Shown here piece by piece: positions 1 through 64,000 of a stretch of DNA of 64,000 nt. Each line of letters starts with the position of its first letter. Within the stretch, counting starts at the first letter, position 1. Both the position numbers and the translations under genes were made by a program. The DNA comes from an uncultured Thermoplasmatales archaeon (GTDB taxonomy: Archaea; Thermoplasmatota; Penumbrarchaeia; Penumbrarchaeales; Penumbrarchaeaceae). The stretch spans positions 48,646-112,645 of the forward strand of contig CAZLVP010000003.1 in the NCBI GenBank assembly GCA_964563055.1. The letters run 5' to 3'. Under the pieces are notes generated by a model. That model saw only the letters and a program-made list of their open reading frames with translations. It did no database searches and was not told where the DNA came from.

Positions 1-335
1 ACAGGCTCAACGAGACCGGTCCAGGCACCTATGCATCTATAATTCCCGCAACAGCCCTGACCTGGGATATGGAATATGCCTATCACTTTTCCGATATGGC
101 CAACGGCCCTGACCTGGCCCCTGAGCTCGGAGGCAAGTTCAGGACGCCCAAGCAGACCTCAATAGGGGATGATGATGACGATGACGACGATGATGATGAC
201 GATGAGGATGGGATCGGCAGATACATTCTGCCCCTCTGCATCGTTATAGGCATCGTTCTACTACTGGTCATCATAGTTCTGGTCCTCTTCCTTGCTTTGA
301 GGAAGAAGGATAAGTCCGGTTCATGGGAAGAATGA
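1..335 (+). CDS. C-terminal end of a larger surface protein (5'-partial; frame is open from the window start). It has a poly-Asp tract (D12-E-D), then a C-terminal TM anchor and an RKKD...SWEE tail.
   Basis: The frame is open from nt 3 to the stop at 335. The 12-residue Asp run is encoded by GAT/GAC repeats at about 166-207. The hydrophobic helix ILPLCIVIGIVLLLVIIVLVLFLAL is followed by a basic tail. Confidence 0.5.
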   Translation, partial: RLNETGPGTYASIIPATALTWDMEYAYHFSDMANGPDLAPELGGKFRTPKQTSIGDDDDDDDDDDDDEDGIGRYILPLCIVIGIVLLLVIIVLVLFLALRKKDKSGSWEE

Positions 336-416
336 TCCCCTCAGGCATCGACGGCACTGTCGAACCCAAAAGGCATATATGGTCGTACCATCCATCGCAG
401 TACTGGAGGCCCTCTC

Positions 417-2765
417 TTGAGATCCACCCCTGCTGCCAGGGCAGCGTTCCACTTGATAGCAGCGTTCATTGTCACTGCCCCCCTCCTGTTCATCGCATAC
501 GGTACGTCATCTTTAGTACCTCTCAATGTCCGAACGGCCTTGGAGGCCCGGGAGCATCTGGACCCATATCTCAAAAAGGTCATGGAGGAGGGAGAGGGGG
601 AAATGAGAGTATTGGTCCGGTTTACCGACTGGCCTATTGTGGACGATATCAGGTCCGCTGAAGGTCTGGGAATGGACCACATCTGTTCTATGCAGGTCCT
701 TCCAGCAGCTCTTTTTAAGGGGACGCCAGAACAGATATCCGTGCTCTCAAGGGCTCCCAGGGTCGAATGGATAGAGTTCGACGGTGACCTCGAGCTGCTG
801 ATGGAACAGTCCCTCCTGACCATAAATGCCACGGTCACATGGAACTCGTGGCTCGAGGGAGCAAGGATGACATTCCCCAGAATAGACGGTGAAGGTGTGA
901 CCGTTGCGGTCGTCGATACCGGCATCGATGCTGGTCACCCGGACCTGGACTACGGCGAGAAGACCATAATCAACATCAAGTCCGACATACCCGGTGGCCC
1001 ATGGTACGAGCTCGAGAACTCCGATACGAGCTACGGACACGGGACCCATTGCGCAGGGACCATAGCTGGCAACGGGGACGCCTCGGCGGGAGCCAGGGCC
1101 GGCGTCGCCCCGGCGGCTAAGCTGATCGGACTTTGTGTGGGCGATGTCGGTATCACCCTGACAAATACGCTCCAGGGCCTCGAATGGGTCTATATGAACT
1201 CAAAACCCCCCAACCCATACAATATCAAGGTGGTCTCGAACTCGTGGGGCGGTGGGGCGGCTGAATATGACCCGGAGGATGCGACGTCCATCATATGTCA
1301 GAAGCTCACCTACGAGAACAACGTGCTTGTTGTCTTCGCAATGGGCAATGCCGGAAGCGGGTATCATACCGGAGAGACACTTACTGCCTCTCCCACTGGT
1401 CTAATACCTTCCAACATCGGTGTCGCAGCGACGGAAAGGGACGGTTCGGGAGTGGCATATTTCTCGTCACGTGGCGAGAAGGGGAAGAACCAGACCTATC
1501 CTGATATATCCGCTCCTGGGGTGAGGATCTGGTCAGCCCATGCCAGGGCCACACAGATATCTGCCATCTCCAAACTGAGAGGAAATCCCAACCCATACTA
1601 CCTGGCAATATCTGGAACATCGATGGCAACCCCACACATATCCGGACTTGCCGCCCTCATGTTCCAGGCTGCACCATCCCTGAGGATATCCGGGAGGTTC
1701 GAGGACTACAGCGGGGACGACCCAGAAGGTTGGTACGGGAACACCTTCAACAGGATACACGAGGTAGAGTGGATAATGGAGCAGACCGCGTTCTACATCC
1801 CACCCGACGGCGTTCCGCTGAGCGACGAGAGCACCGATAATGGGGTCCCGGAGCCCGAGGACATGGGTCCCACCGAGGTCGGTTGGGACGGGAGGAAGAT
1901 GGACTGGGCCCAGGGTTATGGCCTTGTGGATGCCGAAAAGTGCGTTGGGGTTGCCCTCACACTGCAGCACCTACGCACAGCCTACCCCCCGGCCAACCAG
2001 TGGAGCGTCAAGGATGCGATAGAGGTCTATTACCAGAACGAGGTGTTCGGACCTGCGTTCCATAATCTATCCACCGACACCCTTCAGACAACATGGACCG
2101 GTGAGTTCGCCAGATATGCCCAGGACGATGAGGGACCTCTTTTGGTCCAGAACCAATCAAGGCGGGTTTGGGTCCCTGGGGGAGCGACCGAGATGACCAT
2201 AGTCCTCTCCTACGACCCCGTGAACATTGTCGATAGGTCGGTCGGAGAGCTCACCTTCGTGGTGGATATGAACGATGACGGGACCTTCGATTACGAAGAA
2301 CCGTTCCTTGGGTCAAGGACCTCAGGTACTAAGGAGGCGGTCCTTCCCGTGGACGGGTCCAACACCGGTGGTTTTTGGGTGATAGGGGTCTATGGTCGCG
2401 GGTTCAGGATCATAAGGCCCATCATCGACAGGGAGTTCATGGAGCTGAGGATAGAGTATTCCCTTGGTGTCGCCCTCAGGATGGACATGCAAGAAGGAGG
2501 CATCATTTCGGTCACACCCCCTTTACCGACCTCCATGGTATCCATCTGGGAGGAGGGGACCCCCTCGGGAGGATACATGGGGGGTACAATATCCCTCTCC
2601 GGAACGGCGTTCCATATGAACAGGATGCATCCTATAGAGGAAACACCTCCACCTGGAAAGGAACGGTCCATGTTATGGTTGTTATTGCTGATAGTCGCTT
2701 TGGCCGCGGGAGTACTAGTAGCGGTCCTATATATCCGAAATAGAAAGAAGCCTTCAAAGGGCTGA
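417..2765 (+). CDS. Subtilisin-like serine protease (S8 family). It has an N-terminal signal/anchor and propeptide and a C-terminal TM anchor.
   Basis: The catalytic triad motifs VAVVDTGID (Asp), HGTHCAGTIAG (His) and GTSMATPHISG (Ser) are present. The C-terminal helix is LWLLLLIVALAAGVLVAVLYI followed by RNRKK. The start is TTG at 417; an ATG at 582 is the alternative. Confidence 0.85.
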   Translation: MRSTPAARAAFHLIAAFIVTAPLLFIAYGTSSLVPLNVRTALEAREHLDPYLKKVMEEGEGEMRVLVRFTDWPIVDDIRSAEGLGMDHICSMQVLPAALFKGTPEQISVLSRAPRVEWIEFDGDLELLMEQSLLTINATVTWNSWLEGARMTFPRIDGEGVTVAVVDTGIDAGHPDLDYGEKTIINIKSDIPGGPWYELENSDTSYGHGTHCAGTIAGNGDASAGARAGVAPAAKLIGLCVGDVGITLTNTLQGLEWVYMNSKPPNPYNIKVVSNSWGGGAAEYDPEDATSIICQKLTYENNVLVVFAMGNAGSGYHTGETLTASPTGLIPSNIGVAATERDGSGVAYFSSRGEKGKNQTYPDISAPGVRIWSAHARATQISAISKLRGNPNPYYLAISGTSMATPHISGLAALMFQAAPSLRISGRFEDYSGDDPEGWYGNTFNRIHEVEWIMEQTAFYIPPDGVPLSDESTDNGVPEPEDMGPTEVGWDGRKMDWAQGYGLVDAEKCVGVALTLQHLRTAYPPANQWSVKDAIEVYYQNEVFGPAFHNLSTDTLQTTWTGEFARYAQDDEGPLLVQNQSRRVWVPGGATEMTIVLSYDPVNIVDRSVGELTFVVDMNDDGTFDYEEPFLGSRTSGTKEAVLPVDGSNTGGFWVIGVYGRGFRIIRPIIDREFMELRIEYSLGVALRMDMQEGGIISVTPPLPTSMVSIWEEGTPSGGYMGGTISLSGTAFHMNRMHPIEETPPPGKERSMLWLLLLIVALAAGVLVAVLYIRNRKKPSKG

Positions 2766-2826
2766 TCGTACGCATTTAGGGACCTATTATAAATCGGCGC
2801 AGGCCCATTTTTCCTTTGGTGGAACA

Positions 2827-3246
2827 ATGGGTTACAAACGGATAGTCACCATCGAGGACATAATGGAGAACCGCAACAGGGCTTTGATCTACCGGACCAT
2901 TGTGGCCTACCCAGGTGCCAGCTTTTCCGATATTAGGATGCTATTGGGGATCAAGAACGGCACTTTGTCACACCATTTGATAAAGTTGGAGAAAGAAGGC
3001 CTTATAAAGTCCAAGAAGATGGGAATATTCCGAAAGTTCTTCCCGGCCAACGGGGTCGTACCCAAGGACCTCGAGGAGAAGATCAAGGACGTTGTCCTGG
3101 ATAATCCGGGTATCTCGCAATCGATGGTCGCCAGGTCACTTGATATCACAAGGCAGGTTGCCAATTATCACATCAACTCCCTCAAGAGGAAAGGGATCGT
3201 CATCGTCAAGAGGGCCGGTAGGGATTCCCAGGTCTACCTAAGGTGA
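2827..3246 (+). CDS. Transcriptional regulator made of two tandem winged-helix HTH domains (ArsR/Lrp-like).
   Basis: Two repeats of the pattern '...SFSDIRMLLGIKNGTLSHHLIKLEKEGLI' and 'ISQSMVARSLDITRQVANYHINSLKRKGIV' are present. Size is 139 aa. Confidence 0.55.
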   Translation: MGYKRIVTIEDIMENRNRALIYRTIVAYPGASFSDIRMLLGIKNGTLSHHLIKLEKEGLIKSKKMGIFRKFFPANGVVPKDLEEKIKDVVLDNPGISQSMVARSLDITRQVANYHINSLKRKGIVIVKRAGRDSQVYLR

Positions 3247-3312
3247 TATAGCAATAAAGATCGGACCTCTCTGAAACCGTCCGATAATGGCATAAGGCCC
3301 TCATTCGATCCA

Positions 3313-3483
3313 TCATCTTTTATTAATGGTATATGCGCAATTGGTGCATTTCCAGATCTCGAATATGTCCTGGCCTCTGGAGAATGGGACCAGATTGCCC
3401 TTATCGCACTTAGGGCATTTCGGGAACAGTTCCGCCGTGTTTACCGCCTCCGAATCAATATGACCGACCGGCTTATTAATCAT
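3313..3483 (-). CDS. Small (56 aa) zinc-ribbon protein with CPKC...CTNC. It is not in the ORF track, which has a 60-aa cutoff.
   Basis: Manual minus-strand translation gives MINKPVGHIDSEAVNTAELFPKCPKCDKGNLVPFSRGQDIFEIWKCTNCAYTINKR with four Cys in a CxxC...CxxC arrangement. It lies in an intergenic gap of about 650 bp. Confidence 0.35.
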   Translation of the reverse strand: MINKPVGHIDSEAVNTAELFPKCPKCDKGNLVPFSRGQDIFEIWKCTNCAYTINKR

Positions 3484-3896
3484 TTTCCTCTCTTCAAATG
3501 GGCACTATTACCATTTATGACCCATGGTGGACCCTTATTGCGGACCGATTACATGAAGAGGAGGGTCCCGATGATTATTAGACCTGTGACGGTAAGTATC
3601 GTCATAAGGAGCAGTGTCAGGTGGACATGGGGGCCATGCTCTGGATCGTCGAGGGCGCCCATTAGTCCCTTGCTCCCTAGAGTGGAGATGACCTTTCCGA
3701 ACGAATATTTGGGCGGTGTGTTCCCAAGCTGTGTTCCGTCCATTTCTGGCACCCCTGAACCCCACAGGGATGATGATTACTTAACGGTTTGGTATTAGGG
3801 GGCGGTCCCGGACAACAAACAGGAACGGGGTCATAGATAGATTTATCGTCAATACGTCCTTTCGGCGGCCCAGAAGTATCTCCTGGAGATGGTACA

Positions 3897-5420
3897 ATGA
3901 CCGTGAAGCTTGACGGTGAGACAGTAACGTTCGAGGATATTGCCAGGGTCGCCAAGGGCGGGGAGAAGGTGGAGCTGACGGAACAGGCGAAGCAACGGGT
4001 TGAGAGATGCCAGGATATGATATCGGCCTTGGTCGCAAGGGGAGAGAAGATCTACGGGGTGACGACCGGTATAGGTGAGCTGGCTTCAGTAATGCTCACC
4101 CCTGAGCAGGGGCTAGAGCTCCAGAAACGGATAATTTACTCCCACAGCGCTTCCTTCGGGGACGACCTGCCCGAGGATGAGGTCAAGGCCGCTATGGCCT
4201 CAAGGGCAAATGTATGGGCAAAGGGTCATACTGGGATCAGGCTCTCCACGGTCAGAACGTACCTGGAAATGGTGAACAGGGGGGTGGTGCCCATAGTCTA
4301 TGAGAAGGGCTCTGTCGGCTGTTCTGGGGACCTTAGCCCGCTGTCCCAGATCGCCGAGGTCGTCATAGGGGATGGCAGGGCAAGGTTCAACGGAGAGGTC
4401 CTGCATGGGAAGGAAGCGATGCAGAGGGCCGGGCTCGAGCCCGTTGTCCCTACCTTCAAAGAAGGTCTGGCCCTTATAAACGGGACCCAGGTGATGGTCG
4501 GTCAGATGTGCCTGGTCCTTGAGAGGTCACGTTCCCTGATAAAGGATGCCATGATCGCCTCGGCCATGTCCCTGGACGCCCTAAGGACGGTCTTGAAGCC
4601 GTTCGATGAGAGGGTCCATCTGGCCAGACCGCACAAAGGCCAGATCTCCGTTGCTAGCAACTTGAGGAGATTGCTGGATGGGTCCGAAATACTTGCAAGA
4701 CCATCCGGTAAGGTCCAGGACGGTTATTCGATGAGGTGCACACCTCAGATAATCGGCCCCACACTCGACCTATGGCACTATGCTCGGGGCGTCATAGAGA
4801 CAGAGCTGAACTCGGTAGTGGACAACCCAATTTTCTTCCCAGACCAGGACGACTTTGTTGGAGCGGGAAATTTTCACGGCCAACCAGTAGGCATCGCGGC
4901 CGATGTACTTAAGATAGGGATGTCAGAGCTATGCGACCTCTCCGAGAGGCATATAAACAGATTGCTGAACCCGGTCCTCTCCGGATTGCCGCCTTTCCTT
5001 GTCAATGGAGCCGGAATGAACTCCGGCCAGATGGTTGCCCAATATACGGCGGCAGTGCTAGTTTCGGAGAACAAGGTCCTGTCACATCCCGCATCCGTCG
5101 ATTCCATCTCCGTTTCGGCCGACCAAGAGGACCATGTATCAATGGGACCCGTTGCCATCAGGCATCTGAAGGAGGTCTGTAAGAACACCGTCGGGGTCCT
5201 TGCCATTGAGATGCTCACGGCCGCCCAGGCCCTTGATTTCAGGAAGCCGCAGAGACCAGGGGTCGGTACCATGGCCGCTTACGAGGTGATAAGGCAGAAA
5301 GTGCCATTCCTGGAGGACGACCGTCCGTTGCACCCGGATATCAAGGCCGTTGCCGACCTGATCCGGAACGGGACCATAAGGGAAGCTGTGGAGAGGACCG
5401 TGGGCGAACTGGAAGTGTGA
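3897..5420 (+). CDS. hutH: Histidine ammonia-lyase family (MIO-dependent aromatic amino acid ammonia-lyase).
   Basis: The MIO-forming triad is recognisable in GSVGCSGDLSPLSQIAE, but reads C-S-G rather than the usual A-S-G. The LQKRIIYSHSASFG region has the 'SH' typical of HAL. Length is 507 aa. Confidence 0.8.
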   Translation: MTVKLDGETVTFEDIARVAKGGEKVELTEQAKQRVERCQDMISALVARGEKIYGVTTGIGELASVMLTPEQGLELQKRIIYSHSASFGDDLPEDEVKAAMASRANVWAKGHTGIRLSTVRTYLEMVNRGVVPIVYEKGSVGCSGDLSPLSQIAEVVIGDGRARFNGEVLHGKEAMQRAGLEPVVPTFKEGLALINGTQVMVGQMCLVLERSRSLIKDAMIASAMSLDALRTVLKPFDERVHLARPHKGQISVASNLRRLLDGSEILARPSGKVQDGYSMRCTPQIIGPTLDLWHYARGVIETELNSVVDNPIFFPDQDDFVGAGNFHGQPVGIAADVLKIGMSELCDLSERHINRLLNPVLSGLPPFLVNGAGMNSGQMVAQYTAAVLVSENKVLSHPASVDSISVSADQEDHVSMGPVAIRHLKEVCKNTVGVLAIEMLTAAQALDFRKPQRPGVGTMAAYEVIRQKVPFLEDDRPLHPDIKAVADLIRNGTIREAVERTVGELEV

Positions 5421-5573
5421 GCTGGCCTGTTCGTTCCGGGGGTCCAGCAATCCTCTGACCATGGAAAACTAAATATCTTAAAACGGTGATACTTCAGAGG
5501 TCCATTCGTGGTCAGCAGGGTCCCGTATCCTCTGGCCAGATCTCCTAATAGGGATAGAATTCAGGTGGGGCAT

Positions 5574-8500
5574 ATGAACAGAAAGGTGTCACTTGTAGCG
5601 CTGTTGGTCGTGATCCTGATGGGAGCATCGTTCCTGCCGTTCCTGACCGGAATAGGGGCAGAGACACAGGGAGAGGGAGACCCCAAACCCCTGGCAGATG
5701 ATTACTACGGAGATTATTACGTATACTCCGGGGATGAGGACCACATAGAGGACCAGGACTGGAACATGTACGGCAGCATCTACGTCTATGGGACGCTGTA
5801 CATTAACCGCACAACGCTCCATTTCGGTGGATATGATGAGGGTTATGAGAACGGGGACCTGGGCATATATGTCTATTCTAGCGGTGCACTCTACGTGGAC
5901 GAGAGCAACTTCACCGCCAAGGACCAGACGACTGTGGTCGATAAGCCCGGGATAATCGCCTGGAACCGCTGGTGGGGGACCTGCTGGCATTTCCAGATAT
6001 TCGGAAAGGCCAATCTCACCAACTCCGACTTCAGCTATATGTGGGGGGACGGGGGCAACTCATTGGGGAACTTCGACGGAGGCATCCAGTGCTATTCTGA
6101 TGACATTTACATCTACAACTGCTACATCTACAACAACATGAACGCAGGTGTTTCAACGATCAGCGATCCATCCGGCTCGAATACAGCGGGCGGTTTCGAT
6201 TTCACTATGGACAATTGCGTCGTATCGAACACCTCCGGTTGGGGGATCGCAGCTGGCGGGTCCGGAGCACAGCCGAAGGTAACCAACACGACCATCATTG
6301 GCAGCGGCTACAGAGGTGCTCAGTACTTCTACGGTGCCAGTGGTGTCATTGACCAATGCAAGTTCCTGAACACCAAGCGCGAGTTCGGTTTCACCTACGA
6401 CCCGATAGTCGGCGGGACAATGACCATAACCAATACCACATTCAGCGGTAACAGGGATGGTTATTCTGCAAGGAGGACGGGGACGGTCAATCTCATAGAC
6501 TGCCATTTGGACAACAACCGAAGATGGGGCCTTGAGCTCGCCCATGACGCCTCCAGTATGCAGATCGTGTACATGAGGGGAGGTTCGGCGAACGGTAACG
6601 GCATGCACGGAGTCTCGGCGAACCTTACCCCCACGACCGCAACGCTCATGAACGTCGAGATCGCAAATAACAACATGAACGGCGTTTATATTTACGACCA
6701 GACCAATGTTGTGGACCTGATAGGTTGCTCCATCTTCGACAACAAGGGATATGGTGTTGAGTACAAGATGACCGCAGGGAGCATCAAGTCCTGCGATATA
6801 GCCCGGAACCTCAAAGGAAATGTCCTCTTGTTGAACGGGACGACGACAATTGTCCAGGACAACGAAATAAACGGCACGACACCGTTCGGTGTGAAGGTCC
6901 AGAACGCCCAACCATCGATCGTCGCCAACTGGATACGCAGGAACGACATAGGTTTGGAGATCATGTCGGATGGAGCACCTTCGAGCATTTCCGGGAACAC
7001 CTACGACAACAACAAGGTGGGGGTCCATGTCAAAGCGGATGCCATCGACCTGAGAATGGAGACATTCATAAGGAACGCACAGTCGGGCATATTCCTGGAC
7101 GATGTATCCGGGTTCATGATCAACGGTGGCTCGTTCACGAACGATAACATTGGGATCTCGATATCCGGTGGTGAGGTTGCGGATGTTACGGATGTGGTCA
7201 TGAGCGGTGCTTCCACTGCAGCGATATCCTTGAACAACAACGCTAACCTCACCATCAAGGACTGCCAGATGAGCGGGAACACCAGGGACTTCAGGCTCGA
7301 TATCGAATCACAGTGCAGGGCCTATTCGGTCGGATCACCGACCACCAAGGTCCAGGTCCTTGACTCAAGGTCCGAGCTCTGGCACTTCTGGAACGTAGCC
7401 ATCAACGCACACGACAACCAGACGCTATTCCCCATCTCAAACGCGAACCTGATCGTCTATGGGGCCAATGGTGAGCTGCTAATGAGCAAGAAGACAGGCT
7501 TCGACGGAGGCGCTTACGGTGATGTCCTTGAATATTATATCCGCGGGTCCCAGACCACCGTCTACAACCCGGTCAATATTACCGTTTCAAAGCCCGGTTA
7601 CATACCTTACTGGGGGGGTCCTGGGATCCTTGACCAGGATGTCTTCTTGGAGGTCAACCTCTCAGTCAACAAAGCCCCGGCCTTCTCCGAGCCCTGGGAA
7701 TACTCGCCGGACGAGACGCACTATAACAGGCCAACACTAAAATGGAACGCATCCACCGACTGGAACCAGGACATCATCAATTACATGGTGAACGTCTATC
7801 AGGATGAGCTCTATTCATCTAACCGTGTAGTGATAGACGCTGTAACGAGGGCCCCGCAGTTCACTTTTACCAAGAACCTCAGGTACAACAAGGAGTATTT
7901 TGTAGAGGTCAAGACCTATGACCCCTGGGGACTTAATGATACCCGGGTCTTCAGCTTCAGGACCATCAATACAAAGCCAACCACCCCGATCCTGGCCTTC
8001 GAGATGTCCCCTGTCTCGACCAGGGACAATATAGTGGTGCTTGTGAAGGTCAATGCCACGGACGTGGATGTTGACCCGATCGATGATATTAGCTACCTAG
8101 TAGAATGGGAGGTCTTCCGCAGCGGTTCTTGGGTCCTTCTGAGCTCGGGGATAGATGCCTTCATGCTCCATTCGAACAAGACCAATGAGGGGGACCGCAT
8201 AAGGGTCCGTGTGAAGGCCTTCGACGGGATAGAGTACGGTCAGGAGGTAAGTATGGAGGTACTTGTCCTGAACTTCGCGCCCAAGCTCCTCAAGGGAAGC
8301 GTTGACCTGACCATAAACGAGGACGAGATCGCCTTGAACCTGGTCTCGTTGGACGAGTTCTTCTCCGACCAGGACATGGACGACCTTACCTACAGCGTGT
8401 TCTTCCAGAGGCACGTATTGGCCGAGATAGAGCCCGTATCCAACAACCTAACCTTAACGCCCCTCCCCGATTGGGTCGGGACGGATTACATATTGGTCGA

Positions 8501-9722
8501 GGCGATGGACGGGAAGCACTCGAGCGAGGGTCTGGCCAAGCTCAGGATAAATATCACGGTGAAGGGGACCAACGATGCCCCTATCATTACCCTCCTCAAC
8601 GACAAACCGGTTCGTCCAGGGATACCGGTAACGGTCCAGTTCCAGCAGGGGTCATGGGCCGTCATAGCCCTATCCGCTTTCGATGCGGATGAGATATATG
8701 GTGATGAGTTCACCTTCTCCACCGACTTCAGGGATGTTGTAGGGAACGATATCGTGAAGGCCGAGGACCTCCAGTTCCAGACCTCGACCGGCGCATTCAA
8801 GGTCTTCCTTACGAACCCATTGGTAGGCGAACATATCTTCAATATCACCGTTACCGATAATAATGAAGCGAGCACAAGTGCGCTCGTCCACCTGATAGTC
8901 GAGAACATCAACGAAGCCCCGTCCAAGCCGACCTTCAAGCTTCCTGAGGGGGATACCGCGGAGACCGACGAGGACACTCCCCTCTCGTTCACTATCGAAG
9001 AAGCGGACGATCCTGACCTTCACATACCCAACTCCAAGGAGAGGATCTATTACGATTGGTCCTTCGGCGAGCTCGATACGAACCAGCAGGAGATATGGAT
9101 CAAGGACCAGGGAACGATCGTTGAGCATCAGTTCCTCAATTCCGGGCCCTATACTATCAAGGTAAGGGCTAGGGATTCGTTAGGCCTGACCGCTGTGGCC
9201 GAGAAAAAGATGACGATAACGGTGATTACAGAAGATATAAGAATTTCAGAAACAGAAACCGATAAACCATTCCTTCAGGAGTACGGGATGATCCTCATCC
9301 TCGTCCTGGTGGCCCTACTTGTCATCGCCCTTCTCGTGTTCATCTTCACTAGGAAGGAGCCACTCGCAGAGGTCGCCGATAAACAGGAGAAGGAGCATGA
9401 AGAGCTCGTCGCCAAGCAGCAGCAGGATGCCCTTGCGGCCCAGGAGAAGCTCCAGGTCCTTCTTGGAGGGGTCGCTATGGCCGGTGCCACAGGTCCCGCC
9501 CTGCCTTCCGCTCCGGACGGCTCTGGGCTCCAGGCCCTACCGGCCGCGACAATGCCTACTGAAGGGGCTGCTGCCCCCGCTATGGATGCTGTTCCCTTCC
9601 AGGCCCCACCGGCATCAGAACCACAACCGATGGCAGCACCGGAACCGGTCGTCGGCCAGGTCCCCGAGGCCCAACCACCAGTAGGGCCGGACCAGACCTA
9701 CCTGCCACCACCGACCCAGTGA
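5574..9722 (+). CDS. Giant surface protein with a signal peptide, right-handed parallel beta-helix (PbH1/NosD-like) repeats, cadherin/Ig-like domains, a C-terminal TM and a Pro/Ala/Gln-rich cytoplasmic tail.
   Basis: The N-terminus is MNRKVSLVALLVVILMGASFLPFLTG. Repeats such as NNMNGVYIYDQTNVVDLIGCSIFDNKGYGV are present. The domain boundaries TNDAPI and NINEAP look cadherin-like. The TM is MILILVLVALLVIALLVFIF. I set the start at the ATG at 5574; the track start at 5508 is GTG. Confidence 0.7.
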   Translation: MNRKVSLVALLVVILMGASFLPFLTGIGAETQGEGDPKPLADDYYGDYYVYSGDEDHIEDQDWNMYGSIYVYGTLYINRTTLHFGGYDEGYENGDLGIYVYSSGALYVDESNFTAKDQTTVVDKPGIIAWNRWWGTCWHFQIFGKANLTNSDFSYMWGDGGNSLGNFDGGIQCYSDDIYIYNCYIYNNMNAGVSTISDPSGSNTAGGFDFTMDNCVVSNTSGWGIAAGGSGAQPKVTNTTIIGSGYRGAQYFYGASGVIDQCKFLNTKREFGFTYDPIVGGTMTITNTTFSGNRDGYSARRTGTVNLIDCHLDNNRRWGLELAHDASSMQIVYMRGGSANGNGMHGVSANLTPTTATLMNVEIANNNMNGVYIYDQTNVVDLIGCSIFDNKGYGVEYKMTAGSIKSCDIARNLKGNVLLLNGTTTIVQDNEINGTTPFGVKVQNAQPSIVANWIRRNDIGLEIMSDGAPSSISGNTYDNNKVGVHVKADAIDLRMETFIRNAQSGIFLDDVSGFMINGGSFTNDNIGISISGGEVADVTDVVMSGASTAAISLNNNANLTIKDCQMSGNTRDFRLDIESQCRAYSVGSPTTKVQVLDSRSELWHFWNVAINAHDNQTLFPISNANLIVYGANGELLMSKKTGFDGGAYGDVLEYYIRGSQTTVYNPVNITVSKPGYIPYWGGPGILDQDVFLEVNLSVNKAPAFSEPWEYSPDETHYNRPTLKWNASTDWNQDIINYMVNVYQDELYSSNRVVIDAVTRAPQFTFTKNLRYNKEYFVEVKTYDPWGLNDTRVFSFRTINTKPTTPILAFEMSPVSTRDNIVVLVKVNATDVDVDPIDDISYLVEWEVFRSGSWVLLSSGIDAFMLHSNKTNEGDRIRVRVKAFDGIEYGQEVSMEVLVLNFAPKLLKGSVDLTINEDEIALNLVSLDEFFSDQDMDDLTYSVFFQRHVLAEIEPVSNNLTLTPLPDWVGTDYILVEAMDGKHSSEGLAKLRINITVKGTNDAPIITLLNDKPVRPGIPVTVQFQQGSWAVIALSAFDADEIYGDEFTFSTDFRDVVGNDIVKAEDLQFQTSTGAFKVFLTNPLVGEHIFNITVTDNNEASTSALVHLIVENINEAPSKPTFKLPEGDTAETDEDTPLSFTIEEADDPDLHIPNSKERIYYDWSFGELDTNQQEIWIKDQGTIVEHQFLNSGPYTIKVRARDSLGLTAVAEKKMTITVITEDIRISETETDKPFLQEYGMILILVLVALLVIALLVFIFTRKEPLAEVADKQEKEHEELVAKQQQDALAAQEKLQVLLGGVAMAGATGPALPSAPDGSGLQALPAATMPTEGAAAPAMDAVPFQAPPASEPQPMAAPEPVVGQVPEAQPPVGPDQTYLPPPTQ

Positions 9723-9783
9723 GACCGATCATGATCGACCAGGTCCTTGGTCATCCAGTCTCAATTCGAGACCTTAAGGATGC

Positions 9784-10575
9784 TCATTCAAGATGAATGC
9801 AATCCCCGGTTGGAACGATAGAGATCCCATCGTCGGTCCTAACTAGCAGAGCTCCCGTTCTGTCCACTCCTAACGCCGTTCCCTCTATGGTCCCCGTTCC
9901 GATATCTATCCTGACCCTTCGTTTCAAGGTTGAGGACCTTTCGGACCAATCGTTCAGAAGAGCCTCGGTCTGCTGTTCAAGGAACATAGAATAATGGAGG
10001 TCCATGAAGTACATGAGGTTCCTCAGTAGGTCGTTTATATTTATCTCATGTCCAGTCTCATCCAGCAGGGTGGTCGCAGAAGAGGACAGTTCCTTTGGAA
10101 GGTCCGAAGTCCTGGAATTGACGTTCATCCCGATCCCTGTAATAACGCTCTCCAATCTACCCTTGGAAGAAGTGGAATGGGACAAGATACCGCATACCTT
10201 CCTTCCGTTCACAAGGACATCGTTAGGCCATTTGACAAGAGCATCGACCATCGCTGTGCATCTTATGGCCTTGGCAGCGGATAGTCCGAAAACAAGAGGG
10301 AGAGGAGAGATCAGAGATGGAGGTATCCTGGGCCTCAGGACCACAGATAGATAGAGACCTCCAATAGGAGAGGAGAACGACCGCCCCCTCCTGCCTATCC
10401 CTTCGGTCTGGGTCTGTGCAATTACAACAGTACCTTCCTTGCATCCTTTAGAGGCCAGTTCAATGGCCAGACCATTTGTGGAGGGTAGTGTGTCGAAGAC
10501 CTCCAGACACCTCCCTATGGTCCTCGTCGTGAGGCCATTGAGAAGGTCCTGACCTTTTCTTTGAACGACCGTCAT
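9784..10575 (-). CDS. birA: Biotin--[acetyl-CoA-carboxylase] ligase (biotin protein ligase).
   Basis: The motifs GTVVIAQTQTEGIGRRGRSFSSPIGGLYLSVVLRP and KWPNDVLVNGRKVCGIL match the BPL catalytic core. Confidence 0.75.
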   Translation of the reverse strand: MTVVQRKGQDLLNGLTTRTIGRCLEVFDTLPSTNGLAIELASKGCKEGTVVIAQTQTEGIGRRGRSFSSPIGGLYLSVVLRPRIPPSLISPLPLVFGLSAAKAIRCTAMVDALVKWPNDVLVNGRKVCGILSHSTSSKGRLESVITGIGMNVNSRTSDLPKELSSSATTLLDETGHEININDLLRNLMYFMDLHYSMFLEQQTEALLNDWSERSSTLKRRVRIDIGTGTIEGTALGVDRTGALLVRTDDGISIVPTGDCIHLE

Positions 10576-10600
10576 AGGGACCTCAGCCCCTCGCTCCAGA

Positions 10601-11440
10601 TCAATCGATGAGGGCCCTTAATAGGTCCATATCATAGAGCATGTTGATAATGTTGTCATCCTTGTCCACGATAGGCACCTGGTCGAAATCGTTGGCCCTC
10701 ATGACCCTTGCCCCCTCGTGGGCAGGGGTCCTTCTATAAAGGGTCGATAGTTCCTTGGTCATGAACTTGGAAATGGGTTCCGAGGGAAGCTGGACCTTTG
10801 CCTCCTGATAGTAGAGGTTCATAACGTTCCTCAGGCCCTCCCAGGTCCAGGCGTCCTCATCCTCGGATATGCCTAATGTCGTGAGGCTTATTCCCTCTCC
10901 GAGGTACTTCAGGTCGAACAGGTCCCTGTCGGTGATCAGGCCGCAAAGCTTGCCCTCCTTGTCAAGCACTGGCATTGCATAGACCTTTGAAAGGTTCATC
11001 ATCTGCGCTGCGACATTGGCCGGGGTCCCTGAGTAGATATAGGTGGGTTGGGAACGCAGGTATTCCTCAACAGGTTTCTCGACCTTGTTCTTCTCTATGA
11101 CCTTCAAAAGGTCGGTAGGGGTGAGCAGGCCGACAAGCTTTCCCTTCTTAACGACCGGTATCCTCCTCTGGTTCTCCTCGAACATGATCTTAGCTGCCTT
11201 TTCGACAGGGGTCGAAGCAGATACGGTAGGGGTGTCCCAGTTCATGATGACGGCGACCTGCTGCTCTCCTGGGTTCTGGAAGATATCCTTCCTTGTTATC
11301 GTCCCAAGGACCTTTCCATCACCATCAATTACCGGCATTCCGGTCCTCTTGTTCTTAATAAGAACGGAAAGCACATCCTCCCTGGTGGAAGGTAGTTCGA
11401 CAAATATCGGTTTTCTGACCATTATCTCTGATACGTTCAT
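10601..11440 (-). CDS. Protein with four CBS domains.
   Basis: Four CBS-like modules are present: the VSEIMVRKPI repeat and its equivalents, with the G-h-h-T/S-xxD-h-h pattern. Confidence 0.8.
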   Translation of the reverse strand: MNVSEIMVRKPIFVELPSTREDVLSVLIKNKRTGMPVIDGDGKVLGTITRKDIFQNPGEQQVAVIMNWDTPTVSASTPVEKAAKIMFEENQRRIPVVKKGKLVGLLTPTDLLKVIEKNKVEKPVEEYLRSQPTYIYSGTPANVAAQMMNLSKVYAMPVLDKEGKLCGLITDRDLFDLKYLGEGISLTTLGISEDEDAWTWEGLRNVMNLYYQEAKVQLPSEPISKFMTKELSTLYRRTPAHEGARVMRANDFDQVPIVDKDDNIINMLYDMDLLRALID

Positions 11441-11519
11441 TTGTATTCCACCGGGGGATGTGGGGGAAATATAGCCATTATATTAAAGGCTTTTGAGGGG
11501 ATATCACGGTGATAGACCA

Positions 11520-12608
11520 TCACCACAGGACCAGGTCCTGGCTGGAGAACCGGACCATCCAGGACCAGGGGTCGGACCTGCACCCCTTCCTAGGTCTCTT
11601 TAACACCGTTAGGGAAGCACGCGTCCCCCTCGATAGCCATTCACTGCTGCCCCATTCCCCGAAACCTTCGACCATGCTTTTGAACCGTGTCCCGATGAGG
11701 GTCCTCCCTGTGGCCATATCAAGGACCATTTTGGAGGCATCGGTCCCGGAGATCCCAGCTCTATGGAGGAGCGACCAGGCACACTCCATCTCCCTGAACA
11801 TATCCTGTCTCACGGTCATTGCATTGTCGGTGCCCAATACAAGTGCCAATCCCTCGTCGAGCATGCCTTTTAGGTCCATATGGAGGCCGAATGCTAGGGA
11901 TGCCCTGGGACAGACGACGACCGGGAGGTTGGCATCCGAGAGGGCCCTCCAATCGTTCCTGGTCCCGGATACCATATGGACGACCAGTTCAGGGTCCAGG
12001 TCAAGTATGGCCTCCACATCCTCTCTGTAGAGCTCGGAGGCATGGAGGGAGAACGGTATCCCTCGATCTTTTGCAGCATGCCTTAGGTCTTCACTGCAGC
12101 TCTCGAGAGAAGGCATGCCCAGGCCCTGGGCCAGATCAATGAGCGATCCGATCTCCTCATCTGGAGCTGGCCTACCGAATCCCAGGACCCTTGTCGAGGA
12201 GCCCCTGGAGGCCGCAAGTAGGGCGTTCATTCCCCTTGCTCCACCCTCTCTGAAATCGATGACCGTATCCACACCGGGGGAGACCTCCTCAATAGCCCCT
12301 CTGATGGACCATATGAGCGAACCTTCGTCAAGGCGGTCTAGGAACCTGTGCTTGGAACCTCCCGGGAAGAAGGCATCCTTCAGAGATACTGGCAGGTCAC
12401 CTCTGGCATCATGGTCACCAAGATGGGAGTGCATGTCGATGAGGCCAGGGGCAATGAGCCCCTCGACCAGGGTAAATCCCTCCATTGGGTCCTCAAGCTC
12501 CTCCAGGGACACATTGGCTATTGCCCCGTCCATGATTGTGATGGAGCCTTCCACGGTCCCTTCGGGAAAGAGGATATCGCCCCTTATCAGATATCTCCCA
12601 TGCTTCAT
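11520..12608 (-). CDS. Amidohydrolase-superfamily metal-dependent hydrolase (deaminase/chlorohydrolase-like).
   Basis: LIDMHSHLGD (HxH), HASE, HMVS and GTDN metal-ligand motifs are present. The last 60 or so residues are low-complexity, so the 3' end could be shifted. Confidence 0.65.
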   Translation of the reverse strand: MKHGRYLIRGDILFPEGTVEGSITIMDGAIANVSLEELEDPMEGFTLVEGLIAPGLIDMHSHLGDHDARGDLPVSLKDAFFPGGSKHRFLDRLDEGSLIWSIRGAIEEVSPGVDTVIDFREGGARGMNALLAASRGSSTRVLGFGRPAPDEEIGSLIDLAQGLGMPSLESCSEDLRHAAKDRGIPFSLHASELYREDVEAILDLDPELVVHMVSGTRNDWRALSDANLPVVVCPRASLAFGLHMDLKGMLDEGLALVLGTDNAMTVRQDMFREMECAWSLLHRAGISGTDASKMVLDMATGRTLIGTRFKSMVEGFGEWGSSEWLSRGTRASLTVLKRPRKGCRSDPWSWMVRFSSQDLVLW

Positions 12609-12699
12609 CGGATGTGGATAGCACTACCCCTATTTATCGCCAGACCCCCATACTCCTATCAATAGGATTATGTGGGGCTTTCGCCCATCCCTTGGGACG

Positions 12700-13614
12700 A
12701 TGAGGGTCCTGCATGTCAACAATCAGGCATCCGTAGGTCATCTCCTGTCCAGGGCCCAGAGGAAGCTCGGGCACAGGTCCGACCTGCTTTCGGTCCCCAA
12801 CCCCAAGCAGAGGCCTCCGGACATAGGGGCTGAGAGCGTACCTTGGTTGTTCGCCGAGCTCCTGGCCAGGGCGCCATACTATGATATCGTCCATGTTCAT
12901 GGCGGTATAGGCATCTCGGGCCTGGGACTTTGGCCTTATAGGTTGGCAGGCAAGCGTTTCTTCTGCCACTACCACGGGTCGGAGCTCAGGGAGGGCAAAC
13001 AGACGCTCTTCCATTCCCTGGCGGAAAGGCTATTCATATCCACGCCTGACCTGAAGCGTTTCTCAGGCAATGTCAGAGGGAGGCAGCTGGTCCATATCCC
13101 CAATCCCGTTCTCGTTGAGGGAGTGACCCCGGTAGATTGGAAAGGGCGTTCGGGCGAGCTAGAAGGGGATGGGCCTCTGAGGATAGCCCATCTGCCCTCG
13201 GTCCGCAGGGTCAAGGGAACAGAGAACGTTATTAAGGGTGTGAAAGAAGCCTGCTCTGAGGGAGCCTTGCTCGAGCTTGATGTGATAGAGGACGTCCAAC
13301 TGGACGAGGCGATGGAGAGGCTCAACAAAGCCCACATCTGCATCGATTGGATGTCTGATGACTATGATATCCACGGAGTGGTATCCGTAGAGGCCATGAT
13401 ACGGGCCCTCCCGGTGATATGTAACATAGAGAGGTCCCTCTACCCTACGGACATACCGATAGTACCCTCCAAACCATCCTCTCTGGCGAAGGTCCTCATC
13501 GAGCTATGGGACAAGAGGGCTGACCTACCTAAGATAGGGGAGCTGTCCAGGCGCTATGCCTTGGACCACCATGACCCTGATAAGGTAGCCCTGCTGATGG
13601 AGAAGTATATCTAG
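12700..13614 (+). CDS. Glycosyltransferase (GT4-like).
   Basis: It has a Rossmann-like N-domain starting MRVLHVNNQ..., VHVHGG, and a C-terminal retaining-GT fold pattern. I set the start at the ATG at 12700. Confidence 0.55.
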   Translation: MRVLHVNNQASVGHLLSRAQRKLGHRSDLLSVPNPKQRPPDIGAESVPWLFAELLARAPYYDIVHVHGGIGISGLGLWPYRLAGKRFFCHYHGSELREGKQTLFHSLAERLFISTPDLKRFSGNVRGRQLVHIPNPVLVEGVTPVDWKGRSGELEGDGPLRIAHLPSVRRVKGTENVIKGVKEACSEGALLELDVIEDVQLDEAMERLNKAHICIDWMSDDYDIHGVVSVEAMIRALPVICNIERSLYPTDIPIVPSKPSSLAKVLIELWDKRADLPKIGELSRRYALDHHDPDKVALLMEKYI

Positions 13615-13656
13615 GCCCATTTCGATTTGGGTCCAGGACAAGGTCAGGTGGCACCC

Positions 13657-14352
13657 ATGATATCGAAGAATGCCAGGATCAATAAGAACGTTGAGCTCGG
13701 GAAGGGAGGGACTGTGGAAGACAATGTCATCCTGGGCGCCCCTGTCAGAGGGGATGACCCCTACCCAGTCACAATTATTGGCGAAGGGGCCATGATCAGG
13801 TCCCATACTGTCATCTATTCCGGCAACAGGATAGGTCGGAACTTCCAAACGGGCAACAAGGCGAACATCAGGGAGACGAACGAGATAGGGGACGATGTTT
13901 CGATAGGGACCCTATCGGTAGTGGAGCATCATGTTACAATTGGCAACGGTGTGAGGGTCCATTCACAGGTGTTCGTTCCGGAGTTCAGCGTCCTTGAGGA
14001 CGGATGCTGGCTTGGGCCAGGCGTAGTCCTGACCAATGCAAGGTTCCCGAACACCCCCTACACCAAAGAGGAGCTAAGGGGACCCAGGATCTGCCAAGGG
14101 GCCAGGATAGGCGCGAACTCGACGGTCCTTCCGGGGATCAAGGTCGGGCCGTTCTCATTGGTAGGGGCAGGATCGGTGGTGACAAGGGACGTTTTAGAAA
14201 GGGAGGTCGTGGCAGGGAACCCCGCAAGGAGGCTTGGATGGTCCTGCACCTGCGGTGTGCCCCTCGATGGTGATGGGAAGGCACTTCTCTGCAGGAAGTG
14301 CGGAGCTAGGTTCGATGAGGGAGAGCCCCCCAAAAGGCTAGAGATGGGGTGA
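13657..14352 (+). CDS. Left-handed beta-helix (hexapeptide-repeat) sugar N-acetyltransferase with a C-terminal zinc ribbon.
   Basis: Hexapeptide repeats are present (IGEGAMIRSHTVIYSGNRIGRN..., IGANSTVLPGIKVGPFSLVGAGSVV). The C-terminus reads CTCGVPLDGDGKALLCRKCGARF. Confidence 0.75.
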   Translation: MISKNARINKNVELGKGGTVEDNVILGAPVRGDDPYPVTIIGEGAMIRSHTVIYSGNRIGRNFQTGNKANIRETNEIGDDVSIGTLSVVEHHVTIGNGVRVHSQVFVPEFSVLEDGCWLGPGVVLTNARFPNTPYTKEELRGPRICQGARIGANSTVLPGIKVGPFSLVGAGSVVTRDVLEREVVAGNPARRLGWSCTCGVPLDGDGKALLCRKCGARFDEGEPPKRLEMG

Positions 14353-14358
14353 GCTCCG

Positions 14359-14937
14359 ATGTGTCCTTTCGGTCCGGTCGAAAGGGCATTGAAGGAGAGC
14401 TCCCTGGTCATTTTCGACCTGGATGGGACCCTATTTGACCTTGAGGTGGATTGGAAGGGGCTATTGAACGAGATGGCCATGATAGCTTACGAGAGCAGGC
14501 ATGTTGGCCCCTTCAGGGACCTGGTCGAGGCATACGAATGGTGCAGGGGCAGGGAGAGGGCCAAAGAAAGGATGTTGCTGGTCCAGAGGGAGTACGAGGG
14601 AAAGGACCTCAAGAAGGCCAATCGGCTCTTCCCCGGCACCCTCGCAGCAAGATGGAGGCTTTCCAGGGACCGGATGTGCTCCATCTTCAGCCTGAACACC
14701 TCCTATACGGTCGAAGGTCTTGTCTCGTCCTGGGGCTTCTATCCCGTTGTGACCGTTGACAGGACAGAAAGGTCGAAACCGGACCCAGAGGGTCTGTTAA
14801 GGGCCATGAAGGTAAGGGGTGTAGGTCCGGACAGGACTGTTTTTGTCGGCAATTCCGAGAGGGACAGGGAGGCCGCCCTTCGGGCAGGGGTCATGTTCAT
14901 AGATGTGAAGGACATAAGGGAGGAATGGTTCACATGA
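14359..14937 (+). CDS. HAD-superfamily hydrolase (phosphatase).
   Basis: The DxD motif IFDLDGTLFD is present, with later FVGNSERD. Confidence 0.65.
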   Translation: MCPFGPVERALKESSLVIFDLDGTLFDLEVDWKGLLNEMAMIAYESRHVGPFRDLVEAYEWCRGRERAKERMLLVQREYEGKDLKKANRLFPGTLAARWRLSRDRMCSIFSLNTSYTVEGLVSSWGFYPVVTVDRTERSKPDPEGLLRAMKVRGVGPDRTVFVGNSERDREAALRAGVMFIDVKDIREEWFT

Positions 14938-16040
14938 CGGTCCAATTGAACAGGATGTTCGTTGACGATGAGATCAGGCAGGCGGCCCTGGAGACGATAG
15001 AGAGCGGTCATTATGTCAAGGGGCCCAGGGCATCGGAGTTCGAGAGCGAGTTCGCTCGGACCATAGGCGATGTCCGTGCGGTGAGCTGCTCGTCCGGGTC
15101 CACGGCACTGATGCTCGCCTTCAAGGCGCTGGAGATAGGAAGGGGGGACGAGGTCATCGTTCCGTCCCACACCTTCGTGGCGACCATAAACGGTTTCTGG
15201 CACTACGGTGCGAGGCCCAAGTTCGTGGACATAGACCCCGAGACCTACACCATGGACCCGGAGAAGGTCAGGAAGGCCGTAACGAAGAGGACGGCTGCCA
15301 TCGTTCCTGTCCATATCTACGGACATCCTGCAGAGATGGCCCCCATCCTCGAGCTCGGGGAGGAACTGGACATCCCGGTGATAGGGGACGCTGCCCAGTC
15401 CCACGGGGCGAAGTACAGGGGGGTGGACATCGGGAAGCTGGGGGACATGACATGCTATTCCTTCTTCCCCTCAAAGATCATAACCGTCGCCGGGGAGGGG
15501 GGGATGATAACCTGCGGTGACGAGGAGCTTTGCGAGCTCCTCCAGGCCCTCAAGGACCACGGCAGGTACCCGTCGGACCCAGAAAGCAAGTACAGATCGA
15601 CCATAGCCGGTTTCAATATGAGGCTCCCGGAGCTTCTGGCCGCAATAGGGAAGGTCCAATTGAAGCACATGGAGGGATGGATAGAGAGGAGGAGGGAGCT
15701 TGCGGCTATCTACAATAATGAGCTGGAAGGCGTCGGGGACCTTGTACTGCCCGTGGAGAAGGAGTGGGCCCGGCATGTCTATTATCTCTATGTCGTGAGG
15801 ACGGCAGCGTCCGGTAGGAAGGCATTGATGGAGCATCTTAAAAAGGACGGCATCTCGACGGGCATCCATTATCCCATTCCCGTCCACAGGATGCCATATA
15901 TCAAGAAGGCCCCGAGATTGCCAGTTACGGAGAGGATAGTTGACGAGATAGTGTCCCTTCCCATGCATCCTCTGATGACGGAAGAGGAGCATGGAGCGGT
16001 GATATCCTCCGTCAAAGCGTTCTTCAAGCAGAAGAGGTGA
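14925..16040 (+). CDS. DegT/DnrJ/EryC1/StrS-family PLP-dependent sugar aminotransferase.
   Basis: The pattern VKGPRASEFESEFA...AVSCSSGSTALMLA...HIYGHPAEM...DAAQSHGAKY is typical of the family. Confidence 0.85.
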   Translation: MVHMTVQLNRMFVDDEIRQAALETIESGHYVKGPRASEFESEFARTIGDVRAVSCSSGSTALMLAFKALEIGRGDEVIVPSHTFVATINGFWHYGARPKFVDIDPETYTMDPEKVRKAVTKRTAAIVPVHIYGHPAEMAPILELGEELDIPVIGDAAQSHGAKYRGVDIGKLGDMTCYSFFPSKIITVAGEGGMITCGDEELCELLQALKDHGRYPSDPESKYRSTIAGFNMRLPELLAAIGKVQLKHMEGWIERRRELAAIYNNELEGVGDLVLPVEKEWARHVYYLYVVRTAASGRKALMEHLKKDGISTGIHYPIPVHRMPYIKKAPRLPVTERIVDEIVSLPMHPLMTEEEHGAVISSVKAFFKQKR

Positions 16041-16044
16041 ACGA

Positions 16045-17232
16045 TTGAGGATAGCGCATGTGGTATCCTACTTCCAGCCGGAGTTCGGCTATGAGGAGTA
16101 CTACAGCGCAAGGGAGCAGGCGGCTATGGGACATGAGGTCCATGTGATAACATCCGACAGGATATTCCCTTTCAAGGACGCATCCCGGATGCTCGCCGAT
16201 ATAGGGTCCTCGTACAAGGACAGGAAGAGGCCCCTGGGAGCTCAGGAGATGGAGGGGTTCACCGTCCACAGGGGCAAGACCCGCTACGAGGTCCTCTTCG
16301 ACCTCATATCCTACGAGGGCGTCGTTCGGACCTTGAGGGATATCAAGCCTGATGTGGTCCACGCCCACGGGCTATGGCAATGGGGCACAAGGAAAGCGGC
16401 CTCGGTCAAGGAAGAGCTCGGGTTCGCCCTGGTAGTGGACGAGCATTCATATTCAACGACCTATGATCAGACAAAAACAATCAGGAACTGGCTCCTTGAC
16501 AAGGAGTACAGACTGCTCAGGGCCCCCCATGCCCGAAGGTCCTTGAAGAAGGCGGACGGGTTGGTCGCCATTTGCCAGGAGACAGTGGGGTTCCTCAAGG
16601 GCTTCTACGGGGTCAAGGACTGCGAGCTCATAGAGCTGGGGATAGACCACAGGAAGTTCAGAAGGGATGAGGGATCAAGGGAGAGGGTCCGGAAGGAACT
16701 GGGTGTAGGGGGGGGGCCTCTCCTGATAACAGCTGGCCGTGTCGAAAGGGAGAAGAAGCTCGAGCATTTCATAGAGGCTGTGAAGCTCACGGGGATGAAG
16801 GACATAAAGCTCCTGGTAGTGGGAAGGGGGGATAAGGCATATATCGAGAGATTGAAGGCCATATCCGATGGTCGCATCATCTTCATGGGGTTCAAGGACC
16901 AGGAGGCACTCTCTGCACTTTACAGCGCCTCCGATATAGGGCTTTGGGGAAAGGCTTCGATAACTATCAGAGAGGCGATGGGCTGCGCCCTACCGCTCCT
17001 GCTCTATGATGTTCCCAACATGAAGGACCTCATAAAATGGGACAACGGCATGTTCGTCAAGCCATCCTCTGAAGCTGTAAAGGATGCCATATCAAGGATG
17101 CTTTCTGACAGGGATGCCCTGAGGAAGATGGGAGGGAACAGCAGGAAGGGAGTGATGGAGGAGCTGTCGGTGGCCGTGGAGGCCACAAAGCTCCTGGACC
17201 TATACAGAACATGCTTAAAGGCAGCAAAATGA
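16045..17232 (+). CDS. GT4-family glycosyltransferase.
   Basis: The N-terminus is MRIAHVVSYFQPEFGYEEYY. The C-domain is EHFIEAVK...GFKDQEALSALYSASDIGLW. Confidence 0.8.
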   Translation: MRIAHVVSYFQPEFGYEEYYSAREQAAMGHEVHVITSDRIFPFKDASRMLADIGSSYKDRKRPLGAQEMEGFTVHRGKTRYEVLFDLISYEGVVRTLRDIKPDVVHAHGLWQWGTRKAASVKEELGFALVVDEHSYSTTYDQTKTIRNWLLDKEYRLLRAPHARRSLKKADGLVAICQETVGFLKGFYGVKDCELIELGIDHRKFRRDEGSRERVRKELGVGGGPLLITAGRVEREKKLEHFIEAVKLTGMKDIKLLVVGRGDKAYIERLKAISDGRIIFMGFKDQEALSALYSASDIGLWGKASITIREAMGCALPLLLYDVPNMKDLIKWDNGMFVKPSSEAVKDAISRMLSDRDALRKMGGNSRKGVMEELSVAVEATKLLDLYRTCLKAAK

Positions 17233-17325
17233 GGCGGAAAAAGGTCATTTCCAACTCTATGCTTTAATAGTTAAAAAAACGATTCCCGTCCCATCATATG
17301 GTTGAAAAAAGGCAGGTGTCCTGAG

Positions 17326-17625
17326 ATGATGTACTGTTCCAAGTGCGGTTCGGATATGAGGGGTTCGACCACTTACTGTCCAGCTTGCGGTTACTCGGTG
17401 AAGCAGATGAAGCTCGATGCGGCGAGCGCTCCTCCCAAGTTCAGACCAGTGGACCCGGCCAAGAGGTCATACAACATGATATCGTCCTCAGCGAACAGGG
17501 ATGGGGACGAGATCAGACCTGGATACGGCTCAGATGGTTTGAGGACCAGAAGGCTCGAGCCAGAGGAGAAGCCCAAGGGGATAATCTTCGGAAGGCCTAA
17601 GAAGGACGAGGACGAGGTCAGTTGA
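17326..17625 (+). CDS. Small protein with an N-terminal zinc ribbon.
   Basis: The N-terminus is MMYCSKCGSDMRGSTTYCPACGYS. The track start at 17302 is TTG. The N-terminus is paralogous to that of the protein at 44858-45475. Confidence 0.5.
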   Translation: MMYCSKCGSDMRGSTTYCPACGYSVKQMKLDAASAPPKFRPVDPAKRSYNMISSSANRDGDEIRPGYGSDGLRTRRLEPEEKPKGIIFGRPKKDEDEVS

Positions 17626-17710
17626 ACCGGTGTTTCCGATCATTCTCCGGTCCCTTCCATGACCAGGTTGGTTTTAAGTAATCCTCCTGTGATGTCGTCT
17701 CGGTGCAGAA

Positions 17711-18814
17711 ATGGGCAAGGTCCGATTTTCGGTCGTTGGTTATGGCAACATAGGGTCGAGACATGTTCACTTCCTCGGGCAGTTACCGGGCGCTGAGCTG
17801 ATCTCCATCTGCGACATCAAGAAAGAGAGGGCAGAGGAAGGCGCGGCCAAAGCTGGATGTAAGGCCCTTACGGACTACCAAGAGGTCCTTGCTGACCCCG
17901 AAGTGGACGTCGTCGACATCTGTACCCCCTCCGGGCTACATGCTGCTATGTCGGTCAAGGCCATGAAGGCGGGCAAACATGCAATCTCCGAGAAGCCCAT
18001 GGCCCTCTCGCTCAAGGATGCCGATGAGGTCCTCAAGGTCCAAAAGAAGACCGATAAGAGATACTTTCTCGTCAAGCAGAACCGCTACAATCCCCCTGTC
18101 GCTGCCCTAAGGAAGGTGGTTGAGGACGGGAGCATCGGAAAGGTCCTTTTCATATCATCGAACGTCTTCTGGAACAGGCGGAGGGGGTACTACGAAGAGG
18201 AGCCTTGGAGGGGTACCCTTGCCCTTGATGGAGGCGCCCTCTTCACCCAGAGCTCACATTTCATAGACCTGCTCCTTTGGCTAGGTGGCAAACCTCTTTC
18301 CGTGGAGTCCTACATGGCGAACCTCTCCCATGAGTACACTGAGACAGAGGACACCGGGTCCGTCAGGATAGAGCTCGAAGGTGGTGGGCTTGCGGTCATG
18401 AACTATACTACCTCCACCTACCATTCGAACCTTGAAGGCTCCATAACGGTCCTGGGGACCAATGGAACCGTTAAGGTGGGAGGCAAATACCTCAACGAAC
18501 TGGTGGAATGGAACGTCGAAGGCGTACCCAGACCGGACCTCCCTCCTGGAGGTCCACCTAACACATACAAGGGTGGTTATCAGGGTTCCATGTCCAATCA
18601 CGACAAGGTCCTTCAGAACGTCATTGATGTCCTGAACGAGGGGAAGCAGGTCGCCGTATCATTGGAAGAGGGCCGCCTTACCGTTGAGGTGATGCAGGCT
18701 GCCCATATCTCGGCCCTTGAGGGAAAGAAGGTGGTCCTGCCCTTGAAAGGAAAGCATCTCGGGTTCGAACTATCGAACACACAGCCCTTCCCGTCAAGGG
18801 AACGCAACAGATGA
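17711..18814 (+). CDS. Gfo/Idh/MocA-family NAD(P)-dependent sugar dehydrogenase (WbpB-like).
   Basis: The Rossmann motif VVGYGNIGSRH is present, with EKPMALSLKDADEV and a C-terminal alpha/beta dimerisation domain. Confidence 0.8.
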   Translation: MGKVRFSVVGYGNIGSRHVHFLGQLPGAELISICDIKKERAEEGAAKAGCKALTDYQEVLADPEVDVVDICTPSGLHAAMSVKAMKAGKHAISEKPMALSLKDADEVLKVQKKTDKRYFLVKQNRYNPPVAALRKVVEDGSIGKVLFISSNVFWNRRRGYYEEEPWRGTLALDGGALFTQSSHFIDLLLWLGGKPLSVESYMANLSHEYTETEDTGSVRIELEGGGLAVMNYTTSTYHSNLEGSITVLGTNGTVKVGGKYLNELVEWNVEGVPRPDLPPGGPPNTYKGGYQGSMSNHDKVLQNVIDVLNEGKQVAVSLEEGRLTVEVMQAAHISALEGKKVVLPLKGKHLGFELSNTQPFPSRERNR

Positions 18815-19459
18815 CCTTTCCACAGCAGCTCTCACATCGGACCAATCGAACCAGCGGATGTGCTCCTTACCCTCCTTTGTCAGGATAACATGTAGCTTAT
18901 CCCTGGCAAGGACCAGGTCCGCCTTCCTTGCAACGCAGAGGTCCGTCGTCCCATCCCCTACGAAGATCACATCACCATGCTCATGCTTCAGCCTCTCCAG
19001 GTGTGAACATTTACAATTGCCGTTGATGGGGCATCCCTCTCTCCAATAAGGGAACTCTATGACCATACCTTCTGACCGGGGTTCGGTCCTGTTCGAGGTC
19101 CAAGGGACCCAGTCTAGCCCCCATTGGGCGAGAAGGACCTCCAGGGTGGTCCCGAACCCATCGGAGCAGATCTCAAGATGGACCCCATTATCCCTGCACC
19201 AGAGAGCGAACTCCCTGAAGCCTTCCCTCAATTGGACCTTACCTATCAGGAAGGAGGCCATCTCCTCTTTGGAGACCTTGACCATGGCTGCCTGTCTGAG
19301 CAATGCCTCTTTAATGGACATCCTTCCCTCAAGAGCCTCCATCTCGATGTCCTTCCATCTGAGGTCCCCGAACCTATCGAGGACCTCGTAGGAAGCATCC
19401 GTGACGGATATCGTTCCATCAAAATCGGTCAGCACTGCTAGGCCCATGGGACCCGCCAA
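18794..19459 (-). CDS. HAD-IB subfamily hydrolase (MtnX / phosphoserine-phosphatase-like).
   Basis: LTDFDGTIS and FVGDGTTD are present. Confidence 0.55.
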   Translation of the reverse strand: MAGPMGLAVLTDFDGTISVTDASYEVLDRFGDLRWKDIEMEALEGRMSIKEALLRQAAMVKVSKEEMASFLIGKVQLREGFREFALWCRDNGVHLEICSDGFGTTLEVLLAQWGLDWVPWTSNRTEPRSEGMVIEFPYWREGCPINGNCKCSHLERLKHEHGDVIFVGDGTTDLCVARKADLVLARDKLHVILTKEGKEHIRWFDWSDVRAAVERSSVAFP

Positions 19460-19558
19460 TCCAATGCCATGATAAAACGGTTTCTGATGCCTTTTGAGGA
19501 AGCATAGTCATATCGCTCAGGCCCAACATTTATAGCGGGGCAGAAAAATGGGAGGTAG

Positions 19559-22543
19559 ATGTTGACGGGTATGAATGGAGCCTCCATCTCCGCTCCGGTG
19601 ATGGTATTGTTGATGCTGTCAGCGGCCCTCATCATCGTCCCGAGCATTGACAGCAGCCGCCCTTTCCTCTCTATGGAGCCTCTCGATGATGTTGAACTCC
19701 CCCCCTATGGTTACTACAAAGGCACCCTCCCGGTCCCTTTCGACAATGAGAGCTTCGAGGGTGCTTATGCCAATGCATCCGAGCATTCCCAGTTCGTCCC
19801 GGTCTGGGGGAAGCCTACCCCCTTCTATGATATGGCCGCAGAACTGAACGGGGCATGGGGGGATGTTTTCGTTGACGGACTGATAAGGGGCAACGGGATG
19901 TTCCCCGTCATCAACATGAACTTCTACGGGGCAGGACTTTCCTTGGTGGAGCCGCCGGGTCTTACCGGTTCCACGCTGGCCTCGCCCCTCTGGAGGAAGG
20001 CCTATCACGATTCTGCCATGAACATCCTGAACGCTTCAAGGCCCATGTACATGTCCATAGGCAACGAGGTCAACCGATGGTTCGAGGTCAATGGTGCTGA
20101 AGAGGGCGATGACAGGTCGTTCCTGAACTATGTCAGCCTTTACGAGTCCATATATGACGATATCAAATCGCTCTCACCAAGGACCAAGGTCTACTGCACT
20201 TTCTCTAGGGAGATCGTTTCAGAGAACAGGGAGGCGAACCTATCCATCCTCTCACTGTTCAACTCCTCGAAGCTCGACCTCCTCGTCCTCACGAGCTATC
20301 CGTTCTCGCTGGCAGGCGTGGACGAGGTCGCAGATCTACCTGACGATTACTATTCCAGCGTGTTCGACCACATAGAAGAAATGCCCATCGGGTTCTCGGA
20401 GCTTGGCTGGCCATCGGAAGGGCCATTTGGTGGCGAGAAGGGGCAGGCGGCATACATCAGGAACATGACCACCAGGCTTACCATCGACCAGGGTCTTGAC
20501 CTCGAGCTCCTTGGTTGGGCATGGCTCACTGACCTTGTTCCGACCGATTCGACAGGGCTCTTTTTTAGGAACGGGGTCAGGAAGGAGGGGTTCGCCGCCT
20601 GGGTCAACAACAAGCCCCCTCAATATGACAGGAACAACAGGACCATAGACCTCGATGAGGATTTCGGAGAGCATACCTACGAACTGTCCAGGACCTTCTT
20701 CGATCCGGACCCCTGGGACAGATTGGGATACACCATCTGGAACGGAAGCGCGTACACCGACCGTTCCAACGGCACCGTTCTTTCCGCTAGGATAGCCGGC
20801 GGAAACCTGGTCCTGACCTCGGCCGATAACAAGTCCGGGACCAGGCAGCTCAGGCTAATGGCCAGGGATTGGGGTGGTCTTACTGTTTGGACAATGCTCC
20901 AGGTCACGGTCGAGCAGGTGAACGACCCACCCGCTCTCGATATGGCCTTCGAAAAGCTCCTCATTTTAGGGGAGGATGAATACAGGTACTTCGATATGAA
21001 AGAATACATCCATGACGACCAGGACCCATTGGAGGGATTAACATTGTCGGTCAGGTCCTCACCTTTCCTTGTGGTCACCGTCAACCTCTCGGTCTCGCCC
21101 TACTTGACGATATATACGGAGGTCCCGGACTGGTCGGGGACCACATACCTCCATATGGTCATCATTGACAGCGAGGGTCTGTCCTTGGAGAAGAACCTGA
21201 CCGTGCTATTCCTCCCGGTGAACGACCCACCTATCATCAACTGCCCCCCATACATTGAGACCCAAGAGGACACACCGGTCATGCGAGATATTGCGAACTG
21301 GGTGGCGGAGGCCGATCCCGGGGACCCCCTCTATAAGGTAGCAACTTCGAGCGATCCGAAGAACGCTTCCATCAACTTCGATGGGACCATTATGACGATA
21401 CTCCCTGCGATGGACTGGCATGGGACCATGGTCATTGAGCTGTCAGTGAGCGACGGGTCTGTGTTGGTAAAGAGCTCCTTTGAGCTCCGGGTCATCTCGG
21501 TGAACGACCCTCCAAGGGCCTTGGGACCGCCAAATGCGGTCCTGCTCGAGGACCATATCTACCATCTTGACCTGGGCACCTTGGAACCTTACGACCCTGA
21601 CAGCGACCGGCTCTTCTGGTCGGTCGTCAATTTGACATACCCGGTCGGTTCCGCTACCATCCTGTCGAACTCGACACTTAGGATCACCCCTCTTAACGAT
21701 GCGTTCGGAAGTTCCAACATTACTCTGGCCATAGATGACGGTGGGGGAGGGAGGACCGAGCTGGAGCTCCATCTCGAGGTCCAACCCGTCAATGACCCAC
21801 CGCATTTCATAGTTCCATCGCCCTGGACGGTCATGGTGATCAGGGGCGGCTCAGCGGAGGTCGATCTGCAGGGGACGGACTATACGATAGAAGACCCTGA
21901 CGACCCGGTAGAGGCTCTCCAGCCCTGGACGGATTCGGAACTGGTAGCGGTCAAGGGTATGACACTCAGGATAACGGTCCCATCCGAAATGACCATGGGA
22001 GAGTTCACGGTCCTGGTATGGTTAAAGGACCCGCACAATGCGGTCTCCGATCCCAGGGAACTGCTGGTAAGGATCAAGAACGGGACCGGTCCAGGCATAA
22101 AGAGGATAAAGGTCACCGAGGTCGGACACGAACGGAGCGATGGCGGAAGGGTAATGACCATAATTGTGACGGGTGACCCAGGTCAGATGATCTGGGTGGT
22201 CCTCAAGGGTGAGAACGGAGGGAAGGCCTCCTATCTTATGGAGGAAAATCCGCAGGGAAGTGGGCAATACAGGATAACAATGAAGGACCTCCCCTTCAAG
22301 GATGGGGAGCAAGTGACCTATCACCTATCCCTGACGGAGGACGGACCCAACGATTCACTGGTCCCTGCATCGACGTTCACCTATGATGTTAGGGACGAGA
22401 ATGGGGTCCTAAATGGGCCTGCATTGCTGTTCATCGGAATAATAGCGATTTCATCTTTCGCGCTCATCCTTATGGGGGCCTACCTGTTCATGAGAAGGAA
22501 CAGGGACGTCCTTGTTGAGGGGACAGGCCCCTTCGAGGAATGA
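19559..22543 (+). CDS. Large surface adhesin-like protein with a signal peptide, at least four cadherin-like domains with VNDPP boundaries, and a C-terminal TM anchor ending GPFEE.
   Basis: The signal is MLTGMNGASISAPVMVLLMLSAALIIV. VNDPP occurs four times. The TM is ALLFIGIIAISSFALILMGAYLF followed by MRRNRD. Confidence 0.65.
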   Translation: MLTGMNGASISAPVMVLLMLSAALIIVPSIDSSRPFLSMEPLDDVELPPYGYYKGTLPVPFDNESFEGAYANASEHSQFVPVWGKPTPFYDMAAELNGAWGDVFVDGLIRGNGMFPVINMNFYGAGLSLVEPPGLTGSTLASPLWRKAYHDSAMNILNASRPMYMSIGNEVNRWFEVNGAEEGDDRSFLNYVSLYESIYDDIKSLSPRTKVYCTFSREIVSENREANLSILSLFNSSKLDLLVLTSYPFSLAGVDEVADLPDDYYSSVFDHIEEMPIGFSELGWPSEGPFGGEKGQAAYIRNMTTRLTIDQGLDLELLGWAWLTDLVPTDSTGLFFRNGVRKEGFAAWVNNKPPQYDRNNRTIDLDEDFGEHTYELSRTFFDPDPWDRLGYTIWNGSAYTDRSNGTVLSARIAGGNLVLTSADNKSGTRQLRLMARDWGGLTVWTMLQVTVEQVNDPPALDMAFEKLLILGEDEYRYFDMKEYIHDDQDPLEGLTLSVRSSPFLVVTVNLSVSPYLTIYTEVPDWSGTTYLHMVIIDSEGLSLEKNLTVLFLPVNDPPIINCPPYIETQEDTPVMRDIANWVAEADPGDPLYKVATSSDPKNASINFDGTIMTILPAMDWHGTMVIELSVSDGSVLVKSSFELRVISVNDPPRALGPPNAVLLEDHIYHLDLGTLEPYDPDSDRLFWSVVNLTYPVGSATILSNSTLRITPLNDAFGSSNITLAIDDGGGGRTELELHLEVQPVNDPPHFIVPSPWTVMVIRGGSAEVDLQGTDYTIEDPDDPVEALQPWTDSELVAVKGMTLRITVPSEMTMGEFTVLVWLKDPHNAVSDPRELLVRIKNGTGPGIKRIKVTEVGHERSDGGRVMTIIVTGDPGQMIWVVLKGENGGKASYLMEENPQGSGQYRITMKDLPFKDGEQVTYHLSLTEDGPNDSLVPASTFTYDVRDENGVLNGPALLFIGIIAISSFALILMGAYLFMRRNRDVLVEGTGPFEE

Positions 22544-22900
22544 ATGCCCATCACCAAGGGTCCTCCAGTCGGCGAGTGCCCTTCTGACATTTGGGATGGT
22601 AATTGAACCGCCTACGATAAGTGCTATGTCCAATGCCTCGACCAACTGAGCGTCCGTTATCCCGTCCTTCTTGCACTGGACCAGATGGTAGCGGATGCAG
22701 TCATCGCACCTCAGAACGGTCGAAGCGACAAGCCCAAGGAGCTCCTTCGTCCCTCCTGGAAGCGCCCCATCACCGTATACATGGGAATCCAGCGAGAGGA
22801 ACCTCTTCATCTCCCGGTCGGCCATCCCTTCCATTATAATCTTGAGATCGGACCGCTCCCTCCAGAAATCAGCTATCGGAACGGAATGTCCATGCGTCAA
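22451..22900 (-). CDS. Carboxymuconolactone decarboxylase / AhpD-like family protein.
   Basis: The CxxCxxxH core reads CDDCIRYH. Its 3' end overlaps the convergent surface-protein gene by about 93 nt, so the exact ends are uncertain. Confidence 0.45.
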   Translation of the reverse strand: MTHGHSVPIADFWRERSDLKIIMEGMADREMKRFLSLDSHVYGDGALPGGTKELLGLVASTVLRCDDCIRYHLVQCKKDGITDAQLVEALDIALIVGGSITIPNVRRALADWRTLGDGHSFLEGACPLNKDVPVPSHEQVGPHKDERER

Positions 22901-22933
22901 GGTCCACCTCCAGAGATCGAAAGATGGATGGTC

Positions 22934-23797
22934 TCACTTTATGTAGCCATATGTGTAAGCGCCCTTGATATCTATGCCCTTCTCATCGAAGGTGTACTCC
23001 ACCCACTGGTTCCCACGCAGGTCAGGCAGGCCTTTGACCAAGAGAAGGTGCTTGTCGTTGTCCTCTTTCAGGCTGAAGGACCCGTCCATGGAGTGCTCTA
23101 TGGCGTTTATCTCCTCGGGTTTGTGGATACCCCCTGCCAGATCGAACATGACGATACCGTTGTAGGCCTTGGTCTTGGTAGAGACCGAATTGATGAAATC
23201 TATGGTATTGTTGAGCCCGTGCGCCCGGAGTATGGACGACAGGGAATCGAAAAGGATCCTGTGATAGAAGTATTTCTTAGCATAACCTGCTTGGAGCCTC
23301 TCTATGGCAGCAATGACTGTGCTCAGGTCATTGACACCGTTGAGATAGACGGCATAGGGGTTCTTCCCCATCAGCCCAACTGTCTTCGAGTGGCAGTCGA
23401 CATATGTCAGGAGACCTGCCCTCTCCCTGTCCTCGAGCTTGAGGTCCAATTCCACTGCCCTTTTTCTGAAATTGGATGTCGTGTTATTGGTAAGGACGAC
23501 TATGGCAGGGGAACCGTACTTTATCCCTTCGGATATGAACTGGGCCAGAAGGATATCCTTGCCAATGAACGCGGGTCCCTGCACGACCGAGCACGAACGG
23601 AAGGGGAGACCCCCTCCAAGGAACTCATCGAGCCTTTTCCCCCCGAGCTGGGCCTTTCGGGGCTTTTCACCGCTCGGTCTCTTCACGATCCTTTGCTGTT
23701 GAGAGGCACCCTGGCCGTTATCCCCGTAACCTGCCCCCGTTAGACTACCCTGTCCTTTGGTAGGGTGGCCACCTGCTGGTCGAACCCCCTGTTCCAT
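22934..23797 (-). CDS. KaiC-like RecA-superfamily protein with a degenerate Walker A.
   Basis: LDEFLGGGLPFRSCSVVQGPAFIGKDILLAQF aligns to the KaiC pattern GIPGLD..GGL...GPPGTGKT, but its P-loop reads GPAFIGKD. It has a Gly/Gln-rich N-terminal extension. Confidence 0.55.
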   Translation of the reverse strand: MEQGVRPAGGHPTKGQGSLTGAGYGDNGQGASQQQRIVKRPSGEKPRKAQLGGKRLDEFLGGGLPFRSCSVVQGPAFIGKDILLAQFISEGIKYGSPAIVVLTNNTTSNFRKRAVELDLKLEDRERAGLLTYVDCHSKTVGLMGKNPYAVYLNGVNDLSTVIAAIERLQAGYAKKYFYHRILFDSLSSILRAHGLNNTIDFINSVSTKTKAYNGIVMFDLAGGIHKPEEINAIEHSMDGSFSLKEDNDKHLLLVKGLPDLRGNQWVEYTFDEKGIDIKGAYTYGYIK

Positions 23798-23925
23798 CTT
23801 TGCATCATCCCGTTCCCATAGGTTCTTAGGCTGGGAACCACATCATAATGAAAAGATGACTATTTAATCATAACTAGATTAAAGCGGAAAAAAGGAATAA
23901 ATCAAGTGTCCTGGCCCACAATTAT

Positions 23926-24948
23926 TCATGTGAGGCCTAGCGCATAGTCGGTCTTTCGGATGGACCCAAGGTTGTCATCCATGAGACCGCACATTGCCCT
24001 GATGCAGTCGATGTTCTCTGGAATGACGTCCGACTCCTGGTGGATGGCCTGGAAATAATAGAGTGTGTCACCGGTGACCTGGACCCCGTCCTCCCAGACG
24101 ATTATCTCGTTCAGGTCCGCCCGGTCCCTGTTGAGGTCCTTTGAAAGCTCCATGATCTGAGCAGTCGATTCGATACCTTCAGCCCCTTTCACGAAACGAA
24201 CTCTTGGGGTGTTCCTCCAAAGCCCCTTCACCTCATCGGAGGTGGAGGGCCTGGATAGCTTGACGATAATGGAATGGAGATGCATGAGCGTCGTTGGAAC
24301 GACGACGGCCATGGAATCTATGTCTATCCCAGGTATGACCGTCTTGAGGTCCGGGCCATGATGGGAAGGGACCTTGAGCTCAGGGACGATGGCATTTACG
24401 GGCCCTTTCTTGGAATCGTTGGGGTCAACGGCCCTTCTTATCATGGTAGCATAGACCTTTGACACACCTATGTCCCTCACAAGAGGGAATATGGTCCTGG
24501 CAAGCCCCGTTGTATTGCAGCTCACCACCCGAACGAACTGTGCCCCAATATTGTCCTTGTAGTTCGATAGGGCGTTGAAGGACCTTCCGACCTTGTCATG
24601 CTTTTCCCCCCCCTGGAAGATCGCCTTGACATTCGCCTTCTTATACCTGTCCAGGTTCTCAATGCCCTTCTTGCCCGGTGTGCAGTCGATGACGATATCG
24701 GCCTTTACCAGAAGGTCGTCCAATGTTCCCTTCACATCGATACCGGCCTGCTGAAAGAGCGGCATGTTCTCAGGTATTGCGATATAGAGGTCGTAACCCT
24801 TGGCCAAAGCTGTCCTAGCCTCATAGGTCGGCCTTGTCTTCGTCACGCCGACGATCTCCATATCGTCCTGCCTCGAGACAGCGTCGGCCACCCTCTTTCC
24901 AATGGACCCGTACCCGTTTATGGCTACCTTGACCTTGTTCTCGACCAT
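23926..24948 (-). CDS. gap: Glyceraldehyde-3-phosphate dehydrogenase, archaeal type II.
   Basis: KVAINGYGSIGKRVADAV and the active-site SCNTTGL are present. I set the start at MVENKVKV (24948). Confidence 0.85.
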   Translation of the reverse strand: MVENKVKVAINGYGSIGKRVADAVSRQDDMEIVGVTKTRPTYEARTALAKGYDLYIAIPENMPLFQQAGIDVKGTLDDLLVKADIVIDCTPGKKGIENLDRYKKANVKAIFQGGEKHDKVGRSFNALSNYKDNIGAQFVRVVSCNTTGLARTIFPLVRDIGVSKVYATMIRRAVDPNDSKKGPVNAIVPELKVPSHHGPDLKTVIPGIDIDSMAVVVPTTLMHLHSIIVKLSRPSTSDEVKGLWRNTPRVRFVKGAEGIESTAQIMELSKDLNRDRADLNEIIVWEDGVQVTGDTLYYFQAIHQESDVIPENIDCIRAMCGLMDDNLGSIRKTDYALGLT

Positions 24949-25097
24949 ATATCTCACCCTAAGGATACCTAATCGAGGCCAAGATATTAAAATTTGGTAG
25001 GTGCAGGGATTGAGGCCTTCAAAAGCTTTATCAGCGCCCAATGCCCATCATACATACTGCCTAAGGTGCGTAATCGATCGCATAGGGGGTAGGTCCA

Positions 25098-26279
25098 TTG
25101 GTAAGGACGAATGGAACATGTAAGGGACCTGGGCGGACCCTGGTCATCACGCTATCTCTCCTCCTACTTGCCCTGCTTCAGAACCCATCAGGTTCGTTCG
25201 GTCATCCGCCGTCCGATATGGTCCTTGAGTATGATTTCGCCTCCCAGGTCCTCTCCGTGACCATAACCCATAATTCACCGACGACCTCGAACCACTACGT
25301 GGAGACAGTTGAGCTCTTCAAGAACGGGATAGCACAGGAGACCTTCACCTACCAGACCCAGCCTGACAGGTCCATGTTCACCTACGAGTACCCTGTCACC
25401 GGCCAGGACGGTGACCTTATAGAGGCCATGGCAACATGCAATATATACGGCTCATTGACAAGGAACACGACGGTTGTCGGGCCCAAGGAGAGTATGAGGA
25501 TGGAACTGGCCCCCAGACCGACGTCCATTGGTTCCGGTATGGATGTGGATTTCACCGTCAACCTATACTCTGCGGCAGACGATATACCGCTCGATGGGGC
25601 AAGGGTGGTAGCCGTCCCTGAACTAGGATCGGTGACCGATGTTGAACCATTGGCATTGGGCGGGTATACATTCACATATACCGCCCCGAGCATCATCGAC
25701 GATGTGGCCGAGGAGCTCAATATCTCGGCCTCCAAGAACGGCTATCATACCATCTATCAAGAGCTGCTCTTCGATATTGTATCTGAGACAACGCCTAGGA
25801 TCCAGGTCTCGATACTGCCCATACTTTACAAGCTGAACGAGGGCGAGAAGACGACCTTCAGCGTCAGGGTAAGGTCCGGGACCCAGGACCTTGATGTGGA
25901 GGACATTACCGTCGAGCGTTCCGGAGGTGAGGTGGAGAAGAAGAAGGTATCCAAGGGTCAGTTCACGCTCGAATACAAACCGGATGAGGTGGCATCTGAC
26001 ACCAACGCTTTCATCCAGGTGAGGGCTGAGATGGAAGGCTACCTTCCCGGGGAAAAGAGACTTGATTTCGTGATATCTGACATACCCGACACCCCTGGTA
26101 ATGGTGATGGTGGGTCCGGACCATCTTCATTGACGAACACCCTCCTGCTCATAGGGATTATACTGGCCCTTGGAGCGGCGCTGTCCTTCGTTATCTATAT
26201 GGTCTGGAAAAAGAGGTCGGTCAGGAAGGGGTCGGAGGACGAAAGGGTGACCGCCAGGGAGCTGGGACCTGAGAGATGA
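25098..26279 (+). CDS. Secreted protein with a C-terminal TM anchor (Ig-like folds), function unknown.
   Basis: It has a signal/hydrophobic N-terminus. The C-terminal helix is LLLIGIILALGAALSFVIYMVW followed by KKR. Confidence 0.5.
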   Translation: MVRTNGTCKGPGRTLVITLSLLLLALLQNPSGSFGHPPSDMVLEYDFASQVLSVTITHNSPTTSNHYVETVELFKNGIAQETFTYQTQPDRSMFTYEYPVTGQDGDLIEAMATCNIYGSLTRNTTVVGPKESMRMELAPRPTSIGSGMDVDFTVNLYSAADDIPLDGARVVAVPELGSVTDVEPLALGGYTFTYTAPSIIDDVAEELNISASKNGYHTIYQELLFDIVSETTPRIQVSILPILYKLNEGEKTTFSVRVRSGTQDLDVEDITVERSGGEVEKKKVSKGQFTLEYKPDEVASDTNAFIQVRAEMEGYLPGEKRLDFVISDIPDTPGNGDGGSGPSSLTNTLLLIGIILALGAALSFVIYMVWKKRSVRKGSEDERVTARELGPER

Positions 26280-26293
26280 GCATCAGAGCATGT

Positions 26294-29041
26294 TCATTCT
26301 TCCCAGTCCATAACTGGGTCCTTTTTCCTAACAAGGAGCAGGACCAATGGTATGACGGTAACTATGATTAGGGGCAGCAGCAGGAGAAGCCAAAGGTACG
26401 ATCGGCCGTCTGGACCGTCACCCGGTAGGGGACTATCCTCGATCACCACTGTGAAGTTCACTACCAGTGTCACTCGGACCGATGGGTAATCTGGTAGAGA
26501 TGCCCGGAGAATGGCCGTGTAGGTCCCGATATCGAGGTCCAAAAGGACAACCTCCTTTCCTCTGTAGTTTTCCCCATCGACCATCCATACATAGTCCAGT
26601 TCTCTGGTATCGTTCGTTTCCGCCTTCAGCGTGATGTTCTCTCCCTTCAAAAATAACTGACGCTCTGTCGGAGAGACAATGAAAACCCCTTTAATGGGCG
26701 GGACCTGGGGCGGAGGTGGCCTCTCAAGGACCGTAATGTTCCATTTGACCTTAGTCATATGAGCCCCCGAAGCTATCTCGAGCATGACCTGAACGGTCTC
26801 CCCACCGGATAGCCCAAGTTGAGCAGGTCCGAAGGAGAGATAGGTCTTATTGAACTGTGCACGTCCCAGATATGTCCAGGTCGATCGAACAGGTGTCCCG
26901 TCCAGGTCGGTGGCATTGAAAGAGAGAGTAACTCCAACATCATAGGCCACCGTTAGGTTCCCTGGGGCCGGATCAAAAGAGCGGACGAAAGGTCTGTCGG
27001 TATCGTTCACATGAACTGTCCAGTTCATGAAGGTGGTTCCATCGTGCCCCTTACCATCAGAAACGTTCAGGACCAGACGGAAAGGGGAACCTATCGAGGA
27101 GTTTGGACCAAGGTAGTCCGGGGAGAGGACATATGCCGGACCATGGACAGGAAGGTCAAGGCCGTTCAACTCCCATCCGTAATCCAAGATATCGTCGTCT
27201 GGATCGAGAGCTTCCACCGAGAAATATTGAACGGCACCTTCTGACAGCCAGATCTCCTCCGACAGGGGTGTGACGTTCAAGAGCTCAGGCGGTCTGTTGA
27301 CATCAAATACGGTGATGTTCCATCCTACCGAGCTCATCTCTCCATCGAAGGTCTGACCTTCGTTCAAAGCGTAGGTCAGGACATAGGGTTCGGTCCGTGA
27401 TGAGCGGTCCCCAGTATGGTCGGTCGTGAAGTTGAGACTATCAGATAGAGAGATGGTCCTACCATCCAGGGTCCAGTTCCCCTTTAGTGACCTCCCATCT
27501 CTCATTGCAGAGGCAGAGAGGACCTTCCAACTGCCCTCGGCCAGCTGTAGATCGCCCTGAGGAGGGTCCACGGTCCATATAAGAAGAGACCTCTCCAGGA
27601 CCTGGAACCCCTTCCTGACCTGATCGTTGCTCTCGTTGATCTCTGGTATTTCGTCCTCAGGGTCTACAATAAGGGAGAGGTTGTAGGTCCCGGGTAGGTC
27701 GACCATGAAATCTATAGAAAGTTCAAGGACCTCTCCAGCTGGCACGGTCAGGTCGGACCGGTCCAAAAGGACCAACCCCAACTCGTCCAGGACCATTTTG
27801 ACCCTGAGTTCCTTGACAGCGTAATTGGAGGGATTCCTCACAAAGGCCCGGGCAGTGAAGGTATCGTCGATGCTCCCATTGCCGGTATGGGATATCTTTA
27901 ACGATGTACCGTCCAATTCAGCATCGGTCGCCCAGGTCGTGACCGTAGCGACGGCTATCGCATCAAGAAGCCCCACTACGGCAAGGACCCCGAAAGACCC
28001 ATGGTCAACTCGTGTCAATGTATCGTCAGGATAGTATGGTGCGAACAACGTCACATCGAAATCCCTGTCGCCGAGCAGCAGCGGGACAATGGTAGAAACG
28101 TTCCCGTCCGGGAAGAGGACCGTTACCACCGTGTTGCTGATGCTGGTCCTACCGGACACAGTGAAAGTGGACCCTGCTCTGACCGGTTGGGGGGAAGTGA
28201 CCTTAAGGCTCAGTCCGACCATGGCCGAATGCCTGGTGTACCTCTTCAGTTCCAGAGGGATGACCAGGACCGTGCCGTCAAGGTCGAGCTCGTATGACCT
28301 CTTGACGGTGTTCCCTACTGTTGAGTTGTAGAAGAGCGACCTCTTTCCATCGATGCTTATTGGAAGCACCGAGAAGGTCCCTGCCGGAACGGTCATCAGT
28401 TCCAAGGCCCCCAGCGAGTTGGTCCTGTTCATGGACAGGAGGTCCCCCGATGCACCGAAGGGCAATGCGGCGGTGACATTGGTCCACCAAATATCTCCCT
28501 GGACCAAAGGAAAATCAAACTCCTCAAGGGGCGGGGAGAACTCGTACCCGAAAGGGTAATCACCGTTCAGTGATGGAATGGACCCGCTTATTGACGCGTT
28601 GAGGACGGTCCTGTATAGGGATAGGTCCTGCACCTTGCTCCAGGTATATCCTTTGAGCTCGATATAGATGTCAAGGTCCAATATGAACGGGATGTAAAGA
28701 TGTCCTGAGATATTACCGGTCACATTCGTGATGTAGACCGGGGCCATGTCAAGAAATGGGTCCAGGATGACCTGGACGACGTTCATTTCAAGCCACCCCG
28801 AGAACGGGATCGGGAATCCCATGATGTCGACCTCGAACTCGGTCGTGTAGTTCCAGGAATCGGACGCCTCATAGACCGGTGCATCGATCCCATTGGCAAT
28901 ATCAAGGACAGGGTCAGGTCGCCTGGTGTCAGGTCCAGGTCCGCTCAGATATGAGGGTATGACCATGAGGAGGAGCGAGAGCGACACCGTGGCAATGGAC
29001 ACCATTTCACTACATAAAAAGCGTCTGGACCTATCCTTCAT
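26294..29041 (-). CDS. Large surface protein (915 aa) with a signal peptide and a C-terminal TM anchor ending RKKDPVMDWEE.
   Basis: The N-terminus is MVSIATVSLSLLLMVIPSYLSG. The C-terminal helix is LWLLLLLPLIIVTVIPLVLLLV followed by RKKD. It is rich in N-x-S/T sequons. Confidence 0.6.
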   Translation of the reverse strand: MKDRSRRFLCSEMVSIATVSLSLLLMVIPSYLSGPGPDTRRPDPVLDIANGIDAPVYEASDSWNYTTEFEVDIMGFPIPFSGWLEMNVVQVILDPFLDMAPVYITNVTGNISGHLYIPFILDLDIYIELKGYTWSKVQDLSLYRTVLNASISGSIPSLNGDYPFGYEFSPPLEEFDFPLVQGDIWWTNVTAALPFGASGDLLSMNRTNSLGALELMTVPAGTFSVLPISIDGKRSLFYNSTVGNTVKRSYELDLDGTVLVIPLELKRYTRHSAMVGLSLKVTSPQPVRAGSTFTVSGRTSISNTVVTVLFPDGNVSTIVPLLLGDRDFDVTLFAPYYPDDTLTRVDHGSFGVLAVVGLLDAIAVATVTTWATDAELDGTSLKISHTGNGSIDDTFTARAFVRNPSNYAVKELRVKMVLDELGLVLLDRSDLTVPAGEVLELSIDFMVDLPGTYNLSLIVDPEDEIPEINESNDQVRKGFQVLERSLLIWTVDPPQGDLQLAEGSWKVLSASAMRDGRSLKGNWTLDGRTISLSDSLNFTTDHTGDRSSRTEPYVLTYALNEGQTFDGEMSSVGWNITVFDVNRPPELLNVTPLSEEIWLSEGAVQYFSVEALDPDDDILDYGWELNGLDLPVHGPAYVLSPDYLGPNSSIGSPFRLVLNVSDGKGHDGTTFMNWTVHVNDTDRPFVRSFDPAPGNLTVAYDVGVTLSFNATDLDGTPVRSTWTYLGRAQFNKTYLSFGPAQLGLSGGETVQVMLEIASGAHMTKVKWNITVLERPPPPQVPPIKGVFIVSPTERQLFLKGENITLKAETNDTRELDYVWMVDGENYRGKEVVLLDLDIGTYTAILRASLPDYPSVRVTLVVNFTVVIEDSPLPGDGPDGRSYLWLLLLLPLIIVTVIPLVLLLVRKKDPVMDWEE

Positions 29042-30068
29042 GACCTTGTGAAGCGCCCTTCCTCCTAAAAGGGTTTCCCCGTAGCTGGGCTAGATAGACT
29101 GCGAAGAGGAGGACAAGCCCTGAGATCGTCTGGACCAAAGAAAGCCTGTCTCCCAGCATGATGTACCCGAAGATATAGGAGAAGACCGGGAGCAGGAACA
29201 CATAGAAGGTGATCCTGGAAAGCTCATCGCTGCGAATGACCCTGTACCAGACGATAGAGGTTGCAGCATAGATACAGACGGAGAGATAGATTAGGGATAG
29301 TAAAGCAGGAAGGCCTGCATCGAAAGCAAGTAGCGGGTCCTCGGCCCCCACGGCCCAGAATATGACCGCAATAGGCAAGAGAAGGAGAGTTCCCAGGGAC
29401 CCGTTCAATGCAATGATCGAGATCGGTTCGGCCCCTTCGTTCAAGGCCTTTTTTAGGAAGAGCCCAGAGAACGAGTAACAGAGGGCAGTGAGCAGGTTCA
29501 GCAATGCACCAACGGTCTCGTCCGAACCAAGGTCGAACCCGCTCTGGTCGTAGGTCGTCAGAAATGCAGTGGCCGGGATGGCTATCGCCAGCCCAACGAC
29601 CTTCCAGGTCGTGAGCCTTTCCCTCAGTATCACCCATGAAAGTGTAATGGTGAACACCGGGGATACGCTTTGCAGGAGCGATGCAAGGCTGGAGGTCGAA
29701 GACGGGTCCATCATGGTCATGCCTATGTTCTGGAAGATGTTCGGTAGGACAGTACCGAAGACCGCTGTTCCAAAAAATAGAAGGGCGAACCTCCTCTTCT
29801 TCAACCCTGCGAACAGAAGATATCTCGGCCTGAGGAACCTATTGTCGCCCTTAAATATGGCCAATGTAAAGAACAGGCCCAATATGAAAAGGAAGGCCAG
29901 AAAGGACCTTAAGAGGCCAAGTGTCAAGGGTGGGATGTCCTCTAGAGCCACTACCAGTGCCCAGAAGCTGGTCGAATAGACAACCATCGTAAGGACGGCC
30001 AGCACGGCCATCCTGTCCTTGACTTCAAGGCCTGGGTGAGGCAGTTGTGACCACCCTCCGGTCGGCAC
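29031..30068 (-). CDS. EamA/DMT-family transporter (10 TM).
   Basis: It has two EamA-like halves of 4-5 TM helices each. Confidence 0.7.
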   Translation of the reverse strand: MPTGGWSQLPHPGLEVKDRMAVLAVLTMVVYSTSFWALVVALEDIPPLTLGLLRSFLAFLFILGLFFTLAIFKGDNRFLRPRYLLFAGLKKRRFALLFFGTAVFGTVLPNIFQNIGMTMMDPSSTSSLASLLQSVSPVFTITLSWVILRERLTTWKVVGLAIAIPATAFLTTYDQSGFDLGSDETVGALLNLLTALCYSFSGLFLKKALNEGAEPISIIALNGSLGTLLLLPIAVIFWAVGAEDPLLAFDAGLPALLSLIYLSVCIYAATSIVWYRVIRSDELSRITFYVFLLPVFSYIFGYIMLGDRLSLVQTISGLVLLFAVYLAQLRGNPFRRKGASQGHEG

Positions 30069-30147
30069 CTTTTAACGGAGAGGTCCATATAAACCGTTAC
30101 ATCGAAGGTGCCTTCACGGACCTCACCGAAAGGGTTTAATCGATAAC

Positions 30148-30906
30148 TTGGCATCTTCGAGCACAGTCCGGGAAAGGAGGCGTGATGCCGTCATGACCGA
30201 TATGAGAAGGATATCCACCGGGATCCCAGGGCTCGATACGATGCTCAAGGGAGGGCTCATAGCGGGAAGGCCTTATACGGTCATTGGAGGCCCTGGCTCC
30301 GGGAAGTCCATATTGGCCTGGCAGTTCCTGCTAGAAGGGAATAGGAACGGTGAGACAGCGCTTTATATAACATTGGACGAGCCGTACTACGAGATAAGGG
30401 CCAACATGGAGGCCATTGGGCTGTTCGATCCCGGAATCAAGATAATGGACCTATCACCGGAGGATATGGCCCACAAGGGGGAATCTTCGTTCTCGGTCTA
30501 TCTAGAGAACGAACTCCCAAGGCAACTAGCTAGGATTTCCCCGGAGAGGGTCGTCCTAGATTCTACCACCTCTATCAAGGTCCTCGAAAAGGACCCTCTC
30601 TCGGCCAGGAGGGCGGTCCTTTCCCTGATGAAGCTGCTTTCCGAGCGAAAAGAGCAGGGTGGTGGCATAGACCAGATAACGTCCCTTCTCATCTCCGAGC
30701 TGGAGGGCGGCGACCATCCTATGGAGACCTATCTCTCACGAGGGGTGATAAGGCTCCATAGCTCCATGGTACGGGGCAGTAGGGTCCGGGCAGTGGAGAT
30801 AGAGAAGATGAGAGGGACGGATTTTGACGAGCAGTTAAGGCCTCTTCGCATTGGAAAGGGCGGTGTCCAGGTTGCAGAGAGGGACACGCTCATAAGTTTC
30901 CCTTGA
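30148..30906 (+). CDS. KaiC-like RecA-superfamily ATPase (single domain) with a canonical Walker A.
   Basis: ISTGIPGLDTMLKGGLIAGRPYTVIGGPGSGKSILAWQF is present. Confidence 0.65.
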   Translation: MASSSTVRERRRDAVMTDMRRISTGIPGLDTMLKGGLIAGRPYTVIGGPGSGKSILAWQFLLEGNRNGETALYITLDEPYYEIRANMEAIGLFDPGIKIMDLSPEDMAHKGESSFSVYLENELPRQLARISPERVVLDSTTSIKVLEKDPLSARRAVLSLMKLLSERKEQGGGIDQITSLLISELEGGDHPMETYLSRGVIRLHSSMVRGSRVRAVEIEKMRGTDFDEQLRPLRIGKGGVQVAERDTLISFP

Positions 30907-30918
30907 GGAGCATTAAGG

Positions 30919-31599
30919 ATGACAGCACCGACCAAGCCAGATATCGGGAGGGGGAGGAGCTCATCAACGGTCCGGGCCCGCCATCATAGGTTCGGGCCGA
31001 TCAGGTACATCTGGCGTCAGGTCTGGGGAGAGCGGGGAAGGAACCTTCTGACGTTCATGTCACTGGCCATTATGTCTACGGTCCTAACTATATTCCTGGC
31101 CGTGGATGAGGGATTGGACGACCATTTCAAGGACGATGTCGGGGTGCCAAGTGACGAGGACAAGGAGCTGTTCGAAGTGAAGGGGGTAATAGGTGTCTGG
31201 AGCTCCTTCATGCTCTTCCTCTGTGCATCATTGATGGCCCTATCAACGGCCAATGCATCCTCCATGGACATCCTGGAGAGGAGGTTCGAGCTTTCGACGC
31301 TCAGGGCCATAGGGACCCGGTTCCATCAGGTCCTAATGCTCCTGATATCCCCTTTGGTCCTGGTCATGATCTCGGGTCTGGTCATGGGACCTTTATTGGT
31401 CCTTGCGTCCCTTTCATTGATGGGGGACGACCCGAGGCTCCCTTTGGGCCCGGACATTGGGGTCCCGCTATCGTTCAACCTTGGGACGTTCCTCTTTGTA
31501 ATGGTCGTTGGGACCCTGGCCGCAGCTTTCGGCGCTGCCCCATCCCTGGTCTCAGTCCTGACCAGGTCACCTCTGGAGGTGTTAAGGGATGCCCCGTGA
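30919..31599 (+). CDS. FtsX-like ABC transporter permease (4 TM).
   Basis: It has four hydrophobic helices. ERRFELSTLRAIGTR is like the FtsX motif. Confidence 0.6.
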   Translation: MTAPTKPDIGRGRSSSTVRARHHRFGPIRYIWRQVWGERGRNLLTFMSLAIMSTVLTIFLAVDEGLDDHFKDDVGVPSDEDKELFEVKGVIGVWSSFMLFLCASLMALSTANASSMDILERRFELSTLRAIGTRFHQVLMLLISPLVLVMISGLVMGPLLVLASLSLMGDDPRLPLGPDIGVPLSFNLGTFLFVMVVGTLAAAFGAAPSLVSVLTRSPLEVLRDAP

Positions 31600-32326
31600 G
31601 CCGTTCATAGTCATCGAGGATGTCTCGAAGGGGTACAAAGTGGGAGGCCAGTCCGTCAATGCCTTGGACCATCTAACGATCACCATCGATAGAGGGGACA
31701 TGTGCGCCTTGATGGGTCCATCCGGTGCCGGGAAGACAACGCTATTGAACATGATAGGTGGCCTCGATGTCCCAGACAGCGGGAAGGTCATTGTTGGGAA
31801 CCTCGACCTGTCAAGATTGAACGAGATGCAGAGGGCCTCTTTCAGAAAGAGGAACGTGGGGTTCATATTCCAGTTCTACAACCTGATACCTTCACTCACT
31901 GCCTACGAGAACGTATTGGTCCCAGTGATGTTCGAGAGGGACCAGAAGCGAGGGAGGGCAGAGGACCTCCTTGACAGGATGGGCCTCTCACGGAGGTTGG
32001 ACCACCTCCCATCCGAGCTATCGGGCGGGGAGAAGCAAAGGGTGGCGATAGCAAGGGCGCTGATGAACGACCCCCCGCTGATACTTGCAGATGAGCCCAC
32101 TGGCAACATAGACTCCGAAACAGCAAGGGAGATAGTCTCGCTTTTCAGGCAGCTCAACGATGAGGGTAAGACGCTGGTACTGGCGACTCATGACAGGATG
32201 GTAGCCGGCAAAGCCCGGTCGATGCTGCGCATGAGGGACGGCCGGTTATCGGGCGGTAAGACCTCCACCAGGTCCGGGACTGTCCACCTTGCCTCATCAC
32301 AATACAAGGGTGCGGCAAAGGAGTGA
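31589..32326 (+). CDS. ABC transporter ATP-binding protein (MacB/LolD-like).
   Basis: Walker A GPSGAGKTT, signature LSGGEKQRVAIARAL and Walker B ILADEPTGNID are all present. Confidence 0.9.
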   Translation: MPREPFIVIEDVSKGYKVGGQSVNALDHLTITIDRGDMCALMGPSGAGKTTLLNMIGGLDVPDSGKVIVGNLDLSRLNEMQRASFRKRNVGFIFQFYNLIPSLTAYENVLVPVMFERDQKRGRAEDLLDRMGLSRRLDHLPSELSGGEKQRVAIARALMNDPPLILADEPTGNIDSETAREIVSLFRQLNDEGKTLVLATHDRMVAGKARSMLRMRDGRLSGGKTSTRSGTVHLASSQYKGAAKE

Positions 32327-32332
32327 TGGCAG

Positions 32333-33016
32333 GTGACCCAAGCGCCAAAGACCTTCACGACCGCCACATATGGCCTCTCGCATATGAGGCACAACAAGAT
32401 GAGGACCATGACCGTCATGGTAACATTGACCTTGACTATGGGATTTCTGATACTGACGCTCTCCCTTTTCTTTGGCCTCACCTCCCAGGTCGACCCGGAT
32501 TCCGAGAGGGAGGGTATACTTGAAGGCAGGGTCCCGACGTCGACGGACCTCTTCCGGGACCTGAGGATAGACAACGAAATGTCCGATGGGTCACGACAGG
32601 CCCTGGTCGAGCTTCTGCTCTTCACCACGGTCCTTGTCTGTGCCGTCTCCTTCTTCATAATCTACAATACCATGGCCGTCTCCGTCAGGGAGAGAAGGAG
32701 GGAGATTGGTATCCTCAGAGCGCTCGGTCTCTCCAGCTGGGAGGTCACAAAGCTCTTCCTTGCAGAGGGGGGGTTCATAGGATTGGTCTCTTGGATAAGT
32801 GCCTTGTTCCTTGGGATGCCGTTCATCCTGAACCTATCCGTTTACCTCCTTGAGAGAGGGGATACGACCTTCTTTTTCGTGGCACCTGCGATCCCTCCCC
32901 AGCTCCTTGTCGTATCCTTCCTGGTCAGTATAGGGCTCTGTCTTGTCTCCACCTACCTTGCGGCAAGGACAAGGATAGGCTCCTCCCCCGTTGAGCTGAT
33001 GCGGAGCCAGGAGTGA
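32333..33016 (+). CDS. FtsX-like ABC transporter permease (4 TM).
   Basis: RERRREIGILRALGLSSWEV is the classic FtsX/MacB motif. Confidence 0.7.
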   Translation: MTQAPKTFTTATYGLSHMRHNKMRTMTVMVTLTLTMGFLILTLSLFFGLTSQVDPDSEREGILEGRVPTSTDLFRDLRIDNEMSDGSRQALVELLLFTTVLVCAVSFFIIYNTMAVSVRERRREIGILRALGLSSWEVTKLFLAEGGFIGLVSWISALFLGMPFILNLSVYLLERGDTTFFFVAPAIPPQLLVVSFLVSIGLCLVSTYLAARTRIGSSPVELMRSQE

Positions 33017-33055
33017 GGTCTGACCCCACCGAAAGGCCCTCCTTCCCATCGGGCT

Positions 33056-33694
33056 ATGATTAAATATCACGAAGGTGCTCGAAGTCCCATGGCAAGGCCT
33101 GAGGAGATAAGGACCGCTCTCGAAACCTCTCTCGACATGGAGGAGACGAGGCGTGAGGTCGCCATAGGCAGTTCAAGGGCAGTGGTCCGCGAATGCAGGC
33201 ATGCCATATCGCTTATGGTCCGGACGGAACGACCTTGTGATGAGCAATTGCTTTTAAAGCCCGCCAAACCCCTACTCGATATGCTCAACAGGCACGAGAT
33301 ATTGGAAGCTGGGATCCTGGAGGATCCTCTGACGGAGGTGGCGGAGGCCCTGGTACTATCCAGGGTCCTTGAGGGGAAGGAGCTTCCAATGCCGTCAGAG
33401 GTCGGGATACCAGAGAGGGCATATGCCCTCGGGCTTTGCGATGCATTGGGGGAGATGAGGCGGGTCGTACTGAACCGTCTTCTCCGTGATGAGCTCGATA
33501 AGGCCATCTCCATGTACGGGTCTATGAAGGAGCTCTTCTCCATCATAGAAGGTCTCACATACCCCTCGGGGATGATACAGCTCAAGAGGAAACAGGATGT
33601 CGTCAGGGGGATATTGGACAGGACCGCCGGTGAACTGGCCATTTCGATGACGTCAAAAAGGGCGAATTCGGGTCCAGGAGGGTTGGGACGATGA
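33056..33694 (+). CDS. All-alpha protein, probably translin family.
   Basis: RAYALGLCDALGEMRRVVLNRLLRDELDKA resembles the translin 'GL.DLTGEL.R' helix. Size is 212 aa. This call is inference. Confidence 0.4.
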   Translation: MIKYHEGARSPMARPEEIRTALETSLDMEETRREVAIGSSRAVVRECRHAISLMVRTERPCDEQLLLKPAKPLLDMLNRHEILEAGILEDPLTEVAEALVLSRVLEGKELPMPSEVGIPERAYALGLCDALGEMRRVVLNRLLRDELDKAISMYGSMKELFSIIEGLTYPSGMIQLKRKQDVVRGILDRTAGELAISMTSKRANSGPGGLGR

Positions 33695-35298
33695 CTTCCA
33701 TACCAGATATTGAAAGTGACCCCTCTGGGACCAAAGGCCCTGATGTCAAGAAGGGTGCCAACCTTGAGGATATTGTGGTCTATTTCTCGGGCAAAGGGAC
33801 CCCGCACCCGATCTCCGAAGGAGTGGCCTCGGTCCGGCACCTTATGCTCGAGAACGGGTTCGATGAGCTTCTTACCTCACATTTCATAGAGGGAAAGGAT
33901 GTGAAGGACCTTCTGGGCAAGCTCCATATCACTTTCAGGGATGCCTTGTTCTACCTTTACACAAGCAGAATGGTCCCCATGGCCCCGACCAGGGAGGTCG
34001 AGGTCCAGATAGCAAGGAGGTTCCCCAATGTGGACCTAGCCCAGCTCTGGAACAATCTGGACGATATAGACGGGACCATAAGCGGAGAGGACCTTCTTGT
34101 ATCGCTCAAACACGACCTGGGCCTATCCCTTGAGGATGCATTGGAGCTCATGAACATGGTCCCCGAGCTCTCATCGAGCGGTCTACAGGCAACGGGATTG
34201 ACCCTCCGCGCGTTCATGCCCCTATCTTGGCTGTCCACGATCGAGGCCGTTTACGATGAGAAGGCCCTACCCATCAGGTTATTCACGGTCGGTACTATGT
34301 TCAGAAGGGAGCCCGTTCAGGACAAGACCCACATGAGGACCTACAACGTACTTTCCTTGGCCGTTTTCGATAAGGGGTTCACCATAGAGAAGGGGATCAC
34401 TGTCCTTAAAAGGCTGCTCTCGTCGATAAAGATAGAGAACACTTCCTTCATAGAGAAGACCTATTCGTATCCGTTCTTCGATAAGGGGACGGAGTACGAG
34501 GTCTTCGTTAACGGTCTGGAGATAGGGACATGCGGGATGATATCCTCAGACGTTCTGAACAGCATGAACGTGAACGCGAACCTGTTCCTTGCCGACCTGG
34601 GTATCGAACGTATACTGATGCAGCAAAAGGGATACCCTGATATCAGGGAGCTCTTCTATCCACAGTTCTTCTCTTCCTGGAACATCTCGGATTCGGAGCT
34701 CTCCTCCTCCATCAAGTATACCCACAGGCCCCTGACCCCGACCGGGCGGGATATTGCCAGGTCCATAGAGAGGGCGCTCAAGGAAATGAGAGGAAAGGAA
34801 GAGGCTGGACCTCTGGTCGTTTGGAAAGGGCACCTGATCACCAATGGGGATAGGGAGAACCTGGTCCCGGAAGGGTCCGCGGTCCCTGAAGGTAGTGGAG
34901 CGATTAAGGCGGAGCTCTTGATAGAGGAGGCCAAGGCAGGTATGGGGCTCTTCGGGCCAGGTGCCTTCGATCAGGTCTGGGTCAAGGAGGGTAATATCAT
35001 GGGCATCCCCCCGACCCTATCCAAAAAGGTCAGGTCAGAGGGGGGGTACAGGACCGGGAAGACCTATCTCAAGGCGTTCGCAAACTATGCTGGATGGAAA
35101 GTGGAGCGGTCTCTCTCCAGGGGAAGTACATCAAAGAGCTTCGAGATGGTCCGGAGGCTCGAGGACATCAACATGCATCTGAGCTCGAAGGCCCAGAACT
35201 ACATCCTAAGCAGGTCAAGGAAGGTAGATGTCAAGGGGCCTGTCTTCCTTAGGTTCAGGTTCGTTCTGGGTTCCCGCGCCCGACCGGTCCGTGATTGA
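33691..35298 (+). CDS. sepS: O-phosphoseryl-tRNA(Cys) synthetase (SepRS), a PheRS-alpha-like class II aaRS.
   Basis: Motif 2 reads LFTVGTMFRREPVQDKTHMRTYN, motif 3 reads ADLGIERILMQQKGYPDIRELFYPQ, and the C-terminus reads VDVKGPVFLRF. These match what I remember of SepRS at about 535 aa. The start overlaps the upstream stop in an ATGA. Confidence 0.65.
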   Translation: MTSIPDIESDPSGTKGPDVKKGANLEDIVVYFSGKGTPHPISEGVASVRHLMLENGFDELLTSHFIEGKDVKDLLGKLHITFRDALFYLYTSRMVPMAPTREVEVQIARRFPNVDLAQLWNNLDDIDGTISGEDLLVSLKHDLGLSLEDALELMNMVPELSSSGLQATGLTLRAFMPLSWLSTIEAVYDEKALPIRLFTVGTMFRREPVQDKTHMRTYNVLSLAVFDKGFTIEKGITVLKRLLSSIKIENTSFIEKTYSYPFFDKGTEYEVFVNGLEIGTCGMISSDVLNSMNVNANLFLADLGIERILMQQKGYPDIRELFYPQFFSSWNISDSELSSSIKYTHRPLTPTGRDIARSIERALKEMRGKEEAGPLVVWKGHLITNGDRENLVPEGSAVPEGSGAIKAELLIEEAKAGMGLFGPGAFDQVWVKEGNIMGIPPTLSKKVRSEGGYRTGKTYLKAFANYAGWKVERSLSRGSTSKSFEMVRRLEDINMHLSSKAQNYILSRSRKVDVKGPVFLRFRFVLGSRARPVRD

Positions 35299-35374
35299 GA
35301 TTGTTTCACCTATCTCCCTCTACGCTCCTTATATGTTCAGCTCATGTCCGGGTGTAACCGATGGAGAAAAGGTG

Positions 35375-37102
35375 ATGAAATCCCTAAAAAGGCAATGGAG
35401 GTACGCCCGAGAGGACATTGACCTGGCGGACAGGATATCGAGGGAGCTCGAGATCCCTCTCCTTGTATCCCGATTGCTAGTAGCTAGGGGGATGCGGGAT
35501 GCCGCATCGGTCCATGGGTACCTACACCCGGACCTTCGGCAGCTGCACGACCCGTTCCTGATGGATGGTATGGATGCTGCCGTCAAAAGGGTCACGGAGG
35601 CTATGGAGGGAAATGAGGTCCTGGGCATCCATGGGGATTACGATACCGATGGCATAACCGCAACCGCCCTCATGCTGACCGCCCTTGGCCGTAGGATGAA
35701 CAGAGAGAGGATGGTCTACAAACTGCCATCAAGGTACGACGAGGGTTATGGGATATCCGAGGATTCTGTGAGGGACATGTCCCGAGGCGGGGCGACCCTG
35801 CTCATATCGGTCGACTGTGGTGTACAGGCAATGGAGGCCGTCGACCTCGCTCGCACGCTGGGTATGGACGTGATAGTTACCGACCACCATGAGATGGGGG
35901 CAGAGCTCCCCAGGGCGCTTTCTATCCTTAACCCCAAGGTCAAGGGCTCAGGATATCCGTTCACAGGGCTTTCCGGTGTCGGGGTAGCGTTCAAACTGGT
36001 CCAAGCCCTCAGACTGAGGGATGCCATTTCCGGGGACATCAAGGACCTGCTTCACCTGGTGGCATTGGGGACCATAGCCGATCTCGTCCCTCTAACGGAC
36101 GAGAACCGCCCTCTTGTAAAGGAAGGCCTCCAGGTCCTTTCCTCCACAGGTTCCCCCGGGATCCTAGCCCTCATGAGGGAGACCGGTCTGGACCCGGTCA
36201 AGGGCATTTCGTCCGTCGATGTTTCCCATCGCCTTGCCCCAAGGCTCAATGCGGCAGGGAGGCTCGGGAACCCGGAAATGGCCCTGGAGCTCTTACTGAT
36301 AGAGGACAGGGTGGATGCCGAAGTGTTCGCTAGGGAGCTTAGCTCGTTGAACTTTCGGAGGCAGACAATAGCGGCCAGGGTGATGGGGGAGGCGCTGGAG
36401 ATGGCCAGGACGACAGGTGCGGTCGATAGACCGTCCATCATCGTGGCAAAGGAGGGGTGGAACCCCGGGGTCCTGGGTATAGCGGCGAGCAGGATGTTGG
36501 AGGAGACCGGAAAGCCCTCTGTCGTACTGACCATAGATGGGGGAACGGCGCGAGGGTCCGCAAGGGCCCCATCGGGCTTCGACATGCTCGCAGCCCTGGA
36601 ACGCTGCAAAGGTTTGCTCGACAAGTGGGGTGGTCACGATAGGGCGGCCGGAGTGACATTGGGGGCCGCATCCATCGCTTTGTTCCATGACGGTCTTGAT
36701 GCCTTCATCTCGGAGAGATATCCTATAGGCATTCCCCCACCGGTCATAGATATCGACCTTGACCTGATGCCAGTGGAGCTCGATGTACGGTCCATACTTT
36801 CGTTGGAGATGATGCGGCCCACAGGAATAGGGAACCCTTCCCCATCGGTTTCCATAAGGGATGCATCGGTAGGACCCAGGGTCCACGCGGTGGGTGAGGG
36901 TAAGCACCTCAAGTTCGATCTTTTGGGTGGTGACGGGCGGATAAATTGCATATGGTTCAATTCCGGAGAACGGGCTGGAAGTCTATTCCCCGGTTCCACC
37001 ATAAGCGTTTGTGGATGTCCAGAGATCAACAGATGGGGGGGGAACGAGGAGGTCCAGATCAGGGTATTGGACATCACTGGATGGGATCCCGAGCCCACAT
37101 GA
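35375..37102 (+). CDS. recJ: Single-stranded-DNA-specific exonuclease RecJ (DHH/DHHA1 plus OB fold; bacterial-type architecture).
   Basis: LLVSRLLVARGM, GDYDTDGITA, VIVTDHHE (DHH) and the DHHA1 GGHDRAAG are present. Confidence 0.75.
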   Translation: MKSLKRQWRYAREDIDLADRISRELEIPLLVSRLLVARGMRDAASVHGYLHPDLRQLHDPFLMDGMDAAVKRVTEAMEGNEVLGIHGDYDTDGITATALMLTALGRRMNRERMVYKLPSRYDEGYGISEDSVRDMSRGGATLLISVDCGVQAMEAVDLARTLGMDVIVTDHHEMGAELPRALSILNPKVKGSGYPFTGLSGVGVAFKLVQALRLRDAISGDIKDLLHLVALGTIADLVPLTDENRPLVKEGLQVLSSTGSPGILALMRETGLDPVKGISSVDVSHRLAPRLNAAGRLGNPEMALELLLIEDRVDAEVFARELSSLNFRRQTIAARVMGEALEMARTTGAVDRPSIIVAKEGWNPGVLGIAASRMLEETGKPSVVLTIDGGTARGSARAPSGFDMLAALERCKGLLDKWGGHDRAAGVTLGAASIALFHDGLDAFISERYPIGIPPPVIDIDLDLMPVELDVRSILSLEMMRPTGIGNPSPSVSIRDASVGPRVHAVGEGKHLKFDLLGGDGRINCIWFNSGERAGSLFPGSTISVCGCPEINRWGGNEEVQIRVLDITGWDPEPT

Positions 37103-37222
37103 CGGATGAAGAGGGGGAAGGGTTAAGTAGGCTGGCTGTCAATGGCGATAGTGACCGGCCAGGATCGCCCTGAGATCAAAGGATCTGACCGCTCTTCGGT
37201 CTTCCTGGAAGGTGGTGGAACG

Positions 37223-37828
37223 ATGAAGCACGTTAAGGTGATGGGTTTCGACCTTGATGGGACATTAGTCAAGATCAAACTGGATTTCAGGACAATACGA
37301 AAGGAGCTCGGCATCCCAGAGAGGGACATCCTTTCATACATCTCCTCTCTACCAAAGCCACAGGGCGACAAGCTCCTCAGGGCCGTCGAGGATCGGGAGA
37401 TGGAAGCTGCAGAGAAGGCCGAGATAATGGAAGGCGCCCAGGAGCTATTGGAACATTGCAGGTCCAGGGACATCCGTGTCGTGGTCATCACCAGGAACTC
37501 GGAAAAGGCGAGCAAACGGACCCTTTCCAATTTGGACCTGGAGGTCGATATGGTCATATCCAGGGAGCACTCGGCGCCCAAACCCTCGCCCGAACCGCTC
37601 AACATGGTTCTGGGTCACTTCAAGATCGAACCTTATCAGATGGCCTTTGTAGGTGATTACCTATTTGACATGCAGGCCGGAAGGGCGGCCGGGGTCAAGA
37701 CCATCCTTCTTACGACACAGGAGAGCTGTGACCAGTGGGCCCATGCCGCTGATTTCGTCGTCACCGACCTATACGAGGTCCTGGACCTTCTCAAGGAAGG
37801 CCGGGAGGCCCAGTGCAATGTCCGTTGA
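37223..37828 (+). CDS. HAD-superfamily hydrolase.
   Basis: MKHVKVMGFDLDGTLVK and FVGDYLFDMQAGRAAG are present. Confidence 0.65.
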   Translation: MKHVKVMGFDLDGTLVKIKLDFRTIRKELGIPERDILSYISSLPKPQGDKLLRAVEDREMEAAEKAEIMEGAQELLEHCRSRDIRVVVITRNSEKASKRTLSNLDLEVDMVISREHSAPKPSPEPLNMVLGHFKIEPYQMAFVGDYLFDMQAGRAAGVKTILLTTQESCDQWAHAADFVVTDLYEVLDLLKEGREAQCNVR

Positions 37829-38582
37829 TGCGAATGGAGGCAAGGGTGGGCCAAGGCTCCATCTGATGCTCGTCGATTCCGAACTAGAGATGGTCCCCAA
37901 GGAACTATGGTCCCATCCCTCCGTGGCATCCAACGCCAGAAAGAGGGGTAAGAGACCCTCTCAGGTACTGCTCGATTCCAATCTCCATCACAATGCTCTG
38001 GGAAGCAGGGAAGAGGCTATGAGGAGGGGTAGGCCGGACATCGTCCATCAGTTCCTGCTCCTGGGGCTAGATTCACTGCTCAACCTTGAGGGCGGGCTGA
38101 GGATCTACGTCCATACCAGGAACGATGAGCTCATAGGTGTGGCCCCGAACACCAGGCTCCCCAAGAACCTTAACCGGTACATGGGCCTGTTCGAGGAGCT
38201 TTTCGCATCAGGTGCCGTTCCAAGCAAGGAGGACCCCCTCCTATCGCTCACACCTGGCATGGACCTTGAGAAAAGCATTTCATCTGTCAAGGACAGTGCA
38301 CGGTCGGCCGGAAGGGACCTCACGATCGTCCTTCTCGATCAGGAAGGGGAGAAAAAAGGGGCCTACGAACTTTTCAGAGACCTACCTGGTCTGGTCGAAG
38401 GAAGAAGTGATGTCCTTTGTCTGGTCGGCGGGTTCTCTCATGGCGACTTCAGATCGGATGTGAAAGCTATAAGCGACCGATCGATCAGCCTTTCCGACTC
38501 GATTCTCAAGGTCTGGGGCGTCGAGATGGAGCTCATTGTGGCCTTCAGGTACTCGATGGGAGAGGGGAAGGGCTCAAAGTAG
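37818..38582 (+). CDS. nep1: Ribosome biogenesis methyltransferase Nep1/EMG1 (SPOUT).
   Basis: RPDIVHQFLLLGLDSLLN is the Nep1 signature. The start overlaps the upstream HAD gene. Confidence 0.75.
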   Translation: MSVDANGGKGGPRLHLMLVDSELEMVPKELWSHPSVASNARKRGKRPSQVLLDSNLHHNALGSREEAMRRGRPDIVHQFLLLGLDSLLNLEGGLRIYVHTRNDELIGVAPNTRLPKNLNRYMGLFEELFASGAVPSKEDPLLSLTPGMDLEKSISSVKDSARSAGRDLTIVLLDQEGEKKGAYELFRDLPGLVEGRSDVLCLVGGFSHGDFRSDVKAISDRSISLSDSILKVWGVEMELIVAFRYSMGEGKGSK

Positions 38583-39500
38583 GCCGTACTTCTGGAGGAG
38601 CATCAGGTCCTCGGTCGAGAGCTTCTCTCCCCTCATGAACTTCTCATAGATCTTCTCGGCCTCGAGCTTTGCCGAGACCGGTGAGGGTTGGGCCGTTGTT
38701 TGGGTCGAAGGCGTGGCCGTCTTCTGGACCTTTTTCTCCTGTGCCCTCTTTCTCTGTCTGAGGGCTATTATGAGCCTATCGAGGTCGTGGACCAGATGTA
38801 TGAGCTCTATGTGCTTCCAGTGCTCCTCGTCGGCCTTCACCTTTGAGGCGACGAAGCTCTCCTGACCGGCATCGGCCTCCTTACGGACCTTGTCCGATTC
38901 GCTGAACCGCTCTATCATCTGGTCATGTTCCTTCTGGGCCAGGTCCGCATATTCGTTGACCATATGGTGGGAATCGTCCATCTTCTTCTTTGCATCGCGG
39001 ACCTTCTGGATGATCTCCCTCATCTCCTCGTTGGCCTCGAACTCCTTCTCCTTCTTGTCTATCTGGGACTTGATCTTGGATATCCTCTCTACAAGGTCCC
39101 TTTCCTTGTCGGCCTCAAGGACCGATGTCTGTTGCTTGAACTCAAGGTCCTTGACCTCCCTTTTCAGCCGGGCAAGGTTCCTCTCCTCCTCCGCAGAGCT
39201 GGTCCTGGATTTCTTGAGCTTGTCGAGCTTTGCCTTCTCCTCGGCGAATACCTTGGTAAGGAGGTCCCTGTTGGCCTTCTCCTGCTGGACCTTTGAATTG
39301 AACTCGTCACGCCTCTCTCTGAACCGGGATGCCTCCTGCAGGAGCTTCTTTACTTGGGCATTGTGCCTGTCCCTGGTCTCAGCGAAGCGCTTCGTCTCCT
39401 GGTTCAGCCTGTCACGCTTCTTCCTATGCGCGTCGGCATCGGCATTGAGCTTGTTCCTGCGCTCCTCCAGTTCCTCGAGGTATTCGGTCATCCCTATCAC
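38574..39500 (-). CDS. Lys/Glu/Arg-rich coiled-coil protein, function unknown.
   Basis: Heptad-rich K/E/R sequence runs over about 250 aa. Confidence 0.45.
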   Translation of the reverse strand: MIGMTEYLEELEERRNKLNADADAHRKKRDRLNQETKRFAETRDRHNAQVKKLLQEASRFRERRDEFNSKVQQEKANRDLLTKVFAEEKAKLDKLKKSRTSSAEEERNLARLKREVKDLEFKQQTSVLEADKERDLVERISKIKSQIDKKEKEFEANEEMREIIQKVRDAKKKMDDSHHMVNEYADLAQKEHDQMIERFSESDKVRKEADAGQESFVASKVKADEEHWKHIELIHLVHDLDRLIIALRQRKRAQEKKVQKTATPSTQTTAQPSPVSAKLEAEKIYEKFMRGEKLSTEDLMLLQKYGLL

Positions 39501-39722
39501 ACAATGTCCATCTTTTTGCCTGCGGGGGAGAACGGGAGCATGCTGGCCCCTGTCCCGGGCTTGGGGGCTATTATAGGGCTACTTTTTAAGGATTTCCATA
39601 TTAGGCATGTTTGTCAATGGTCTGACCATCAGAGGGTCCTTAGGGGCTCCAGTCGGAAATCTACTGTAACATTAATTATATCCCCTGACCGTTGTACCGT
39701 CAGTCAAGGTCGGTGTCAGAGC

Positions 39723-40361
39723 ATGGGCCCGGTGGAGATAGCATTGGTGGCGGCCATAGTCGCATTGGCCCTTGTCCTCTTCTTCTGGACGTTACTGAGC
39801 TCCGTGGTGATCATCCAGCAGTACGAGTCCGGGGTCTATATGAGGCTCGGAAGATATAAAAGGACGTTGGGACCAGGCCTACATCTGGTCGCTCCATTCG
39901 TGTCAAGGATATACAGAGCGGACACACGGGCCCAGGTACTGGACATAGGGAGGACCGAGCTCATGACCCGGGACATGTCACCTGTAGTTGTCGAGGCATT
40001 CATCCAGTACCGTATGGTAAGGCCGGACAACAGCCTTCTCAAGGTGGAGAAATACAGGTCCACCCTATCCCAGATCTCCCACGTCACCATGAGGAAACTT
40101 GTACTGGAACATGATCTGGATGACATCCTACGGAACATTCCCACTATCGGCAAGCAGTTGAAGGAAAGGCTATCCTCAGAGGGCGAAACCCTTGGGGTGG
40201 AGATAGTCCGGGCTGAGATAAAGGAGCTTGAGCCCGTAGGACCTATCAAGGCCGCGATAGAGGATAGGATAGCTGCAGAGAAAGAGAGGCAGGCCATGAT
40301 ACTCAGGGCCGACGGCAGGAAGAGGGCTATGATGATGGATGCCGAGGGGAAAAGGTCCTGA
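39723..40361 (+). CDS. SPFH/band-7 (stomatin/prohibitin-like) membrane protein.
   Basis: An N-terminal TM (IALVAAIVALALVLFFWTLL) is followed by an SPFH core (VIIQQYESGVYMRLGRY...). I set the start at the ATG at 39723. Confidence 0.75.
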   Translation: MGPVEIALVAAIVALALVLFFWTLLSSVVIIQQYESGVYMRLGRYKRTLGPGLHLVAPFVSRIYRADTRAQVLDIGRTELMTRDMSPVVVEAFIQYRMVRPDNSLLKVEKYRSTLSQISHVTMRKLVLEHDLDDILRNIPTIGKQLKERLSSEGETLGVEIVRAEIKELEPVGPIKAAIEDRIAAEKERQAMILRADGRKRAMMMDAEGKRS

Positions 40362-40440
40362 ACCCACCTTTAAGGGTCCATCTGACGCTTTGATGATGAT
40401 AATTTTATAATAGAAGTAAAGGGTTCATTTTCGACGACAC

Positions 40441-41460
40441 ATGCTCAAGAAGATCTCAATGACAGTCGATGAAAGGGTACTCCTCCACCTTATGGATTTC
40501 ATACCCTTCGAGGAGGATTTCGAATCGCCCGAGGGTACGACCCAGGCAGGGATAGCCAAAGGGGTGGCCATAGAGAGGAAGCACATCCCCAGAGCGGTCA
40601 AGAAGCTCATGTCCGACAACCTTGTCGAGACCAAGGTCTCACATGTCAGGGGTGCCAAGCAGAGGAAGAAGGTCTATTTCCTGACCTTTGAAGGCAAGGC
40701 ACTGGCCAGGAGGATATGGGAATCCTTGGCAAAGAAGCCTGTCATAATCAAGGACGAGTCCGGTAACGAGACCGAGACGACATTCTCAGAGCTCTGCTTC
40801 ACCTATCAGGTCGGAAGGACCCCGCTCCAGCTCCTTCAGGACTTCCAGGACGGGAATGTGTATTCCCCGACAGCCTCCGCAAAGCAGACGGTCGAGAAGG
40901 AGACCAAGAGACCGTCAAAGGAGGGTAAGGTCGATGGTGCGAAGGAGGTCTACCGGAAGGCCCTCGTGAAGGCCTGGGAGGATTCCATACTGACCAAGGA
41001 GGAATCCCAGCTGCTCAAAGAGCTAAGGGACTCCCTTGGGATAACCGAGCTCGATCATAGGAACCTGCAGGAGGAGATACTCGGGGGCGGTAAGGCGCAG
41101 GGGAGGGAGCTCAACAGGTCCGAGATCTACAGGAAGGTCCTCGAGGTCGCGGTCAGGGACGGCCGGATAACCCAGGACGAGCAGGACATCCTCGATGAAC
41201 TGGAGAGATCGCTAGGTCTGAACAAGGACCAGGCCATGAAGCTGAGGATGGAGATGCAGCTCCTCAAAGGTGAGGGTATAATGACCCCGGAGAAGAGGGA
41301 CCGCAACTACAAGGACATATACGGGTCCGTCATAAGGGAGTCCATGAAGGATGGGAAGATAAGCAGGGACGAGCAGAACCTGATACTTCTTTTAAAGAGG
41401 CTCCTTGAGATAGAGGACAAGGAGCACCTGGACATCTACAACGATGTGAAGGGGGCCTGA
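40441..41460 (+). CDS. Winged-helix N-terminal domain protein with three tandem repeats of about 45 aa ('Y(R/K)K.L..A..DG.I..DE...L..L...LG').
   Basis: The repeats YRKALVKAWEDSILTKEESQLLKELRDSLGI, YRKVLEVAVRDGRITQDEQDILDELERSLGL and YKDIYGSVIRESMKDGKISRDEQNLILLLKRLLEI are present. The motif reappears in the protein at 45525-46805. Confidence 0.55.
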   Translation: MLKKISMTVDERVLLHLMDFIPFEEDFESPEGTTQAGIAKGVAIERKHIPRAVKKLMSDNLVETKVSHVRGAKQRKKVYFLTFEGKALARRIWESLAKKPVIIKDESGNETETTFSELCFTYQVGRTPLQLLQDFQDGNVYSPTASAKQTVEKETKRPSKEGKVDGAKEVYRKALVKAWEDSILTKEESQLLKELRDSLGITELDHRNLQEEILGGGKAQGRELNRSEIYRKVLEVAVRDGRITQDEQDILDELERSLGLNKDQAMKLRMEMQLLKGEGIMTPEKRDRNYKDIYGSVIRESMKDGKISRDEQNLILLLKRLLEIEDKEHLDIYNDVKGA

Positions 41461-41542
41461 AGGGGCATTTTCTTGTCATGTTCGCTTCAAAATCCTTTTA
41501 TAATATACTCAAGATGAGGTCATATAACGGGAAGGTCGATAT

Positions 41543-41824
41543 ATGCTGGAAGAGCTTACATCATTGCTGGACCTGAGGGTTTATACACCGTGGGGAGTGG
41601 AGATCGGGGGTATAACCAATCTCGAGATAGATTCCGAGATGAGCGAGATCTCGAACTTGATCATCGAACAGACCAATGAGAAGATAGTGGAGGATGGGGC
41701 CAGCATCATGATACCCTACAGGTGGATCATGGCCCTTGGCGATATCGTTATACTCCGCCACTTCCCCCAGGACCTTCCGATAAAGAACACCTCTGAGCTG
41801 GGAGTGGGAGAGTACCGCTACTAG
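41543..41824 (+). CDS. PRC-barrel domain protein.
   Basis: LDLRVYTPWGVEIGGITNLEIDSEMSEISNLII is typical of archaeal PRC barrels. Confidence 0.6.
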   Translation: MLEELTSLLDLRVYTPWGVEIGGITNLEIDSEMSEISNLIIEQTNEKIVEDGASIMIPYRWIMALGDIVILRHFPQDLPIKNTSELGVGEYRY

Positions 41825-41834
41825 GGGTCCGATC

Positions 41835-42047
41835 ATGCCACCAGGAAAAGAGGCTCCTTTAGAGAGGACCTGCGATGTCGAGAGATGTCAGTCGAAGGCC
41901 GAACGCTCGGTGAATGCGAAGAAGGCTTCGAAGGCAGGCCTAGAAGTGAAGGGGGAGAGGGGGAACGTCCACCTCTGCAGGGAGCATTACAGGCAGTTCA
42001 AGAAGGGGACCAAAGAGGATAGGAAGCTCGAGAGGCTCGGATGGTAG
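41835..42047 (+). CDS. Small Cys/His-containing protein, possibly zinc-binding.
   Basis: The C-x4-C...H-x-C-x2-H arrangement (CDVERC...HLCREH) is present. Confidence 0.35.
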   Translation: MPPGKEAPLERTCDVERCQSKAERSVNAKKASKAGLEVKGERGNVHLCREHYRQFKKGTKEDRKLERLGW

Positions 42048-42119
42048 GTCCTGTTCCAGAACGCAAGATTGATATCTTAAAAGGATTTCAACCCACTGGG
42101 ACCACATAGGTAATGCAGT

Positions 42120-42197
42120 GGGCACGTAGTATAGCCTGGATAATGCGTTAGCCTCCTAAGCTAAATGCCAAGGGTTCGAATCCCTTCGTGCCCGCCA
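42120..42197 (+). tRNA. tRNA-Arg (anticodon CCT), with CCA encoded.
   Basis: I folded it by hand. The acceptor GGGCACG/CGTGCCC, D stem GTAT/ATGC, anticodon stem TTAGC/GCTAA with loop CTCCTAA, T arm AAGGG-TTCGAAT-CCCTT, discriminator G and CCA are all in place. Confidence 0.8.
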
Positions 42198-42213
42198 TTT
42201 TTTTGTTAAAAAC

Positions 42214-42246
42214 TGGCGCACTCAGGGTTCGAACCCTTGATTGGCG
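42214..42246. other. tRNA-like fragment (T-arm plus acceptor 3' strand) with no 5' half.
   Basis: TGGCGCACTCAGGGTTCGAACCCTTGATTGGCG contains the palindromic T-arm core GGTTCGAACC. It reads as ...GAGTGCGCCA-3' on the minus strand. I found no complementary 5' acceptor strand within 200 nt. Confidence 0.3.
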
Positions 42247-42416
42247 TTACTAATCCTGATAAATGAACGTTCATGAGAAGGTAAGTATTTTATTACAGCT
42301 AATTTCAAAAGAAGAGAATGGGGTAATTTAGAGATTATTTGAAAGAAGTGTCAGGACGATTTCTGGGGTCGCTGACGGTTCAGTAGTAGGTGGATCAGGT
42401 TCATTGTTGTAAGGGT

Positions 42417-44078
42417 TCATCGCTGGGTCGTACCTGCCGATGGGACGCCGTTCTCGATATTGATAAAATCCCTCAAGAGCGAATTGCTCACCCTCTGCCG
42501 GTACTCCCTTCTGCTCATCTGATAGATTATGACGTCCGCCTTCCCGCCATCGACCGGCTGGTACTCACGAAGGATCCCCGCCTTCCTGAAGCCTGTAAGT
42601 TCCAGTACCCGCTTGGTCTGGTCCTTTGTCGCGGTAACGTATGTGATGAGGTTCTCCAGCTTCATCCTGTCGAAGGCTATGCCCAACAGGAGCTCGGCCG
42701 ATTCCTTGCCGTAACCCTTGCCCTGGCTATCCTTGTCCCCTATCAGGAAGGATATCTCCGCGCTCTTGTTCAAAGGATTGATGTTCTCCAGGGAGCAGAC
42801 CCCTATCTCCCTTCCATCGGAACGTTCGAGCATCAACAGATCGAAATCGTCATGGCCGGATATGAAATACTTGTCTATGAGATTGTCCTCGGAGTAGCTG
42901 TGGACATCGAACCCGTTCTCCCCCTTGTTCACCTCTAGCTCGTTGTACCATTTCGATATGAGGTCAAGGTTCTCGTACTTCACAGGTTTGAGGATGAGAT
43001 TATCCGTCATGTAGGCCTCGTCCGTGGCCCTGGAGGTCTTCATAGGGTCGATCCTGTAGCGCTTCAAGGCCTCCTGAACGATCCGTTCTATGATCTGCTT
43101 GTAGGGGTATCCCGCCGCGTTGGCGCTCCTTACGAACCCGCCATCCAGATAGATCCAGGGATTGGGGTTCACCTCAAGAACGTAGGGGACACCGTCCCTC
43201 AGGCGAATATCGACCCTTGCATAGTCCCTGCAACCAGTTGCCTTGTAGGCATCGAGCGCCGCCTTCTTCACCCTTCGTTCGATATCAGGTGGCAGGTCCG
43301 CAGGGCACACCCCTGTGGTCCGATTATAGACATCCGTACCCTCGCACCACTTCGCCTGGTAGCTAACTATGTTCGGCTGTCCCTTTTCGAAATCGAAGGT
43401 TATCTCCGAGATGGGCAGGACCTCTAGCTTGTTCCCGTTCCCGATTATGGAGACGTTCAGTTCCCTTCCGTCTATGAACTCCTCGACGAGGGCGGGCTGA
43501 TGGAAGTTCTTGAGGATCCTTTCGACCATCACCTCGAGCTCGGCCCTGTTGTTCACAAGAGAGTCCATGGATATCCCAAGGCTCCCGTCCTCCATCGCAG
43601 GTTTGACGAAAAGGGGATAGTTCAGTTCGGGGTCGGTCGATTGCTTCTTTCTCACGAACTTCTGGTACTTAGGTGTCGGGATATCGTTCGCCACGAGCAT
43701 GTGCTTTGTCCGTATCTTGTTCATGCACAGTCCGAGGGTGAAGGAATCGGACCCGGTATAGGGGATCTCCAACAGGTCAAGGAAACCGGGTATCCATGGT
43801 TCTTTCTTGGAATCCTCCTCCAGCCCCTCACAGAGGTTGAAGATGAGGTCGAAGCTCCTTCTTCGCAGCGTCTGGATGGCGTTACGGCTCACACGGATGG
43901 GTATGACCTCATTATCGTCCTTTAAGACCGAGAGGATGCTCTGAACGGGATCACCGATCTCGCTGTCGGGCATTATGTCTATGTCCTTCCCGTAATCGGT
44001 GCTCTCGACGATGTTGTAGAGGATGCCTATCTTCATTGCTATCGACCGGAAGGCCATAGGCACATTGCTGCCCTGCAC
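42417..44078 (-). CDS. Fusion protein with an N-terminal ATP-grasp ligase (D-Ala-D-Ala ligase-like) and a C-terminal GNAT (RimL-like) N-acetyltransferase.
   Basis: The N-terminal half has MKIGILYN, a central Ddl-like ATP-grasp and EVNPNPW near the end of the grasp fold. The C-terminal half has GNAT motifs ISFLIGDKDSQGKGYGKESAELLLGIAFD. Confidence 0.6.
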   Translation of the reverse strand: MQGSNVPMAFRSIAMKIGILYNIVESTDYGKDIDIMPDSEIGDPVQSILSVLKDDNEVIPIRVSRNAIQTLRRRSFDLIFNLCEGLEEDSKKEPWIPGFLDLLEIPYTGSDSFTLGLCMNKIRTKHMLVANDIPTPKYQKFVRKKQSTDPELNYPLFVKPAMEDGSLGISMDSLVNNRAELEVMVERILKNFHQPALVEEFIDGRELNVSIIGNGNKLEVLPISEITFDFEKGQPNIVSYQAKWCEGTDVYNRTTGVCPADLPPDIERRVKKAALDAYKATGCRDYARVDIRLRDGVPYVLEVNPNPWIYLDGGFVRSANAAGYPYKQIIERIVQEALKRYRIDPMKTSRATDEAYMTDNLILKPVKYENLDLISKWYNELEVNKGENGFDVHSYSEDNLIDKYFISGHDDFDLLMLERSDGREIGVCSLENINPLNKSAEISFLIGDKDSQGKGYGKESAELLLGIAFDRMKLENLITYVTATKDQTKRVLELTGFRKAGILREYQPVDGGKADVIIYQMSRREYRQRVSNSLLRDFINIENGVPSAGTTQR

Positions 44079-44230
44079 GCCCCTTGGCCGACCGTATGTC
44101 GAAGAGGATAAATTATTCTATCGGAATTTCGGTCCTTTTCAACAAGGATAACAAGCTACATCGATAGCATTCAAAAGGTCCCTTCACCGCTCTTCTGCCT
44201 TGCGACCGATCGTGTCTTCGAATTAGGTCT

Positions 44231-44791
44231 TCAGGTCCCTTTGTCCGTGGCACGTTCGATCGATGACAGTTCGGGCATCCTCTCCTTAAGATGTCTGTAG
44301 AGCCTCAGAAGCTCGGAGGCCTTCTCCCTCACATGTTCAAGGACCTCACCGTACCTTCCATCACGGTACAGCTGAGGGACCGATTCGCTGGGTATCTTGA
44401 TGTTCACGAAACTGTCAAGGGATGCGCCCTTGAAGCTGCCCCTGTTCATCATCACGAGCAGGGGTTTCAGGTCAAGGAAGGGTTTGGACCCCAGCAGATA
44501 CAAGGGGTCCGGTGCCTCCAGACCGTTCCTCCTGGCCCTCTCGACCAGGAAGGAATAGATGAACGGAACGTTGACGCCTATCGCCACGAACGAGAAGGGT
44601 CCGAAACCGTTGAAGATGGGCAGGAAGAGCTCGAGGACCTCCTTCTCGGAGCTTTCCCATGTCGTGAGGATATTGAGGGCGCTCTCCTCCCTTCCAGTCA
44701 ACATGCCAAGCCTCTGATATGAGATCGTGACTATGGTATCCGTTCTCGGGTCTAGACCCGTCGTTCCAATGTCGAGATAGTACTCAGGCAT
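44231..44791 (-). CDS. RNase-H-like/DEDD-type exonuclease-fold protein with a degenerate Exo I motif.
   Basis: The N-terminus YYLDIGTTGLDPRTDTIV resembles the DnaQ Exo I motif 'DhETTGL' but has Gly where the catalytic Glu should be. Confidence 0.4.
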   Translation of the reverse strand: MPEYYLDIGTTGLDPRTDTIVTISYQRLGMLTGREESALNILTTWESSEKEVLELFLPIFNGFGPFSFVAIGVNVPFIYSFLVERARRNGLEAPDPLYLLGSKPFLDLKPLLVMMNRGSFKGASLDSFVNIKIPSESVPQLYRDGRYGEVLEHVREKASELLRLYRHLKERMPELSSIERATDKGT

Positions 44792-44857
44792 CTTCGCACT
44801 CGCCTCCTTGGTCGATCGGTAAGGTCAATGATCACGGTGAAGGACCATGGTCGGCCC

Positions 44858-45475
44858 TTAGCCCACCCTTTTCCATTCGTGATAAGGTTTGATGCTGAAG
44901 AACATACCTGCTTCCTGCGCCTCGGCAGGGGTGGGGTTCCTCCCGACCTTGGCGGATGCCATGCTCGGGGATGCAGGTACGATCTCTCCGAACGGCTGCG
45001 TCCTGACGAAGATCTGCATCCTTACAGTGTGTCTTTGGCAGAGAGGGGCCTGCGTGAAGAAGCACCTGTTCACCGGTCTGCCGCCGCAGACAGAGCACCC
45101 CGTTACGAACCTTGGGTCCTCCACCTCACCCTCCTCCTTCTCCCCATCCCCCTCGACAAGGATGACCTTTGGCCTTTCCTTACCCAATGTTTCGAACGGG
45201 GAAACGAACTCAGTGCTCTCGACCTTCCTCTCGTCCGCTGTGCCACCCCATCTCATTGGCTCTTTAGCGGCCTTCCTCCTTTCTAGCTGCTCACTATCAC
45301 GCCTTTGGTCCGGGATGGGTGGTGCCCATGCACGTTCCTCTGTTCTAGGCTGCCTCACCTGTCTGGGGGTCAGAAGGTCCGTCCTCATCTTGTTGATCTC
45401 GTAGCCGCAGACAGGGCAAAGTTTGCCCGATCCCTTGAGGTTCGATCCGCATTTCGTACAGTACATCATGGTCAT
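44858..45475 (-). CDS. Protein with two zinc ribbons (N-terminal and C-terminal).
   Basis: The N-terminus is MMYCTKCGSNLKGSGKLCPVCGYE. The C-terminal part has CSVCGG...CQRH. Confidence 0.5.
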   Translation of the reverse strand: MTMMYCTKCGSNLKGSGKLCPVCGYEINKMRTDLLTPRQVRQPRTEERAWAPPIPDQRRDSEQLERRKAAKEPMRWGGTADERKVESTEFVSPFETLGKERPKVILVEGDGEKEEGEVEDPRFVTGCSVCGGRPVNRCFFTQAPLCQRHTVRMQIFVRTQPFGEIVPASPSMASAKVGRNPTPAEAQEAGMFFSIKPYHEWKRVG

Positions 45476-45524
45476 AACCCTCCATCCATCGTTCCAACAG
45501 GTTCTTTTCCATTCGGTCCCTGTA

Positions 45525-46805
45525 TCATTTCATGATCCTTCCCTTTGCCCCGCATGAGGAGCAGACAACGACGACAGGCCTTTCCTCTGTCGTGATGGGG
45601 ACCCCTGAGCCGCACTTAGGGCACGGGATCACTTTGTAAACTATCTCCACAGGTTCCTCCTCCATCTCCTCCACGCCCTCCTCTTCACCGTTCGCCCCAT
45701 CGACCCCTTCATCCCCCGGTCCCTCGGCGGGAGGTGCCTGAGGGGCAGTGGAGGTCTTCGGAGGGCCGTCTTCAAACATGTCATCGTCAAGGTAAGAGGA
45801 GCCATCCTTCTGCTTGACAGGTCTGGGAACATCAATACTATCGATCGCGGTCCTATCTGGACCGAGTTCCGAATCCATCTGTCGGACATCATCTTCAAGC
45901 TTAGGTTGATCACCGGGACCTGGTGCGGTCCTTTCGGGCATGTCGACAGCTTGTCGAGGAGGTTCGACCTCAACATCATCGGACCTTTCCTCTACCTTGA
46001 CCTTTGGCTTTTTCTTCCCTTCTTTCCTATCGACCTTAGTGACCTGAGGTGGAGGGGTGTCCACCATATTCACGGACCGCACCTCGACACTTTCCTCTAT
46101 CCTGGCCTTGACCTTGAGCGCCATCCCGTTATTTGGGTCCCTCTCGAGCGCCATCGATACATCGTCCTTTGCATCCTCTGGTCTTGCCATCGAGAGGTGC
46201 GTAAGGGCCCTCTCAATGAAACCGATAGGGTGCTCGGGGAAGGATTCGACGGCCCTTGTCGCGCATGCTCTGGACTTTTCAAGGTTACCTTTTTTCCTCT
46301 CGAGCCTTGAAAGCATGACCCATGAGAGGGTCTGGTCCGGTTCTGCCTCCAATGCCCTTTCGAAGCAGTCCATGGCAGCTTCAGTGTCCCCATGGGTAGT
46401 GTAGGCTATCCCCTTCCAGAACCATGCCTCGTCCGAATGAGGGTCGAGCTCTAGGGACCTTTCTAAAGACCCCAAGCCCCCCTCCACATCTCCCATGAGG
46501 TACTGCAGGGAGCCCTTCTTCATCCAGAGAAAATCGTTCTCATGGTCGATGGTGAGAGCCTTATCGATAAGGGCCAGCTGTTGGTCGTACGGTGTGGTCT
46601 CGTACTCCCTCCACCTATATCGCAGGTATTCCCTTGCCTCCAGCTCGGAGACCTTCTCAGGGGATATGGGCAGGCCGTCCGAGAACTGGGTGATGACGTT
46701 CCTCTCATCGTAGGAGATCCTCCCATCCTCCCAGGCCTTCCTGAGGGCGTTCCTGAAGGCCTTCACAACGCTTATGTCATCTCCATCGGTATCAACCATG
46801 GTCAT
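45525..46805 (-). CDS. TPR-repeat protein with an N-terminal 'WEDGRI' repeat module, an acidic linker and a C-terminal zinc ribbon.
   Basis: AFRNALRKAWEDGRISYDERNVITQFSDGL is the repeat module. TPR-like helices run over about residues 100-230. The C-terminus reads CPKCGSGV...CSSCGAKG. Confidence 0.6.
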   Translation of the reverse strand: MTMVDTDGDDISVVKAFRNALRKAWEDGRISYDERNVITQFSDGLPISPEKVSELEAREYLRYRWREYETTPYDQQLALIDKALTIDHENDFLWMKKGSLQYLMGDVEGGLGSLERSLELDPHSDEAWFWKGIAYTTHGDTEAAMDCFERALEAEPDQTLSWVMLSRLERKKGNLEKSRACATRAVESFPEHPIGFIERALTHLSMARPEDAKDDVSMALERDPNNGMALKVKARIEESVEVRSVNMVDTPPPQVTKVDRKEGKKKPKVKVEERSDDVEVEPPRQAVDMPERTAPGPGDQPKLEDDVRQMDSELGPDRTAIDSIDVPRPVKQKDGSSYLDDDMFEDGPPKTSTAPQAPPAEGPGDEGVDGANGEEEGVEEMEEEPVEIVYKVIPCPKCGSGVPITTEERPVVVVCSSCGAKGRIMK

Positions 46806-47076
46806 ACCTCCGTGGGGGCGATGACCTCCTGATTGTCGGATGGCCTTCCCTTGTGGACCTTTCCATGCGTATCCTGGACCGCTGCTTCCGTTTGATATAT
46901 GAGTTTATGGCTGGGACCGCCCATAGAACGAACCCGAAAAGGGTCATGGACCATCCCGCAATGAAGAGGAAGGATCCGTTCCTGATGGTAAAGTCGAACG
47001 AAGAGGCCATGACCATGATGGAGCCGAAGGAGATCAGGACCATGGGTATCCTATCAGACCTTGTTGTTACCTTCAT
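46792..47076 (-). CDS. Small 2-TM membrane protein downstream of the pilus-like operon.
   Basis: Two hydrophobic helices are present. There is no class III (prepilin) signal. Confidence 0.3.
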   Translation of the reverse strand: MKVTTRSDRIPMVLISFGSIMVMASSFDFTIRNGSFLFIAGWSMTLFGFVLWAVPAINSYIKRKQRSRIRMERSTREGHPTIRRSSPPRRYDHG

Positions 47077-47185
47077 AGTGCAGCTCTCCGTTTCCGGTCC
47101 CCAATAAGAGAATGAAGGCTATAAAACCTTTTTATGGGCCTGCAGGTCGGACCGTCAATTGACCGGACAGGATCGTGGACCGATC

Positions 47186-48286
47186 TCAGAGCAGTACCAG
47201 GTCGAATGCCAGCAGTGTGACGATTGCGAACATTGTCGATAGGAAAAGACCGTTGGAGATCCTTCCTGATGACATGATACCTCCGACCACACCGTCCCCA
47301 ATGGCCTGTATCGCCGCAGCGGCAAATAGAAGGAGCTTCATCACCCCGAAATCCACTATGGTCGGGTCAAAACCACCTGGGGCCTGAGCAGAAGAGGAGG
47401 AATCACCGGTCTGATAGCTCTTGGAGAGCTCCTCCATCCTCGGCATGAAGGTTGCGAACATGACCGCTATGACGACAAGGAAGACCATGAAAGATATGGC
47501 TATCACATAGGTGTACATTGACATCTCAGTGGCCCTGGTCCTCTTCATTATCTGTATCTCCCTGGTATCCTTGGCGGCAGCGTCTATGACGTTCGATACG
47601 TTCCCGCCTGCGCTTGCCGCCTCATTTATCAGGGTCACCGCTCTCTTCACGAGAGGTGTATGGACCCTCTCAGCGAACATTTCGAGCGCCTTTGAGGCGG
47701 ATACGCCCCACGATACCTGGATGGCCATCTTCTTGATCTCGGGGGTAAGATACCCGTACTCACCGCCGGCAGATGTCTTGATCGCTTCATGAAGCGTCTG
47801 GCCAGCCCTCATGGACTCCGATATGTCCCTAAGGAAGTCCGATAGTCTTTCCTCTATCTTGTCGACCTTCCTCCTCTTGCGGACCTCATAGAATGATATC
47901 GGGCCAACCCCGCTGATGAACGATAGGAGCAGGAAGGAGTGCCATTCTATCCTCACCTCGCTCTTCACCCAGAATCCCGTCGTATTGAAGGTCAGGTTTA
48001 TCGGATTGAACCCTTCCTTCATGGAGAGCCTCTGCTTGTCCGGACCCAAGCTGTCGTAGGTGTCCTTGTACTCGTCCTTAACATTTGAGACAGGTAGGAA
48101 AGGCATGTTCATCAGGCTCAGCATTAAGAAGAACAATGCTAGGACGATCGAAATGGTATAGACGATGTATTTCTTCCTCTCCTCCGGGTCCTTGGCCACT
48201 TTGATGGTCTTCACTGTCCGGCCGCCTTTCTTCTGGCCTTGGAGCTGCTTGCGCCCGACCTTGGGGCTATCCTTGGCTACCATCAA
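47186..48286 (-). CDS. Type II secretion / archaeal pilus platform protein (FlaJ/TadC-like).
   Basis: It is polytopic with the T2SS-F-like pattern and has a Lys-rich N-terminal tail. Confidence 0.6.
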   Translation of the reverse strand: MMVAKDSPKVGRKQLQGQKKGGRTVKTIKVAKDPEERKKYIVYTISIVLALFFLMLSLMNMPFLPVSNVKDEYKDTYDSLGPDKQRLSMKEGFNPINLTFNTTGFWVKSEVRIEWHSFLLLSFISGVGPISFYEVRKRRKVDKIEERLSDFLRDISESMRAGQTLHEAIKTSAGGEYGYLTPEIKKMAIQVSWGVSASKALEMFAERVHTPLVKRAVTLINEAASAGGNVSNVIDAAAKDTREIQIMKRTRATEMSMYTYVIAISFMVFLVVIAVMFATFMPRMEELSKSYQTGDSSSSAQAPGGFDPTIVDFGVMKLLLFAAAAIQAIGDGVVGGIMSSGRISNGLFLSTMFAIVTLLAFDLVLL

Positions 48287-49182
48287 TCCGCCCCCGTATC
48301 ACCGATAAGAACAGCAAATACGATCTGGGCCACAGGTATGAGCCCGAAGATGGTTGCCATGAGCAGTGTATCCCCGCCCTGCTGCCCCATCATGGCCATC
48401 GTCGACATCATGATTATCAGGAAGAGGGGAGCGGCGACGACGACTGTAACGAAGCTCTCTGCCATGACACCCAGGGTCTGCATGTCCCTCTCCTGTTTCA
48501 GGCGGTTCTCCTTCATGAACTGCTCGGATTTGGCCATGAAATAGACCTTGAGGGAGCCTCCGGAGTTCGAGGTCGTGATAATACCCTGAAGGAAATCCTG
48601 GAACCGCTCCGAGGGGCTTCTGGCGATGGCCTTTTGCAGGACCTTAATGATATCCCTGCCGAAGAAGTCTATGTCCCTTGCGATCTTCTCCGCCTCCGTT
48701 CTGACCTCGCCGTATATCTCCTGTTCGGCCAATCCGCGGAAGATGGCAGTTGGGGTAACATCGGCCGACGACATGGCGGCCATATAGTTAGTGGCATAGG
48801 ACAGGTTGTTCTCTATGCTTTTCTTCCTTTCCGAGACGGCGTTCCTGGGAAGGCCCATGAAGATCGCGTAGGTGAACATACCTACCAGAGGCGGGACCGC
48901 GATCCAGATTACGAGCTTTATCGGTAATGGGAGGCCAAGGCTCTCCAGAATGGTCAGGTTCAGAATGGTGGCGACAATGAGCCCCCCGATGATGGCCAAT
49001 ACGACCGAGACCAACATCCCGGTGTAATAGACCTCGCCCCTGAGGTTGTAATTGGCCCTCTCCATGATGCTCTCGATATCGGGATCGTTATCGGCGAGCT
49101 TTTTCCCAAGCTTTGTCAAAGGTCCTATCTTCATGCTAGCCTTGAAGTAGGGTGTCAGGGTCATCTCATCCACCTCCTGCAT
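48283..49182 (-). CDS. Type II secretion / archaeal pilus platform protein (FlaJ/TadB-like).
   Basis: It is polytopic and T2SS-F-like. It overlaps the upstream ATPase gene by 17 nt. Confidence 0.6.
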   Translation of the reverse strand: MQEVDEMTLTPYFKASMKIGPLTKLGKKLADNDPDIESIMERANYNLRGEVYYTGMLVSVVLAIIGGLIVATILNLTILESLGLPLPIKLVIWIAVPPLVGMFTYAIFMGLPRNAVSERKKSIENNLSYATNYMAAMSSADVTPTAIFRGLAEQEIYGEVRTEAEKIARDIDFFGRDIIKVLQKAIARSPSERFQDFLQGIITTSNSGGSLKVYFMAKSEQFMKENRLKQERDMQTLGVMAESFVTVVVAAPLFLIIMMSTMAMMGQQGGDTLLMATIFGLIPVAQIVFAVLIGDTGAD

Positions 49183-51220
49183 TCTGAGGGGCCTGTCCTA
49201 TGGGTGGTTGTTGGCTCGCGCTACTACCACTATATGGGGGAAGAGCTTCCTTCGATGCGCTAGGAAGCTTTTCGATAGGAGCGTTATCGAAGAGCCGCAG
49301 TCCCTTCTTGATATCAATCTCCCTGTTCTCCCTGATGAGCTTAATGAGCTTGTCAGAGTCCTCATAATATTCAACGATCATCTTGCTCACGTCGGTGAAC
49401 TTCCTCACTTCGTTCTTGAGCATCCACTCTATGACCTCGGCCCTCCTGTTGAGCTCATGGATGACCTCGTCCCTTGTCATATCCTCCATATCCATGATCT
49501 TCTCATAAAGGTTAGAGTGGCCACCGAATACGAAATGGTCCCCGTTCCCTTCCCACCTGTAGACCCTGTTGGTGATGATCTCAAGGCTCGTAGGCTCGAT
49601 ACCGACTATCTCGACGAGCTCGGTGATCCTCCTGACCCTCATACCCTTGACCCTTAGCTGGTTGTGGATGGCGACCAGGTTGAGGGCTTGTATCAGGACC
49701 CTGGGGATGGAGATGGGTGGGTTCTCGAGACGATAGACGATGGATTTTACGGAATCAGCATGCATGGTTGAATATGTGATGTGGCCTGTGGCCATGGCCT
49801 GGAACATGGTCATGGTCTCCTTGCCCCTGACCTCACCCACAAGGACGTATTCTGGGCGTTGCCTCAATGCAGCCCTAAGAAGCTGGTACATATCGATATC
49901 GGTCTCGCGTCCCCCTTCCGCCGAACCCCTGGTAAGGCCTGCTATCCAGTTCTGATGAGGCAGGTTGACCTCCCTAGTGTCCTCTATCGAGATTATCTTC
50001 GCTGAGGTGGGGATGAAGATCGATGTGGCGTTCATCGTTGCGGTCTTGCCCGATGCCGTACCGCCTGCGAATATCATAGAGTCCCCATACTGGACCGCAA
50101 GCCAAAGGTGGGCGGCCATCTGTGGTGATATCGTCCCAAACTTGACCAGGTCCGTGATGGTGAGCGGGTCCTCCTTGAACTTCCTGATGGTGAATGAGGA
50201 ACCTCTCGTTGTCACCTCCCTGCCGAAGGTCGCGTTCAACCTGTGGCCTTCTGGAAGTGTCGAGTCAAGGATAGGATGTGCAACGGATATCGTCTTACCT
50301 GCCCTCTGGGCGAGGGACACTACGAACCCCTCGAGCTCCTCGTCCGATTCGAACTTGATGGTGGTCCGGATGGACCCGAAGTTCCGGTGGTATACGAAGA
50401 CAGGGATACCCGTACCATCACAGGATATATCCTCGACCCCCTGGTCCTTCATCAGGCATTGGATCTTGCCATATCCTATATACTCCCTCCAGACATGATA
50501 TCTGATAGGTTCCATGAGCTCTGTCGTCACATCTCCGATCACAGACCTATAATCCCTGAGGATGATATCGAGCTCTTTCTTTAGGAACCTCTCTTTCTCA
50601 ACGAGGACCTCCATTGCCATCTTGTCGTAGTTCAGAGAACTGGAAAGGGTCTCCCTGATGAACTCCAGTATCTTCTTCTGTCTTGGACCGAGCCTTGGCT
50701 CGATAGGGTGGTAGATGTATTCGTTCGTTACGGGATTGAGATAGATCTCGACACTGACGTTCTTATCACCCAGTTCCAGGGTCTCCATGAGCTCGACCCC
50801 TTCTTCCAGGTCCTTCTTGGAATCGTCGCTTATCTTTGCGATCTTCTTGATGTGGACCTCCCTATCGGGCTTGGAAAGGATCGACCTCAGCGTGTCTCCG
50901 AACCTCTTGACAGGTGAGGACCTCTGGTGTTGGGCCCCTTTGTCATTATCCTCCGTAACTGCTGACTCGTCCTGTTCGACCTCGGTGACCTTACCGTTCA
51001 CGGAAGAAGGTACTATGATCTGTTCTGTTGTGGTCCCTGCCGGACCGGGGGGGACCTGTAGCGTTCTAGGTCTGTTATTAGGGCTTTCAGAAATCTTGTT
51101 AGGGAATTTACCCTTATCTGTTTCGTCCGATCGAACATCTTTCCCCGTGACGTTCTCGGTCGGGACTTTCTCGGATGGACCGCCATCCCCAGAAATTCTT
51201 TCCTTCTTCCCTTCCGCCAT
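49166..51220 (-). CDS. FlaI/TadA/VirB11-family secretion ATPase with an N-terminal extension of about 170 aa that looks disordered.
   Basis: Walker A FAGGTASGKTATMNA is present. YVLVGEVRGKE and the His-box region are present. The N-terminal 170 aa are rich in K/E/P/S. Confidence 0.8.
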   Translation of the reverse strand: MAEGKKERISGDGGPSEKVPTENVTGKDVRSDETDKGKFPNKISESPNNRPRTLQVPPGPAGTTTEQIIVPSSVNGKVTEVEQDESAVTEDNDKGAQHQRSSPVKRFGDTLRSILSKPDREVHIKKIAKISDDSKKDLEEGVELMETLELGDKNVSVEIYLNPVTNEYIYHPIEPRLGPRQKKILEFIRETLSSSLNYDKMAMEVLVEKERFLKKELDIILRDYRSVIGDVTTELMEPIRYHVWREYIGYGKIQCLMKDQGVEDISCDGTGIPVFVYHRNFGSIRTTIKFESDEELEGFVVSLAQRAGKTISVAHPILDSTLPEGHRLNATFGREVTTRGSSFTIRKFKEDPLTITDLVKFGTISPQMAAHLWLAVQYGDSMIFAGGTASGKTATMNATSIFIPTSAKIISIEDTREVNLPHQNWIAGLTRGSAEGGRETDIDMYQLLRAALRQRPEYVLVGEVRGKETMTMFQAMATGHITYSTMHADSVKSIVYRLENPPISIPRVLIQALNLVAIHNQLRVKGMRVRRITELVEIVGIEPTSLEIITNRVYRWEGNGDHFVFGGHSNLYEKIMDMEDMTRDEVIHELNRRAEVIEWMLKNEVRKFTDVSKMIVEYYEDSDKLIKLIRENREIDIKKGLRLFDNAPIEKLPSASKEALPPYSGSSASQQPPIGQAPQNAGGG

Positions 51221-51405
51221 CGTGAACGCATCCCCTTGGTCAGCTTTATTTAGCGTAAATAATCCGTAATTACCTATTTTTTAACCTTCTGTTGGTGTTA
51301 CTCGGTCAGAGATATATAATTGTTTTTATATTAATGGCCGATTCGGGAAATCCCCGGGATTCAGGTGCTGGGCCTTACCTGAAAGGACCAAGGGAGCGAT
51401 GATCT

Positions 51406-51936
51406 ATGACCAAGACCGGAATGATACCAAGGATATCAAGTGACTGCTATGTGCATAGTTCCGCGTTCATCTGCGGCGATGTGGAGGTCGGTCGGGACTC
51501 TTCGATTTGGCCCAATGCGGTCATACGTGGTGATGAGGAATCCATCAGGATAGGGGAGAGGACGAGCGTTCAGGACTGCGTTGTCATCCATGCCGATACA
51601 GGGCTTGTCACTTCCATCGGCAACGATGTCACCATTGGTCACTCGGCCGTGGTGCATGGATGTGTGATAGAGGACAAGTGCATAATAGGCATCCATTCGA
51701 CAATCTTGAACGGTTGTGTTGTCGGGAGGGGTAGCATCATCGGAGCGGGGGCGGTCCTCACTCCGGGGACCAAGGTCCCCCCCAACAGCATGGTGCTCGG
51801 AATACCTGGCAAGGTCGTAAAGAACGACCCCTCTTACGAGGTGATGGCAAGCGAGAACGCCAGGATATACGTCGGACTCTCGAAACTGCATCTTAAGGGA
51901 AGTTTCCCCAGCTATCCGGTCGATCGTGCTCATTGA
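51406..51936 (+). CDS. Gamma-class carbonic anhydrase family (LbH, Cam/PaaY-like).
   Basis: It has hexapeptide repeats with the His ligands VHSSAFICGDVEVG...IHADTG...VHGCVIED. Confidence 0.8.
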   Translation: MTKTGMIPRISSDCYVHSSAFICGDVEVGRDSSIWPNAVIRGDEESIRIGERTSVQDCVVIHADTGLVTSIGNDVTIGHSAVVHGCVIEDKCIIGIHSTILNGCVVGRGSIIGAGAVLTPGTKVPPNSMVLGIPGKVVKNDPSYEVMASENARIYVGLSKLHLKGSFPSYPVDRAH

Positions 51937-54431
51937 TCCTTTCCTATGACCCATGCCATACCAAGCGGCGCTGCTGGCAACGTTATCAGTGAGGCCGCAT
52001 AGACAAGCATCTTTGGCACCGGACCGCCTGTCTTGCGTTGAACGATGAATGCGATCCCGTCCAATATGGGGACCATGACCATGAGCACACCAAGAACAGC
52101 CATCCCGGTGTCAATGATCAGGATCGCTCCAAAGAGGAGAGCGAGCGCACTATGAGCGGCCAGGAAGGCATAAGTTGGGACCCTGACGGGACCTGTACCA
52201 GTATGGGGTCTGTCCTCCATCCAGGAGGCGATCTTGGTAAGGAGGTCCGCAAGGAGGACCCCCCCAGCGAACAGCGAAAAGAAGAACAATAACGTCCAGA
52301 GATATGGCCCCTGCTGTCCTGTGAGCTCTGCAAGGAAAGAGCTGTAATCGAATAGGAAATGCAATGCTATCGATGCGTGAAGCCCTATCTTGACATAGAG
52401 ATAACCGAAGAGGAGCCCCATGATGAAGGTGGGGGCTATCTTCCAGATACCCCACCCGATATGGGCAAGTCCGAAAAGGGCGGCAGAGATGAATATCAGG
52501 ACCGCTGCCGGGACTGAGACCCCCCCATGCCCCCCTATGAGGGCTTTTAGTGCAGGACCTTTCCCTTGTTTCATCAATGCCAAGACCGAGAGCGGAGCAC
52601 CGATCATGAGGACCCTGGTTATGATCTCTTCCCAGACCGAGGCATTGGCTAGGGTCACCATCCGTATCCAGATAGGGACCTTTTCGGATAGCAGGTCAGG
52701 GACCGGTGTGGGTTGTTCCATAAGATTGAAGAGGACCACAACAGAGAGTGAGAAGAAAAGAGCACCGATATATGTCCTTGAGGTCGCTATAAGGTCATTG
52801 TCCCTGTCTCTGAGGAGGTCCCTGATCTTGCGTTCGAGGTCCTTCGCCCCTCCTTTCAATAGCGGTCGCAACCCTCTTCCGAACAGATAGGCGCAAGATA
52901 TGACAATGGCCGTAGAGATAACAAGGAACCAGACGATCAGGACAGGGCCTTTCAATCTCAACACAAGAAGGATGGTCTCTGAAGGTTCGAAGTAGGTCGC
53001 CGATCGGACCCTGATTGTCCTTTCCCCGAGGGTCCCTTGATGGGTGGTAACTATCGTCGTATTGTATTCGAAACCATCCGTGACCTCTGTTAGCTCAAGG
53101 TCGCGATCGTTCAATTCCAGTTGGGGGACATCCCTGAACAACCTCCAGTTGACCAGCTCCCATTCTCCCTTTAACGTCAGCTCCATAGGGTCCAGACCAT
53201 CCCTGTATCGGTCAGAGAACGGGTCCGGGCTGAGGGAGAGGTCCGGGGTCGGATTATCAGTAAGGTAAGTCCTGTAACGGAGAAGCTCTATCGAGTTGGT
53301 CCCTATAGTGTCGTATTCAACGATAAGATCGGTCCTCCCATCGCTCCCGTAGTCATCCGGTGTGACCATTATCCCTTTCCAAACCTTCCTTTGGGGCGTG
53401 GGGGAGAGCGGATATTTCTTACCCTCTATTTTCATGGTCAGGTCAGGGAGCGGGAACCAGCTGTTTTCCGTTACGTCCAATGGGATTGTGAACGAAATAT
53501 GGTAGTAGGTCTCGGCCATCATTGTAACATTGCCTTGGGTGTTGTTAATGGAGGCACCCTTTTCAAGGTCATATAGAGAATCCTTGTGGTCGAGTACGGT
53601 CTCAAGCACCATGGAGACCTTGTCAGCATCATGGTTAGGGCTCCATCCTGTTCCTACTAAGAATCCCTTCTGATACTTTCGGGTAAGTGGGGATGTGGTG
53701 GGATGGGTAAACGTGCATTCGATGTCGAACTCGGTCCACAGGCTGGTTGGAACATAGGACAGAGTATCGTAGTCCAAAGTGAAGGACCTCCCACCCCTTT
53801 CATGAAGTGTATATATCATTTTGCCTCTGCCCCCGACCATCCTACTGACCTCCCTGAACATAGAGGTATGGGATAGTGAGAGGTTCTCGTCCGTCAGGGG
53901 GAGGAGGAACGATATCCTTCCCTTGATTACCTCAACGCTCGCAAAGGTCGATAATTTGGAGGAATGACCGATCTCACGACCGCTCCAGGCCTCGACGGTC
54001 CAATTGAACCCACCTTCCAGTCCGGGTACCCTGGTCCAACCACTCCACGAACCGTCAGCGGTCCAAGAATCCCATAGCCTATACCAAAGGTCGCCCAGCT
54101 CGGAGCTCAGGACAATGTATTGCGGGGGATGGGGCCTGGAACCGCTCCCGAACGTCAGGGTGACGTTGAAAGGTGAACCTTCAATAACGGATGATGGTGC
54201 TTGCAGTGAACAGGAGGTCGAGCCGTCCGGGTAGAACGGTAGCACCATCTCTCCCGATGTGGATGCTTTATAGGTCCTCCCGGCGTTACCGAGGACAGAA
54301 GGGAAAGATAGACCGAGAGCTAGCAGGTTCCCTGCAAGGAGGGCTCCGACCAGCAGCAAGGTCACCAGATTGACTAGGTAGCCCCTGCCATTGTCAATAG
54401 GTCCCTTCTTCCGTTCTCTATCGGATGACAT
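51930..54431 (-). CDS. CPBP-family (CAAX/Rce1-like) intramembrane metalloprotease fused to an N-terminal ectodomain of about 550 aa.
   Basis: The C-terminal motifs EEIITRVLMIG (EExxxR), FGLAHIGWG (FxxxH) and HFLFDY (HxxxD) are present. The N-terminal signal anchor is YLVNLVTLLLVGALLAGNLLAL. I set the start at MSSDRERKK (54431). Confidence 0.6.
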   Translation of the reverse strand: MSSDRERKKGPIDNGRGYLVNLVTLLLVGALLAGNLLALGLSFPSVLGNAGRTYKASTSGEMVLPFYPDGSTSCSLQAPSSVIEGSPFNVTLTFGSGSRPHPPQYIVLSSELGDLWYRLWDSWTADGSWSGWTRVPGLEGGFNWTVEAWSGREIGHSSKLSTFASVEVIKGRISFLLPLTDENLSLSHTSMFREVSRMVGGRGKMIYTLHERGGRSFTLDYDTLSYVPTSLWTEFDIECTFTHPTTSPLTRKYQKGFLVGTGWSPNHDADKVSMVLETVLDHKDSLYDLEKGASINNTQGNVTMMAETYYHISFTIPLDVTENSWFPLPDLTMKIEGKKYPLSPTPQRKVWKGIMVTPDDYGSDGRTDLIVEYDTIGTNSIELLRYRTYLTDNPTPDLSLSPDPFSDRYRDGLDPMELTLKGEWELVNWRLFRDVPQLELNDRDLELTEVTDGFEYNTTIVTTHQGTLGERTIRVRSATYFEPSETILLVLRLKGPVLIVWFLVISTAIVISCAYLFGRGLRPLLKGGAKDLERKIRDLLRDRDNDLIATSRTYIGALFFSLSVVVLFNLMEQPTPVPDLLSEKVPIWIRMVTLANASVWEEIITRVLMIGAPLSVLALMKQGKGPALKALIGGHGGVSVPAAVLIFISAALFGLAHIGWGIWKIAPTFIMGLLFGYLYVKIGLHASIALHFLFDYSSFLAELTGQQGPYLWTLLFFFSLFAGGVLLADLLTKIASWMEDRPHTGTGPVRVPTYAFLAAHSALALLFGAILIIDTGMAVLGVLMVMVPILDGIAFIVQRKTGGPVPKMLVYAASLITLPAAPLGMAWVIGKDQ

Positions 54432-54544
54432 CCCTTTTCTCCTGACTACCGAGAAATGAGGCGCCTCTATTATAGTGTTCGCGGGGAAAACGGTTAAATC
54501 CACCCCGGGAGATGCTCTCCACTTACGACCTTGAAGGCCCATCA

Positions 54545-57500
54545 ATGAACGATAATGAACGCTGCGTTGATCTCGTGAAGGAGGACACAACCTTACCTCT
54601 TCAGCTAAACGAACGGGTATTGGAATGGTTCAATAGGTCGGTCGGGGAGCCCACGCTCCTGCAGTCCAAGGCTTGGAGCTCTATCCTTGAGGGCAGGAAC
54701 ACCCTGATAATATCCCCTACGGGTTCCGGCAAGACCCTTGCTGCTGTGCTCCCGGCCATTAGCAACCTTGTGAGCGGCAGATGGGGTCGGAGGTCGATAT
54801 CCGTTGTTTACATATCCCCTATGAGGGCGCTTGGAGCGGACCTTGTGAGGAACATCGGGGACATTTCGAAGGGTATAGGCCCTTTTCCCGGGAGGTCCAT
54901 CAGGAAGAGGCACAGTAGTAAGAGAGCGGATGGACCCGAGGAGGCCCCCCTCGATATAGGCATCAGAACAGGGGATGTCCCTCAATCCGAACGAAGGAGG
55001 CTGTTGACCCATCCCCCGGACATCCTGGTGATCACCCCTGAGAACCTCCTTTTGATGCTTTGCTCCGGAGCAAGGGAGACCCTCATGGATGTCTCCTGTG
55101 TCGTCCTTGACGAGCTCCACGACCTGGCCGCGAGCAAGAGGGGGGCACTGCTCTCTCTTTCCCTGGAGTTGTTGAACGATCAGCTCCATGTGAGGGGGAG
55201 GCCTGAGCCTGTCCGTATAGGGCTTTCTGCCACGGTCAGGCCTGAGAGGACTGCCGCAGCGTTCCTAGGTGGGTTCGATAGGAACGGCCGTCCTAGGCCA
55301 GTCAATGTGGTGAAGGAGCCCCAGAGGAAGGAGATGGAGATAGAGGTCCGGACCATCTCCATGGACGACCGTACTGAAGATGCGGTAAAAGAGGCAGTGA
55401 TAGGTGAGGTCAGCCGTTACATAAAGGGGGAGGCAGGCCCGGTGGTCGTCTTCCAGAACACCAGGAAAGGTGCCGAGGAGATGTCTTTTTCTCTCACACA
55501 GAGAGGTTTAGAGGGTATCACGGCGCACCATGGGTCCCTTGGCCCGGACGTCAGAAGAGGGGCGGAGGAGGGATTGAAGACTGGGAAGCTCAAAGCAATC
55601 ATCTCCTCCACATCACTGGAACTAGGTGTTGATATCGGTTCGGTCGGGCTGGTGGTCCAGGTAGCCTCGCCCCGGAGCCCCACTAAGCTCATCCAGAGGT
55701 TCGGGAGGTCAGGACATGGTCTCAATAGGACCTCTCGCGGGGCCATACTTACCAGCTCAAGGGTGGACCTGATCGAATCGATGGCGGTGCTCAGGGCCGC
55801 ATCAGGCGGGGATATTGAGAGGCTTACCCCACCCATGGGACCTCCGGACGTTCTTGCGCAGTTCATAGTGGGGGCGGCCATCGGTGATGACGGTCTCGAT
55901 CCAAAGAGGATCATGAACCTGGCAAGAAGGACGTTCCAGTTCCGAGGCCTTAAGGGTGCGTCACTTAAGGCCGTCATATCACTTCTTACCGAAAGACTAC
56001 CAGGACCGAAACAGCCCTCTCCTCGTCTCAGGATAGATGGCACAACAGGACTTCTTCGTCCCAACAAGGATACCAAACAGGCATTCTATCTGAACTGTGG
56101 GACCATACCAAGGGAGACGAACTACAAGGTCATGGACGTCCCGAAGGGGCATGTGGTGGGCGAGCTATCAAGGGATTTTGCTGAGTCATTGTTCGAGAGG
56201 GACGTCATCATGCTCGCTTCCAAGAGCTTCAGGGTCACCGGATTCTCCGGCAGCAGGGTCCTGGTCAGGGAGGACCCTGGTTCGCTCCCAACAACACCTA
56301 TTTGGACCGGTGAGGCCCCGGCCAGACCAGTGGTCGTGACCCGGGAGATCTATGCCATGCATGCGAGGCCCCCGCAGAGACCGTCCGGCTCGTCCGGACC
56401 TTTCAGCTGGAGCATGGACGGTCCCACCATCGATCTTCTAAAGGACAGCTTCCAGGCCCTGTCCGCTTCCGGTATCAGACCATCCGAACATAACATTCCC
56501 GTTGAGAGGGTACCGCTTCCGGGCGGCCGGACAGCTCACGTGGTCCATCTTCCATTGGGGAAACGTTCGACCGACCTGCTGGGCAGGGTCATTTCCTACG
56601 GCCTAAGGCGCAGGTTCGGCGCAGCTATGGACCATATTGCGAGCGATGATGGTCTTGCCATTTCGTCCCCTCTTGTCCTTGAGGAAGAGGACCTCGTGCT
56701 CTCGATGCCTGAAGGTCGTTTCAAGGACCTTGCTGGAGAACTGGTCCTATCATCATCCATGTTCAGGTCAAGGTTCGCCTCATGTGCAGGGCGGTCGCTC
56801 CTTGTCCTGTCTAGGTTCAGGGGCCGTGATACAGGGGTGATGTATCGAAGGTCCACAATGGACAGGCTCCTGTCGACGGTCCGCTCTGAAAAAAGGGGTG
56901 GAAAAGGGGTTTTGAAGGCAACAGGGCCCGTTCATGGATTGAAGCTCATTGCGGAGGAGGCCTTGAAGGAGTCGATGTCAGAAGGGACAGACCTGCAAAG
57001 GCTCGAAGGTATTCGTTCTGGAGTGGTGGATGGCCGCATAAGGTTCGAGATGCTGCCTCCCTCATCGACATTGAGCTTCCTTGGTGCGTCCATTATGAGG
57101 AATTGGAAGGTTAGGGCGTTTGAAGGCGAGCAGGGTGCCCTACTTGTGGACGGACCTGCGGGAGAGCACCGATCGGACCATGGAAATGCGCCTGGAACGG
57201 CAGTTGCGATGATCGGAGGGGAACTATCATCCTCTGCAGGGCCGATCTACCTGCAGTCAGCACAGACCTCCATCGAGAGGAGGTCAAGGCTCGAGGTCCA
57301 TGGTGGATTGGAGAGGGTCCTGAGGGGTGTTCCCTTCTTCACCCATCCCCTGGACATCATCAGGAGGGCCAGGGGTTCTGACCTGAACCAGTTACGCTCG
57401 GCCATGAAGGGTGGTAGACTGGTCCCTGTCAGGACCTGCGGGAAGGATAGAATGGCACATCCCGAATGGGCCTGGGCCTTCCAGGTCCTTTCCCCCCAAC

Positions 57501-59686
57501 CGCCCGAGGTTCCCAAAGCCCTGACCCTTCTTCTGTTGGAAGGACGTCCGTTGAGCAGAGCTGAGGTTGGGGCAGCTGCAATGGTCAAAGGTCCAGAACT
57601 GGCCCGGCTCTTGGAGGTCCTCGCGCTATCGAACAGCCTGGTCCGGTTCCCAGCAGAGGCGAGGTACCATCTTGGGGCGCCGGACGGATTGGTGCCAGGG
57701 CTACCAATTAAAAGGAGCGATGACCGCTTTGAAGCAGAGCAGCTGAAGGCCATACTGAAGGTCCTCTCATGTCTGGGCCCAATGACCATGACCGAGCTTG
57801 CACACATGTTCAACTGGGGTGAAGGTCAAACGCCTAAGGGCATTTCCAGGGGTTTGGAGGATGGGACCATTCAGGCCCTCCAAGGACCCCCTGGTCCTAT
57901 GGACCTTTCGATCGAAGGGCGGACCGGGGATATCCATATTAGATCATGGCTCGCCCCTATCGATAAGGGACCTAAAACCTGGAAAGGGACAGATGGGGAA
58001 CCTACGGTCATGACATCCAAGGACCCATCGCTGGTCATCACCGGGAATGCAATGGAGGAACTGGAGAGGGAACATGTCAGGGACACCCTACCAGCACTCC
58101 TGGAAGGGATCCTGCCGGAAGGGGCTTCCCCCATCCAGGCAAGGGTCTCAGAAAGGAGGGACCTGGTGCTCTTCCGAGAGCTTTCGATCAGGGACTATTC
58201 CCTGGTGGGTTCTGCCGGTAAATTGATAATGGATGCTGTAAGGCTCTATGAAAACCTCAGCTATGAGGTGTTCTGTATAGACGGCCTAATGGGGGTCCCA
58301 GCAGGAGATACGACACCGAGATTATTGACGCCATTGATGGAGGGCGGGTTCTCCCCGGTCCAGACCGAAAAAGGGCCAGTTCTCATCTTGGGATGCGAGG
58401 AGGGCCGGGGATTGGACCGGGAACGTGTCCTGTGGGAGATGCTCTCAAGGCAGGGCCTTCTTCCGGAGAAGAGGAAGCGCCATCCGGTGGAGGTCCTCGA
58501 GCTCTTGGGTGGAATATCGGACCGTTGGGAGCTCCTGAGCAGATTGGGTACCTCGAGGTATCCAAGGGGCCGTGGCCTCAACAGAGATGCCTTCTCGTCC
58601 AGACAGAAGGCATTATGGGATGGCCTAGGTAGGATATTGAAGGGGGAGCCACTATGGTCCGATATCCCTGCACCGGTAGAGCTCTCCGAACAGATGGAGT
58701 CGCTACCGGAGATCAGGGACCTTGCGAGGGGATTGGGACTGTTTAAGGTCTTGCTCGACCAGCCCAATCCGGTCTGGGCCTTCGAGGAAGAAGCGATCAG
58801 GGCCCCTCCACCCTCACCTGGCACCCTGGCGTCGCTCGATAAGGCCTCCAGGAAGCTGGTCGAACGATTGCTGGCCGTGAGCAGAAAGGCCTCATCGGAC
58901 ATCCTCAAGGCCTCCGATGTAGGTGATGAGGTAACTGAGCTGGTCAAGAGCGGCCTGGCCGTTCAGGACGCTTGGGGTGGCCATCAGTTCCCTTTCGATG
59001 ATTCCAGGTTCGGGAGGGCGCACAGACGCAGGGACCCGAACGAACCGAAAGGGCTCAGGCAGAGGAAATGGCTCATCCGATGTGCTGTAGCATTAGGCCT
59101 TTTCACGATGGGGGACCTCCTTGAATATTCCCCCTCGCTCGACGACCCGTGCAAGGTCAGGACCATGTTGAACGAGCTGTCCAGAGGGCCGCTCACAAGG
59201 AAGCTCTACTACGATAGCGGCCCGGTCCTTGTCCATGGTGTTCCCGAAGCGTTCGAGGCCCCCCCTGGTCCTCCCACCTCAGGACAGCTGGAGGGGACCG
59301 AGCTGACCCTCATCTCCCCAAGGGACAGGATGGCAAGGGTCCTTGCAGGGGATGTAAGAGCTCTCCTGTCCAGACGCCAGGGCTTCCTGGTGATGAAGGG
59401 GACCAGGTGCCTTTCGACGGTGAACATAGTTCGCTCCACCTATGGTCGTCGAAAGGACGGGAACGTGGGTGTCGGTCCGTCCTATGGAGGTGCCACTTTA
59501 ATGATAAAGAAGGTCTGGATGGACCTGAGGTTGAAGCGTCCTGTCCTTCTCAGGGATATTAAAAGGGCTTTCTTCGAGCATGGGTCGAAGGTCCTAACGA
59601 TAGAGGAGGGACCTGGGCTCGAGGAGCTTTACAGGGATATCAACCCCTATGAAGATGTCCCGGTCCTGTACCGAAAGAGGGATTGA
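54545..59686 (+). CDS. lhr: Lhr-family DExH-box helicase, unusually long (about 1710 aa) with a large C-terminal extension.
   Basis: Motifs I ISPTGSGKT, II VVLDELHD, III LSAT and VI QRFGRSGH are present. The C-terminal half carries repeated winged-helix-like modules. Confidence 0.75.
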   Translation: MNDNERCVDLVKEDTTLPLQLNERVLEWFNRSVGEPTLLQSKAWSSILEGRNTLIISPTGSGKTLAAVLPAISNLVSGRWGRRSISVVYISPMRALGADLVRNIGDISKGIGPFPGRSIRKRHSSKRADGPEEAPLDIGIRTGDVPQSERRRLLTHPPDILVITPENLLLMLCSGARETLMDVSCVVLDELHDLAASKRGALLSLSLELLNDQLHVRGRPEPVRIGLSATVRPERTAAAFLGGFDRNGRPRPVNVVKEPQRKEMEIEVRTISMDDRTEDAVKEAVIGEVSRYIKGEAGPVVVFQNTRKGAEEMSFSLTQRGLEGITAHHGSLGPDVRRGAEEGLKTGKLKAIISSTSLELGVDIGSVGLVVQVASPRSPTKLIQRFGRSGHGLNRTSRGAILTSSRVDLIESMAVLRAASGGDIERLTPPMGPPDVLAQFIVGAAIGDDGLDPKRIMNLARRTFQFRGLKGASLKAVISLLTERLPGPKQPSPRLRIDGTTGLLRPNKDTKQAFYLNCGTIPRETNYKVMDVPKGHVVGELSRDFAESLFERDVIMLASKSFRVTGFSGSRVLVREDPGSLPTTPIWTGEAPARPVVVTREIYAMHARPPQRPSGSSGPFSWSMDGPTIDLLKDSFQALSASGIRPSEHNIPVERVPLPGGRTAHVVHLPLGKRSTDLLGRVISYGLRRRFGAAMDHIASDDGLAISSPLVLEEEDLVLSMPEGRFKDLAGELVLSSSMFRSRFASCAGRSLLVLSRFRGRDTGVMYRRSTMDRLLSTVRSEKRGGKGVLKATGPVHGLKLIAEEALKESMSEGTDLQRLEGIRSGVVDGRIRFEMLPPSSTLSFLGASIMRNWKVRAFEGEQGALLVDGPAGEHRSDHGNAPGTAVAMIGGELSSSAGPIYLQSAQTSIERRSRLEVHGGLERVLRGVPFFTHPLDIIRRARGSDLNQLRSAMKGGRLVPVRTCGKDRMAHPEWAWAFQVLSPQPPEVPKALTLLLLEGRPLSRAEVGAAAMVKGPELARLLEVLALSNSLVRFPAEARYHLGAPDGLVPGLPIKRSDDRFEAEQLKAILKVLSCLGPMTMTELAHMFNWGEGQTPKGISRGLEDGTIQALQGPPGPMDLSIEGRTGDIHIRSWLAPIDKGPKTWKGTDGEPTVMTSKDPSLVITGNAMEELEREHVRDTLPALLEGILPEGASPIQARVSERRDLVLFRELSIRDYSLVGSAGKLIMDAVRLYENLSYEVFCIDGLMGVPAGDTTPRLLTPLMEGGFSPVQTEKGPVLILGCEEGRGLDRERVLWEMLSRQGLLPEKRKRHPVEVLELLGGISDRWELLSRLGTSRYPRGRGLNRDAFSSRQKALWDGLGRILKGEPLWSDIPAPVELSEQMESLPEIRDLARGLGLFKVLLDQPNPVWAFEEEAIRAPPPSPGTLASLDKASRKLVERLLAVSRKASSDILKASDVGDEVTELVKSGLAVQDAWGGHQFPFDDSRFGRAHRRRDPNEPKGLRQRKWLIRCAVALGLFTMGDLLEYSPSLDDPCKVRTMLNELSRGPLTRKLYYDSGPVLVHGVPEAFEAPPGPPTSGQLEGTELTLISPRDRMARVLAGDVRALLSRRQGFLVMKGTRCLSTVNIVRSTYGRRKDGNVGVGPSYGGATLMIKKVWMDLRLKRPVLLRDIKRAFFEHGSKVLTIEEGPGLEELYRDINPYEDVPVLYRKRD

Positions 59687-59727
59687 ACTCAGACCGTTTC
59701 ACAGGGGTTTTTCACAGGGGTTAACCA

Positions 59728-59735
59728 TTTATATA
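59728..59735 (+). promoter_or_regulatory. Candidate archaeal TATA box (TTTATATA) upstream of the 59879 gene.
   Basis: The TTTATATA consensus sits 144 nt upstream of the start codon. This is a long leader, so the call is weak. Confidence 0.25.
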
Positions 59736-59878
59736 ATTACTAGTATATCAGGTCGGCTGGTTCACCAAGCAGGTTCAGCATCGGACCGGGAGTGTGCAGA
59801 AGGAACATGCACATGAAGACGAAAGGTTAATAAAATCCCACTGGTGTTTGATGCTTGGACGCAAGAAGGTGGTAACAA

Positions 59879-62353
59879 ATGGAGACTATGACCTCGAAGC
59901 GAACTATCGCTTTCGTTTTCGTGATGATAATGGCCATTTCCGCGATAGCGGGGATCGCCTACGGATTGAACCCCCTTTCCGGGAACGACTGGGACCTTGA
60001 CCCTGATGGCGATGGTCTTACCAACCTCGATGAGTTCGTGGCCCAGTCCGATCCGAACAACGCGGACACGGACGGGGACGCCCTGCCGGACGGTTGGGAG
60101 GTCGATAACTTCCTGAACCCCAATGACCCCTCGGACGCCGATGCCGATTTCGATTACTTCGGCGGAGAGGAGTATGCCCAGTTCAGGATACCTGACGTTC
60201 CCAACCCCTATACCAACTATGCAGAGTTCTTCAGGTATGCGGGAGTGGACAGGGAGACGGGGCAGCCGGTCTATTACCCGACCGACCCCAACAACCCTGA
60301 CACCGATGGTGACAGCATACTCGACCCTGACGATTCCTTCCCATGGGACTTCTCCAATGACGGGACGAGCGGCTCCGGCAACGGTGGCGCCAATTCCGGC
60401 GGAGAGGGCAATGGGCCCGCTGTAGGTGGGGATGGGGACGGCGACGGGGATGGCAATGCCGATGATGACGGAGATGGCCTCACCGATATGCAGGAGATGG
60501 CCCTTGGGACAGATTTCAACAACCCCGATACAGACGGGGATGGTTTGATAGACTCCGCGGAGATCAGCGCCGGGCTCGATCCCAACGATTGGGACACCGA
60601 CAATGACATGCTCATAGACGGTGTAGAGATGGGCTCCGGGGACTCCACCGACGGACACCTGGTGGACAGCGACAATGACGGTCTTCCCGACCCCTGGGAG
60701 GACAACGATGGGGACGGTCTGCTCAACATAGAGGAGCAGGATATTGTCCTCTGGATATGGGCCTGGTTCACTCCACAGAACAGAGGAGGCGGCGGTTGGG
60801 ACCCGTTCATAACGCACAGGGTCGCCTACAGGTTCAGGATAAGCCCCAACTCGAACGATACAGATAACGATGAGATATCCGACGATAAGGAGATTCAGCT
60901 CTACGGCCCGGGCCCCATAAACAAGAACTCAAGGTCCGAGTACAACTACCACCAGGTCACCAATGAGACCGGCAACGGGAAATGGATCCCTGACAGGTGG
61001 AACAGGGCTCATGACCTCGGGAACCCCTCCTCAGGTTTCTCAAAGTGGACCGAGGGCAGGTACTCTTGGTGGACCTACTGGTTCGACAGGGCCTACGAAT
61101 ACGGTGAGTACTGGCCCAACCCCAAGGAGGTCGGTTACAATGTGGGTCTTTTCAATATGAACCCCTGGTTGCTATGGTACTTCAACTGGGACTTCTTCTA
61201 CGGGCAACTCGAACTTTCAGCAGAGGAGACGGCACAGTATTTCTATCATACCGACCAGTACGGCTTTTATGACGATGCGCTCCCGGACTATAGCGGTTAT
61301 ACGACACTGGAGGACTGCCTGGGATGGCAGGAGAGGGGACCGGCAACGACGGACCCCAAGAGGTTCAGGTGGAACATGTACGACCTGGACCCATCGAACG
61401 ATGATACCGACTCTGACAGGATGGAGGACAACTGGGACCCTAGGCCATCCATACCCGATGATAGGCTGGACACCGCCATTGCCCTTAACAGGGTCGGATT
61501 CCCGCAGTCGGGAGGCTCCATAGAGTGGTACTATCCAGGCTTCGGACCTGGCACTCAGTTCCCGATATCGGCACAGTTCGCTCCGACGTTCGTATATTTT
61601 GACCGCAATACAGGGCAGTTCCTTCATGACTACTATGGCTTCCCCTACAGGATAATTGATTCCACCATGAACAAGGGGATACCTATGTACCTCGAGATCA
61701 TAGTAGGCATTGAGAGAGGCCATCCCGGAGCGGAGTTCTTCCTCAAGGGTTGGTACAGCTATCTCAACGTCTCAATTACCTTCCACAATGGTTCCATTGA
61801 TGTGAAGTCCGATCAATGGGGAGAGATAGTCTCGGATAATGTCAGTTACGATGTGGACGATGATATCGATGGGGATGGCATCCCCAGGATCGCCGACAGG
61901 TCCATGACCAATCCCTGGATATACAATCCTAGGGAATCGCAGTACCCGGTCTTTTCGCTCGGGCTAGATGATCTGAACCAGAACAAGATCCCTGCCGAGA
62001 TGCATCTGGACTACTTCAATCCGGTCGATTATGTGATAGGTGGTTACGGTCCATGGCCGGGACCTGACGATCCTTACAAGGACCCGGTGACGGGCAAGGG
62101 CCATTCCGGTCTCATGGTGCCTTTTATAAACATATCGAACTATCCGGACCCCAACGCACTTCATGCCCAGGGTACGGTGGAATGGTATTACTGGTCCACC
62201 ATGACCTTCTACACCGTAGGGTTCCACTTCATGGTGCCCGAGGGTGTCATGGCAGGCTATGTGGTCATGGACATGATCATTGACACCACCGAGAACATAC
62301 ACGTAGAGGAGTCCTTCGACGGGTTCACAGGATATCCGTACGTAGCATATTGA
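59879..62353 (+). CDS. Secreted protein with thrombospondin type-3-like Ca-binding repeats (DxDxDGxxD) and a Trp/Tyr-rich C-terminal domain.
   Basis: The N-terminal signal/TM is IAFVFVMIMAISAIAGIAYG. Repeats such as DPDGDGLTNLDE, DTDGDALPDGWE, DTDGDSILD and DTDGDGLID are present. Aromatic-rich stretches include WWTYWFDRAYEYGEYW. Confidence 0.6.
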   Translation: METMTSKRTIAFVFVMIMAISAIAGIAYGLNPLSGNDWDLDPDGDGLTNLDEFVAQSDPNNADTDGDALPDGWEVDNFLNPNDPSDADADFDYFGGEEYAQFRIPDVPNPYTNYAEFFRYAGVDRETGQPVYYPTDPNNPDTDGDSILDPDDSFPWDFSNDGTSGSGNGGANSGGEGNGPAVGGDGDGDGDGNADDDGDGLTDMQEMALGTDFNNPDTDGDGLIDSAEISAGLDPNDWDTDNDMLIDGVEMGSGDSTDGHLVDSDNDGLPDPWEDNDGDGLLNIEEQDIVLWIWAWFTPQNRGGGGWDPFITHRVAYRFRISPNSNDTDNDEISDDKEIQLYGPGPINKNSRSEYNYHQVTNETGNGKWIPDRWNRAHDLGNPSSGFSKWTEGRYSWWTYWFDRAYEYGEYWPNPKEVGYNVGLFNMNPWLLWYFNWDFFYGQLELSAEETAQYFYHTDQYGFYDDALPDYSGYTTLEDCLGWQERGPATTDPKRFRWNMYDLDPSNDDTDSDRMEDNWDPRPSIPDDRLDTAIALNRVGFPQSGGSIEWYYPGFGPGTQFPISAQFAPTFVYFDRNTGQFLHDYYGFPYRIIDSTMNKGIPMYLEIIVGIERGHPGAEFFLKGWYSYLNVSITFHNGSIDVKSDQWGEIVSDNVSYDVDDDIDGDGIPRIADRSMTNPWIYNPRESQYPVFSLGLDDLNQNKIPAEMHLDYFNPVDYVIGGYGPWPGPDDPYKDPVTGKGHSGLMVPFINISNYPDPNALHAQGTVEWYYWSTMTFYTVGFHFMVPEGVMAGYVVMDMIIDTTENIHVEESFDGFTGYPYVAY

Positions 62354-62367
62354 GGTCATCAAAAACA

Positions 62368-62402
62368 ATAGGGGGGGTTCCAATGGACCCCCCCTTTTTT
62401 TT
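62368..62402 (+). terminator. Hairpin plus T8 tract (intrinsic-terminator-like).
   Basis: The palindrome CAATAGGGGGGGTTCCAATGGACCCCCCC is followed by TTTTTTTT AAAAAAA and CCTATTG (nested inverted repeat). Confidence 0.5.
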
Positions 62403-62500
62403 AAAAAAACCTATTGTCCAGATGGTACTGTATTTATAGTTGCATCGCTTTTGAAGTCTCCCGCAGGTTCAGTCATGGGGTATGCCAGGAGGCTCTCCGA

Positions 62501-64000
62501 ATGAGGATCACCAGATGGTCGGCCCTAATATTGGTAATGCTTTTAGTTGTACCTATACTGCCCCATGTGTCTGTGCTGGTCTCGGCAGGGAGGCCTATTT
62601 TCGCATCGAACGTTCTTGCCGTTGGGGACCAGAGGAACTACAATCAGGTCCCCCGGGACCTGGCCGTCGATGGGAACGGACGGATCTACATGTCCTACCA
62701 GACCTATCTTGGCGATATAATATCCACCATCTGGCTGGTGCACTCGGACGACGGTGGCGTCACCTGGTCGAGATCGTTCAGGATCGATGACGTCCTTCGC
62801 GACGGGAACACATCCAATGATGACTCCAAACAGAGCTTTCCCCGCCTTGCCGTGGCGTCCAACAATACACTGTATGCTGTTTGGGCAGACTGGAGGGACA
62901 AGACCTTCACCCAGCAGATAAGGATAGCTTGGTCCACCGATGGGGAGAACTTCTCAAGGAGCATAAGGATAGACGGTGTGAAGGATGAGCCAATAATGCA
63001 TGGATCCAGGCCGGATATAGCCATTAACGACGCAGGTAGGATATTCGTCACATGGTTGGATAGGAACGTCTCCGGCTCCTACTGGAACATCTGGTCGGCG
63101 TATTCAGATAACGGCGGTGTGACCTGGTCCACAATGAAGCGGATCAATACGGACAGCCCCCATGTCAGGCAGCATGAATGGGTCGGGTGCGCAATGCAAG
63201 GCAACGATGTCTATGTGACCTGGCACGATAACAGGGAGGACAGCCAGTACAGGCCTTACATTGCCATTTCACATGATGGTGGGGCTACTTTCCTACCGGA
63301 GAAGGCCGTATCGGACGACCTTGAACAAACGAACTCCAGGCAGTGGCCCTCACCTGCGGTCGATGATGTTGGGAACCTGTATATCACCTGGAGGGACAAA
63401 AGGACAGGTTCCGATGAGATATGGTTCGCAAAGAGCACGGACAAGGGGGCGACCATCTCCCAGAACAAGAGGTTGACCGTGGCCCCGGAGAACGTCGATG
63501 ACTGGTATCCTGTGACTGCCGCAAGGGGGAACGGGGTAGTATCGGTGGCATGGCAGAGGAGGGTCCCCTCAGTTGAGACCAAGGACGAGGGCGAGATATT
63601 CTTCCTAAATTCTTCGAACGGAGGATCATCATGGGCCGAGATACTTAGGGTCGATGACACTGATAGGTACTGGAACGACATCTCGGTCCAGGAGCTACCT
63701 GTCATTGCCTATGATCTTGCCGGAAGGGCCATCTGTGCCTGGTCGGACGGTAGGGAGGAATATACCTACAGCAAGGACGCTTATTTTTCAAGGCACAGCG
63801 GGGACCTGACGGGTCCCAACCACCGCCCCATGTTCATGGATATGGGCTTCGTGGGCAATTTCACCTTCAACAGGAACATAGGGTCGACAAGCTCCCCGTT
63901 CCTGTTCTACTGCAACTATTCGGACGAGGATAATGACGTCCCGGTCACGGGCTATCCCCGCCTCCACATCTTCAATGATAGTGCGGGAACGGACCCGGTC
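62501..64000 (+). CDS. BNR/Asp-box repeat (sialidase-like beta-propeller) secreted protein, 3'-partial (it runs off the window).
   Basis: Manual translation from ATG 62501 stays open to the window end. The signal is MRITRWSALILVMLLVVPILP. Asp-box repeats include HSDDGGVTWS, WSTDGENFS, YSDNGGVTWS, SHDGGATF, STDKGATIS and SSNGGSSWA. It is absent from the ORF track because it has no in-window stop. Confidence 0.65.
   Translation, partial: MRITRWSALILVMLLVVPILPHVSVLVSAGRPIFASNVLAVGDQRNYNQVPRDLAVDGNGRIYMSYQTYLGDIISTIWLVHSDDGGVTWSRSFRIDDVLRDGNTSNDDSKQSFPRLAVASNNTLYAVWADWRDKTFTQQIRIAWSTDGENFSRSIRIDGVKDEPIMHGSRPDIAINDAGRIFVTWLDRNVSGSYWNIWSAYSDNGGVTWSTMKRINTDSPHVRQHEWVGCAMQGNDVYVTWHDNREDSQYRPYIAISHDGGATFLPEKAVSDDLEQTNSRQWPSPAVDDVGNLYITWRDKRTGSDEIWFAKSTDKGATISQNKRLTVAPENVDDWYPVTAARGNGVVSVAWQRRVPSVETKDEGEIFFLNSSNGGSSWAEILRVDDTDRYWNDISVQELPVIAYDLAGRAICAWSDGREEYTYSKDAYFSRHSGDLTGPNHRPMFMDMGFVGNFTFNRNIGSTSSPFLFYCNYSDEDNDVPVTGYPRLHIFNDSAGTDPV

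What the first reader, a model, noticed from the sequence alone, without database searches (positions are those of the whole stretch)
290..335. Shared C-terminal anchor architecture with an identical terminal [W/F]-E-E motif on three unrelated surface proteins
Six large secreted proteins in this window end in a single TM helix followed by a short basic cytoplasmic tail. They are the partial ORF at 1-335 and the genes at 417-2765, 5574-9722, 19559-22543, 25098-26279 and 26294-29041. Three of them terminate in the same tripeptide: ...RKKDKSGSWEE (1-335), ...RKKDPVMDWEE (26294-29041) and ...RRNRDVLVEGTGPFEE (19559-22543). Their ectodomains are otherwise unrelated, so a conserved extreme C-terminus points to a dedicated sorting, processing or cytoplasmic docking signal. 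It would be analogous in principle to PGF-CTERM/archaeosortase or PDZ-ligand tails, but the sequence is different.
Basis: seen in the sequence. Interest (0 to 1): 0.55.

Follow-up and report, generated by a model that had tools for sequence, protein, structure and literature searches.

The report
Glu-Glu tail on archaeal surface proteins
In one uncultured class of archaea, several unrelated large surface glycoproteins all end, on the inner side of the membrane, in the same two glutamates; these are kept almost without exception across distant relatives, so they look like an undescribed recognition tag whose reader is still unknown.

Summary
Three membrane-anchored proteins in the window end in WEE, WEE and FEE, each after a transmembrane helix and a basic cluster.

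The invariant part is the final Glu-Glu-COOH:
- Orthologues of 19559-22543: position -1 is E in 38/38 distinct tails, position -2 is E in 36/38.
- Orthologues of 26294-29041: EE in 19/19.
- A beta-helix family absent from the window: EE in 8/8.
- The orthologue of the partial ORF 1-335 ends GWEE.

These relatives are only 37-45% identical. Tail length varies from 8 to 19 residues, and all four GAR-GAR codon pairs occur, so selection acts on the protein.

In about 330 kb from this clade, 42 of 71 ORFs with a C-terminal helix end in EE, against 1 of 206 other ORFs. In about 900 kb of control DNA, 4 of 784 do. The clade matches GTDB class EX4484-6 (Ca. Penumbrarchaeia).

Neighbouring anchored proteins (S8 protease, a 390-aa protein, a beta-helix protein with a 124-aa tail) never carry EE. 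No curated sorting-domain model or paper I could search describes it.

The function is inferred only: most likely a docking or sorting peptide read close to the membrane. No partner was identified.

The parts
3..335 (+). 3' end of a large surface-protein gene cut by the window edge. The full-length orthologue in L081 is 1261 aa, with a signal peptide, CarboxypepD_reg/Big repeats and a poly-Asp run.
222..299 (+). C-terminal transmembrane helix YILPLCIVIGIVLLLVIIVLVLFLAL
300..332 (+). Cytoplasmic tail RKKDKSGSWEE. The basic cluster is at 300-308, Trp at 324-326 and the invariant Glu-Glu at 327-332. The TGA stop follows at 333-335.
   Evidence: the orthologue tail is RRKDTSKGWEE
19559..22543 (+). 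Family F0: signal peptide, GH-like N-domain, tandem-95/cadherin-like repeats. It has 18 N-x-S/T sequons.
22415..22540 (+). F0 TM helix (22415-22492) and tail RRNRDVLVEGTGPFEE (22493-22540). The terminal EE is at 22535-22540.
   Evidence: 38 distinct orthologue tails give E 38/38 at -1 and E 36/38 at -2
26294..29041 (-). Family F5: signal peptide and CARDB/Ig-like ectodomain, with 26 sequons. It is translationally coupled to the upstream EamA transporter gene.
26297..26401 (-). F5 TM helix (26330-26401) and tail RKKDPVMDWEE (26297-26329). The terminal EE is at 26297-26302 and the stop at 26294-26296.
   Evidence: 19/19 orthologue tails end in EE, with Trp at -3, -4 or -5
417..2765 (+). Comparator without the tag: an S8 subtilase with a C-terminal TM helix and the tail NRKKPSKG. 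Four relatives were examined: three have complete C-termini, none ending in EE; L081 is cut before the C-terminus.
25098..26279 (+). Comparator without the tag: the conserved 390-aa anchored protein (family F3). Its tail is KRSVRKGSEDERVTARELGPER, and 0/13 orthologues end in EE.
5574..9722 (+). Comparator: a beta-helix/PKD surface protein (family F12). The TM helix is at 9285-9347 and the 124-aa cytoplasmic tail ends TYLPPPTQ, not EE.
22934..23797 (-). KaiC-like ATPase (family F2). It is present next to the F0 gene in 19 of the 22 GTDB clade loci (L001-L022), and was also seen in the extra loci L085-L091. It is context only, and a weak candidate partner.
12670..18814 (+). Context: a sugar-modification and glycosyltransferase cluster (GT4, hexapeptide acetyltransferase, HAD, DegT, GT1, GFO/IDH/MocA). 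It is syntenic with the surface-protein genes.

Best explanation
The window comes from a Thermoplasmatota archaeon of, or close to, GTDB class EX4484-6 (Ca. Penumbrarchaeia). It carries part of a conserved island of surface-glycoprotein and glycosylation genes.

A subset of the type I proteins in this lineage ends in a lineage-specific cytoplasmic tag. These proteins have an N-terminal signal peptide, a large sequon-rich ectodomain and a single C-terminal TM helix. The tag is: TM helix, 2-4 Arg/Lys, 2-15 variable residues that often include an aromatic or hydrophobic one, then Glu-Glu-COOH.

Shown here: the tag is under strong protein-level purifying selection, it sits on at least five protein lineages with four different ectodomain architectures, and it is absent from non-anchored proteins and from other lineages.

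Inferred: the tail faces the cytoplasm (positive-inside rule). The two glutamates and the free carboxylate act as a short linear recognition peptide. In the shortest tails EE lies only 4-5 residues beyond the basic cluster (RKKTPEEE, KRKTPPEE). It could be a sorting or processing enzyme in a many-to-one pairing, as with archaeosortase or rhombosortase, or an adaptor that tethers or positions these glycoproteins.

For: 1. Conservation:
   - F0: E at -1 in 38/38 tails and at -2 in 36/38.
   - F5: EE in 19/19.
   - F6 (beta-helix): EE in 8/8.
   - The F6 paralogue L083:4015-7413 ends VPEE.
   - The orthologue of the 1-335 protein ends GWEE.
   - Asp never occupies -1 or -2, although it is common at -6 to -8.
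2. The rest of the tail varies in sequence and in length (8-19 residues).
3. All four GAR GAR codon combinations occur (17/16/6/4). The two WEE tails in the window differ at synonymous sites, and their TM segments are unrelated in DNA.
4. Enrichment: in the clade, 42/71 ORFs with a C-terminal helix end in EE against 1/206 others (Fisher p = 2.5e-29; orthologues are not independent). In controls, 1/57 and 3/727.
5. Selectivity: the S8 protease, F3 and F12, anchored proteins in the same locus, never carry EE. The tag is therefore not a general requirement of anchored proteins.
6. The protein really ends at EE. In six loci the convergent neighbouring gene's stop codon lies 2-6 nt away.
7. No NCBIfam C-terminal sorting-domain model matches.
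Against: - No binding partner, cleavage product or modification is shown. The function rests on analogy alone.
- All examples come from one syntenic region plus its flanks, so the genome-wide extent is unknown.
- The many orthologues are phylogenetically dependent. The independent units are about five gene lineages, two of them paralogous.
- Two F0 orthologues end -ME, so the second-last Glu is not absolute.
- The candidate readers seen in the window are not adjacent to the tagged genes, and their co-distribution could not be tested. They are a CPBP/Rce1-like protease, a TPR protein and KaiC-like ATPases.
Confidence: 0.5

Rival explanations
1. Acceptor site for a C-terminal modification. The terminal Glu would be ligated, extended or trimmed by a cytoplasmic enzyme. 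Precedents are LysW (ends EDWGE, used by LysX/ArgX), ribosomal protein S6 (ends EE, extended by RimK) and detyrosinated alpha-tubulin (ends GEE, used by TTL).
For: - Glu is strictly preferred over Asp at the last two positions.
- F5 tails resemble the LysW end; for example, P0005 ends EDWGEE.
- An ATP-grasp gene is present in the window.
- The precedents themselves are from my own knowledge, not from a test here.
Against: - The only ATP-grasp protein in the window is a D-Ala-D-Ala-ligase-like enzyme fused to GNAT, not of the RimK/LysX type. It lies 13 kb from the nearest tagged gene.
- Trp is absent from the F0 and F6 tails.
- No ligase is conserved in the syntenic locus.
Confidence: 0.1
2. 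Anti-degron. An acidic C-terminus would protect short, unstructured cytoplasmic tails from membrane-bound or tail-specific proteases.
For: - The tails are short and probably disordered.
- Polar or acidic C-termini stabilise proteins against tail-specific proteolysis in bacteria (established knowledge).
- The tag is confined to membrane proteins.
Against: - A generic charge effect would tolerate D, DE or ED, yet only EE is seen.
- Other anchored proteins in the same cells have basic or neutral ends: PSKG, GPER and the like.
Confidence: 0.12
3. A purely biophysical or topogenic role. The acidic end would pair with the juxtamembrane basic cluster or with lipids to set tail conformation, oligomerisation or stop-transfer behaviour.
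For: The basic cluster and the acidic end always occur together, and the tails are very short.
Against: - Spacing between the basic cluster and EE varies from 2 to 15 residues.
- The requirement for the exact terminal position, and for Glu rather than Asp, is hard to explain by electrostatics alone.
- The S8 protease and the other untagged proteins insert without it.
Confidence: 0.1
4. A nucleic-acid-level or translation-termination feature. GAR-GAR-TGA would be selected as a terminator or hairpin element, or to slow termination at a weak stop codon.
For: - TGA follows EE in 37/41 genes, against 119/179 other genes.
- Convergent F6/F5 gene ends form 9-bp palindromes.
Against: - The synonymous positions of both Glu codons vary freely.
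- The base after the stop codon varies.
- F0 and the 1-335 gene are not in convergent EE/EE pairs.
- The palindrome follows automatically when two EE-TGA gene ends meet.
Confidence: 0.05
5. No function. The tag would be a shared anchor cassette spread by duplication or gene conversion and retained by inertia.
For: The two WEE tails in the window are alike (RKKD-x4-WEE), and F6 has a paralogue that also carries EE.
Against: - There is no DNA similarity beyond the motif codons between the two tails or their TM segments.
- Neutral residues would not stay invariant across orthologues at 37-45% identity while every neighbouring tail position changes.
Confidence: 0.03

Closest known systems
Tripartite C-terminal sorting signals of prokaryotic surface proteins (PGF-CTERM/archaeosortase A, PEP-CTERM/exosortase, GlyGly-CTERM/rhombosortase, MYXO-CTERM/myxosortase, LPXTG/sortase)
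   Same: - The signal is at the C-terminus of large, often glycosylated surface proteins with unrelated ectodomains.
- A TM helix is followed by a basic cluster.
- The signal is lineage-restricted.
- Several substrates occur per genome.
   Different: - In those systems the signature lies on the outer side, before the TM helix, and the protein ends at the basic cluster.
- Here nothing conserved precedes the helix, and the signature is the cytoplasmic extreme end.
- No curated model matches.
- No sortase-type gene is linked, and cleavage is not shown.
NWETF-COOH pentapeptide of high-abundance bacterial chemoreceptors (tether for CheR/CheB)
   Same: A prokaryotic membrane protein carries a flexible cytoplasmic tail that ends in a short Trp/Glu-containing peptide. 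The peptide works only at the free C-terminus, as a docking site.
   Different: - That motif ends in Phe, not Glu.
- It sits on polytopic receptors with large cytoplasmic domains.
- Here Trp is dispensable in three of the five lineages.
EEVD-COOH of Hsp70/Hsp90 bound by TPR two-carboxylate clamps
   Same: An acidic extreme C-terminus is read together with the terminal carboxylate.
   Different: - The sequence ends in EE, not EEVD.
- The carriers are membrane proteins.
- No clamp-type TPR partner has been established. The window's TPR protein sits in a pilus-like operon.
Cytoplasmic-tail sorting signals of eukaryotic type I membrane proteins (KKXX-COOH, di-acidic, YxxPhi, [DE]xxxL[LI])
   Same: - Type I topology with a short cytoplasmic tail.
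- The terminal position matters.
- One F0 subclade carries DFDYxSLLEE, which matches YxxPhi and the acidic di-leucine pattern.
   Different: - No coat or adaptor homologues are known or were seen here.
- The pattern matches are short and may be coincidental.
- EE-COOH itself is not a described eukaryotic signal, to my knowledge.
C-terminal Glu acceptors (LysW EDWGE, S6-RimK, tubulin-TTL)
   Same: A terminal Glu preceded by acidic and aromatic residues; Glu is required rather than Asp.
   Different: Those carriers are soluble proteins with a dedicated ATP-grasp ligase encoded nearby or well known. No such ligase is linked here.

Membership tests
PGF-CTERM / archaeosortase A substrates | Pro-Gly-Phe (or a close variant) signature immediately before the C-terminal TM helix | tested here: not met
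   - The residues before the helices are DGIGR|YILPL, NGPALLF and DGRSYLW.
- No PGF-CTERM model hit at E<=1.
PGF-CTERM / archaeosortase A substrates | TM helix followed by a basic cluster | tested here: met
   RKK, RRNR and RKK directly follow the helices. This feature is generic to stop-transfer anchors.
PGF-CTERM / archaeosortase A substrates | Protein ends within a few residues of the basic cluster | tested here: not met
   The tails run a further 4-15 residues to a conserved EE.
PGF-CTERM / archaeosortase A substrates | Archaeosortase gene in the same genome | not testable with these tools
   Only 64 kb of the genome is available, and no such gene lies in the window.
Any curated C-terminal sorting domain (PEF-, VPXXXP-, GlyGly-, MYXO-, IPTL-, Loki-CTERM, LPXTG and others) | Match to the NCBIfam domain model above its cut-off | tested here: not met
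   The only C-terminal-domain hit is GG_III-CTERM at 14.6 bits against a cut-off of 22 (E = 0.023), a match to the TM region.
PDZ-domain ligands | Hydrophobic residue at the C-terminal position | tested here: not met
   The last residue is Glu in 65/65 tails of families F0, F5 and F6.
EEVD / TPR carboxylate-clamp ligands | C-terminal EEVD, or at least an acidic residue, a hydrophobic residue, then Asp-COOH | tested here: not met
   The tails end in Glu-Glu-COOH with a variable residue at -3; none ends in Val-Asp.
EEVD / TPR carboxylate-clamp ligands | Clamp-type TPR partner | not tested
   A TPR plus Zn-ribbon protein exists at 45525-46805. Its clamp residues and binding were not examined.
Chemoreceptor NWETF tether | xWExF-COOH on a methyl-accepting chemotaxis protein | tested here: not met
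   - The terminal residue is Glu, not Phe.
- The carriers are type I surface proteins with no MCP domain.
LysW / RimK-type C-terminal Glu acceptors | Dedicated RimK/LysX-type ATP-grasp ligase encoded with the carrier | tested here: not met
   - No ATP-grasp gene lies in the syntenic cluster.
- The window's ATP-grasp protein is Ddl-like and fused to GNAT.
CaaX / Rce1 (CPBP) substrates | Cys at position -4 (CaaX box) | tested here: not met
   No Cys occurs in any tail. A CPBP-family protease is encoded at 51930-54590, but a link to the tag is untested.

The most novel reading that the evidence does not exclude
EE-COOH, together with the conserved cytoplasmic tails of neighbouring surface proteins, is the visible half of an undescribed archaeal system. 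In it, a membrane-level reader sorts, positions or processes a defined set of surface glycoproteins through their cytoplasmic ends. That would be a prokaryotic counterpart of tail-based cargo recognition in eukaryotes, or a new sortase-like enzyme class that reads from the inside.
Probability: 0.15. Interest if true: 0.85.

Novelty: new variant of a known kind. Interest (0 to 1): 0.58.

Why it matters
C-terminal signals such as LPXTG, PEP-CTERM and PGF-CTERM have each led to a new protein-sorting enzyme and to rules for predicting surface proteomes. All the known prokaryotic ones are read on the outer face or inside the membrane. A tag read at the cytoplasmic tip of the tail would be a different logic.

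It would also give a handle on envelope biology in Ca. Penumbrarchaeia, a class known only from metagenomes and one enrichment culture, where most envelope proteins are unannotated.

In practice, the pattern (signal peptide ... TM helix, [RK]2-4, x2-15, EE-COOH) is a cheap predictor of a co-regulated or co-handled set of surface glycoproteins.

Tried and rejected
- Homologue search with the 110-aa fragment 3-335 found nothing. The orthologue was reached instead through the adjacent S8 gene.
- An exact look-up of a window protein in the contig index failed, so the rest of the 166-kb source contig could not be read.
- A profile search of 1.84 billion representatives with the F0 alignment was swamped by giant tandem-95-repeat proteins. 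It added no distant relatives.
- NCBIfam and Pfam scans gave no C-terminal sorting-domain match.
- A DNA-level explanation was rejected, because the synonymous codons vary and the two WEE tails share no DNA similarity.
- The ATP-grasp lead was rejected as a RimK/LysX analogue: the enzyme is Ddl-like with a GNAT domain.
- A degenerate DNA pattern for KKD-x4-WEE-stop found nothing in viral contigs.
- Six literature searches (EX4484-6, archaeal tail and sorting terms, archaeosortase with Thermoplasmat*), together with reading PMC12220078 and PMC10477458, found no description of the motif.
It was kept only as a weak lead, because it sits in an operon with GAPDH and nothing ties it to the tails.

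Full report
**Observation.** The three C-termini are in the sequence exactly as reported.
- The partial ORF 3-335(+) ends YILPLCIVIGIVLLLVIIVLVLFLAL|RKKDKSGSWEE. The TM helix is at 222-299, the tail at 300-332 and the stop at 333-335.
- 19559-22543(+) ends ...GAYLFM|RRNRDVLVEGTGPFEE.
- 26294-29041 lies on the minus strand and ends ...PLVLLLV|RKKDPVMDWEE.

Among all 1229 six-frame ORFs of at least 30 aa in the window, five end in EE, and the three long ones are these proteins.

Two details of the finding need correcting.
- 5574-9722 does not have a short tail. Its TM helix (9285-9347) is followed by 124 cytoplasmic residues.
- The common element is not [W/F]EE, as shown below.

**What the proteins are.** All have an N-terminal signal-peptide-like segment and one C-terminal helix followed by Arg/Lys, which is type I topology by the positive-inside rule (inference).
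- 19559-22543 (family F0): GH-like N-domain plus tandem-95/cadherin-like repeats.
- 26294-29041 (family F5): CARDB/Ig-like.
- The 1-335 protein: CarboxypepD_reg/Big repeats in its full-length orthologue L081:1287-5072.

F0, F5 and the beta-helix protein carry 1.4-2.8 N-x-S/T sequons per 100 residues. Most other window proteins carry up to about 0.8, typically about 0.3-0.5. They also sit beside a cluster of sugar-modifying genes: GT4, hexapeptide acetyltransferase, HAD, DegT, GT1 and GFO/IDH/MocA. They are best read as surface glycoproteins.

**Source organism.** The closest relatives are all Thermoplasmatota MAGs. Three of the related genomes are explicitly EX4484-6:
- L012 = M17C-73-04 (PMC10477458);
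- L013;
- L020.

PMC12220078 names this class Ca. Penumbrarchaeia. Assigning the window itself to that class is an inference.

**Conservation.**
- F5 has nine database orthologues at 37-74% identity plus locus copies. All 19 distinct C-termini end in EE, with Trp at -3 (10 tails), -4 (7) or -5 (2).
- F0 has 38 distinct C-termini at 36-77% identity. Position -1 is E in 38/38 and -2 is E in 36/38 (M in the other two). Position -3 is L, Y, P, E, F, I, M, N and others.
- A third family, F6, is absent from the window but lies between F3 and F5 in most relatives. It combines a beta-helix/NosD domain, Ig domains and CarboxypepD_reg. It ends in EE in 8/8.
- An F6 paralogue at 26% identity, L083:4015-7413, ends VPEE.
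- The orthologue of the 1-335 protein ends GWEE.

Tail length ranges from 8 to 19 residues. Asp is common at -6 to -8 but never at -1 or -2.

By contrast, the S8 protease, the 390-aa protein F3 (0/13) and the beta-helix protein F12 never end in EE.

**Level of selection.** The two Glu codons use all four GAR combinations: GAG GAA 17, GAG GAG 16, GAA GAA 6, GAA GAG 4. The two WEE tails in the window differ at synonymous sites, and their TM-coding DNA is unrelated. In six loci the convergent neighbour's stop codon is only 2-6 nt away, so read-through extension is excluded. Selection therefore acts on the protein end.

**Enrichment.** I called ORFs greedily on the window plus 25 clade loci (about 330 kb).
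- 42 of 71 ORFs with a hydrophobic helix in the last 60 or so residues end in EE.
- 1 of 206 other ORFs does (Fisher p = 2.5e-29).

In 59 loci from other archaea and bacteria (about 900 kb) the counts are 1/57 and 3/727.

Orthologues inflate these numbers. The independent units are five gene lineages with the tag and three without.

Outgroup Thermoplasmata loci, and a more distant genome carrying a 41%-identical S8 gene (L084), have anchored proteins without EE.

**Context.** Synteny is strongly conserved across the clade. The gene order is:
1. F12
2. BirA
3. a CBS-domain protein
4. an amidohydrolase
5. the sugar genes
6. a HAD-family gene
7. F0 (tagged)
8. an AhpD-like gene
9. the KaiC-like ATPase
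10. GAPDH
11. F3
12. F6 (tagged)
13. F5 (tagged)
14. EamA

No protease, TPR, PDZ or ligase gene lies inside this block. Elsewhere in the window are:
- a Ddl-like ATP-grasp/GNAT fusion;
- a TPR plus Zn-ribbon protein in a PilB/PilC-like operon;
- an 886-aa CPBP/Rce1-like intramembrane protease.

In L086 a presenilin-like gene directly precedes F0. These are leads, not evidence.

**Mechanism.** The pattern is typical of a short linear motif read at a free C-terminus:
- strict terminal position;
- Glu, never Asp;
- a variable spacer;
- family-specific hydrophobic or aromatic residues just upstream;
- presence on only a subset of anchored proteins.

I rate a docking or sorting/processing signal as the most likely explanation (0.5). 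The rivals are:
- a modification acceptor (0.10);
- an anti-degron (0.12);
- an electrostatic or topogenic role (0.10);
- a nucleic-acid or termination effect (0.05);
- inertia, with no function (0.03).

**Comparison with known systems.** The tag shares the TM helix plus basic cluster, and the many-unrelated-substrates logic, with PGF-CTERM-type signals. It fails their defining feature, a signature before the helix, and no curated model matches. It fails the PDZ, EEVD, NWETF and CaaX definitions at the terminal residues. Functionally it most resembles C-terminal tether peptides such as NWETF or EEVD.

No description of it was found in the searchable literature.

**Verdict.** This is a real, strongly conserved, lineage-specific C-terminal tag. 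It is a new variant of the general class of C-terminal recognition signals. Its function is not demonstrated.

Noticed in passing
L003:13607-13642, L005:10385-10417, L006:11647-11678, L008, L014, L020: The convergent F6(+) and F5(-) genes end 2-6 nt apart. Both end GAR-GAR-TGA, so the junction is a near-perfect 9-bp palindrome (for example gaggagtga-TC-tcactcctc). It could double as a bidirectional 3'-end hairpin.
   Followed up: partly
window and clade loci (all genes ending in EE): The stop codon after EE is TGA in 37 of 41 genes, against 119 of 179 other genes of at least 200 aa. The orthologues are not independent, so the bias is unexplained.
   Followed up: partly
window 9348-9719 (+): The beta-helix/PKD surface protein has a 124-residue cytoplasmic tail. 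It contains a coiled-coil-like stretch (EKEHEELVAKQQQDALAAQEKLQ), then a Pro/Ala/Gln/Glu-rich region, then a terminal [TS]YLPP motif conserved in orthologues. This is a second kind of conserved cytoplasmic tail in the same locus.
   Followed up: partly
window 168-209 (+): A run of 12 Asp (then E-D) sits just outside the TM helix of the 1-335 protein; the L081 orthologue has at least 14. Similar Asp runs precede the helix in many F3 orthologues.
   Followed up: no
F0 orthologue tails (P0014-P0018, P0020, P0023, P0035, P0037, L009): One subclade conserves DFDYxSL[LM]EE. This matches the eukaryotic YxxPhi pattern (17 of 38 tails) and the [DE]xxxL[LI] pattern (9 of 38). Another subclade conserves DELRYDxxxYEE.
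   Followed up: partly
window 51930-54590 (-): An 886-aa polytopic protein with a CPBP/Rce1-like intramembrane protease domain. Enzymes of this family cut C-terminal tails at the cytoplasmic membrane face, which makes it a speculative candidate reader of the EE tag.
   Followed up: no
L086:8444-9676 (also L012:8152-9657): A polytopic gene with a weak presenilin match lies directly upstream of the F0 orthologue in one sub-lineage. Presenilin homologues cleave type I membrane proteins.
   Followed up: no
window 45525-51220 (-): A type IV pilus-like or archaeal Tad-like operon: T2SSE ATPase (49166-51220), two T2SSF membrane proteins (47186-49182), a TPR protein with a C-terminal zinc ribbon (45525-46805) and a further zinc-ribbon protein (44858-45475).
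   Followed up: partly
window 42417-44078 (-): An unusual fusion of a D-Ala-D-Ala-ligase-like ATP-grasp domain with a GNAT acetyltransferase domain (553 aa), next to tRNA-Arg(CCT) at 42120-42197.
   Followed up: partly
window 29031-30068 / 26294-29041 (-): The end of the EamA-family transporter gene overlaps the start of the F5 gene by 11 nt. The adjacency is conserved in L002, L012, L085 and L086, which suggests co-translation of a transporter and a tagged glycoprotein.
   Followed up: partly
L086:15031-16947, L012:14898-16925, L019:9163-10170: In some genomes the F3-family protein is fused to, or duplicated beside, a version carrying DOMON and cytochrome b561 domains. This hints that the 390-aa anchored protein of the window (25098-26279) belongs to an extracellular redox module.
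   Followed up: no
window 22934-23797 (-) and 30148-30906 (+): Two KaiC-like (RecA-superfamily) ATPases flank the surface-protein block. The first is present next to F0 in 19 of the 22 GTDB clade loci (L001-L022) and was also seen in the extra loci L085-L091.
   Followed up: partly

What the first reader, a model, noticed from the sequence alone, without database searches (positions are those of the whole stretch)
30148..37102. KaiC-like ATPase heads a tightly coupled operon with a MacB/FtsX-type ABC transporter, then translin-like, SepRS and RecJ
Seven co-directional genes have gaps or overlaps of at most 40 nt: KaiC-like ATPase (30148), FtsX permease (30919), ABC ATPase (31589, 11-nt overlap), FtsX permease (32333), translin-like (33056), SepRS (33691, ATGA overlap) and RecJ (35375). 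A RecA-superfamily signalling ATPase directly coupled to an FtsX/MacB-type transporter is not a textbook arrangement. It could be a regulated export or 'extractor' module; in bacteria FtsX couples cytoplasmic ATPases to extracytoplasmic hydrolases. The downstream translational coupling of nucleic-acid enzymes (translin-like, RecJ) with an aaRS is also unusual.
Basis: partly seen in the sequence, partly recalled or inferred. Interest (0 to 1): 0.5.

Follow-up and report, generated by a model that had tools for sequence, protein, structure and literature searches.

The report
KaiC-like ATPase with stripped-down FtsX transporter
In a group of uncultured sediment archaea, a small KaiC-like ATPase gene always travels with an unusually minimal FtsX/MacB-type ABC transporter, which suggests a new partnership; the neighbouring translin-like, SepRS-like and RecJ genes are a separate cluster that is already published.

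Summary
All seven ORFs exist, are co-directional and belong to the stated families. They are not one tightly coupled operon.

Unit 1 is the KaiC-like gene, FtsX1, the ABC ATPase and FtsX2 (30193-33016). It is kept in the same order in every sufficiently long locus carrying this KaiC subfamily: 14 species genomes plus 4 metagenome contigs. These fall into at least three unrelated genomic contexts. In the window's clade the internal gaps run from -11 to 16 nt.

Both permeases are about 226 aa and have the type VII (FtsX/LolC/MacB) membrane fold. They lack the Porter/Sabre extracytoplasmic domain. This "mini-FtsX" family is tiny and was found only next to this KaiC subfamily.

Unit 2, TRAX plus SepRS-like, and unit 3, bacterial-type RecJ, each sit behind a conserved TATA-like box. 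Two relatives carry insertions at the unit 1/unit 2 junction. Mukai et al. 2022 (PMC8762117) already described units 2 and 3. The "SepRS" has an altered phosphoserine pocket (Asn-X-Gly changed to Leu-Ala-Asp).

My best reading is that the KaiC-like ATPase is a dedicated cytoplasmic partner, either regulator or signal output, of a Porter-less type VII ABC complex. No physical interaction has been shown, and two KaiC relatives lack the transporter nearby. I rate it a new variant of a known kind, of moderate interest.

The parts
30125..30142 (+). BRE/TATA-like promoter motif ACCGAAAGGGTTTAATCG upstream of the KaiC-like gene
   Evidence: It is conserved almost letter for letter in 11 of 13 clade-A loci. 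The low-GC clades have CGAAATTAATATA at the same place. It is the only match in the 64 kb window at up to 2 mismatches. The promoter function is inferred, not shown.
30193..30906 (+). Single-domain KaiC-like (RecA-superfamily) ATPase, 237 aa, no TM segment
   Evidence: PF06745 scores 142.9 bits. It falls below every NCBIfam KaiC equivalog cut-off. Walker A GPGSGKS, TLDEP, Walker B VVLDS and KMRGT are all present (alignment A1). The AF2 model has pLDDT 86.5, and its best structural matches are PH0284 (2dr3, TM 0.81) and KaiC CI. The PDB sequence search gives the same picture.
30919..31599 (+). FtsX1: 226-aa four-TM FtsX-domain permease with a basic N-terminal tail and a loop of about 27 aa between TM1 and TM2
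   Evidence: PF02687 scores 46.8 bits with no MacB_PCD hit. Topology comes from a hydropathy scan. An ortholog is present in all loci L001-L017.
31589..32326 (+). ABC ATPase of the LolD/MacB/FtsE type; overlaps FtsX1 by 11 nt
   Evidence: ABC_tran scores 124.8 bits. Top NCBIfam hits are LolD 226 bits, MacB NBD 214 bits and FtsE 206 bits, all below their equivalog cut-offs. Walker A, LSGGEKQR, Walker B plus catalytic E and the H-loop are intact.
32333..33016 (+). FtsX2: 227-aa four-TM FtsX-domain permease with a 45-aa acidic, disordered TM1-TM2 loop
   Evidence: PF02687 scores 70.3 bits. The AF2 model has pLDDT 73.9; residues 53-81 are below 50 and there are no strands. The best Foldseek PDB hits are FtsX 8tzj_C, LolC/E, YtrF, MacB, HrtB and BceB, all at probability 1.00.
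33060..33067 (+). TATA-like box TTAAATAT, 29 nt upstream of the conserved translin-like ATG
   Evidence: A TATA-like box lies 29-32 nt before the conserved ATG in 9 of 10 clade-A loci. This includes L005 and L006, where an insertion separates it from FtsX2. In L002 the 'ATG' inside the motif is followed by an in-frame stop. I infer a promoter for a leaderless transcript.
33089..33694 (+). Translin-like / TRAX homolog (start revised from 33056)
   Evidence: PF01997 scores 30.6 bits. The PRK14562 family scores 114.8 bits. TRAX-SepRS is described as an ancestral operon in PMC8762117.
33691..35298 (+). SepRS-like protein (full length, altered phosphoserine pocket); ATGA overlap with TRAX
   Evidence: TIGR00470 scores 204 bits against a cut-off of 380. 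It aligns over residues 36-523 to SepRS 2odr and 2du3. Relative to 2du3 it has H186F, T188P, S231V, N325L and G327D. This matches the 'Ile/Leu-X-Asp' class of PMC8762117.
35303..35334 (+). Conserved T/C-rich element (GTTTCACC...CTCC) followed by a TATA-like TTATAT between SepRS-like and RecJ
   Evidence: The motif GTTTCTTTCNCC-N-CTCC plus a TATA-like box is conserved after the SepRS-like stop in all 10 clade-A loci. I infer a terminator followed by a promoter.
35375..37102 (+). Bacterial-type RecJ exonuclease
   Evidence: TIGR00644 scores 474 bits against a cut-off of 396.9. DHH, DHHA1 and RecJ_OB domains are present. GGAG/AGGTGA precedes ATG 35375.

Best explanation
The region holds three adjacent units, not one seven-gene operon.

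Unit 1 (30193-33016) is a lineage-specific four-gene module: KaiC-like ATPase, FtsX1, ABC ATPase and FtsX2. I read it as follows.
- It encodes a LolCDE-style complex: an FtsX1/FtsX2 heterodimer plus two copies of the ATPase.
- The membrane domains have the type VII (MacB/FtsX) fold but have lost the Porter/Sabre extracytoplasmic domain.
- Its work is therefore done within or at the membrane, not by pushing on an external partner.
- The soluble single-domain KaiC-like ATPase, probably a ring like its closest structural match PH0284, is a dedicated cytoplasmic partner.
- The KaiC-like protein either gates the transporter's ATPase cycle through its nucleotide or phosphorylation state, or reads the transporter's conformational state as a signalling output. 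Comparable pairings are FtsA with FtsEX, BceS with BceAB, and ArlH with ArlI.

Unit 2 (TRAX plus SepRS-like, 33089-35298) and unit 3 (recJ, 35375-37102) are the previously described Thermoplasmata TRAX/SepRS-like/recJ cluster. They lie next to unit 1 only in the high-GC clade.

Shown: gene content, order, spacing, conservation, folds, intact ATPase motifs, and loss of the extracytoplasmic domain.

Inferred: complex stoichiometry, physical contact between the KaiC-like protein and the transporter, the direction of regulation, the promoters, and the substrate.
For: Synteny.
- Among 80 species-genome loci holding KaiC relatives, all 17 with 48% identity or more carry the transporter as far as their contigs reach. 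Fourteen are complete; L009-L011 are cut inside FtsX1.
- None of the 63 more distant loci has an FtsX gene.
- Four metagenome contigs reached from the FtsX2 side also have the KaiC-like gene. L088 and L089 have KaiC followed by FtsX1.

Flanks differ between clades.
- Clade A: EamA/CARDB upstream, TRAX downstream.
- Clade B: RFC and DUF362 upstream, GNAT and MscS downstream.
- Clade C: a 1080-1107 aa surface protein upstream and a NosD-like gene downstream.

Phylogeny and spacing.
- Transporter-linked KaiC proteins form one clade in an NJ tree.
- Clade-A gaps are 4-14 nt (KaiC to FtsX1), -8 or -11 nt (FtsX1 to ABC) and -4 to 16 nt (ABC to FtsX2).
- Shine-Dalgarno-like sequences precede each gene.

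The mini-FtsX family is closed.
- In a search of 5.8 billion proteins, 39 short clusters score 191-356 bits. The score then drops to 85 bits for ordinary 380-aa permeases with MacB_PCD.
- The exhaustive 1.84-billion representative search lists only about 10 short full-length representatives.
- Two short outliers turned out to be fragments of frameshifted ordinary genes.
- FtsX1 and FtsX2 are distinct paralogs kept in every clade.

Fold and missing domain.

Unit boundaries.

Units 2 and 3 are published.
Against: - There is no direct evidence of contact between the KaiC-like protein and the transporter, and I found no KaiC-FtsX or KaiC-ABC gene fusion.
- All cases lie in one phylum. There are only three or four independent flanking contexts, so inheritance of an ancestral arrangement explains part of the conservation.
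- There are two exceptions. L018, whose KaiC nests inside the linked clade, has no transporter within 10 kb. Metagenome contig L090 has convergent genes directly downstream.
- In the low-GC clades the KaiC to FtsX1 gap is 37-471 nt. That is enough for separate transcription.
- Only five residues are conserved specifically in the linked KaiC proteins, so no obvious docking surface emerges.
- The promoter and terminator calls rest on conserved motifs only. Read-through from FtsX2 into TRAX cannot be excluded, because the window has no T-run there.
Confidence: 0.55

Rival explanations
1. Historical synteny only. The KaiC-like gene happens to sit upstream of the transporter in the common ancestor of these Thermoplasmatota and has stayed there without any functional link.
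For: - All loci are from one phylum.
- The flanks within each clade are also conserved, for example the whole ten-gene block in L001-L013. That shows synteny is generally sticky in these lineages.
- Gaps of 37-471 nt in the low-GC clades allow independent transcription.
- L018 and L090 show that this KaiC can live without the transporter next to it.
- Distant KaiC relatives sit in unrelated housekeeping contexts such as LigT, SepF and Cdc6.
Against: - The four genes stay together while everything around them changes in three or four contexts.
- Both the KaiC subfamily and the mini-FtsX family are small. Every mini-FtsX locus that could be inspected has the KaiC gene.
- In clade A the genes are separated by 4-14 nt or overlap.
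Confidence: 0.22
2. One reading: one seven-gene, translationally coupled operon in which the KaiC-regulated exporter is functionally tied to the translin-like protein, SepRS and RecJ.
For: - All seven genes are co-directional with short gaps.
- The order is conserved in 10 clade-A genomes.
- There is no T-run terminator after FtsX2 in the window, so read-through is possible.
Against: - Conserved TATA-like boxes lie 29-32 nt before the TRAX ATG and also before recJ.
- There are insertions of 0.7 kb (L005) and 1.8 kb (L006, a PAS histidine kinase) between FtsX2 and TRAX.
- Clades B and C keep the four-gene module without TRAX, SepRS-like or recJ beside it.
- TRAX-SepRS is an old operon found in many archaea that have no such transporter (PMC8762117).
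Confidence: 0.08
3. The module serves the large surface protein encoded divergently upstream. It would insert, anchor or release that CARDB-domain protein in the membrane, with the KaiC-like ATPase acting as a cytoplasmic motor or checkpoint.
For: - A 915-aa CARDB-domain protein with N- and C-terminal hydrophobic segments lies upstream on the other strand in clade A. It is directly adjacent in L004, L006 and L013.
- An unrelated 1080-1107 aa CARDB/DUF11 surface protein occupies the same position in clade C.
- LolCDE, the closest characterised heterodimeric relative, extracts lipid-anchored proteins from the membrane (fold matches).
Against: - Clade B has DUF362 and RFC in that position instead.
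- The clade A and clade C surface proteins show no sequence similarity.
- Such proteins are common in archaeal genomes, so two out of three or four contexts may be chance.
Confidence: 0.1
4. The KaiC-like protein is a RadA-paralog-type DNA repair ATPase that works with RecJ and the translin-like nuclease. The transporter is then the unrelated neighbour.
For: - There are weak NCBIfam hits to RadA/Sms, RadB and RecA.
- SSO2452, a RadA paralog, is among the PDB sequence matches.
- RecJ and TRAX are nucleic-acid enzymes encoded nearby.
Against: - The KaiC gene travels with the transporter and not with TRAX, SepRS-like or RecJ in clades B and C.
- Its best matches are KaiC and PH0284, far above RadA.
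- Three transporter genes and a promoter separate it from TRAX and recJ.
Confidence: 0.03

Closest known systems
LolCDE (type VII ABC lipoprotein extractor of Gram-negative bacteria)
   Same: It has two different four-TM FtsX-domain permeases plus a separate LolD-type ATPase encoded together. LolD is the best NCBIfam hit of the ATPase (226 bits). LolC and LolE are among the top structural matches of FtsX2.
   Different: LolC and LolE are about 400 aa with a roughly 200-aa Porter/Sabre periplasmic domain that binds LolA. Here the TM1-TM2 loops are about 27 and 45 aa and disordered. All scores fall below the equivalog cut-offs. This system is archaeal, has no outer membrane and no LolA, and carries an extra KaiC-like gene.
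FtsEX (type VII ABC signal transmitter of bacterial division)
   Same: V. cholerae FtsX is the best structural match (8tzj_C, TMq 0.68). FtsE scores 206 bits. From the literature, FtsEX also contacts a cytoplasmic ATPase, FtsA (PMC7343993, listed).
   Different: FtsX is a homodimer with a Porter-containing extracytoplasmic domain that binds EnvC, PcsB or RipC. Here the permease is a heterodimer with no such domain, there is no peptidoglycan, and the partner belongs to the KaiC family rather than the actin family.
BceAB-BceS (type VII ABC transporter in complex with a signalling kinase)
   Same: It is a type VII transporter whose conformational cycle is read by a dedicated cytoplasm-facing signalling protein. 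BceB appears among the fold matches (7tch, 8g4c). It is a precedent for the 'transporter as sensor, partner as output' reading.
   Different: BceB has ten TM segments with a large extracellular domain. BceS is a membrane histidine kinase, not a soluble RecA-superfamily ATPase.
Archaeal single-domain KaiC-like ATPases (PH0284, PH0186, ArlH/FlaH; 'RAD55 family ATPase')
   Same: It is a single RecA/KaiC domain of about 235 aa. PH0284 (2dr3) is the best structural match (TM 0.81, 29% identity). By analogy, ArlH is a KaiC-like accessory protein of another membrane-associated ATPase machine (bioRxiv 10.1101/2021.03.19.436134, listed).
   Different: It is not an ArlH ortholog (E 0.002, 17.7 bits against a cut-off of 215). 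It falls below the cut-offs of all curated archaeal KaiC subfamilies. I found no described KaiC-like protein linked to an ABC transporter: no paper among the 12 listed of the 60 retrieved mentions KaiC together with MacB, LolCDE or FtsEX.
Thermoplasmata TRAX / SepRS-like / recJ cluster (Mukai et al. 2022, PMC8762117)
   Same: The gene order is identical. The lineage is the same (high-GC Thermoplasmata from Guaymas-type sediments). The Asn-X-Gly to Leu-X-Asp change is the same.
   Different: Nothing substantive differs; this part of the finding is already described. That paper does not mention the upstream KaiC/ABC genes (0 occurrences).

Membership tests
Type VII ABC transporters (MacB/FtsX/LolCDE superfamily) | Permease with the FtsX domain (PF02687) and four TM helices | tested here: met
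   PF02687 scores 46.8 bits (FtsX1) and 70.3 bits (FtsX2) against a cut-off of 25.5. The hydropathy scan and the AF2 model both give four TM helices.
Type VII ABC transporters (MacB/FtsX/LolCDE superfamily) | Membrane-domain fold like MacB, FtsX or LolC | tested here: met
   The top 50 Foldseek PDB hits are all type VII permeases: FtsX, LolC/E, YtrF, MacB, HrtB, BceB and YbbP. Probability is 1.00, and TMq is 0.68 to 8tzj_C.
Type VII ABC transporters (MacB/FtsX/LolCDE superfamily) | Extracytoplasmic domain with a Porter subdomain between TM1 and TM2. The MacB review says this is present in all known members (PMC5985334). | tested here: not met
   The TM1-TM2 loops are about 27 aa (FtsX1) and 45 aa (FtsX2). 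There is no PF12704 hit. Residues 53-81 of FtsX2 have pLDDT below 50 and no beta strands.
Type VII ABC transporters (MacB/FtsX/LolCDE superfamily) | Cognate ATPase of the LolD/MacB/FtsE type with intact catalytic motifs | tested here: met
   The best NCBIfam hits are LolD, MacB NBD and FtsE (206-226 bits, all below their equivalog cut-offs). Walker A, signature, Walker B and H-loop motifs are read directly in the sequence.
Type VII ABC transporters (MacB/FtsX/LolCDE superfamily) | Dimeric assembly (two permeases, two ATPases) and a mechanotransmission cycle | not testable with these tools
   The heterodimer is inferred from two conserved paralogs in every locus.
KaiC (circadian clock protein) | Two tandem RecA-like domains (CI and CII), about 500 aa, with the equivalog score reached | tested here: not met
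   The protein is a single domain of 237 aa. TIGR02655 scores 47 bits against 546, and NF006799 scores 91 bits against 408.
KaiC-like / RAD55-family single-domain ATPases (Pfam PF06745) | KaiC-type RecA fold with Walker A, Walker B and catalytic acidic residues | tested here: met
   PF06745 scores 142.9 bits against a cut-off of 26.6. GPGSGKS, TLDEP, VVLDS and KMRGT are conserved. TM-score is 0.81 to PH0284 and KaiC CI.
KaiC-like / RAD55-family single-domain ATPases (Pfam PF06745) | Hexameric ring and autophosphorylation | not testable with these tools
   The residue aligned to KaiC S431 is not conserved within the subfamily. No conclusion is drawn.
SepRS (O-phosphoseryl-tRNA synthetase) | Equivalog score, and the phosphoserine pocket including the Asn-X-Gly motif | tested here: not met
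   TIGR00470 scores 204 bits against a cut-off of 380.65. In A. fulgidus numbering the changes are T188P, S231V, N325L and G327D (Leu-Ala-Asp). That these pocket residues matter is stated in PMC8762117. The individual residue numbers come from my own memory of Fukunaga & Yokoyama 2007.
SepRS (O-phosphoseryl-tRNA synthetase) | Full-length architecture with class II core and C-terminal anticodon-binding domain; TRAX neighbour | tested here: met
   It aligns over residues 36-523 to chain positions 62-552 of 2odr. The TRAX homolog overlaps it by ATGA.
Bacterial RecJ | DHH, DHHA1 and RecJ OB domains, with the equivalog score reached | tested here: met
   TIGR00644 scores 474 bits against a cut-off of 396.9. 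PF01368, PF02272 and PF17768 are all present.
Translin/TRAX | Translin family domain | tested here: met
   PF01997 scores 30.6 bits against a cut-off of 25.9, but covers only residues 112-185. The archaeal PRK14562 models score up to 114.8 bits, below their cut-offs.

The most novel reading that the evidence does not exclude
A RecA/KaiC-family ATPase is a true subunit or obligate signalling partner of an ABC machine. On this reading, the Porter-less type VII complex is a membrane-state sensor or lipid extractor whose ATP-driven cycle is timed by, or reported through, a KaiC-like ring. That would be an archaeal counterpart of BceAB-BceS flux sensing. It would also give the first concrete membrane input or output for the proposed 'KaiC-like signalling hubs' of archaea.
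Probability: 0.3. Interest if true: 0.65.

Novelty: new variant of a known kind. Interest (0 to 1): 0.42.

Why it matters
- Single-domain KaiC-like ATPases are among the most abundant uncharacterised ATPases of archaea, and very few have a known partner. A subfamily that is tied to one defined membrane machine gives a testable entry point.
- The permeases are also the smallest type VII units I could find. They keep the MacB/FtsX membrane fold but drop the Porter domain, which is thought to be intrinsic to mechanotransmission. This raises the question of what the bare membrane domain can do alone.
- The organisms are uncultured sediment Thermoplasmatota, so the practical impact is limited until the proteins are expressed heterologously.
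- The SepRS-like, TRAX and RecJ part remains functionally open but is already in the literature.

Tried and rejected
1. A metagenome scan with the FtsX2 alignment failed because no stretch was conserved enough. I used a profile protein search plus contig look-ups instead.
2. The Makarova, Galperin and Koonin 2017 paper on archaeal KaiC-like neighbourhoods is not in the held library. I could not check whether an ABC or FtsX link is listed there.
3. PADLOC shows no defence-system family for the KaiC-like protein or FtsX1. The ATPase gives only generic ABC hits.
4. Short FtsX proteins outside the family (P0145, P0172) are fragments of frameshifted ordinary MacB-type genes.
5. ABC genes near distant KaiC relatives are not independent repeats of the association. 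L119 is SufC/SufBD. L140 is an ordinary MacB-type pair on the other strand with a gene in between.
6. There is no homology between the upstream surface proteins of clades A and C.
7. A search for KaiC residues specific to the linked clade gave only five positions and no clear patch.
8. The sigma-70 promoter and terminator scanner was not used because the organism is an archaeon. I looked for BRE/TATA-like motifs and T-runs instead.
9. A residue-name literature search for the SepRS pocket found nothing relevant. The Front Genet paper settled the point.
10. A complex prediction of the KaiC-like protein with the ATPase was not possible with the single-chain tool.

Full report
**Source and gene content.** The window comes from an uncultured Thermoplasmatota archaeon. 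The KaiC-like protein is 100% identical to a database protein on a 166-kb contig, and its named relatives are all Thermoplasmatota MAGs.
- a single-domain KaiC-like ATPase
- two short FtsX-domain permeases
- an ABC ATPase whose best matches are LolD, the MacB NBD and FtsE
- a translin-family protein
- a SepRS-related class II synthetase
- a bacterial-type RecJ

The FtsX1/ABC 11-nt overlap and the translin/SepRS ATGA overlap are exact.

**Corrections to the observation.**
- The KaiC-like gene starts at ATG 30193, with AGGAGG 12 nt upstream, not at TTG 30148.
- The translin-like gene most likely starts at 33089.
- The synthetase scores 204 bits against the SepRS cut-off of 380.

**Synteny test.**
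- I scanned one genome for each of 185,579 species with a KaiC alignment and obtained 80 loci.
- I compared them with the window proteins by tblastn and by an iterated profile search over all their ORFs.
- All 17 loci whose KaiC is 48% or more identical to the window's carry FtsX1, the ATPase and FtsX2, in the same order and orientation. Three of them are cut by the contig end inside FtsX1.
- None of the 63 more distant loci has any FtsX gene.
- Starting instead from the permease, a profile search of 5.8 billion proteins found 39 short FtsX clusters (204-245 aa) at 191-356 bits. The score then dropped sharply to 85 bits for ordinary 380-aa permeases with the MacB periplasmic domain.
- The four long contigs I could inspect from the short group (L081, L083, L084, L085) all have the KaiC gene upstream.
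- An exhaustive search of 1.84 billion representatives lists only about ten short full-length representatives.
- Two short outliers were fragments of frameshifted ordinary genes.

**Genomic contexts.** The four genes sit in different surroundings in different clades.

| Clade | Loci | GC | Upstream | Downstream |
|---|---|---|---|---|
| A | window, L001-L013 | 46-57% | EamA and a CARDB surface protein | TRAX, SepRS-like, RecJ, HAD |
| B | L016, L081, L083-L085 | 41-45% | RFC and DUF362 | GNAT and MscS |
| C | L014, L015, L088, L089 | 35-41% | unrelated 1080-1107 aa surface protein | NosD-like gene |

In an NJ tree the transporter-linked KaiC proteins form one clade.

Gaps in clade A are 4-14 nt (KaiC to FtsX1), -8 or -11 nt (FtsX1 to ABC) and -4 to 16 nt (ABC to FtsX2). 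In the low-GC clades the KaiC to FtsX1 gap is 37-471 nt.

There are two exceptions:
- L018's KaiC nests inside the linked clade, but it sits among TPR, HEAT and tubulin-family genes with no transporter within 10 kb.
- Contig L090 has convergent genes directly downstream of KaiC.

**What the proteins look like.**
- The KaiC-like protein is soluble and has intact Walker A, Walker B and acidic catalytic residues.
- Its model (pLDDT 86.5) is closest to the P. horikoshii RecA-superfamily ATPase PH0284 and to KaiC CI (sequence level).
- It reaches none of the curated KaiC, ArlH or RadA equivalog cut-offs.
- Each permease has four TM segments.
- The FtsX2 model (pLDDT 73.9) matches only type VII permeases in the PDB: FtsX, LolC/E, YtrF, MacB, HrtB, BceB and YbbP.
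- Between TM1 and TM2 there are only about 27 aa (FtsX1) and 45 aa (FtsX2). These loops are acidic, predicted disordered and without strands, and there is no MacB_PCD hit.
[quoted passage not shown] These proteins therefore fail one defining feature of the family while keeping the membrane fold.
- FtsX1 and FtsX2 are distinct paralogs kept in all clades, which points to a LolC/LolE-like heterodimer.

**Not one operon.** The junctions after FtsX2 and after SepRS-like behave as unit boundaries.
- In 9 of 10 clade-A loci a TATA-like box lies 29-32 nt before the conserved TRAX ATG. In the window this is TTAAATAT at 33060-33067, with the ATG at 33089.
- The motif is conserved as DNA. In L002 the ATG inside it is followed by an in-frame stop.
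- The motif moves with TRAX in L005 and L006, where 0.7 kb and 1.8 kb (a PAS histidine kinase) are inserted after FtsX2.
- After the SepRS-like stop all ten clade-A loci share a T/C-rich element followed by a TATA-like box ahead of recJ.
- Upstream of the KaiC gene, ACCGAAAGGGTTTAATCG is nearly invariant in clade A. The low-GC clades have CGAAATTAATATA there.

These are motif-based inferences. No transcript data were available, and read-through cannot be excluded.

**The downstream genes are already described.**
- Mukai et al. 2022 (PMC8762117, section 3.3.1 and Figures 6-7) report SepRS-like proteins in two Thermoplasmata lineages.
[quoted passage not shown] - My alignment to A. fulgidus SepRS shows exactly that change: N325L and G327D, plus T188P, S231V and H186F.
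- The paper does not mention KaiC, ABC or FtsX.

**Interpretation.**
- The best-supported reading is that the KaiC-like ATPase is a dedicated cytoplasmic partner of a minimal, Porter-less type VII ABC complex.
- Because the extracytoplasmic domain is missing, the classic role of pushing on an external hydrolase or adaptor is unlikely. Work inside the membrane, as for the lipid moieties handled by LolCDE or HrtBA, or a sensor-like role is more plausible.
- Precedents for a cytoplasmic or signalling partner on type VII machines are FtsA with FtsEX and BceS with BceAB. ArlH with ArlI is a precedent for a KaiC-like accessory ATPase.
- The direction of control and the substrate are unknown.
- The main rival is inherited synteny without function. 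It is weakened by the changing flanks and by the exclusive pairing of two small families. It is kept alive by the two exceptions and by the wide gaps in the low-GC clades.
- I found no paper linking KaiC with MacB, LolCDE or FtsEX. I could not read the key 2017 survey of archaeal KaiC neighbourhoods.

**Verdict.**
- The KaiC/mini-FtsX module is a new variant of known kinds and of moderate interest.
- The TRAX/SepRS-like/recJ part is already known.

Noticed in passing
window 26294-29041 (-) and 29031-30068 (-); L014 1460-4702 (-); L015 744-4067 (-): Large CARDB-domain surface proteins with hydrophobic N- and C-termini are transcribed divergently from the KaiC/ABC module in clades A and C. In clade A the protein overlaps an EamA transporter gene by 11 nt. 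The clade A and clade C proteins share no detectable sequence similarity.
   Followed up: partly
L018 9046-13797: The one KaiC ortholog inside the transporter-linked clade that lacks the transporter nearby is overlapped by a TPR protein gene. It also lies near a HEAT/TPR protein and a 545-aa tubulin/FtsZ-family protein.
   Followed up: partly
L022, L023, L026-L029, L034 (around 9400-12600 in L022): More distant KaiC-like relatives (38-42% identity; several are Altiarchaeota MAGs, others are unclassified archaea) sit between a LigT-like 2',5' RNA ligase gene and convergent SepF. Four of these loci also have a Cdc6/Orc1 gene nearby.
   Followed up: no
L030-L037, immediately downstream of the KaiC match (e.g. 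L032 1908-2549): Another group of relatives is followed by a roughly 200-aa degenerate KaiC-like protein that hits DUF7504 and DUF835. This looks like an active/inactive KaiC pair.
   Followed up: no
window 30124-30133 and 33027-33036: The exact 10-mer CACCGAAAGG occurs only twice in the 64 kb. One copy is inside the KaiC promoter motif and the other is 24 nt upstream of the TRAX TATA-like box. With one mismatch there are 11 matches against 4.3 expected. The second copy is not conserved in L001.
   Followed up: partly
protein P0218 (2786 aa, from the representative library): A giant protein carries six FtsX domains, one MacB_PCD and a C-terminal adenylate/guanylate cyclase domain. Its first FtsX unit matches the whole mini-FtsX profile without an extracytoplasmic domain. 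It is an example of FtsX membrane units fused to a signalling output. Its origin and context are unknown.
   Followed up: partly
L006 6900-8500: The 1.8-kb insertion between FtsX2 and TRAX in this relative encodes a PAS-domain histidine kinase.
   Followed up: no
window 35375-37102: The RecJ is of the bacterial type and passes the bacterial equivalog cut-off. It scores only 59 bits on the archaeal RecJ model. This suggests horizontal acquisition by this archaeal lineage.
   Followed up: no
window 42120-42197 (+): This is the only RNA gene found in the window: tRNA-Arg(CCT).
   Followed up: no
window 30086-30094: A second TATA-like element (CATATAAAC) lies in the divergent intergenic region and is conserved in L001, L003 and L007. 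It is positioned to drive the minus-strand EamA/CARDB operon, whose start is about 20 nt away.
   Followed up: no

Follow-up and report, generated by a model that had tools for sequence, protein, structure and literature searches.

A probable decayed inverted copy of its own 3' end behind tRNA-Arg(CCT) at an integration hotspot of an uncultured Thermoplasmatales archaeon

A tRNA-like fragment and an AT-rich patch lie directly downstream of the tRNA-Arg(CCT) gene in a 64,000-nt stretch of DNA from an uncultured Thermoplasmatales archaeon (the whole of the stretch analysed, here called the window). In the present analysis, the fragment was found to be, probably, a worn and inverted copy of the tail of that same tRNA, located at an integrase hotspot, and the AT-rich patch the orphaned promoter of a PKD-domain gene.

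The tRNA-Arg(CCT) gene occupies positions 42120-42197 of the plus strand and includes an encoded CCA. That an intact tRNA begins at 42120, as had been claimed from the letters alone, was confirmed by both ARAGORN and the Rfam tRNA model (RF00005, 64.2 bits); neither program detected another tRNA or part of one within the 64-kb window. Judged by sequence comparison, the last 16-20 nt of the gene, which read (G)AATCCCTTCGTGCCCGCCA, is the attB attachment core for the tyrosine-integrase family seen in relatives. The gene is followed by a 16-nt spacer (42198-42213, TTTTTTTGTTAAAAAC) that presents an oligo-T run in both strand readings. Because termination of archaeal RNA polymerase at oligo-T is established behaviour, the spacer probably stops transcription of the tRNA. 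It also forms the loop of a hairpin between the tRNA end and the fragment. At the same position, relatives have AT-rich spacers of 18-21 nt, or of about 45-50 nt in L010, L021, L023, and L031.

The sequence-only reading had described a 33-nt element, 16 nt past the tRNA, with a T-arm-like core and an acceptor-like 3' strand. This element (TGGCGCACTCAGGGTTCGAACCCTTGATTGGCG) is indeed present at 42214-42246, and on the minus strand its alignment begins in the T-loop and takes in the acceptor 3' strand as far as CCA; the part that matches the tRNA is 42214-42239 (the element overall thus measures 26-33 nt). When the reverse complement was compared with the last 29 nt of the tRNA, the alignment (CAAGGGTTCGAA-CCCTGAGTG--CGCCA) contained 25 matches, 2 mismatches, and 2 gaps, the decay consisting of the loss of 1 nt from the T-loop equivalent and of 2 nt from the acceptor part. 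The match score of 30 was the highest of 2550 100-nt tiles on both strands (mean 11.9, sd 2.1), compared with 24 for the next best unrelated tile, which is in direct orientation and 17 kb away; on these scores, chance is excluded as the source of the likeness. Moreover, no other tRNA variant matches the inverted copy better than that of the adjoining tRNA itself. The fragment covers T-loop/T-stem to acceptor/CCA alone, and contains no anticodon-stem strand. On the minus strand its T-loop equivalent has 6 nt (vs the normal 7) and the outer two T-stem pairs are mismatched; read on the plus strand, these bases give a T-arm-like hairpin without mismatch (CAGGG/TTCGAAC/CCTTG), and the core of the fragment is a perfect palindrome, AGGGTTCGAACCCT, at 42224-42237. 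In Rfam searches of the region at E <= 10 the fragment had no match to the tRNA model, and these searches, together with those of the whole window and of five relatives' loci, returned nothing beyond the tRNA; weak matches (mir-605, plastid UTRs) reflect only the inverted repeat. The 33-nt element is unique in the 64-kb window, so that the second copy expected of an island boundary is not found there.

The close relative L003, whose anchor protein is 93% identical, has the same tRNA, the same fragment with 4 substitutions (likewise present in L004 and L018), the same AT-rich region, a 1345-aa PKD ORF, and then the ATP-grasp-GNAT gene described below. The window and L003 share the deletion in the T-loop equivalent and have different indels in the acceptor part, which reads ...GAGTGCGCCA in the window vs ...GAGTGCCCCA in L003, relative to CGTGCCCGCCA in the tRNA. 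A 21-nt core, GCACTCAGGGTTCGAACCCTT, is identical in the two genomes, and the adjoining DNA is ~15% different. By our own estimate the chance of an identical core at that divergence is ~0.03, which hints at some constraint.

When synteny was compared with relatives, the disruption expected of an integration locus was observed, and homology broke at the intact 3' end of the tRNA. Homology with L017 covers positions 37490-42204 of the window, ending 7 nt past the tRNA, and there is none beyond. The tRNAs of L017 and L095 are identical to that of the window, and the sequence downstream of the tRNA in L095 is the same as in L017. Altogether, L075, L095, and L003 present three further downstream states behind an identical tRNA, ten independent contigs break at the tRNA end or within 400 nt after it, and the genes in the interval up to the conserved right flank are different in every lineage. 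L095 encodes a 391-aa Phage_integrase protein (PF00589, 7e-19), the gene of which ends with a stop codon 12 nt away from the tRNA. In L113, a homologue of this integrase adjoins the 3' end of tRNA-Lys, and another, in L114, stands beside a bare 16-nt core of the tRNA-Arg(CCT) 3' end (ATCCGGTCGTGCCCGC) with no tRNA; the idea that L114 is a circular element was rejected, as it has no terminal overlap. Because sister-genome homology ends at the tRNA, because the L095 integrase lies 12 nt away, and because the L114 integrase adjoins the bare core, we regard the site as an integrase hotspot. The 3' end of tRNA-Arg(CCT) would then be the attachment site of a tyrosine-integrase family in the archaeal family to which the window belongs.

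In the window itself, no integrase was detected in 64 kb (the best E value was 0.27 in tblastn with the L095 integrase), nor was there a direct copy of the tRNA end at <=3 mismatches in 29 nt; the recombination history of the window is therefore reconstructed from its relatives. The integrase-bearing elements of L095, L113, and L114 have no inverted core copy, and the link between integrase and inverted copy is indirect. A metagenome scan with GAATCCCTTCGTGCCCGC gave 66 loci, of which 63 were chance matches, mostly to bacterial coding sequence, and one was an unrelated tRNA (L101), which left L075 and L095 as the informative loci. Viral contigs yielded 0 matches for the tRNA end and 0 for the fragment; their 10 matches to the pattern of core, spacer, and inverted copy were dismissed as chance occurrences in GC-rich coding sequences of bacterial phages without a tRNA. 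The integration scar that had been proposed for this DNA thus survives in one of its two senses. A locus of site-specific integration or recombination is upheld by the L017 break at 42204, the neighbouring L095 integrase, the direct repeats of relatives, and the variable gene content; an attL/attR remnant delimiting an island is not, since the fragment is inverted, has no partner repeat in 64 kb, and is common to L003.

The interval that separates the tRNA from the conserved right flank would accordingly be a slot rewritten by site-specific recombination. The right flank starts with a DnaQ-like 186-aa gene (44231-44791, minus strand), recognized by its orthologues in relatives, and continues with a Zn-ribbon gene (44858-45475) and a TPR gene (45525-46805). 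The first two, described earlier as a 'DEDD' protein and Zn ribbons, had been considered possible island cargo, but all three genes are conserved right-hand neighbours of the tRNA in L010, L019, and L028. The DnaQ-like orthologues (56-62% identity) follow directly after the tRNA-linked modules described below in L010 and L028, and come one surface-protein gene further in L019. The only window gene in the variable slot is a fusion of a D-Ala-D-Ala-ligase-like ATP-grasp domain with a GNAT domain (42417-44078, minus strand; Pfam PF07478, 1.8e-33, and PF13302, 4.2e-14). In L010, L019, and L028, the interval from the tRNA to the DnaQ-like gene lacks this fusion, and L003 has it, together with the PKD gene, in its slot. 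In relatives, the slot mostly holds large surface proteins (PKD, CARDB, NosD, FG-GAP).

The AT richness of 42240-42410 was borne out by measurement (GC 0.374 vs 0.546 for the window); the patch is the lowest-GC stretch of the window, just 0.08% of 171-nt windows being as low, all of which overlap it. It is not foreign DNA but corresponds to a conserved region that lies upstream of the PKD gene in L003. Positions 42247-42333 (plus strand, GC 30%) are collinear with L003 11808-11894 at about 84% identity, and the L003 segment ends 1 nt ahead of the ATG of the 1345-aa PKD ORF. This region contains a TATA-like TATTTTATTA at 42286-42295 and a palindrome, ATGAACGTTCAT, at 42263-42274. Its position suggests that it is a promoter, and we infer that the patch supplied the promoter and 5' leader of a gene for a PKD-domain surface protein, which L003 has and the window lacks. 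The indel itself is directly observed: by blastn, window 41400-42333 equals L003 10960-11894 and window 42393-44502 equals L003 15937-18049, and between these blocks a 59-nt filler (42334-42392) occupies the place of a 4042-nt PKD segment (L003 11895-15936; ORF 11896-15933). The filler does not appear to be a leftover of the ORF, as it had no match above shuffled background inside it, and relocation of the gene was rejected because tblastn detected no PKD homologue anywhere in the 64-kb window. Deletion of the ORF in the window genome is more probable than its insertion in L003; the PKD ORF would have been removed and 59 unrelated nt left behind.

Inverted copies of this kind recur among relatives of the window. 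Of 19 related Thermoplasmatota lineages, 15 have their own tRNA 3' end repeated in inverted orientation 17-65 nt downstream of the gene, and 11 of these lineages also have a 14-20-nt direct repeat of the tRNA end 100-175 nt downstream. Most lineages with an inverted copy have two hairpins together with the direct repeat, and some carry 2-3 tandem units. The complete unit, or module, is a class defined in the present analysis by an inverted core copy, two hairpins, and a core repeat. It is ~120-175 nt long and non-coding, and consists of an AT-rich spacer, the inverted copy from T-loop to acceptor, the two hairpins, and the 14-20-nt direct repeat (the att core). The internal hairpins have stems of 8-10 bp, the sequences of which are wholly different between lineages; because they were too divergent to align, the MAFFT/RNAalifold consensus was only partly usable and single-sequence folds were used instead. 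Such folds of the intact modules in L012, L021, L023, L027, L028, L029, and L031 gave z = -2.7 to -8.4. In 15 of 16 lineages, no other tRNA variant matched the inverted copy better than the lineage's own did, and in 11 the lineage's own was the single best match. Most copies stop at position 72, without discriminator and CCA, and in the lineages compared none reaches the variable-loop, anticodon, or D-arm equivalents. No inverted copy is present in L008/L024, L017/L095, or L075.

What the window has of a module is the inverted copy of its own tRNA within about 65 nt downstream (25/29). The two hairpins and the 14-20-nt direct repeat are missing, the short palindrome ATGAACGTTCAT being all that is found. 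We found no intact module with the tRNA variant of the window (T-stem AAGGG/CCCTT), and L032, which has this variant, carries the inverted copy only. The 33-nt element would be the inverted-copy part of a module whose hairpins and terminal direct repeat have been lost and whose decay has begun. Modules and flanks also assort separately. L021 and L023 have the module in common (89%) and not the flank past the repeat (50%); L029 and L021 have the flank past the repeat in common (79%) and not the module (59%). In L029 and L031, the current tRNA 3' end matches the adjoining inverted copy and the downstream repeat is of the other variant, and L023 diverges immediately past its second core. The alignments show that exchange at the cores has been mosaic. 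The modules may be remnants of att arms or mini-elements moved by an integrase. No description of such units was found in the published literature when full texts were searched.

A different reading, to which we assign a minor though real share of the probability, is that the fragment is a working cis element, either as a hairpin partner of the tRNA 3' end (in termination, control of 3' processing, or as a cruciform recombination site) or through the palindrome AGGGTTCGAACCCT as a binding site for a regulator of the PKD gene; in L003 the palindrome lies about 80-110 nt upstream of the PKD ATG. The 21-nt core that is identical in the window and L003 amid flanks that are ~15% different speaks for function, as does the recurrence of the inverted copy in the same place in 15 of 19 lineages, co-varying with the tRNA. 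If co-transcribed, moreover, the fragment is predicted to pair strongly with the 3' half of the tRNA (MFE -56.7 kcal/mol, z = -5.6). This pairing is nevertheless imperfect because of the differing acceptor indels and the shared deletion in the T-loop equivalent, and the T7 run right after CCA should, given the behaviour of archaeal RNA polymerase, end transcription ahead of the fragment. Lineages without any inverted copy (L008/L024, L017/L095, and L075) also argue against such a role, and the window no longer has the PKD gene as a target for regulation through the palindrome. We infer that the copy seen in the window is a relic without function; at most it would still pair with the tRNA end as a hairpin past the T7 terminator.

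A much less probable origin of the fragment is a second, convergent tRNA gene that shared a bidirectional oligo-T terminator with tRNA-Arg, the 3' part surviving after the 5' part was overwritten. The minus strand of the fragment does end in ...GTGCGCCA, with GTTTTT next, which resembles the 3' end and terminator of a tRNA gene. Yet in 16 lineages the piece matches the adjoining tRNA-Arg variant and not an independent tRNA, beyond the T-loop it never has any counterpart of the variable loop, anticodon, or D-arm, and in most lineages the discriminator and CCA are missing.

Least credible of all is the other suggestion of the sequence-only reading, that of a split, trans-spliced tRNA whose 3' half would be the fragment and whose 5' half would lie elsewhere in the genome. 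The minus strand does offer a T-arm-like core and, with CCA, an acceptor-like 3' strand. But the piece spans T-loop to acceptor alone, starting at the T-stem, and lacks both an anticodon-stem strand and a leader that could pair with a partner. Its T-loop has 6 nt, its outer two T-stem pairs are mismatched, and no tRNA-model match was obtained even at E <= 10. Its acceptor reads GTGCGCCA in the window vs GTGCCCCA in L003, with indels that would break pairing with a partner, and 15 of 16 inverted copies track their own tRNA variant. The claim that no 5' half lies nearby was correct, and no candidate is present in the 64 kb: a search for GCGCACT..G gave one extra site, at 52145, in coding sequence and at the chance rate. 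Split tRNA genes are known from Nanoarchaeum equitans and Caldivirga maquilingensis. Like their halves, the fragment is a stand-alone piece with a T-arm and an acceptor 3' strand; it differs in having no anticodon-stem part, no complementary leader, a defective T-loop, and an unconserved acceptor, and in being a copy of a neighbouring intact tRNA. Three further ideas were discarded: a retroviral primer-binding site (the fragment starts with TGG, the complement of CCA), because the copies of most lineages stop at position 72 with no CCA complement; a casposon-like target duplication, because the units have no flanking terminal inverted repeats; and an IS110 bridge RNA, because the neighbouring 'DEDD' protein is DnaQ-like rather than a transposase of the IS110 type, and because each copy is an uninterrupted run of 19-25 nt beside an 18-nt repeat.

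The preferred reading, an inverted tRNA tail at an integrase hotspot, can be set beside several known systems. Tyrosine-integrase elements with attP outside the int gene, of the pNOB8 and SNJ2 types, target tRNA genes in archaea and bacteria. As in those elements, the 3' end of a tRNA gene is targeted here, the integrase abuts the rebuilt tRNA (L095, L113), a short core equal to the tRNA end lies beside the integrase (L114), and core direct repeats and variable gene content are found behind the tRNA; the window, by contrast, has neither integrase nor direct repeat. An inverted core copy, such as the fragment in the window, is not known from classic attL/attR sites, and the copy is likewise missing from the integrase-bearing elements seen here. 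The modules of relatives resemble CIMEs (cis-mobilizable elements) and tandem accretion at att sites in being gene-less, bounded by att cores, and arranged in tandem behind the target gene, and other elements can insert at the distal core, as the divergence of L023 past its second core illustrates. At only 120-175 nt, however, these units are far shorter than described CIMEs; they also differ in conserving a fold-like architecture, in which two hairpins with divergent stems accompany the inverted core copy, and their mobility is putative. CTX-type phages integrate through a folded single-stranded attP (IMEX), and integrons use attC sites. Here, too, an inverted copy of the recombination site near the junction could fold back and mimic a duplex target, and the geometry of core, 16-25-nt loop, and inverted copy is compatible with a folded single-stranded attP. 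In those systems, integration regenerates a usable site and tandem arrays arise, and short, hairpin-forming, gene-less cassettes are found, as here; in the present case the core is a tRNA end, Xer/dif and IntI/attI are not involved, and a single-stranded intermediate is hypothetical.

A more speculative possibility, which we consider rather doubtful, is that the 120-175-nt units behind tRNA-Arg(CCT) constitute an undescribed class of small, structured, gene-less cassettes that are either moved by a tRNA-targeting tyrosine integrase, perhaps via a folded single-stranded att site, or cut from the tRNA-Arg transcript by tRNA-processing enzymes as tRNA-like RNAs, with the fragment in the window as a dead copy. 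Each unit would be closed by a tRNA-like acceptor/T-stem helix, formed by the inverted core copy and the next core repeat, that ends in G-CCA and encloses the two hairpins. If the tRNA-like RNA reading is true, a discrete RNA running from GGGCA(C/T)G to ...GCCCGCCA would be expected in module-bearing lineages.

For the window, these findings turn a puzzling tRNA-like fragment into a probable tRNA integration hotspot with a decaying relic, where a surface-protein gene has apparently been lost and its promoter kept, and they correct the annotation in that the DnaQ-like, Zn-ribbon, and TPR genes are not an island. Across a family of uncultured Thermoplasmatota, short structured units bounded by copies of a tRNA end assort independently of their flanks. 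If these units are mobile or transcribed, they would represent a new kind of archaeal miniature cassette or tRNA-like RNA and, given the surface-protein slot, would tie site-specific recombination to cell-surface variation.

The tRNA-Arg(CCT) gene, with its encoded CCA, was located at 42120-42197 on the forward strand by ARAGORN (Rfam, 64.2 bits) and was the sole tRNA that this program found in the 64-kb window. It was followed directly by the spacer TTTTTTTGTTAAAAAC (42198-42213) and then by the tRNA-like fragment TGGCGCACTCAGGGTTCGAACCCTTGATTGGCG (42214-42246). In a gapped alignment, the last 29 nt of the tRNA gene had a near copy in the reverse complement of 42214-42239 (tRNA, CAAGGGTTCGAATCCCTTCGTGCCCGCCA; fragment, CAAGGGTTCGAA-CCCTGAGTG--CGCCA). 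When all 100-nt tiles of the window were scored on both strands against the tRNA end, the fragment site gave the top score of 30 (mean, 11.9; sd, 2.1), and the next unrelated tile scored 24. The fragment includes a perfect palindrome of 14 nt, AGGGTTCGAACCCT, which accounts for the T-arm matches reported in both direct and inverted orientation. The stretch 42240-42410 had a GC content of 37.4% (compared with 54.6% for the window), the lowest of any 171-nt stretch in the window. The sequence-only reading had described the tRNA, the fragment, and the low-GC patch at 42120-42416, and this observation was confirmed in every point.

The gene to the left of the tRNA (40441-41460), whose product was used as the anchor protein, had homologues in uncultured Thermoplasmatota MAGs only. 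Over the 901 nt compared (41800-42700), a Logan contig (L001) showed no difference from the window. The nearest distinct genome was the JGI contig L003, which matched L004 and L018 (NCBI GCA_025457865.1) and whose anchor protein was 93% identical. In L003, the left flank and tRNA-Arg were the same as in the window; its fragment, TGGGGCACTCAGGGTTCGAACCCTTAATTGGCC, differed by four substitutions and was followed by the same AT-rich sequence, which led directly to the ATG of an ORF for a 1345-aa PKD-domain protein (11896-15933; signal-peptide-like N terminus), and then by a convergent ATP-grasp-GNAT gene. Comparison by blastn gave two collinear blocks, one matching window 41400-42333 to L003 10960-11894 (86%) and the other matching 42393-44502 to 15937-18049 (82%), leaving 59 unrelated nt (42334-42392) in the window exactly at the place of the PKD ORF. 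This filler had no above-background match in the L003 PKD ORF, and no PKD homologue was present anywhere in the 64-kb window. Given this replacement, the AT-rich patch 42247-42333 is upstream sequence of a gene that the window lacks; it is promoter-like, with a TATA-like TATTTTATTA, and is about 84% conserved relative to L003. Since such conservation without a gene is otherwise hard to explain, we infer that the indel is a deletion in the lineage of the window, that is, a clean loss of the PKD gene. The orphan upstream region also contains the palindrome ATGAACGTTCAT (42263-42274; one change in L003), possibly a regulator site or hairpin of the lost promoter.

That the fragment is still functional, as a hairpin or regulator site, seems unlikely. 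The window and L003 have the same 21-nt core, and co-transcription would allow strong pairing of the fragment with the tRNA 3' half (z = -5.6), but the T7 run after the CCA should stop transcription before the fragment, inverted copies are missing from several lineages, and the gene that it might have regulated is absent from the window. The split tRNA half proposed as an alternative by the sequence-only reading was rejected: nothing lies 5' of the T-stem, the T-loop equivalent is 6 nt, no tRNA-model score was obtained even at E <= 10, indels separate the fragment from the L003 copy, and the fragment tracks the neighbouring tRNA. A remnant of a second, convergent tRNA was rejected because the inverted copy likewise tracks the neighbouring tRNA-Arg. 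In both the window and L003 only the inverted copy was found, with no core repeat and no hairpins except the short palindrome ATGAACGTTCAT; the two copies share a 1-nt deletion in the T-loop equivalent, and their acceptor-part indels differ (GTGCGCCA in the window vs GTGCCCCA in L003). A relic in decay is expected to look like this, and the fragment is probably an ordinary relic at a recombination hotspot.

Unexpectedly, related lineages carry, downstream of tRNA-Arg(CCT), small structured units that include copies of the tRNA end and together make up a conserved, cassette-like family. Nineteen distinct lineages were gathered via the anchor protein, and each tRNA 3' part was aligned to its own downstream DNA. 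In 15 of the 19, the T-loop-to-acceptor 3' segment recurred inverted (11-21 nt, often perfect), beginning 17-50 nt past the tRNA; in 11 of these 15, the final 14-20 nt of the tRNA, e.g. GAATCCGGACATGCCCGCCA, also recurred in direct orientation 100-175 nt downstream. Several lineages carried tandem arrays of two or three such units (period, 119-175 nt). The tRNA 3' end has six variants in the family; in 15 of 16 lineages no other variant fitted the inverted copy better than the lineage's own, which was the single best match in 11. Between inverted copy and core repeat lie two hairpins, whose stems are unrelated in sequence among lineages (for example, TGGGTCC/GGACCCA, TCGAGCCC/GGGCTCGA, CAGCCAATG/CATTGGCTG, and TGGATGTT/AACATCCA). 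In single-sequence folds, the unit was closed by pairing of the inverted copy with the downstream repeat (z from -2.7 to -8.4; -2.05 in contig L010); a consensus fold, from a poor alignment, recovered the closing stem and first hairpin with compensatory changes. The units matched no Rfam family, no description was found in the literature, and scans of viral contigs revealed no free element bearing them. Past the second core repeat, three contigs (L012, 8143-8250; L029, 4142-4250; L021, 7941-8040) had a further unit-like stretch without an inverted copy, with a 13-16-bp hairpin directly after the core (TCTTTATAAATTC...GAATTTATAAAGA) and then a second hairpin (AAGCTAAATCGCC...GATTTAGCGAGG) that resembles the first one of the units. 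This stretch may represent an older type of unit with a different construction. At the end of contig L027, right after the tRNA-linked unit, a perfect 102-nt tandem repeat (7891-8126; period 134) represents a genuine array or else an artefact of assembly.

The 3' end of tRNA-Arg(CCT) also appears to be an integrase target. MAG PPR_0074 (L017; anchor protein 94% identical) aligned to window 37490-42204 at 86%, and the alignment ended 7 nt past the tRNA. A metagenome contig, L095, had the same downstream sequence and then, on the opposite strand, a tyrosine recombinase gene (391 aa; PF00589, E = 7e-19) with recognizable R..HxxR..Y motifs, whose stop codon was 12 nt from the tRNA discriminator base. 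Homologues with 42-43% identity were found in contigs L113, where the integrase gene adjoins the 3' end of tRNA-Lys(CTT), and L114, where it adjoins a bare 16-nt ATCCGGTCGTGCCCGC; the latter equals the tRNA-Arg(CCT) end with no tRNA attached and is thus an attP-like site. All three have a common arm motif after the core, CTTyCAyTTTTTTC...TCTGGCTCA, and the int gene does not include the attachment core; the 14-20-nt array repeats of the relatives equal this core in extent. In L114 (36% GC), the integrase gene is followed at 6167-7300 by the bare core, which directly abuts the start of a gene for an 1828-aa CARDB surface protein, and a weak Zot-like NTPase match was seen (E = 0.003). The ends of this contig did not overlap; a virus or plasmid that carries its attP and a surface-protein cargo is possible.

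The relatives were mosaic at the cores, which shows recombination there: L021 and L023 shared the unit (89%) but not the DNA past the second core (50%, equal to background), and L029 resembled L021 in that DNA (79%) and not in the unit (59%). In L029 and L031, the present tRNA 3' end agreed with the adjacent inverted copy, and the downstream repeat carried an alternative variant, with which the T-stem of L031 would regain a Watson-Crick pair. Such an arrangement is expected if incoming DNA supplies a new tRNA end and displaces the old one. Contig L075, with an identical tRNA, had yet another downstream sequence (PKD-like and GT2 genes). Ten independent contigs ended exactly at the 3' end of tRNA-Arg or no more than 400 nt past it (L005, L006/L020, L013, L011, L004/L018, L025, L017, L022, L023, and L027), which suggests repeats or strain-level heterogeneity there in natural populations.

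The L017 homology stop, the L095 integrase beside the tRNA, and the direct core repeats of relatives bear out the earlier suspicion of integration. The proposal that an att remnant delimits an island of odd downstream genes was wrong: the 64-kb window contained no integrase and no direct core repeat, and the genes for the 186-aa DnaQ-like, Zn-ribbon, and TPR proteins lay directly after tRNA-linked units in contigs L010 and L028 and one surface-protein gene further along in L019; these genes are the conserved right flank. Within the variable slot of the window (42198-44230) lay the fragment, then the orphan promoter, and then the ATP-grasp-GNAT gene (assigned with Pfam); in other lineages the slot held PKD, NosD/beta-helix, FG-GAP or GH43-like surface proteins, an AbiEii toxin, a DDE transposase fragment, or metabolic genes. 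The AbiEii toxin with its neighbouring gene (L031, 8167-9647, reverse strand) and the DDE_5 fragment (L012, 8356-8718, forward strand) are typical mobile or defence cargo. In the window, the DnaQ-like protein (44231-44791, reverse strand) matched no Pfam family and gave no significant sequence hit in the PDB. Gly replaced the Glu of the YLDIETTGLDP exonuclease-type motif that its L010, L019, and L028 orthologues all retain, and the remainder was 56-62% identical to them; loss of the catalytic residue in this genome is possible. Just past the right flank, two T2SSF-type membrane genes and a T2SSE-type ATPase gene (47186-51220, reverse strand) make up a locus for assembly of a type IV pilus or archaellum-like structure.

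The locus resembles a tRNA-gene att site of a tyrosine integrase with attP outside int, and it displays tandem accretion. CTX-type phages use a folded single-stranded attP, and integrons use attC sites; the inverted core copy beside the junction in the units may recall both. As units without genes they also resemble CIMEs as defined previously (PMC5704250), but they are far smaller and their fold-like design is conserved. For the window itself, the result would be an ordinary relic together with the loss of a gene; the surprise lies in the conserved units, built on copies of the tRNA-Arg end, that its relatives carry.
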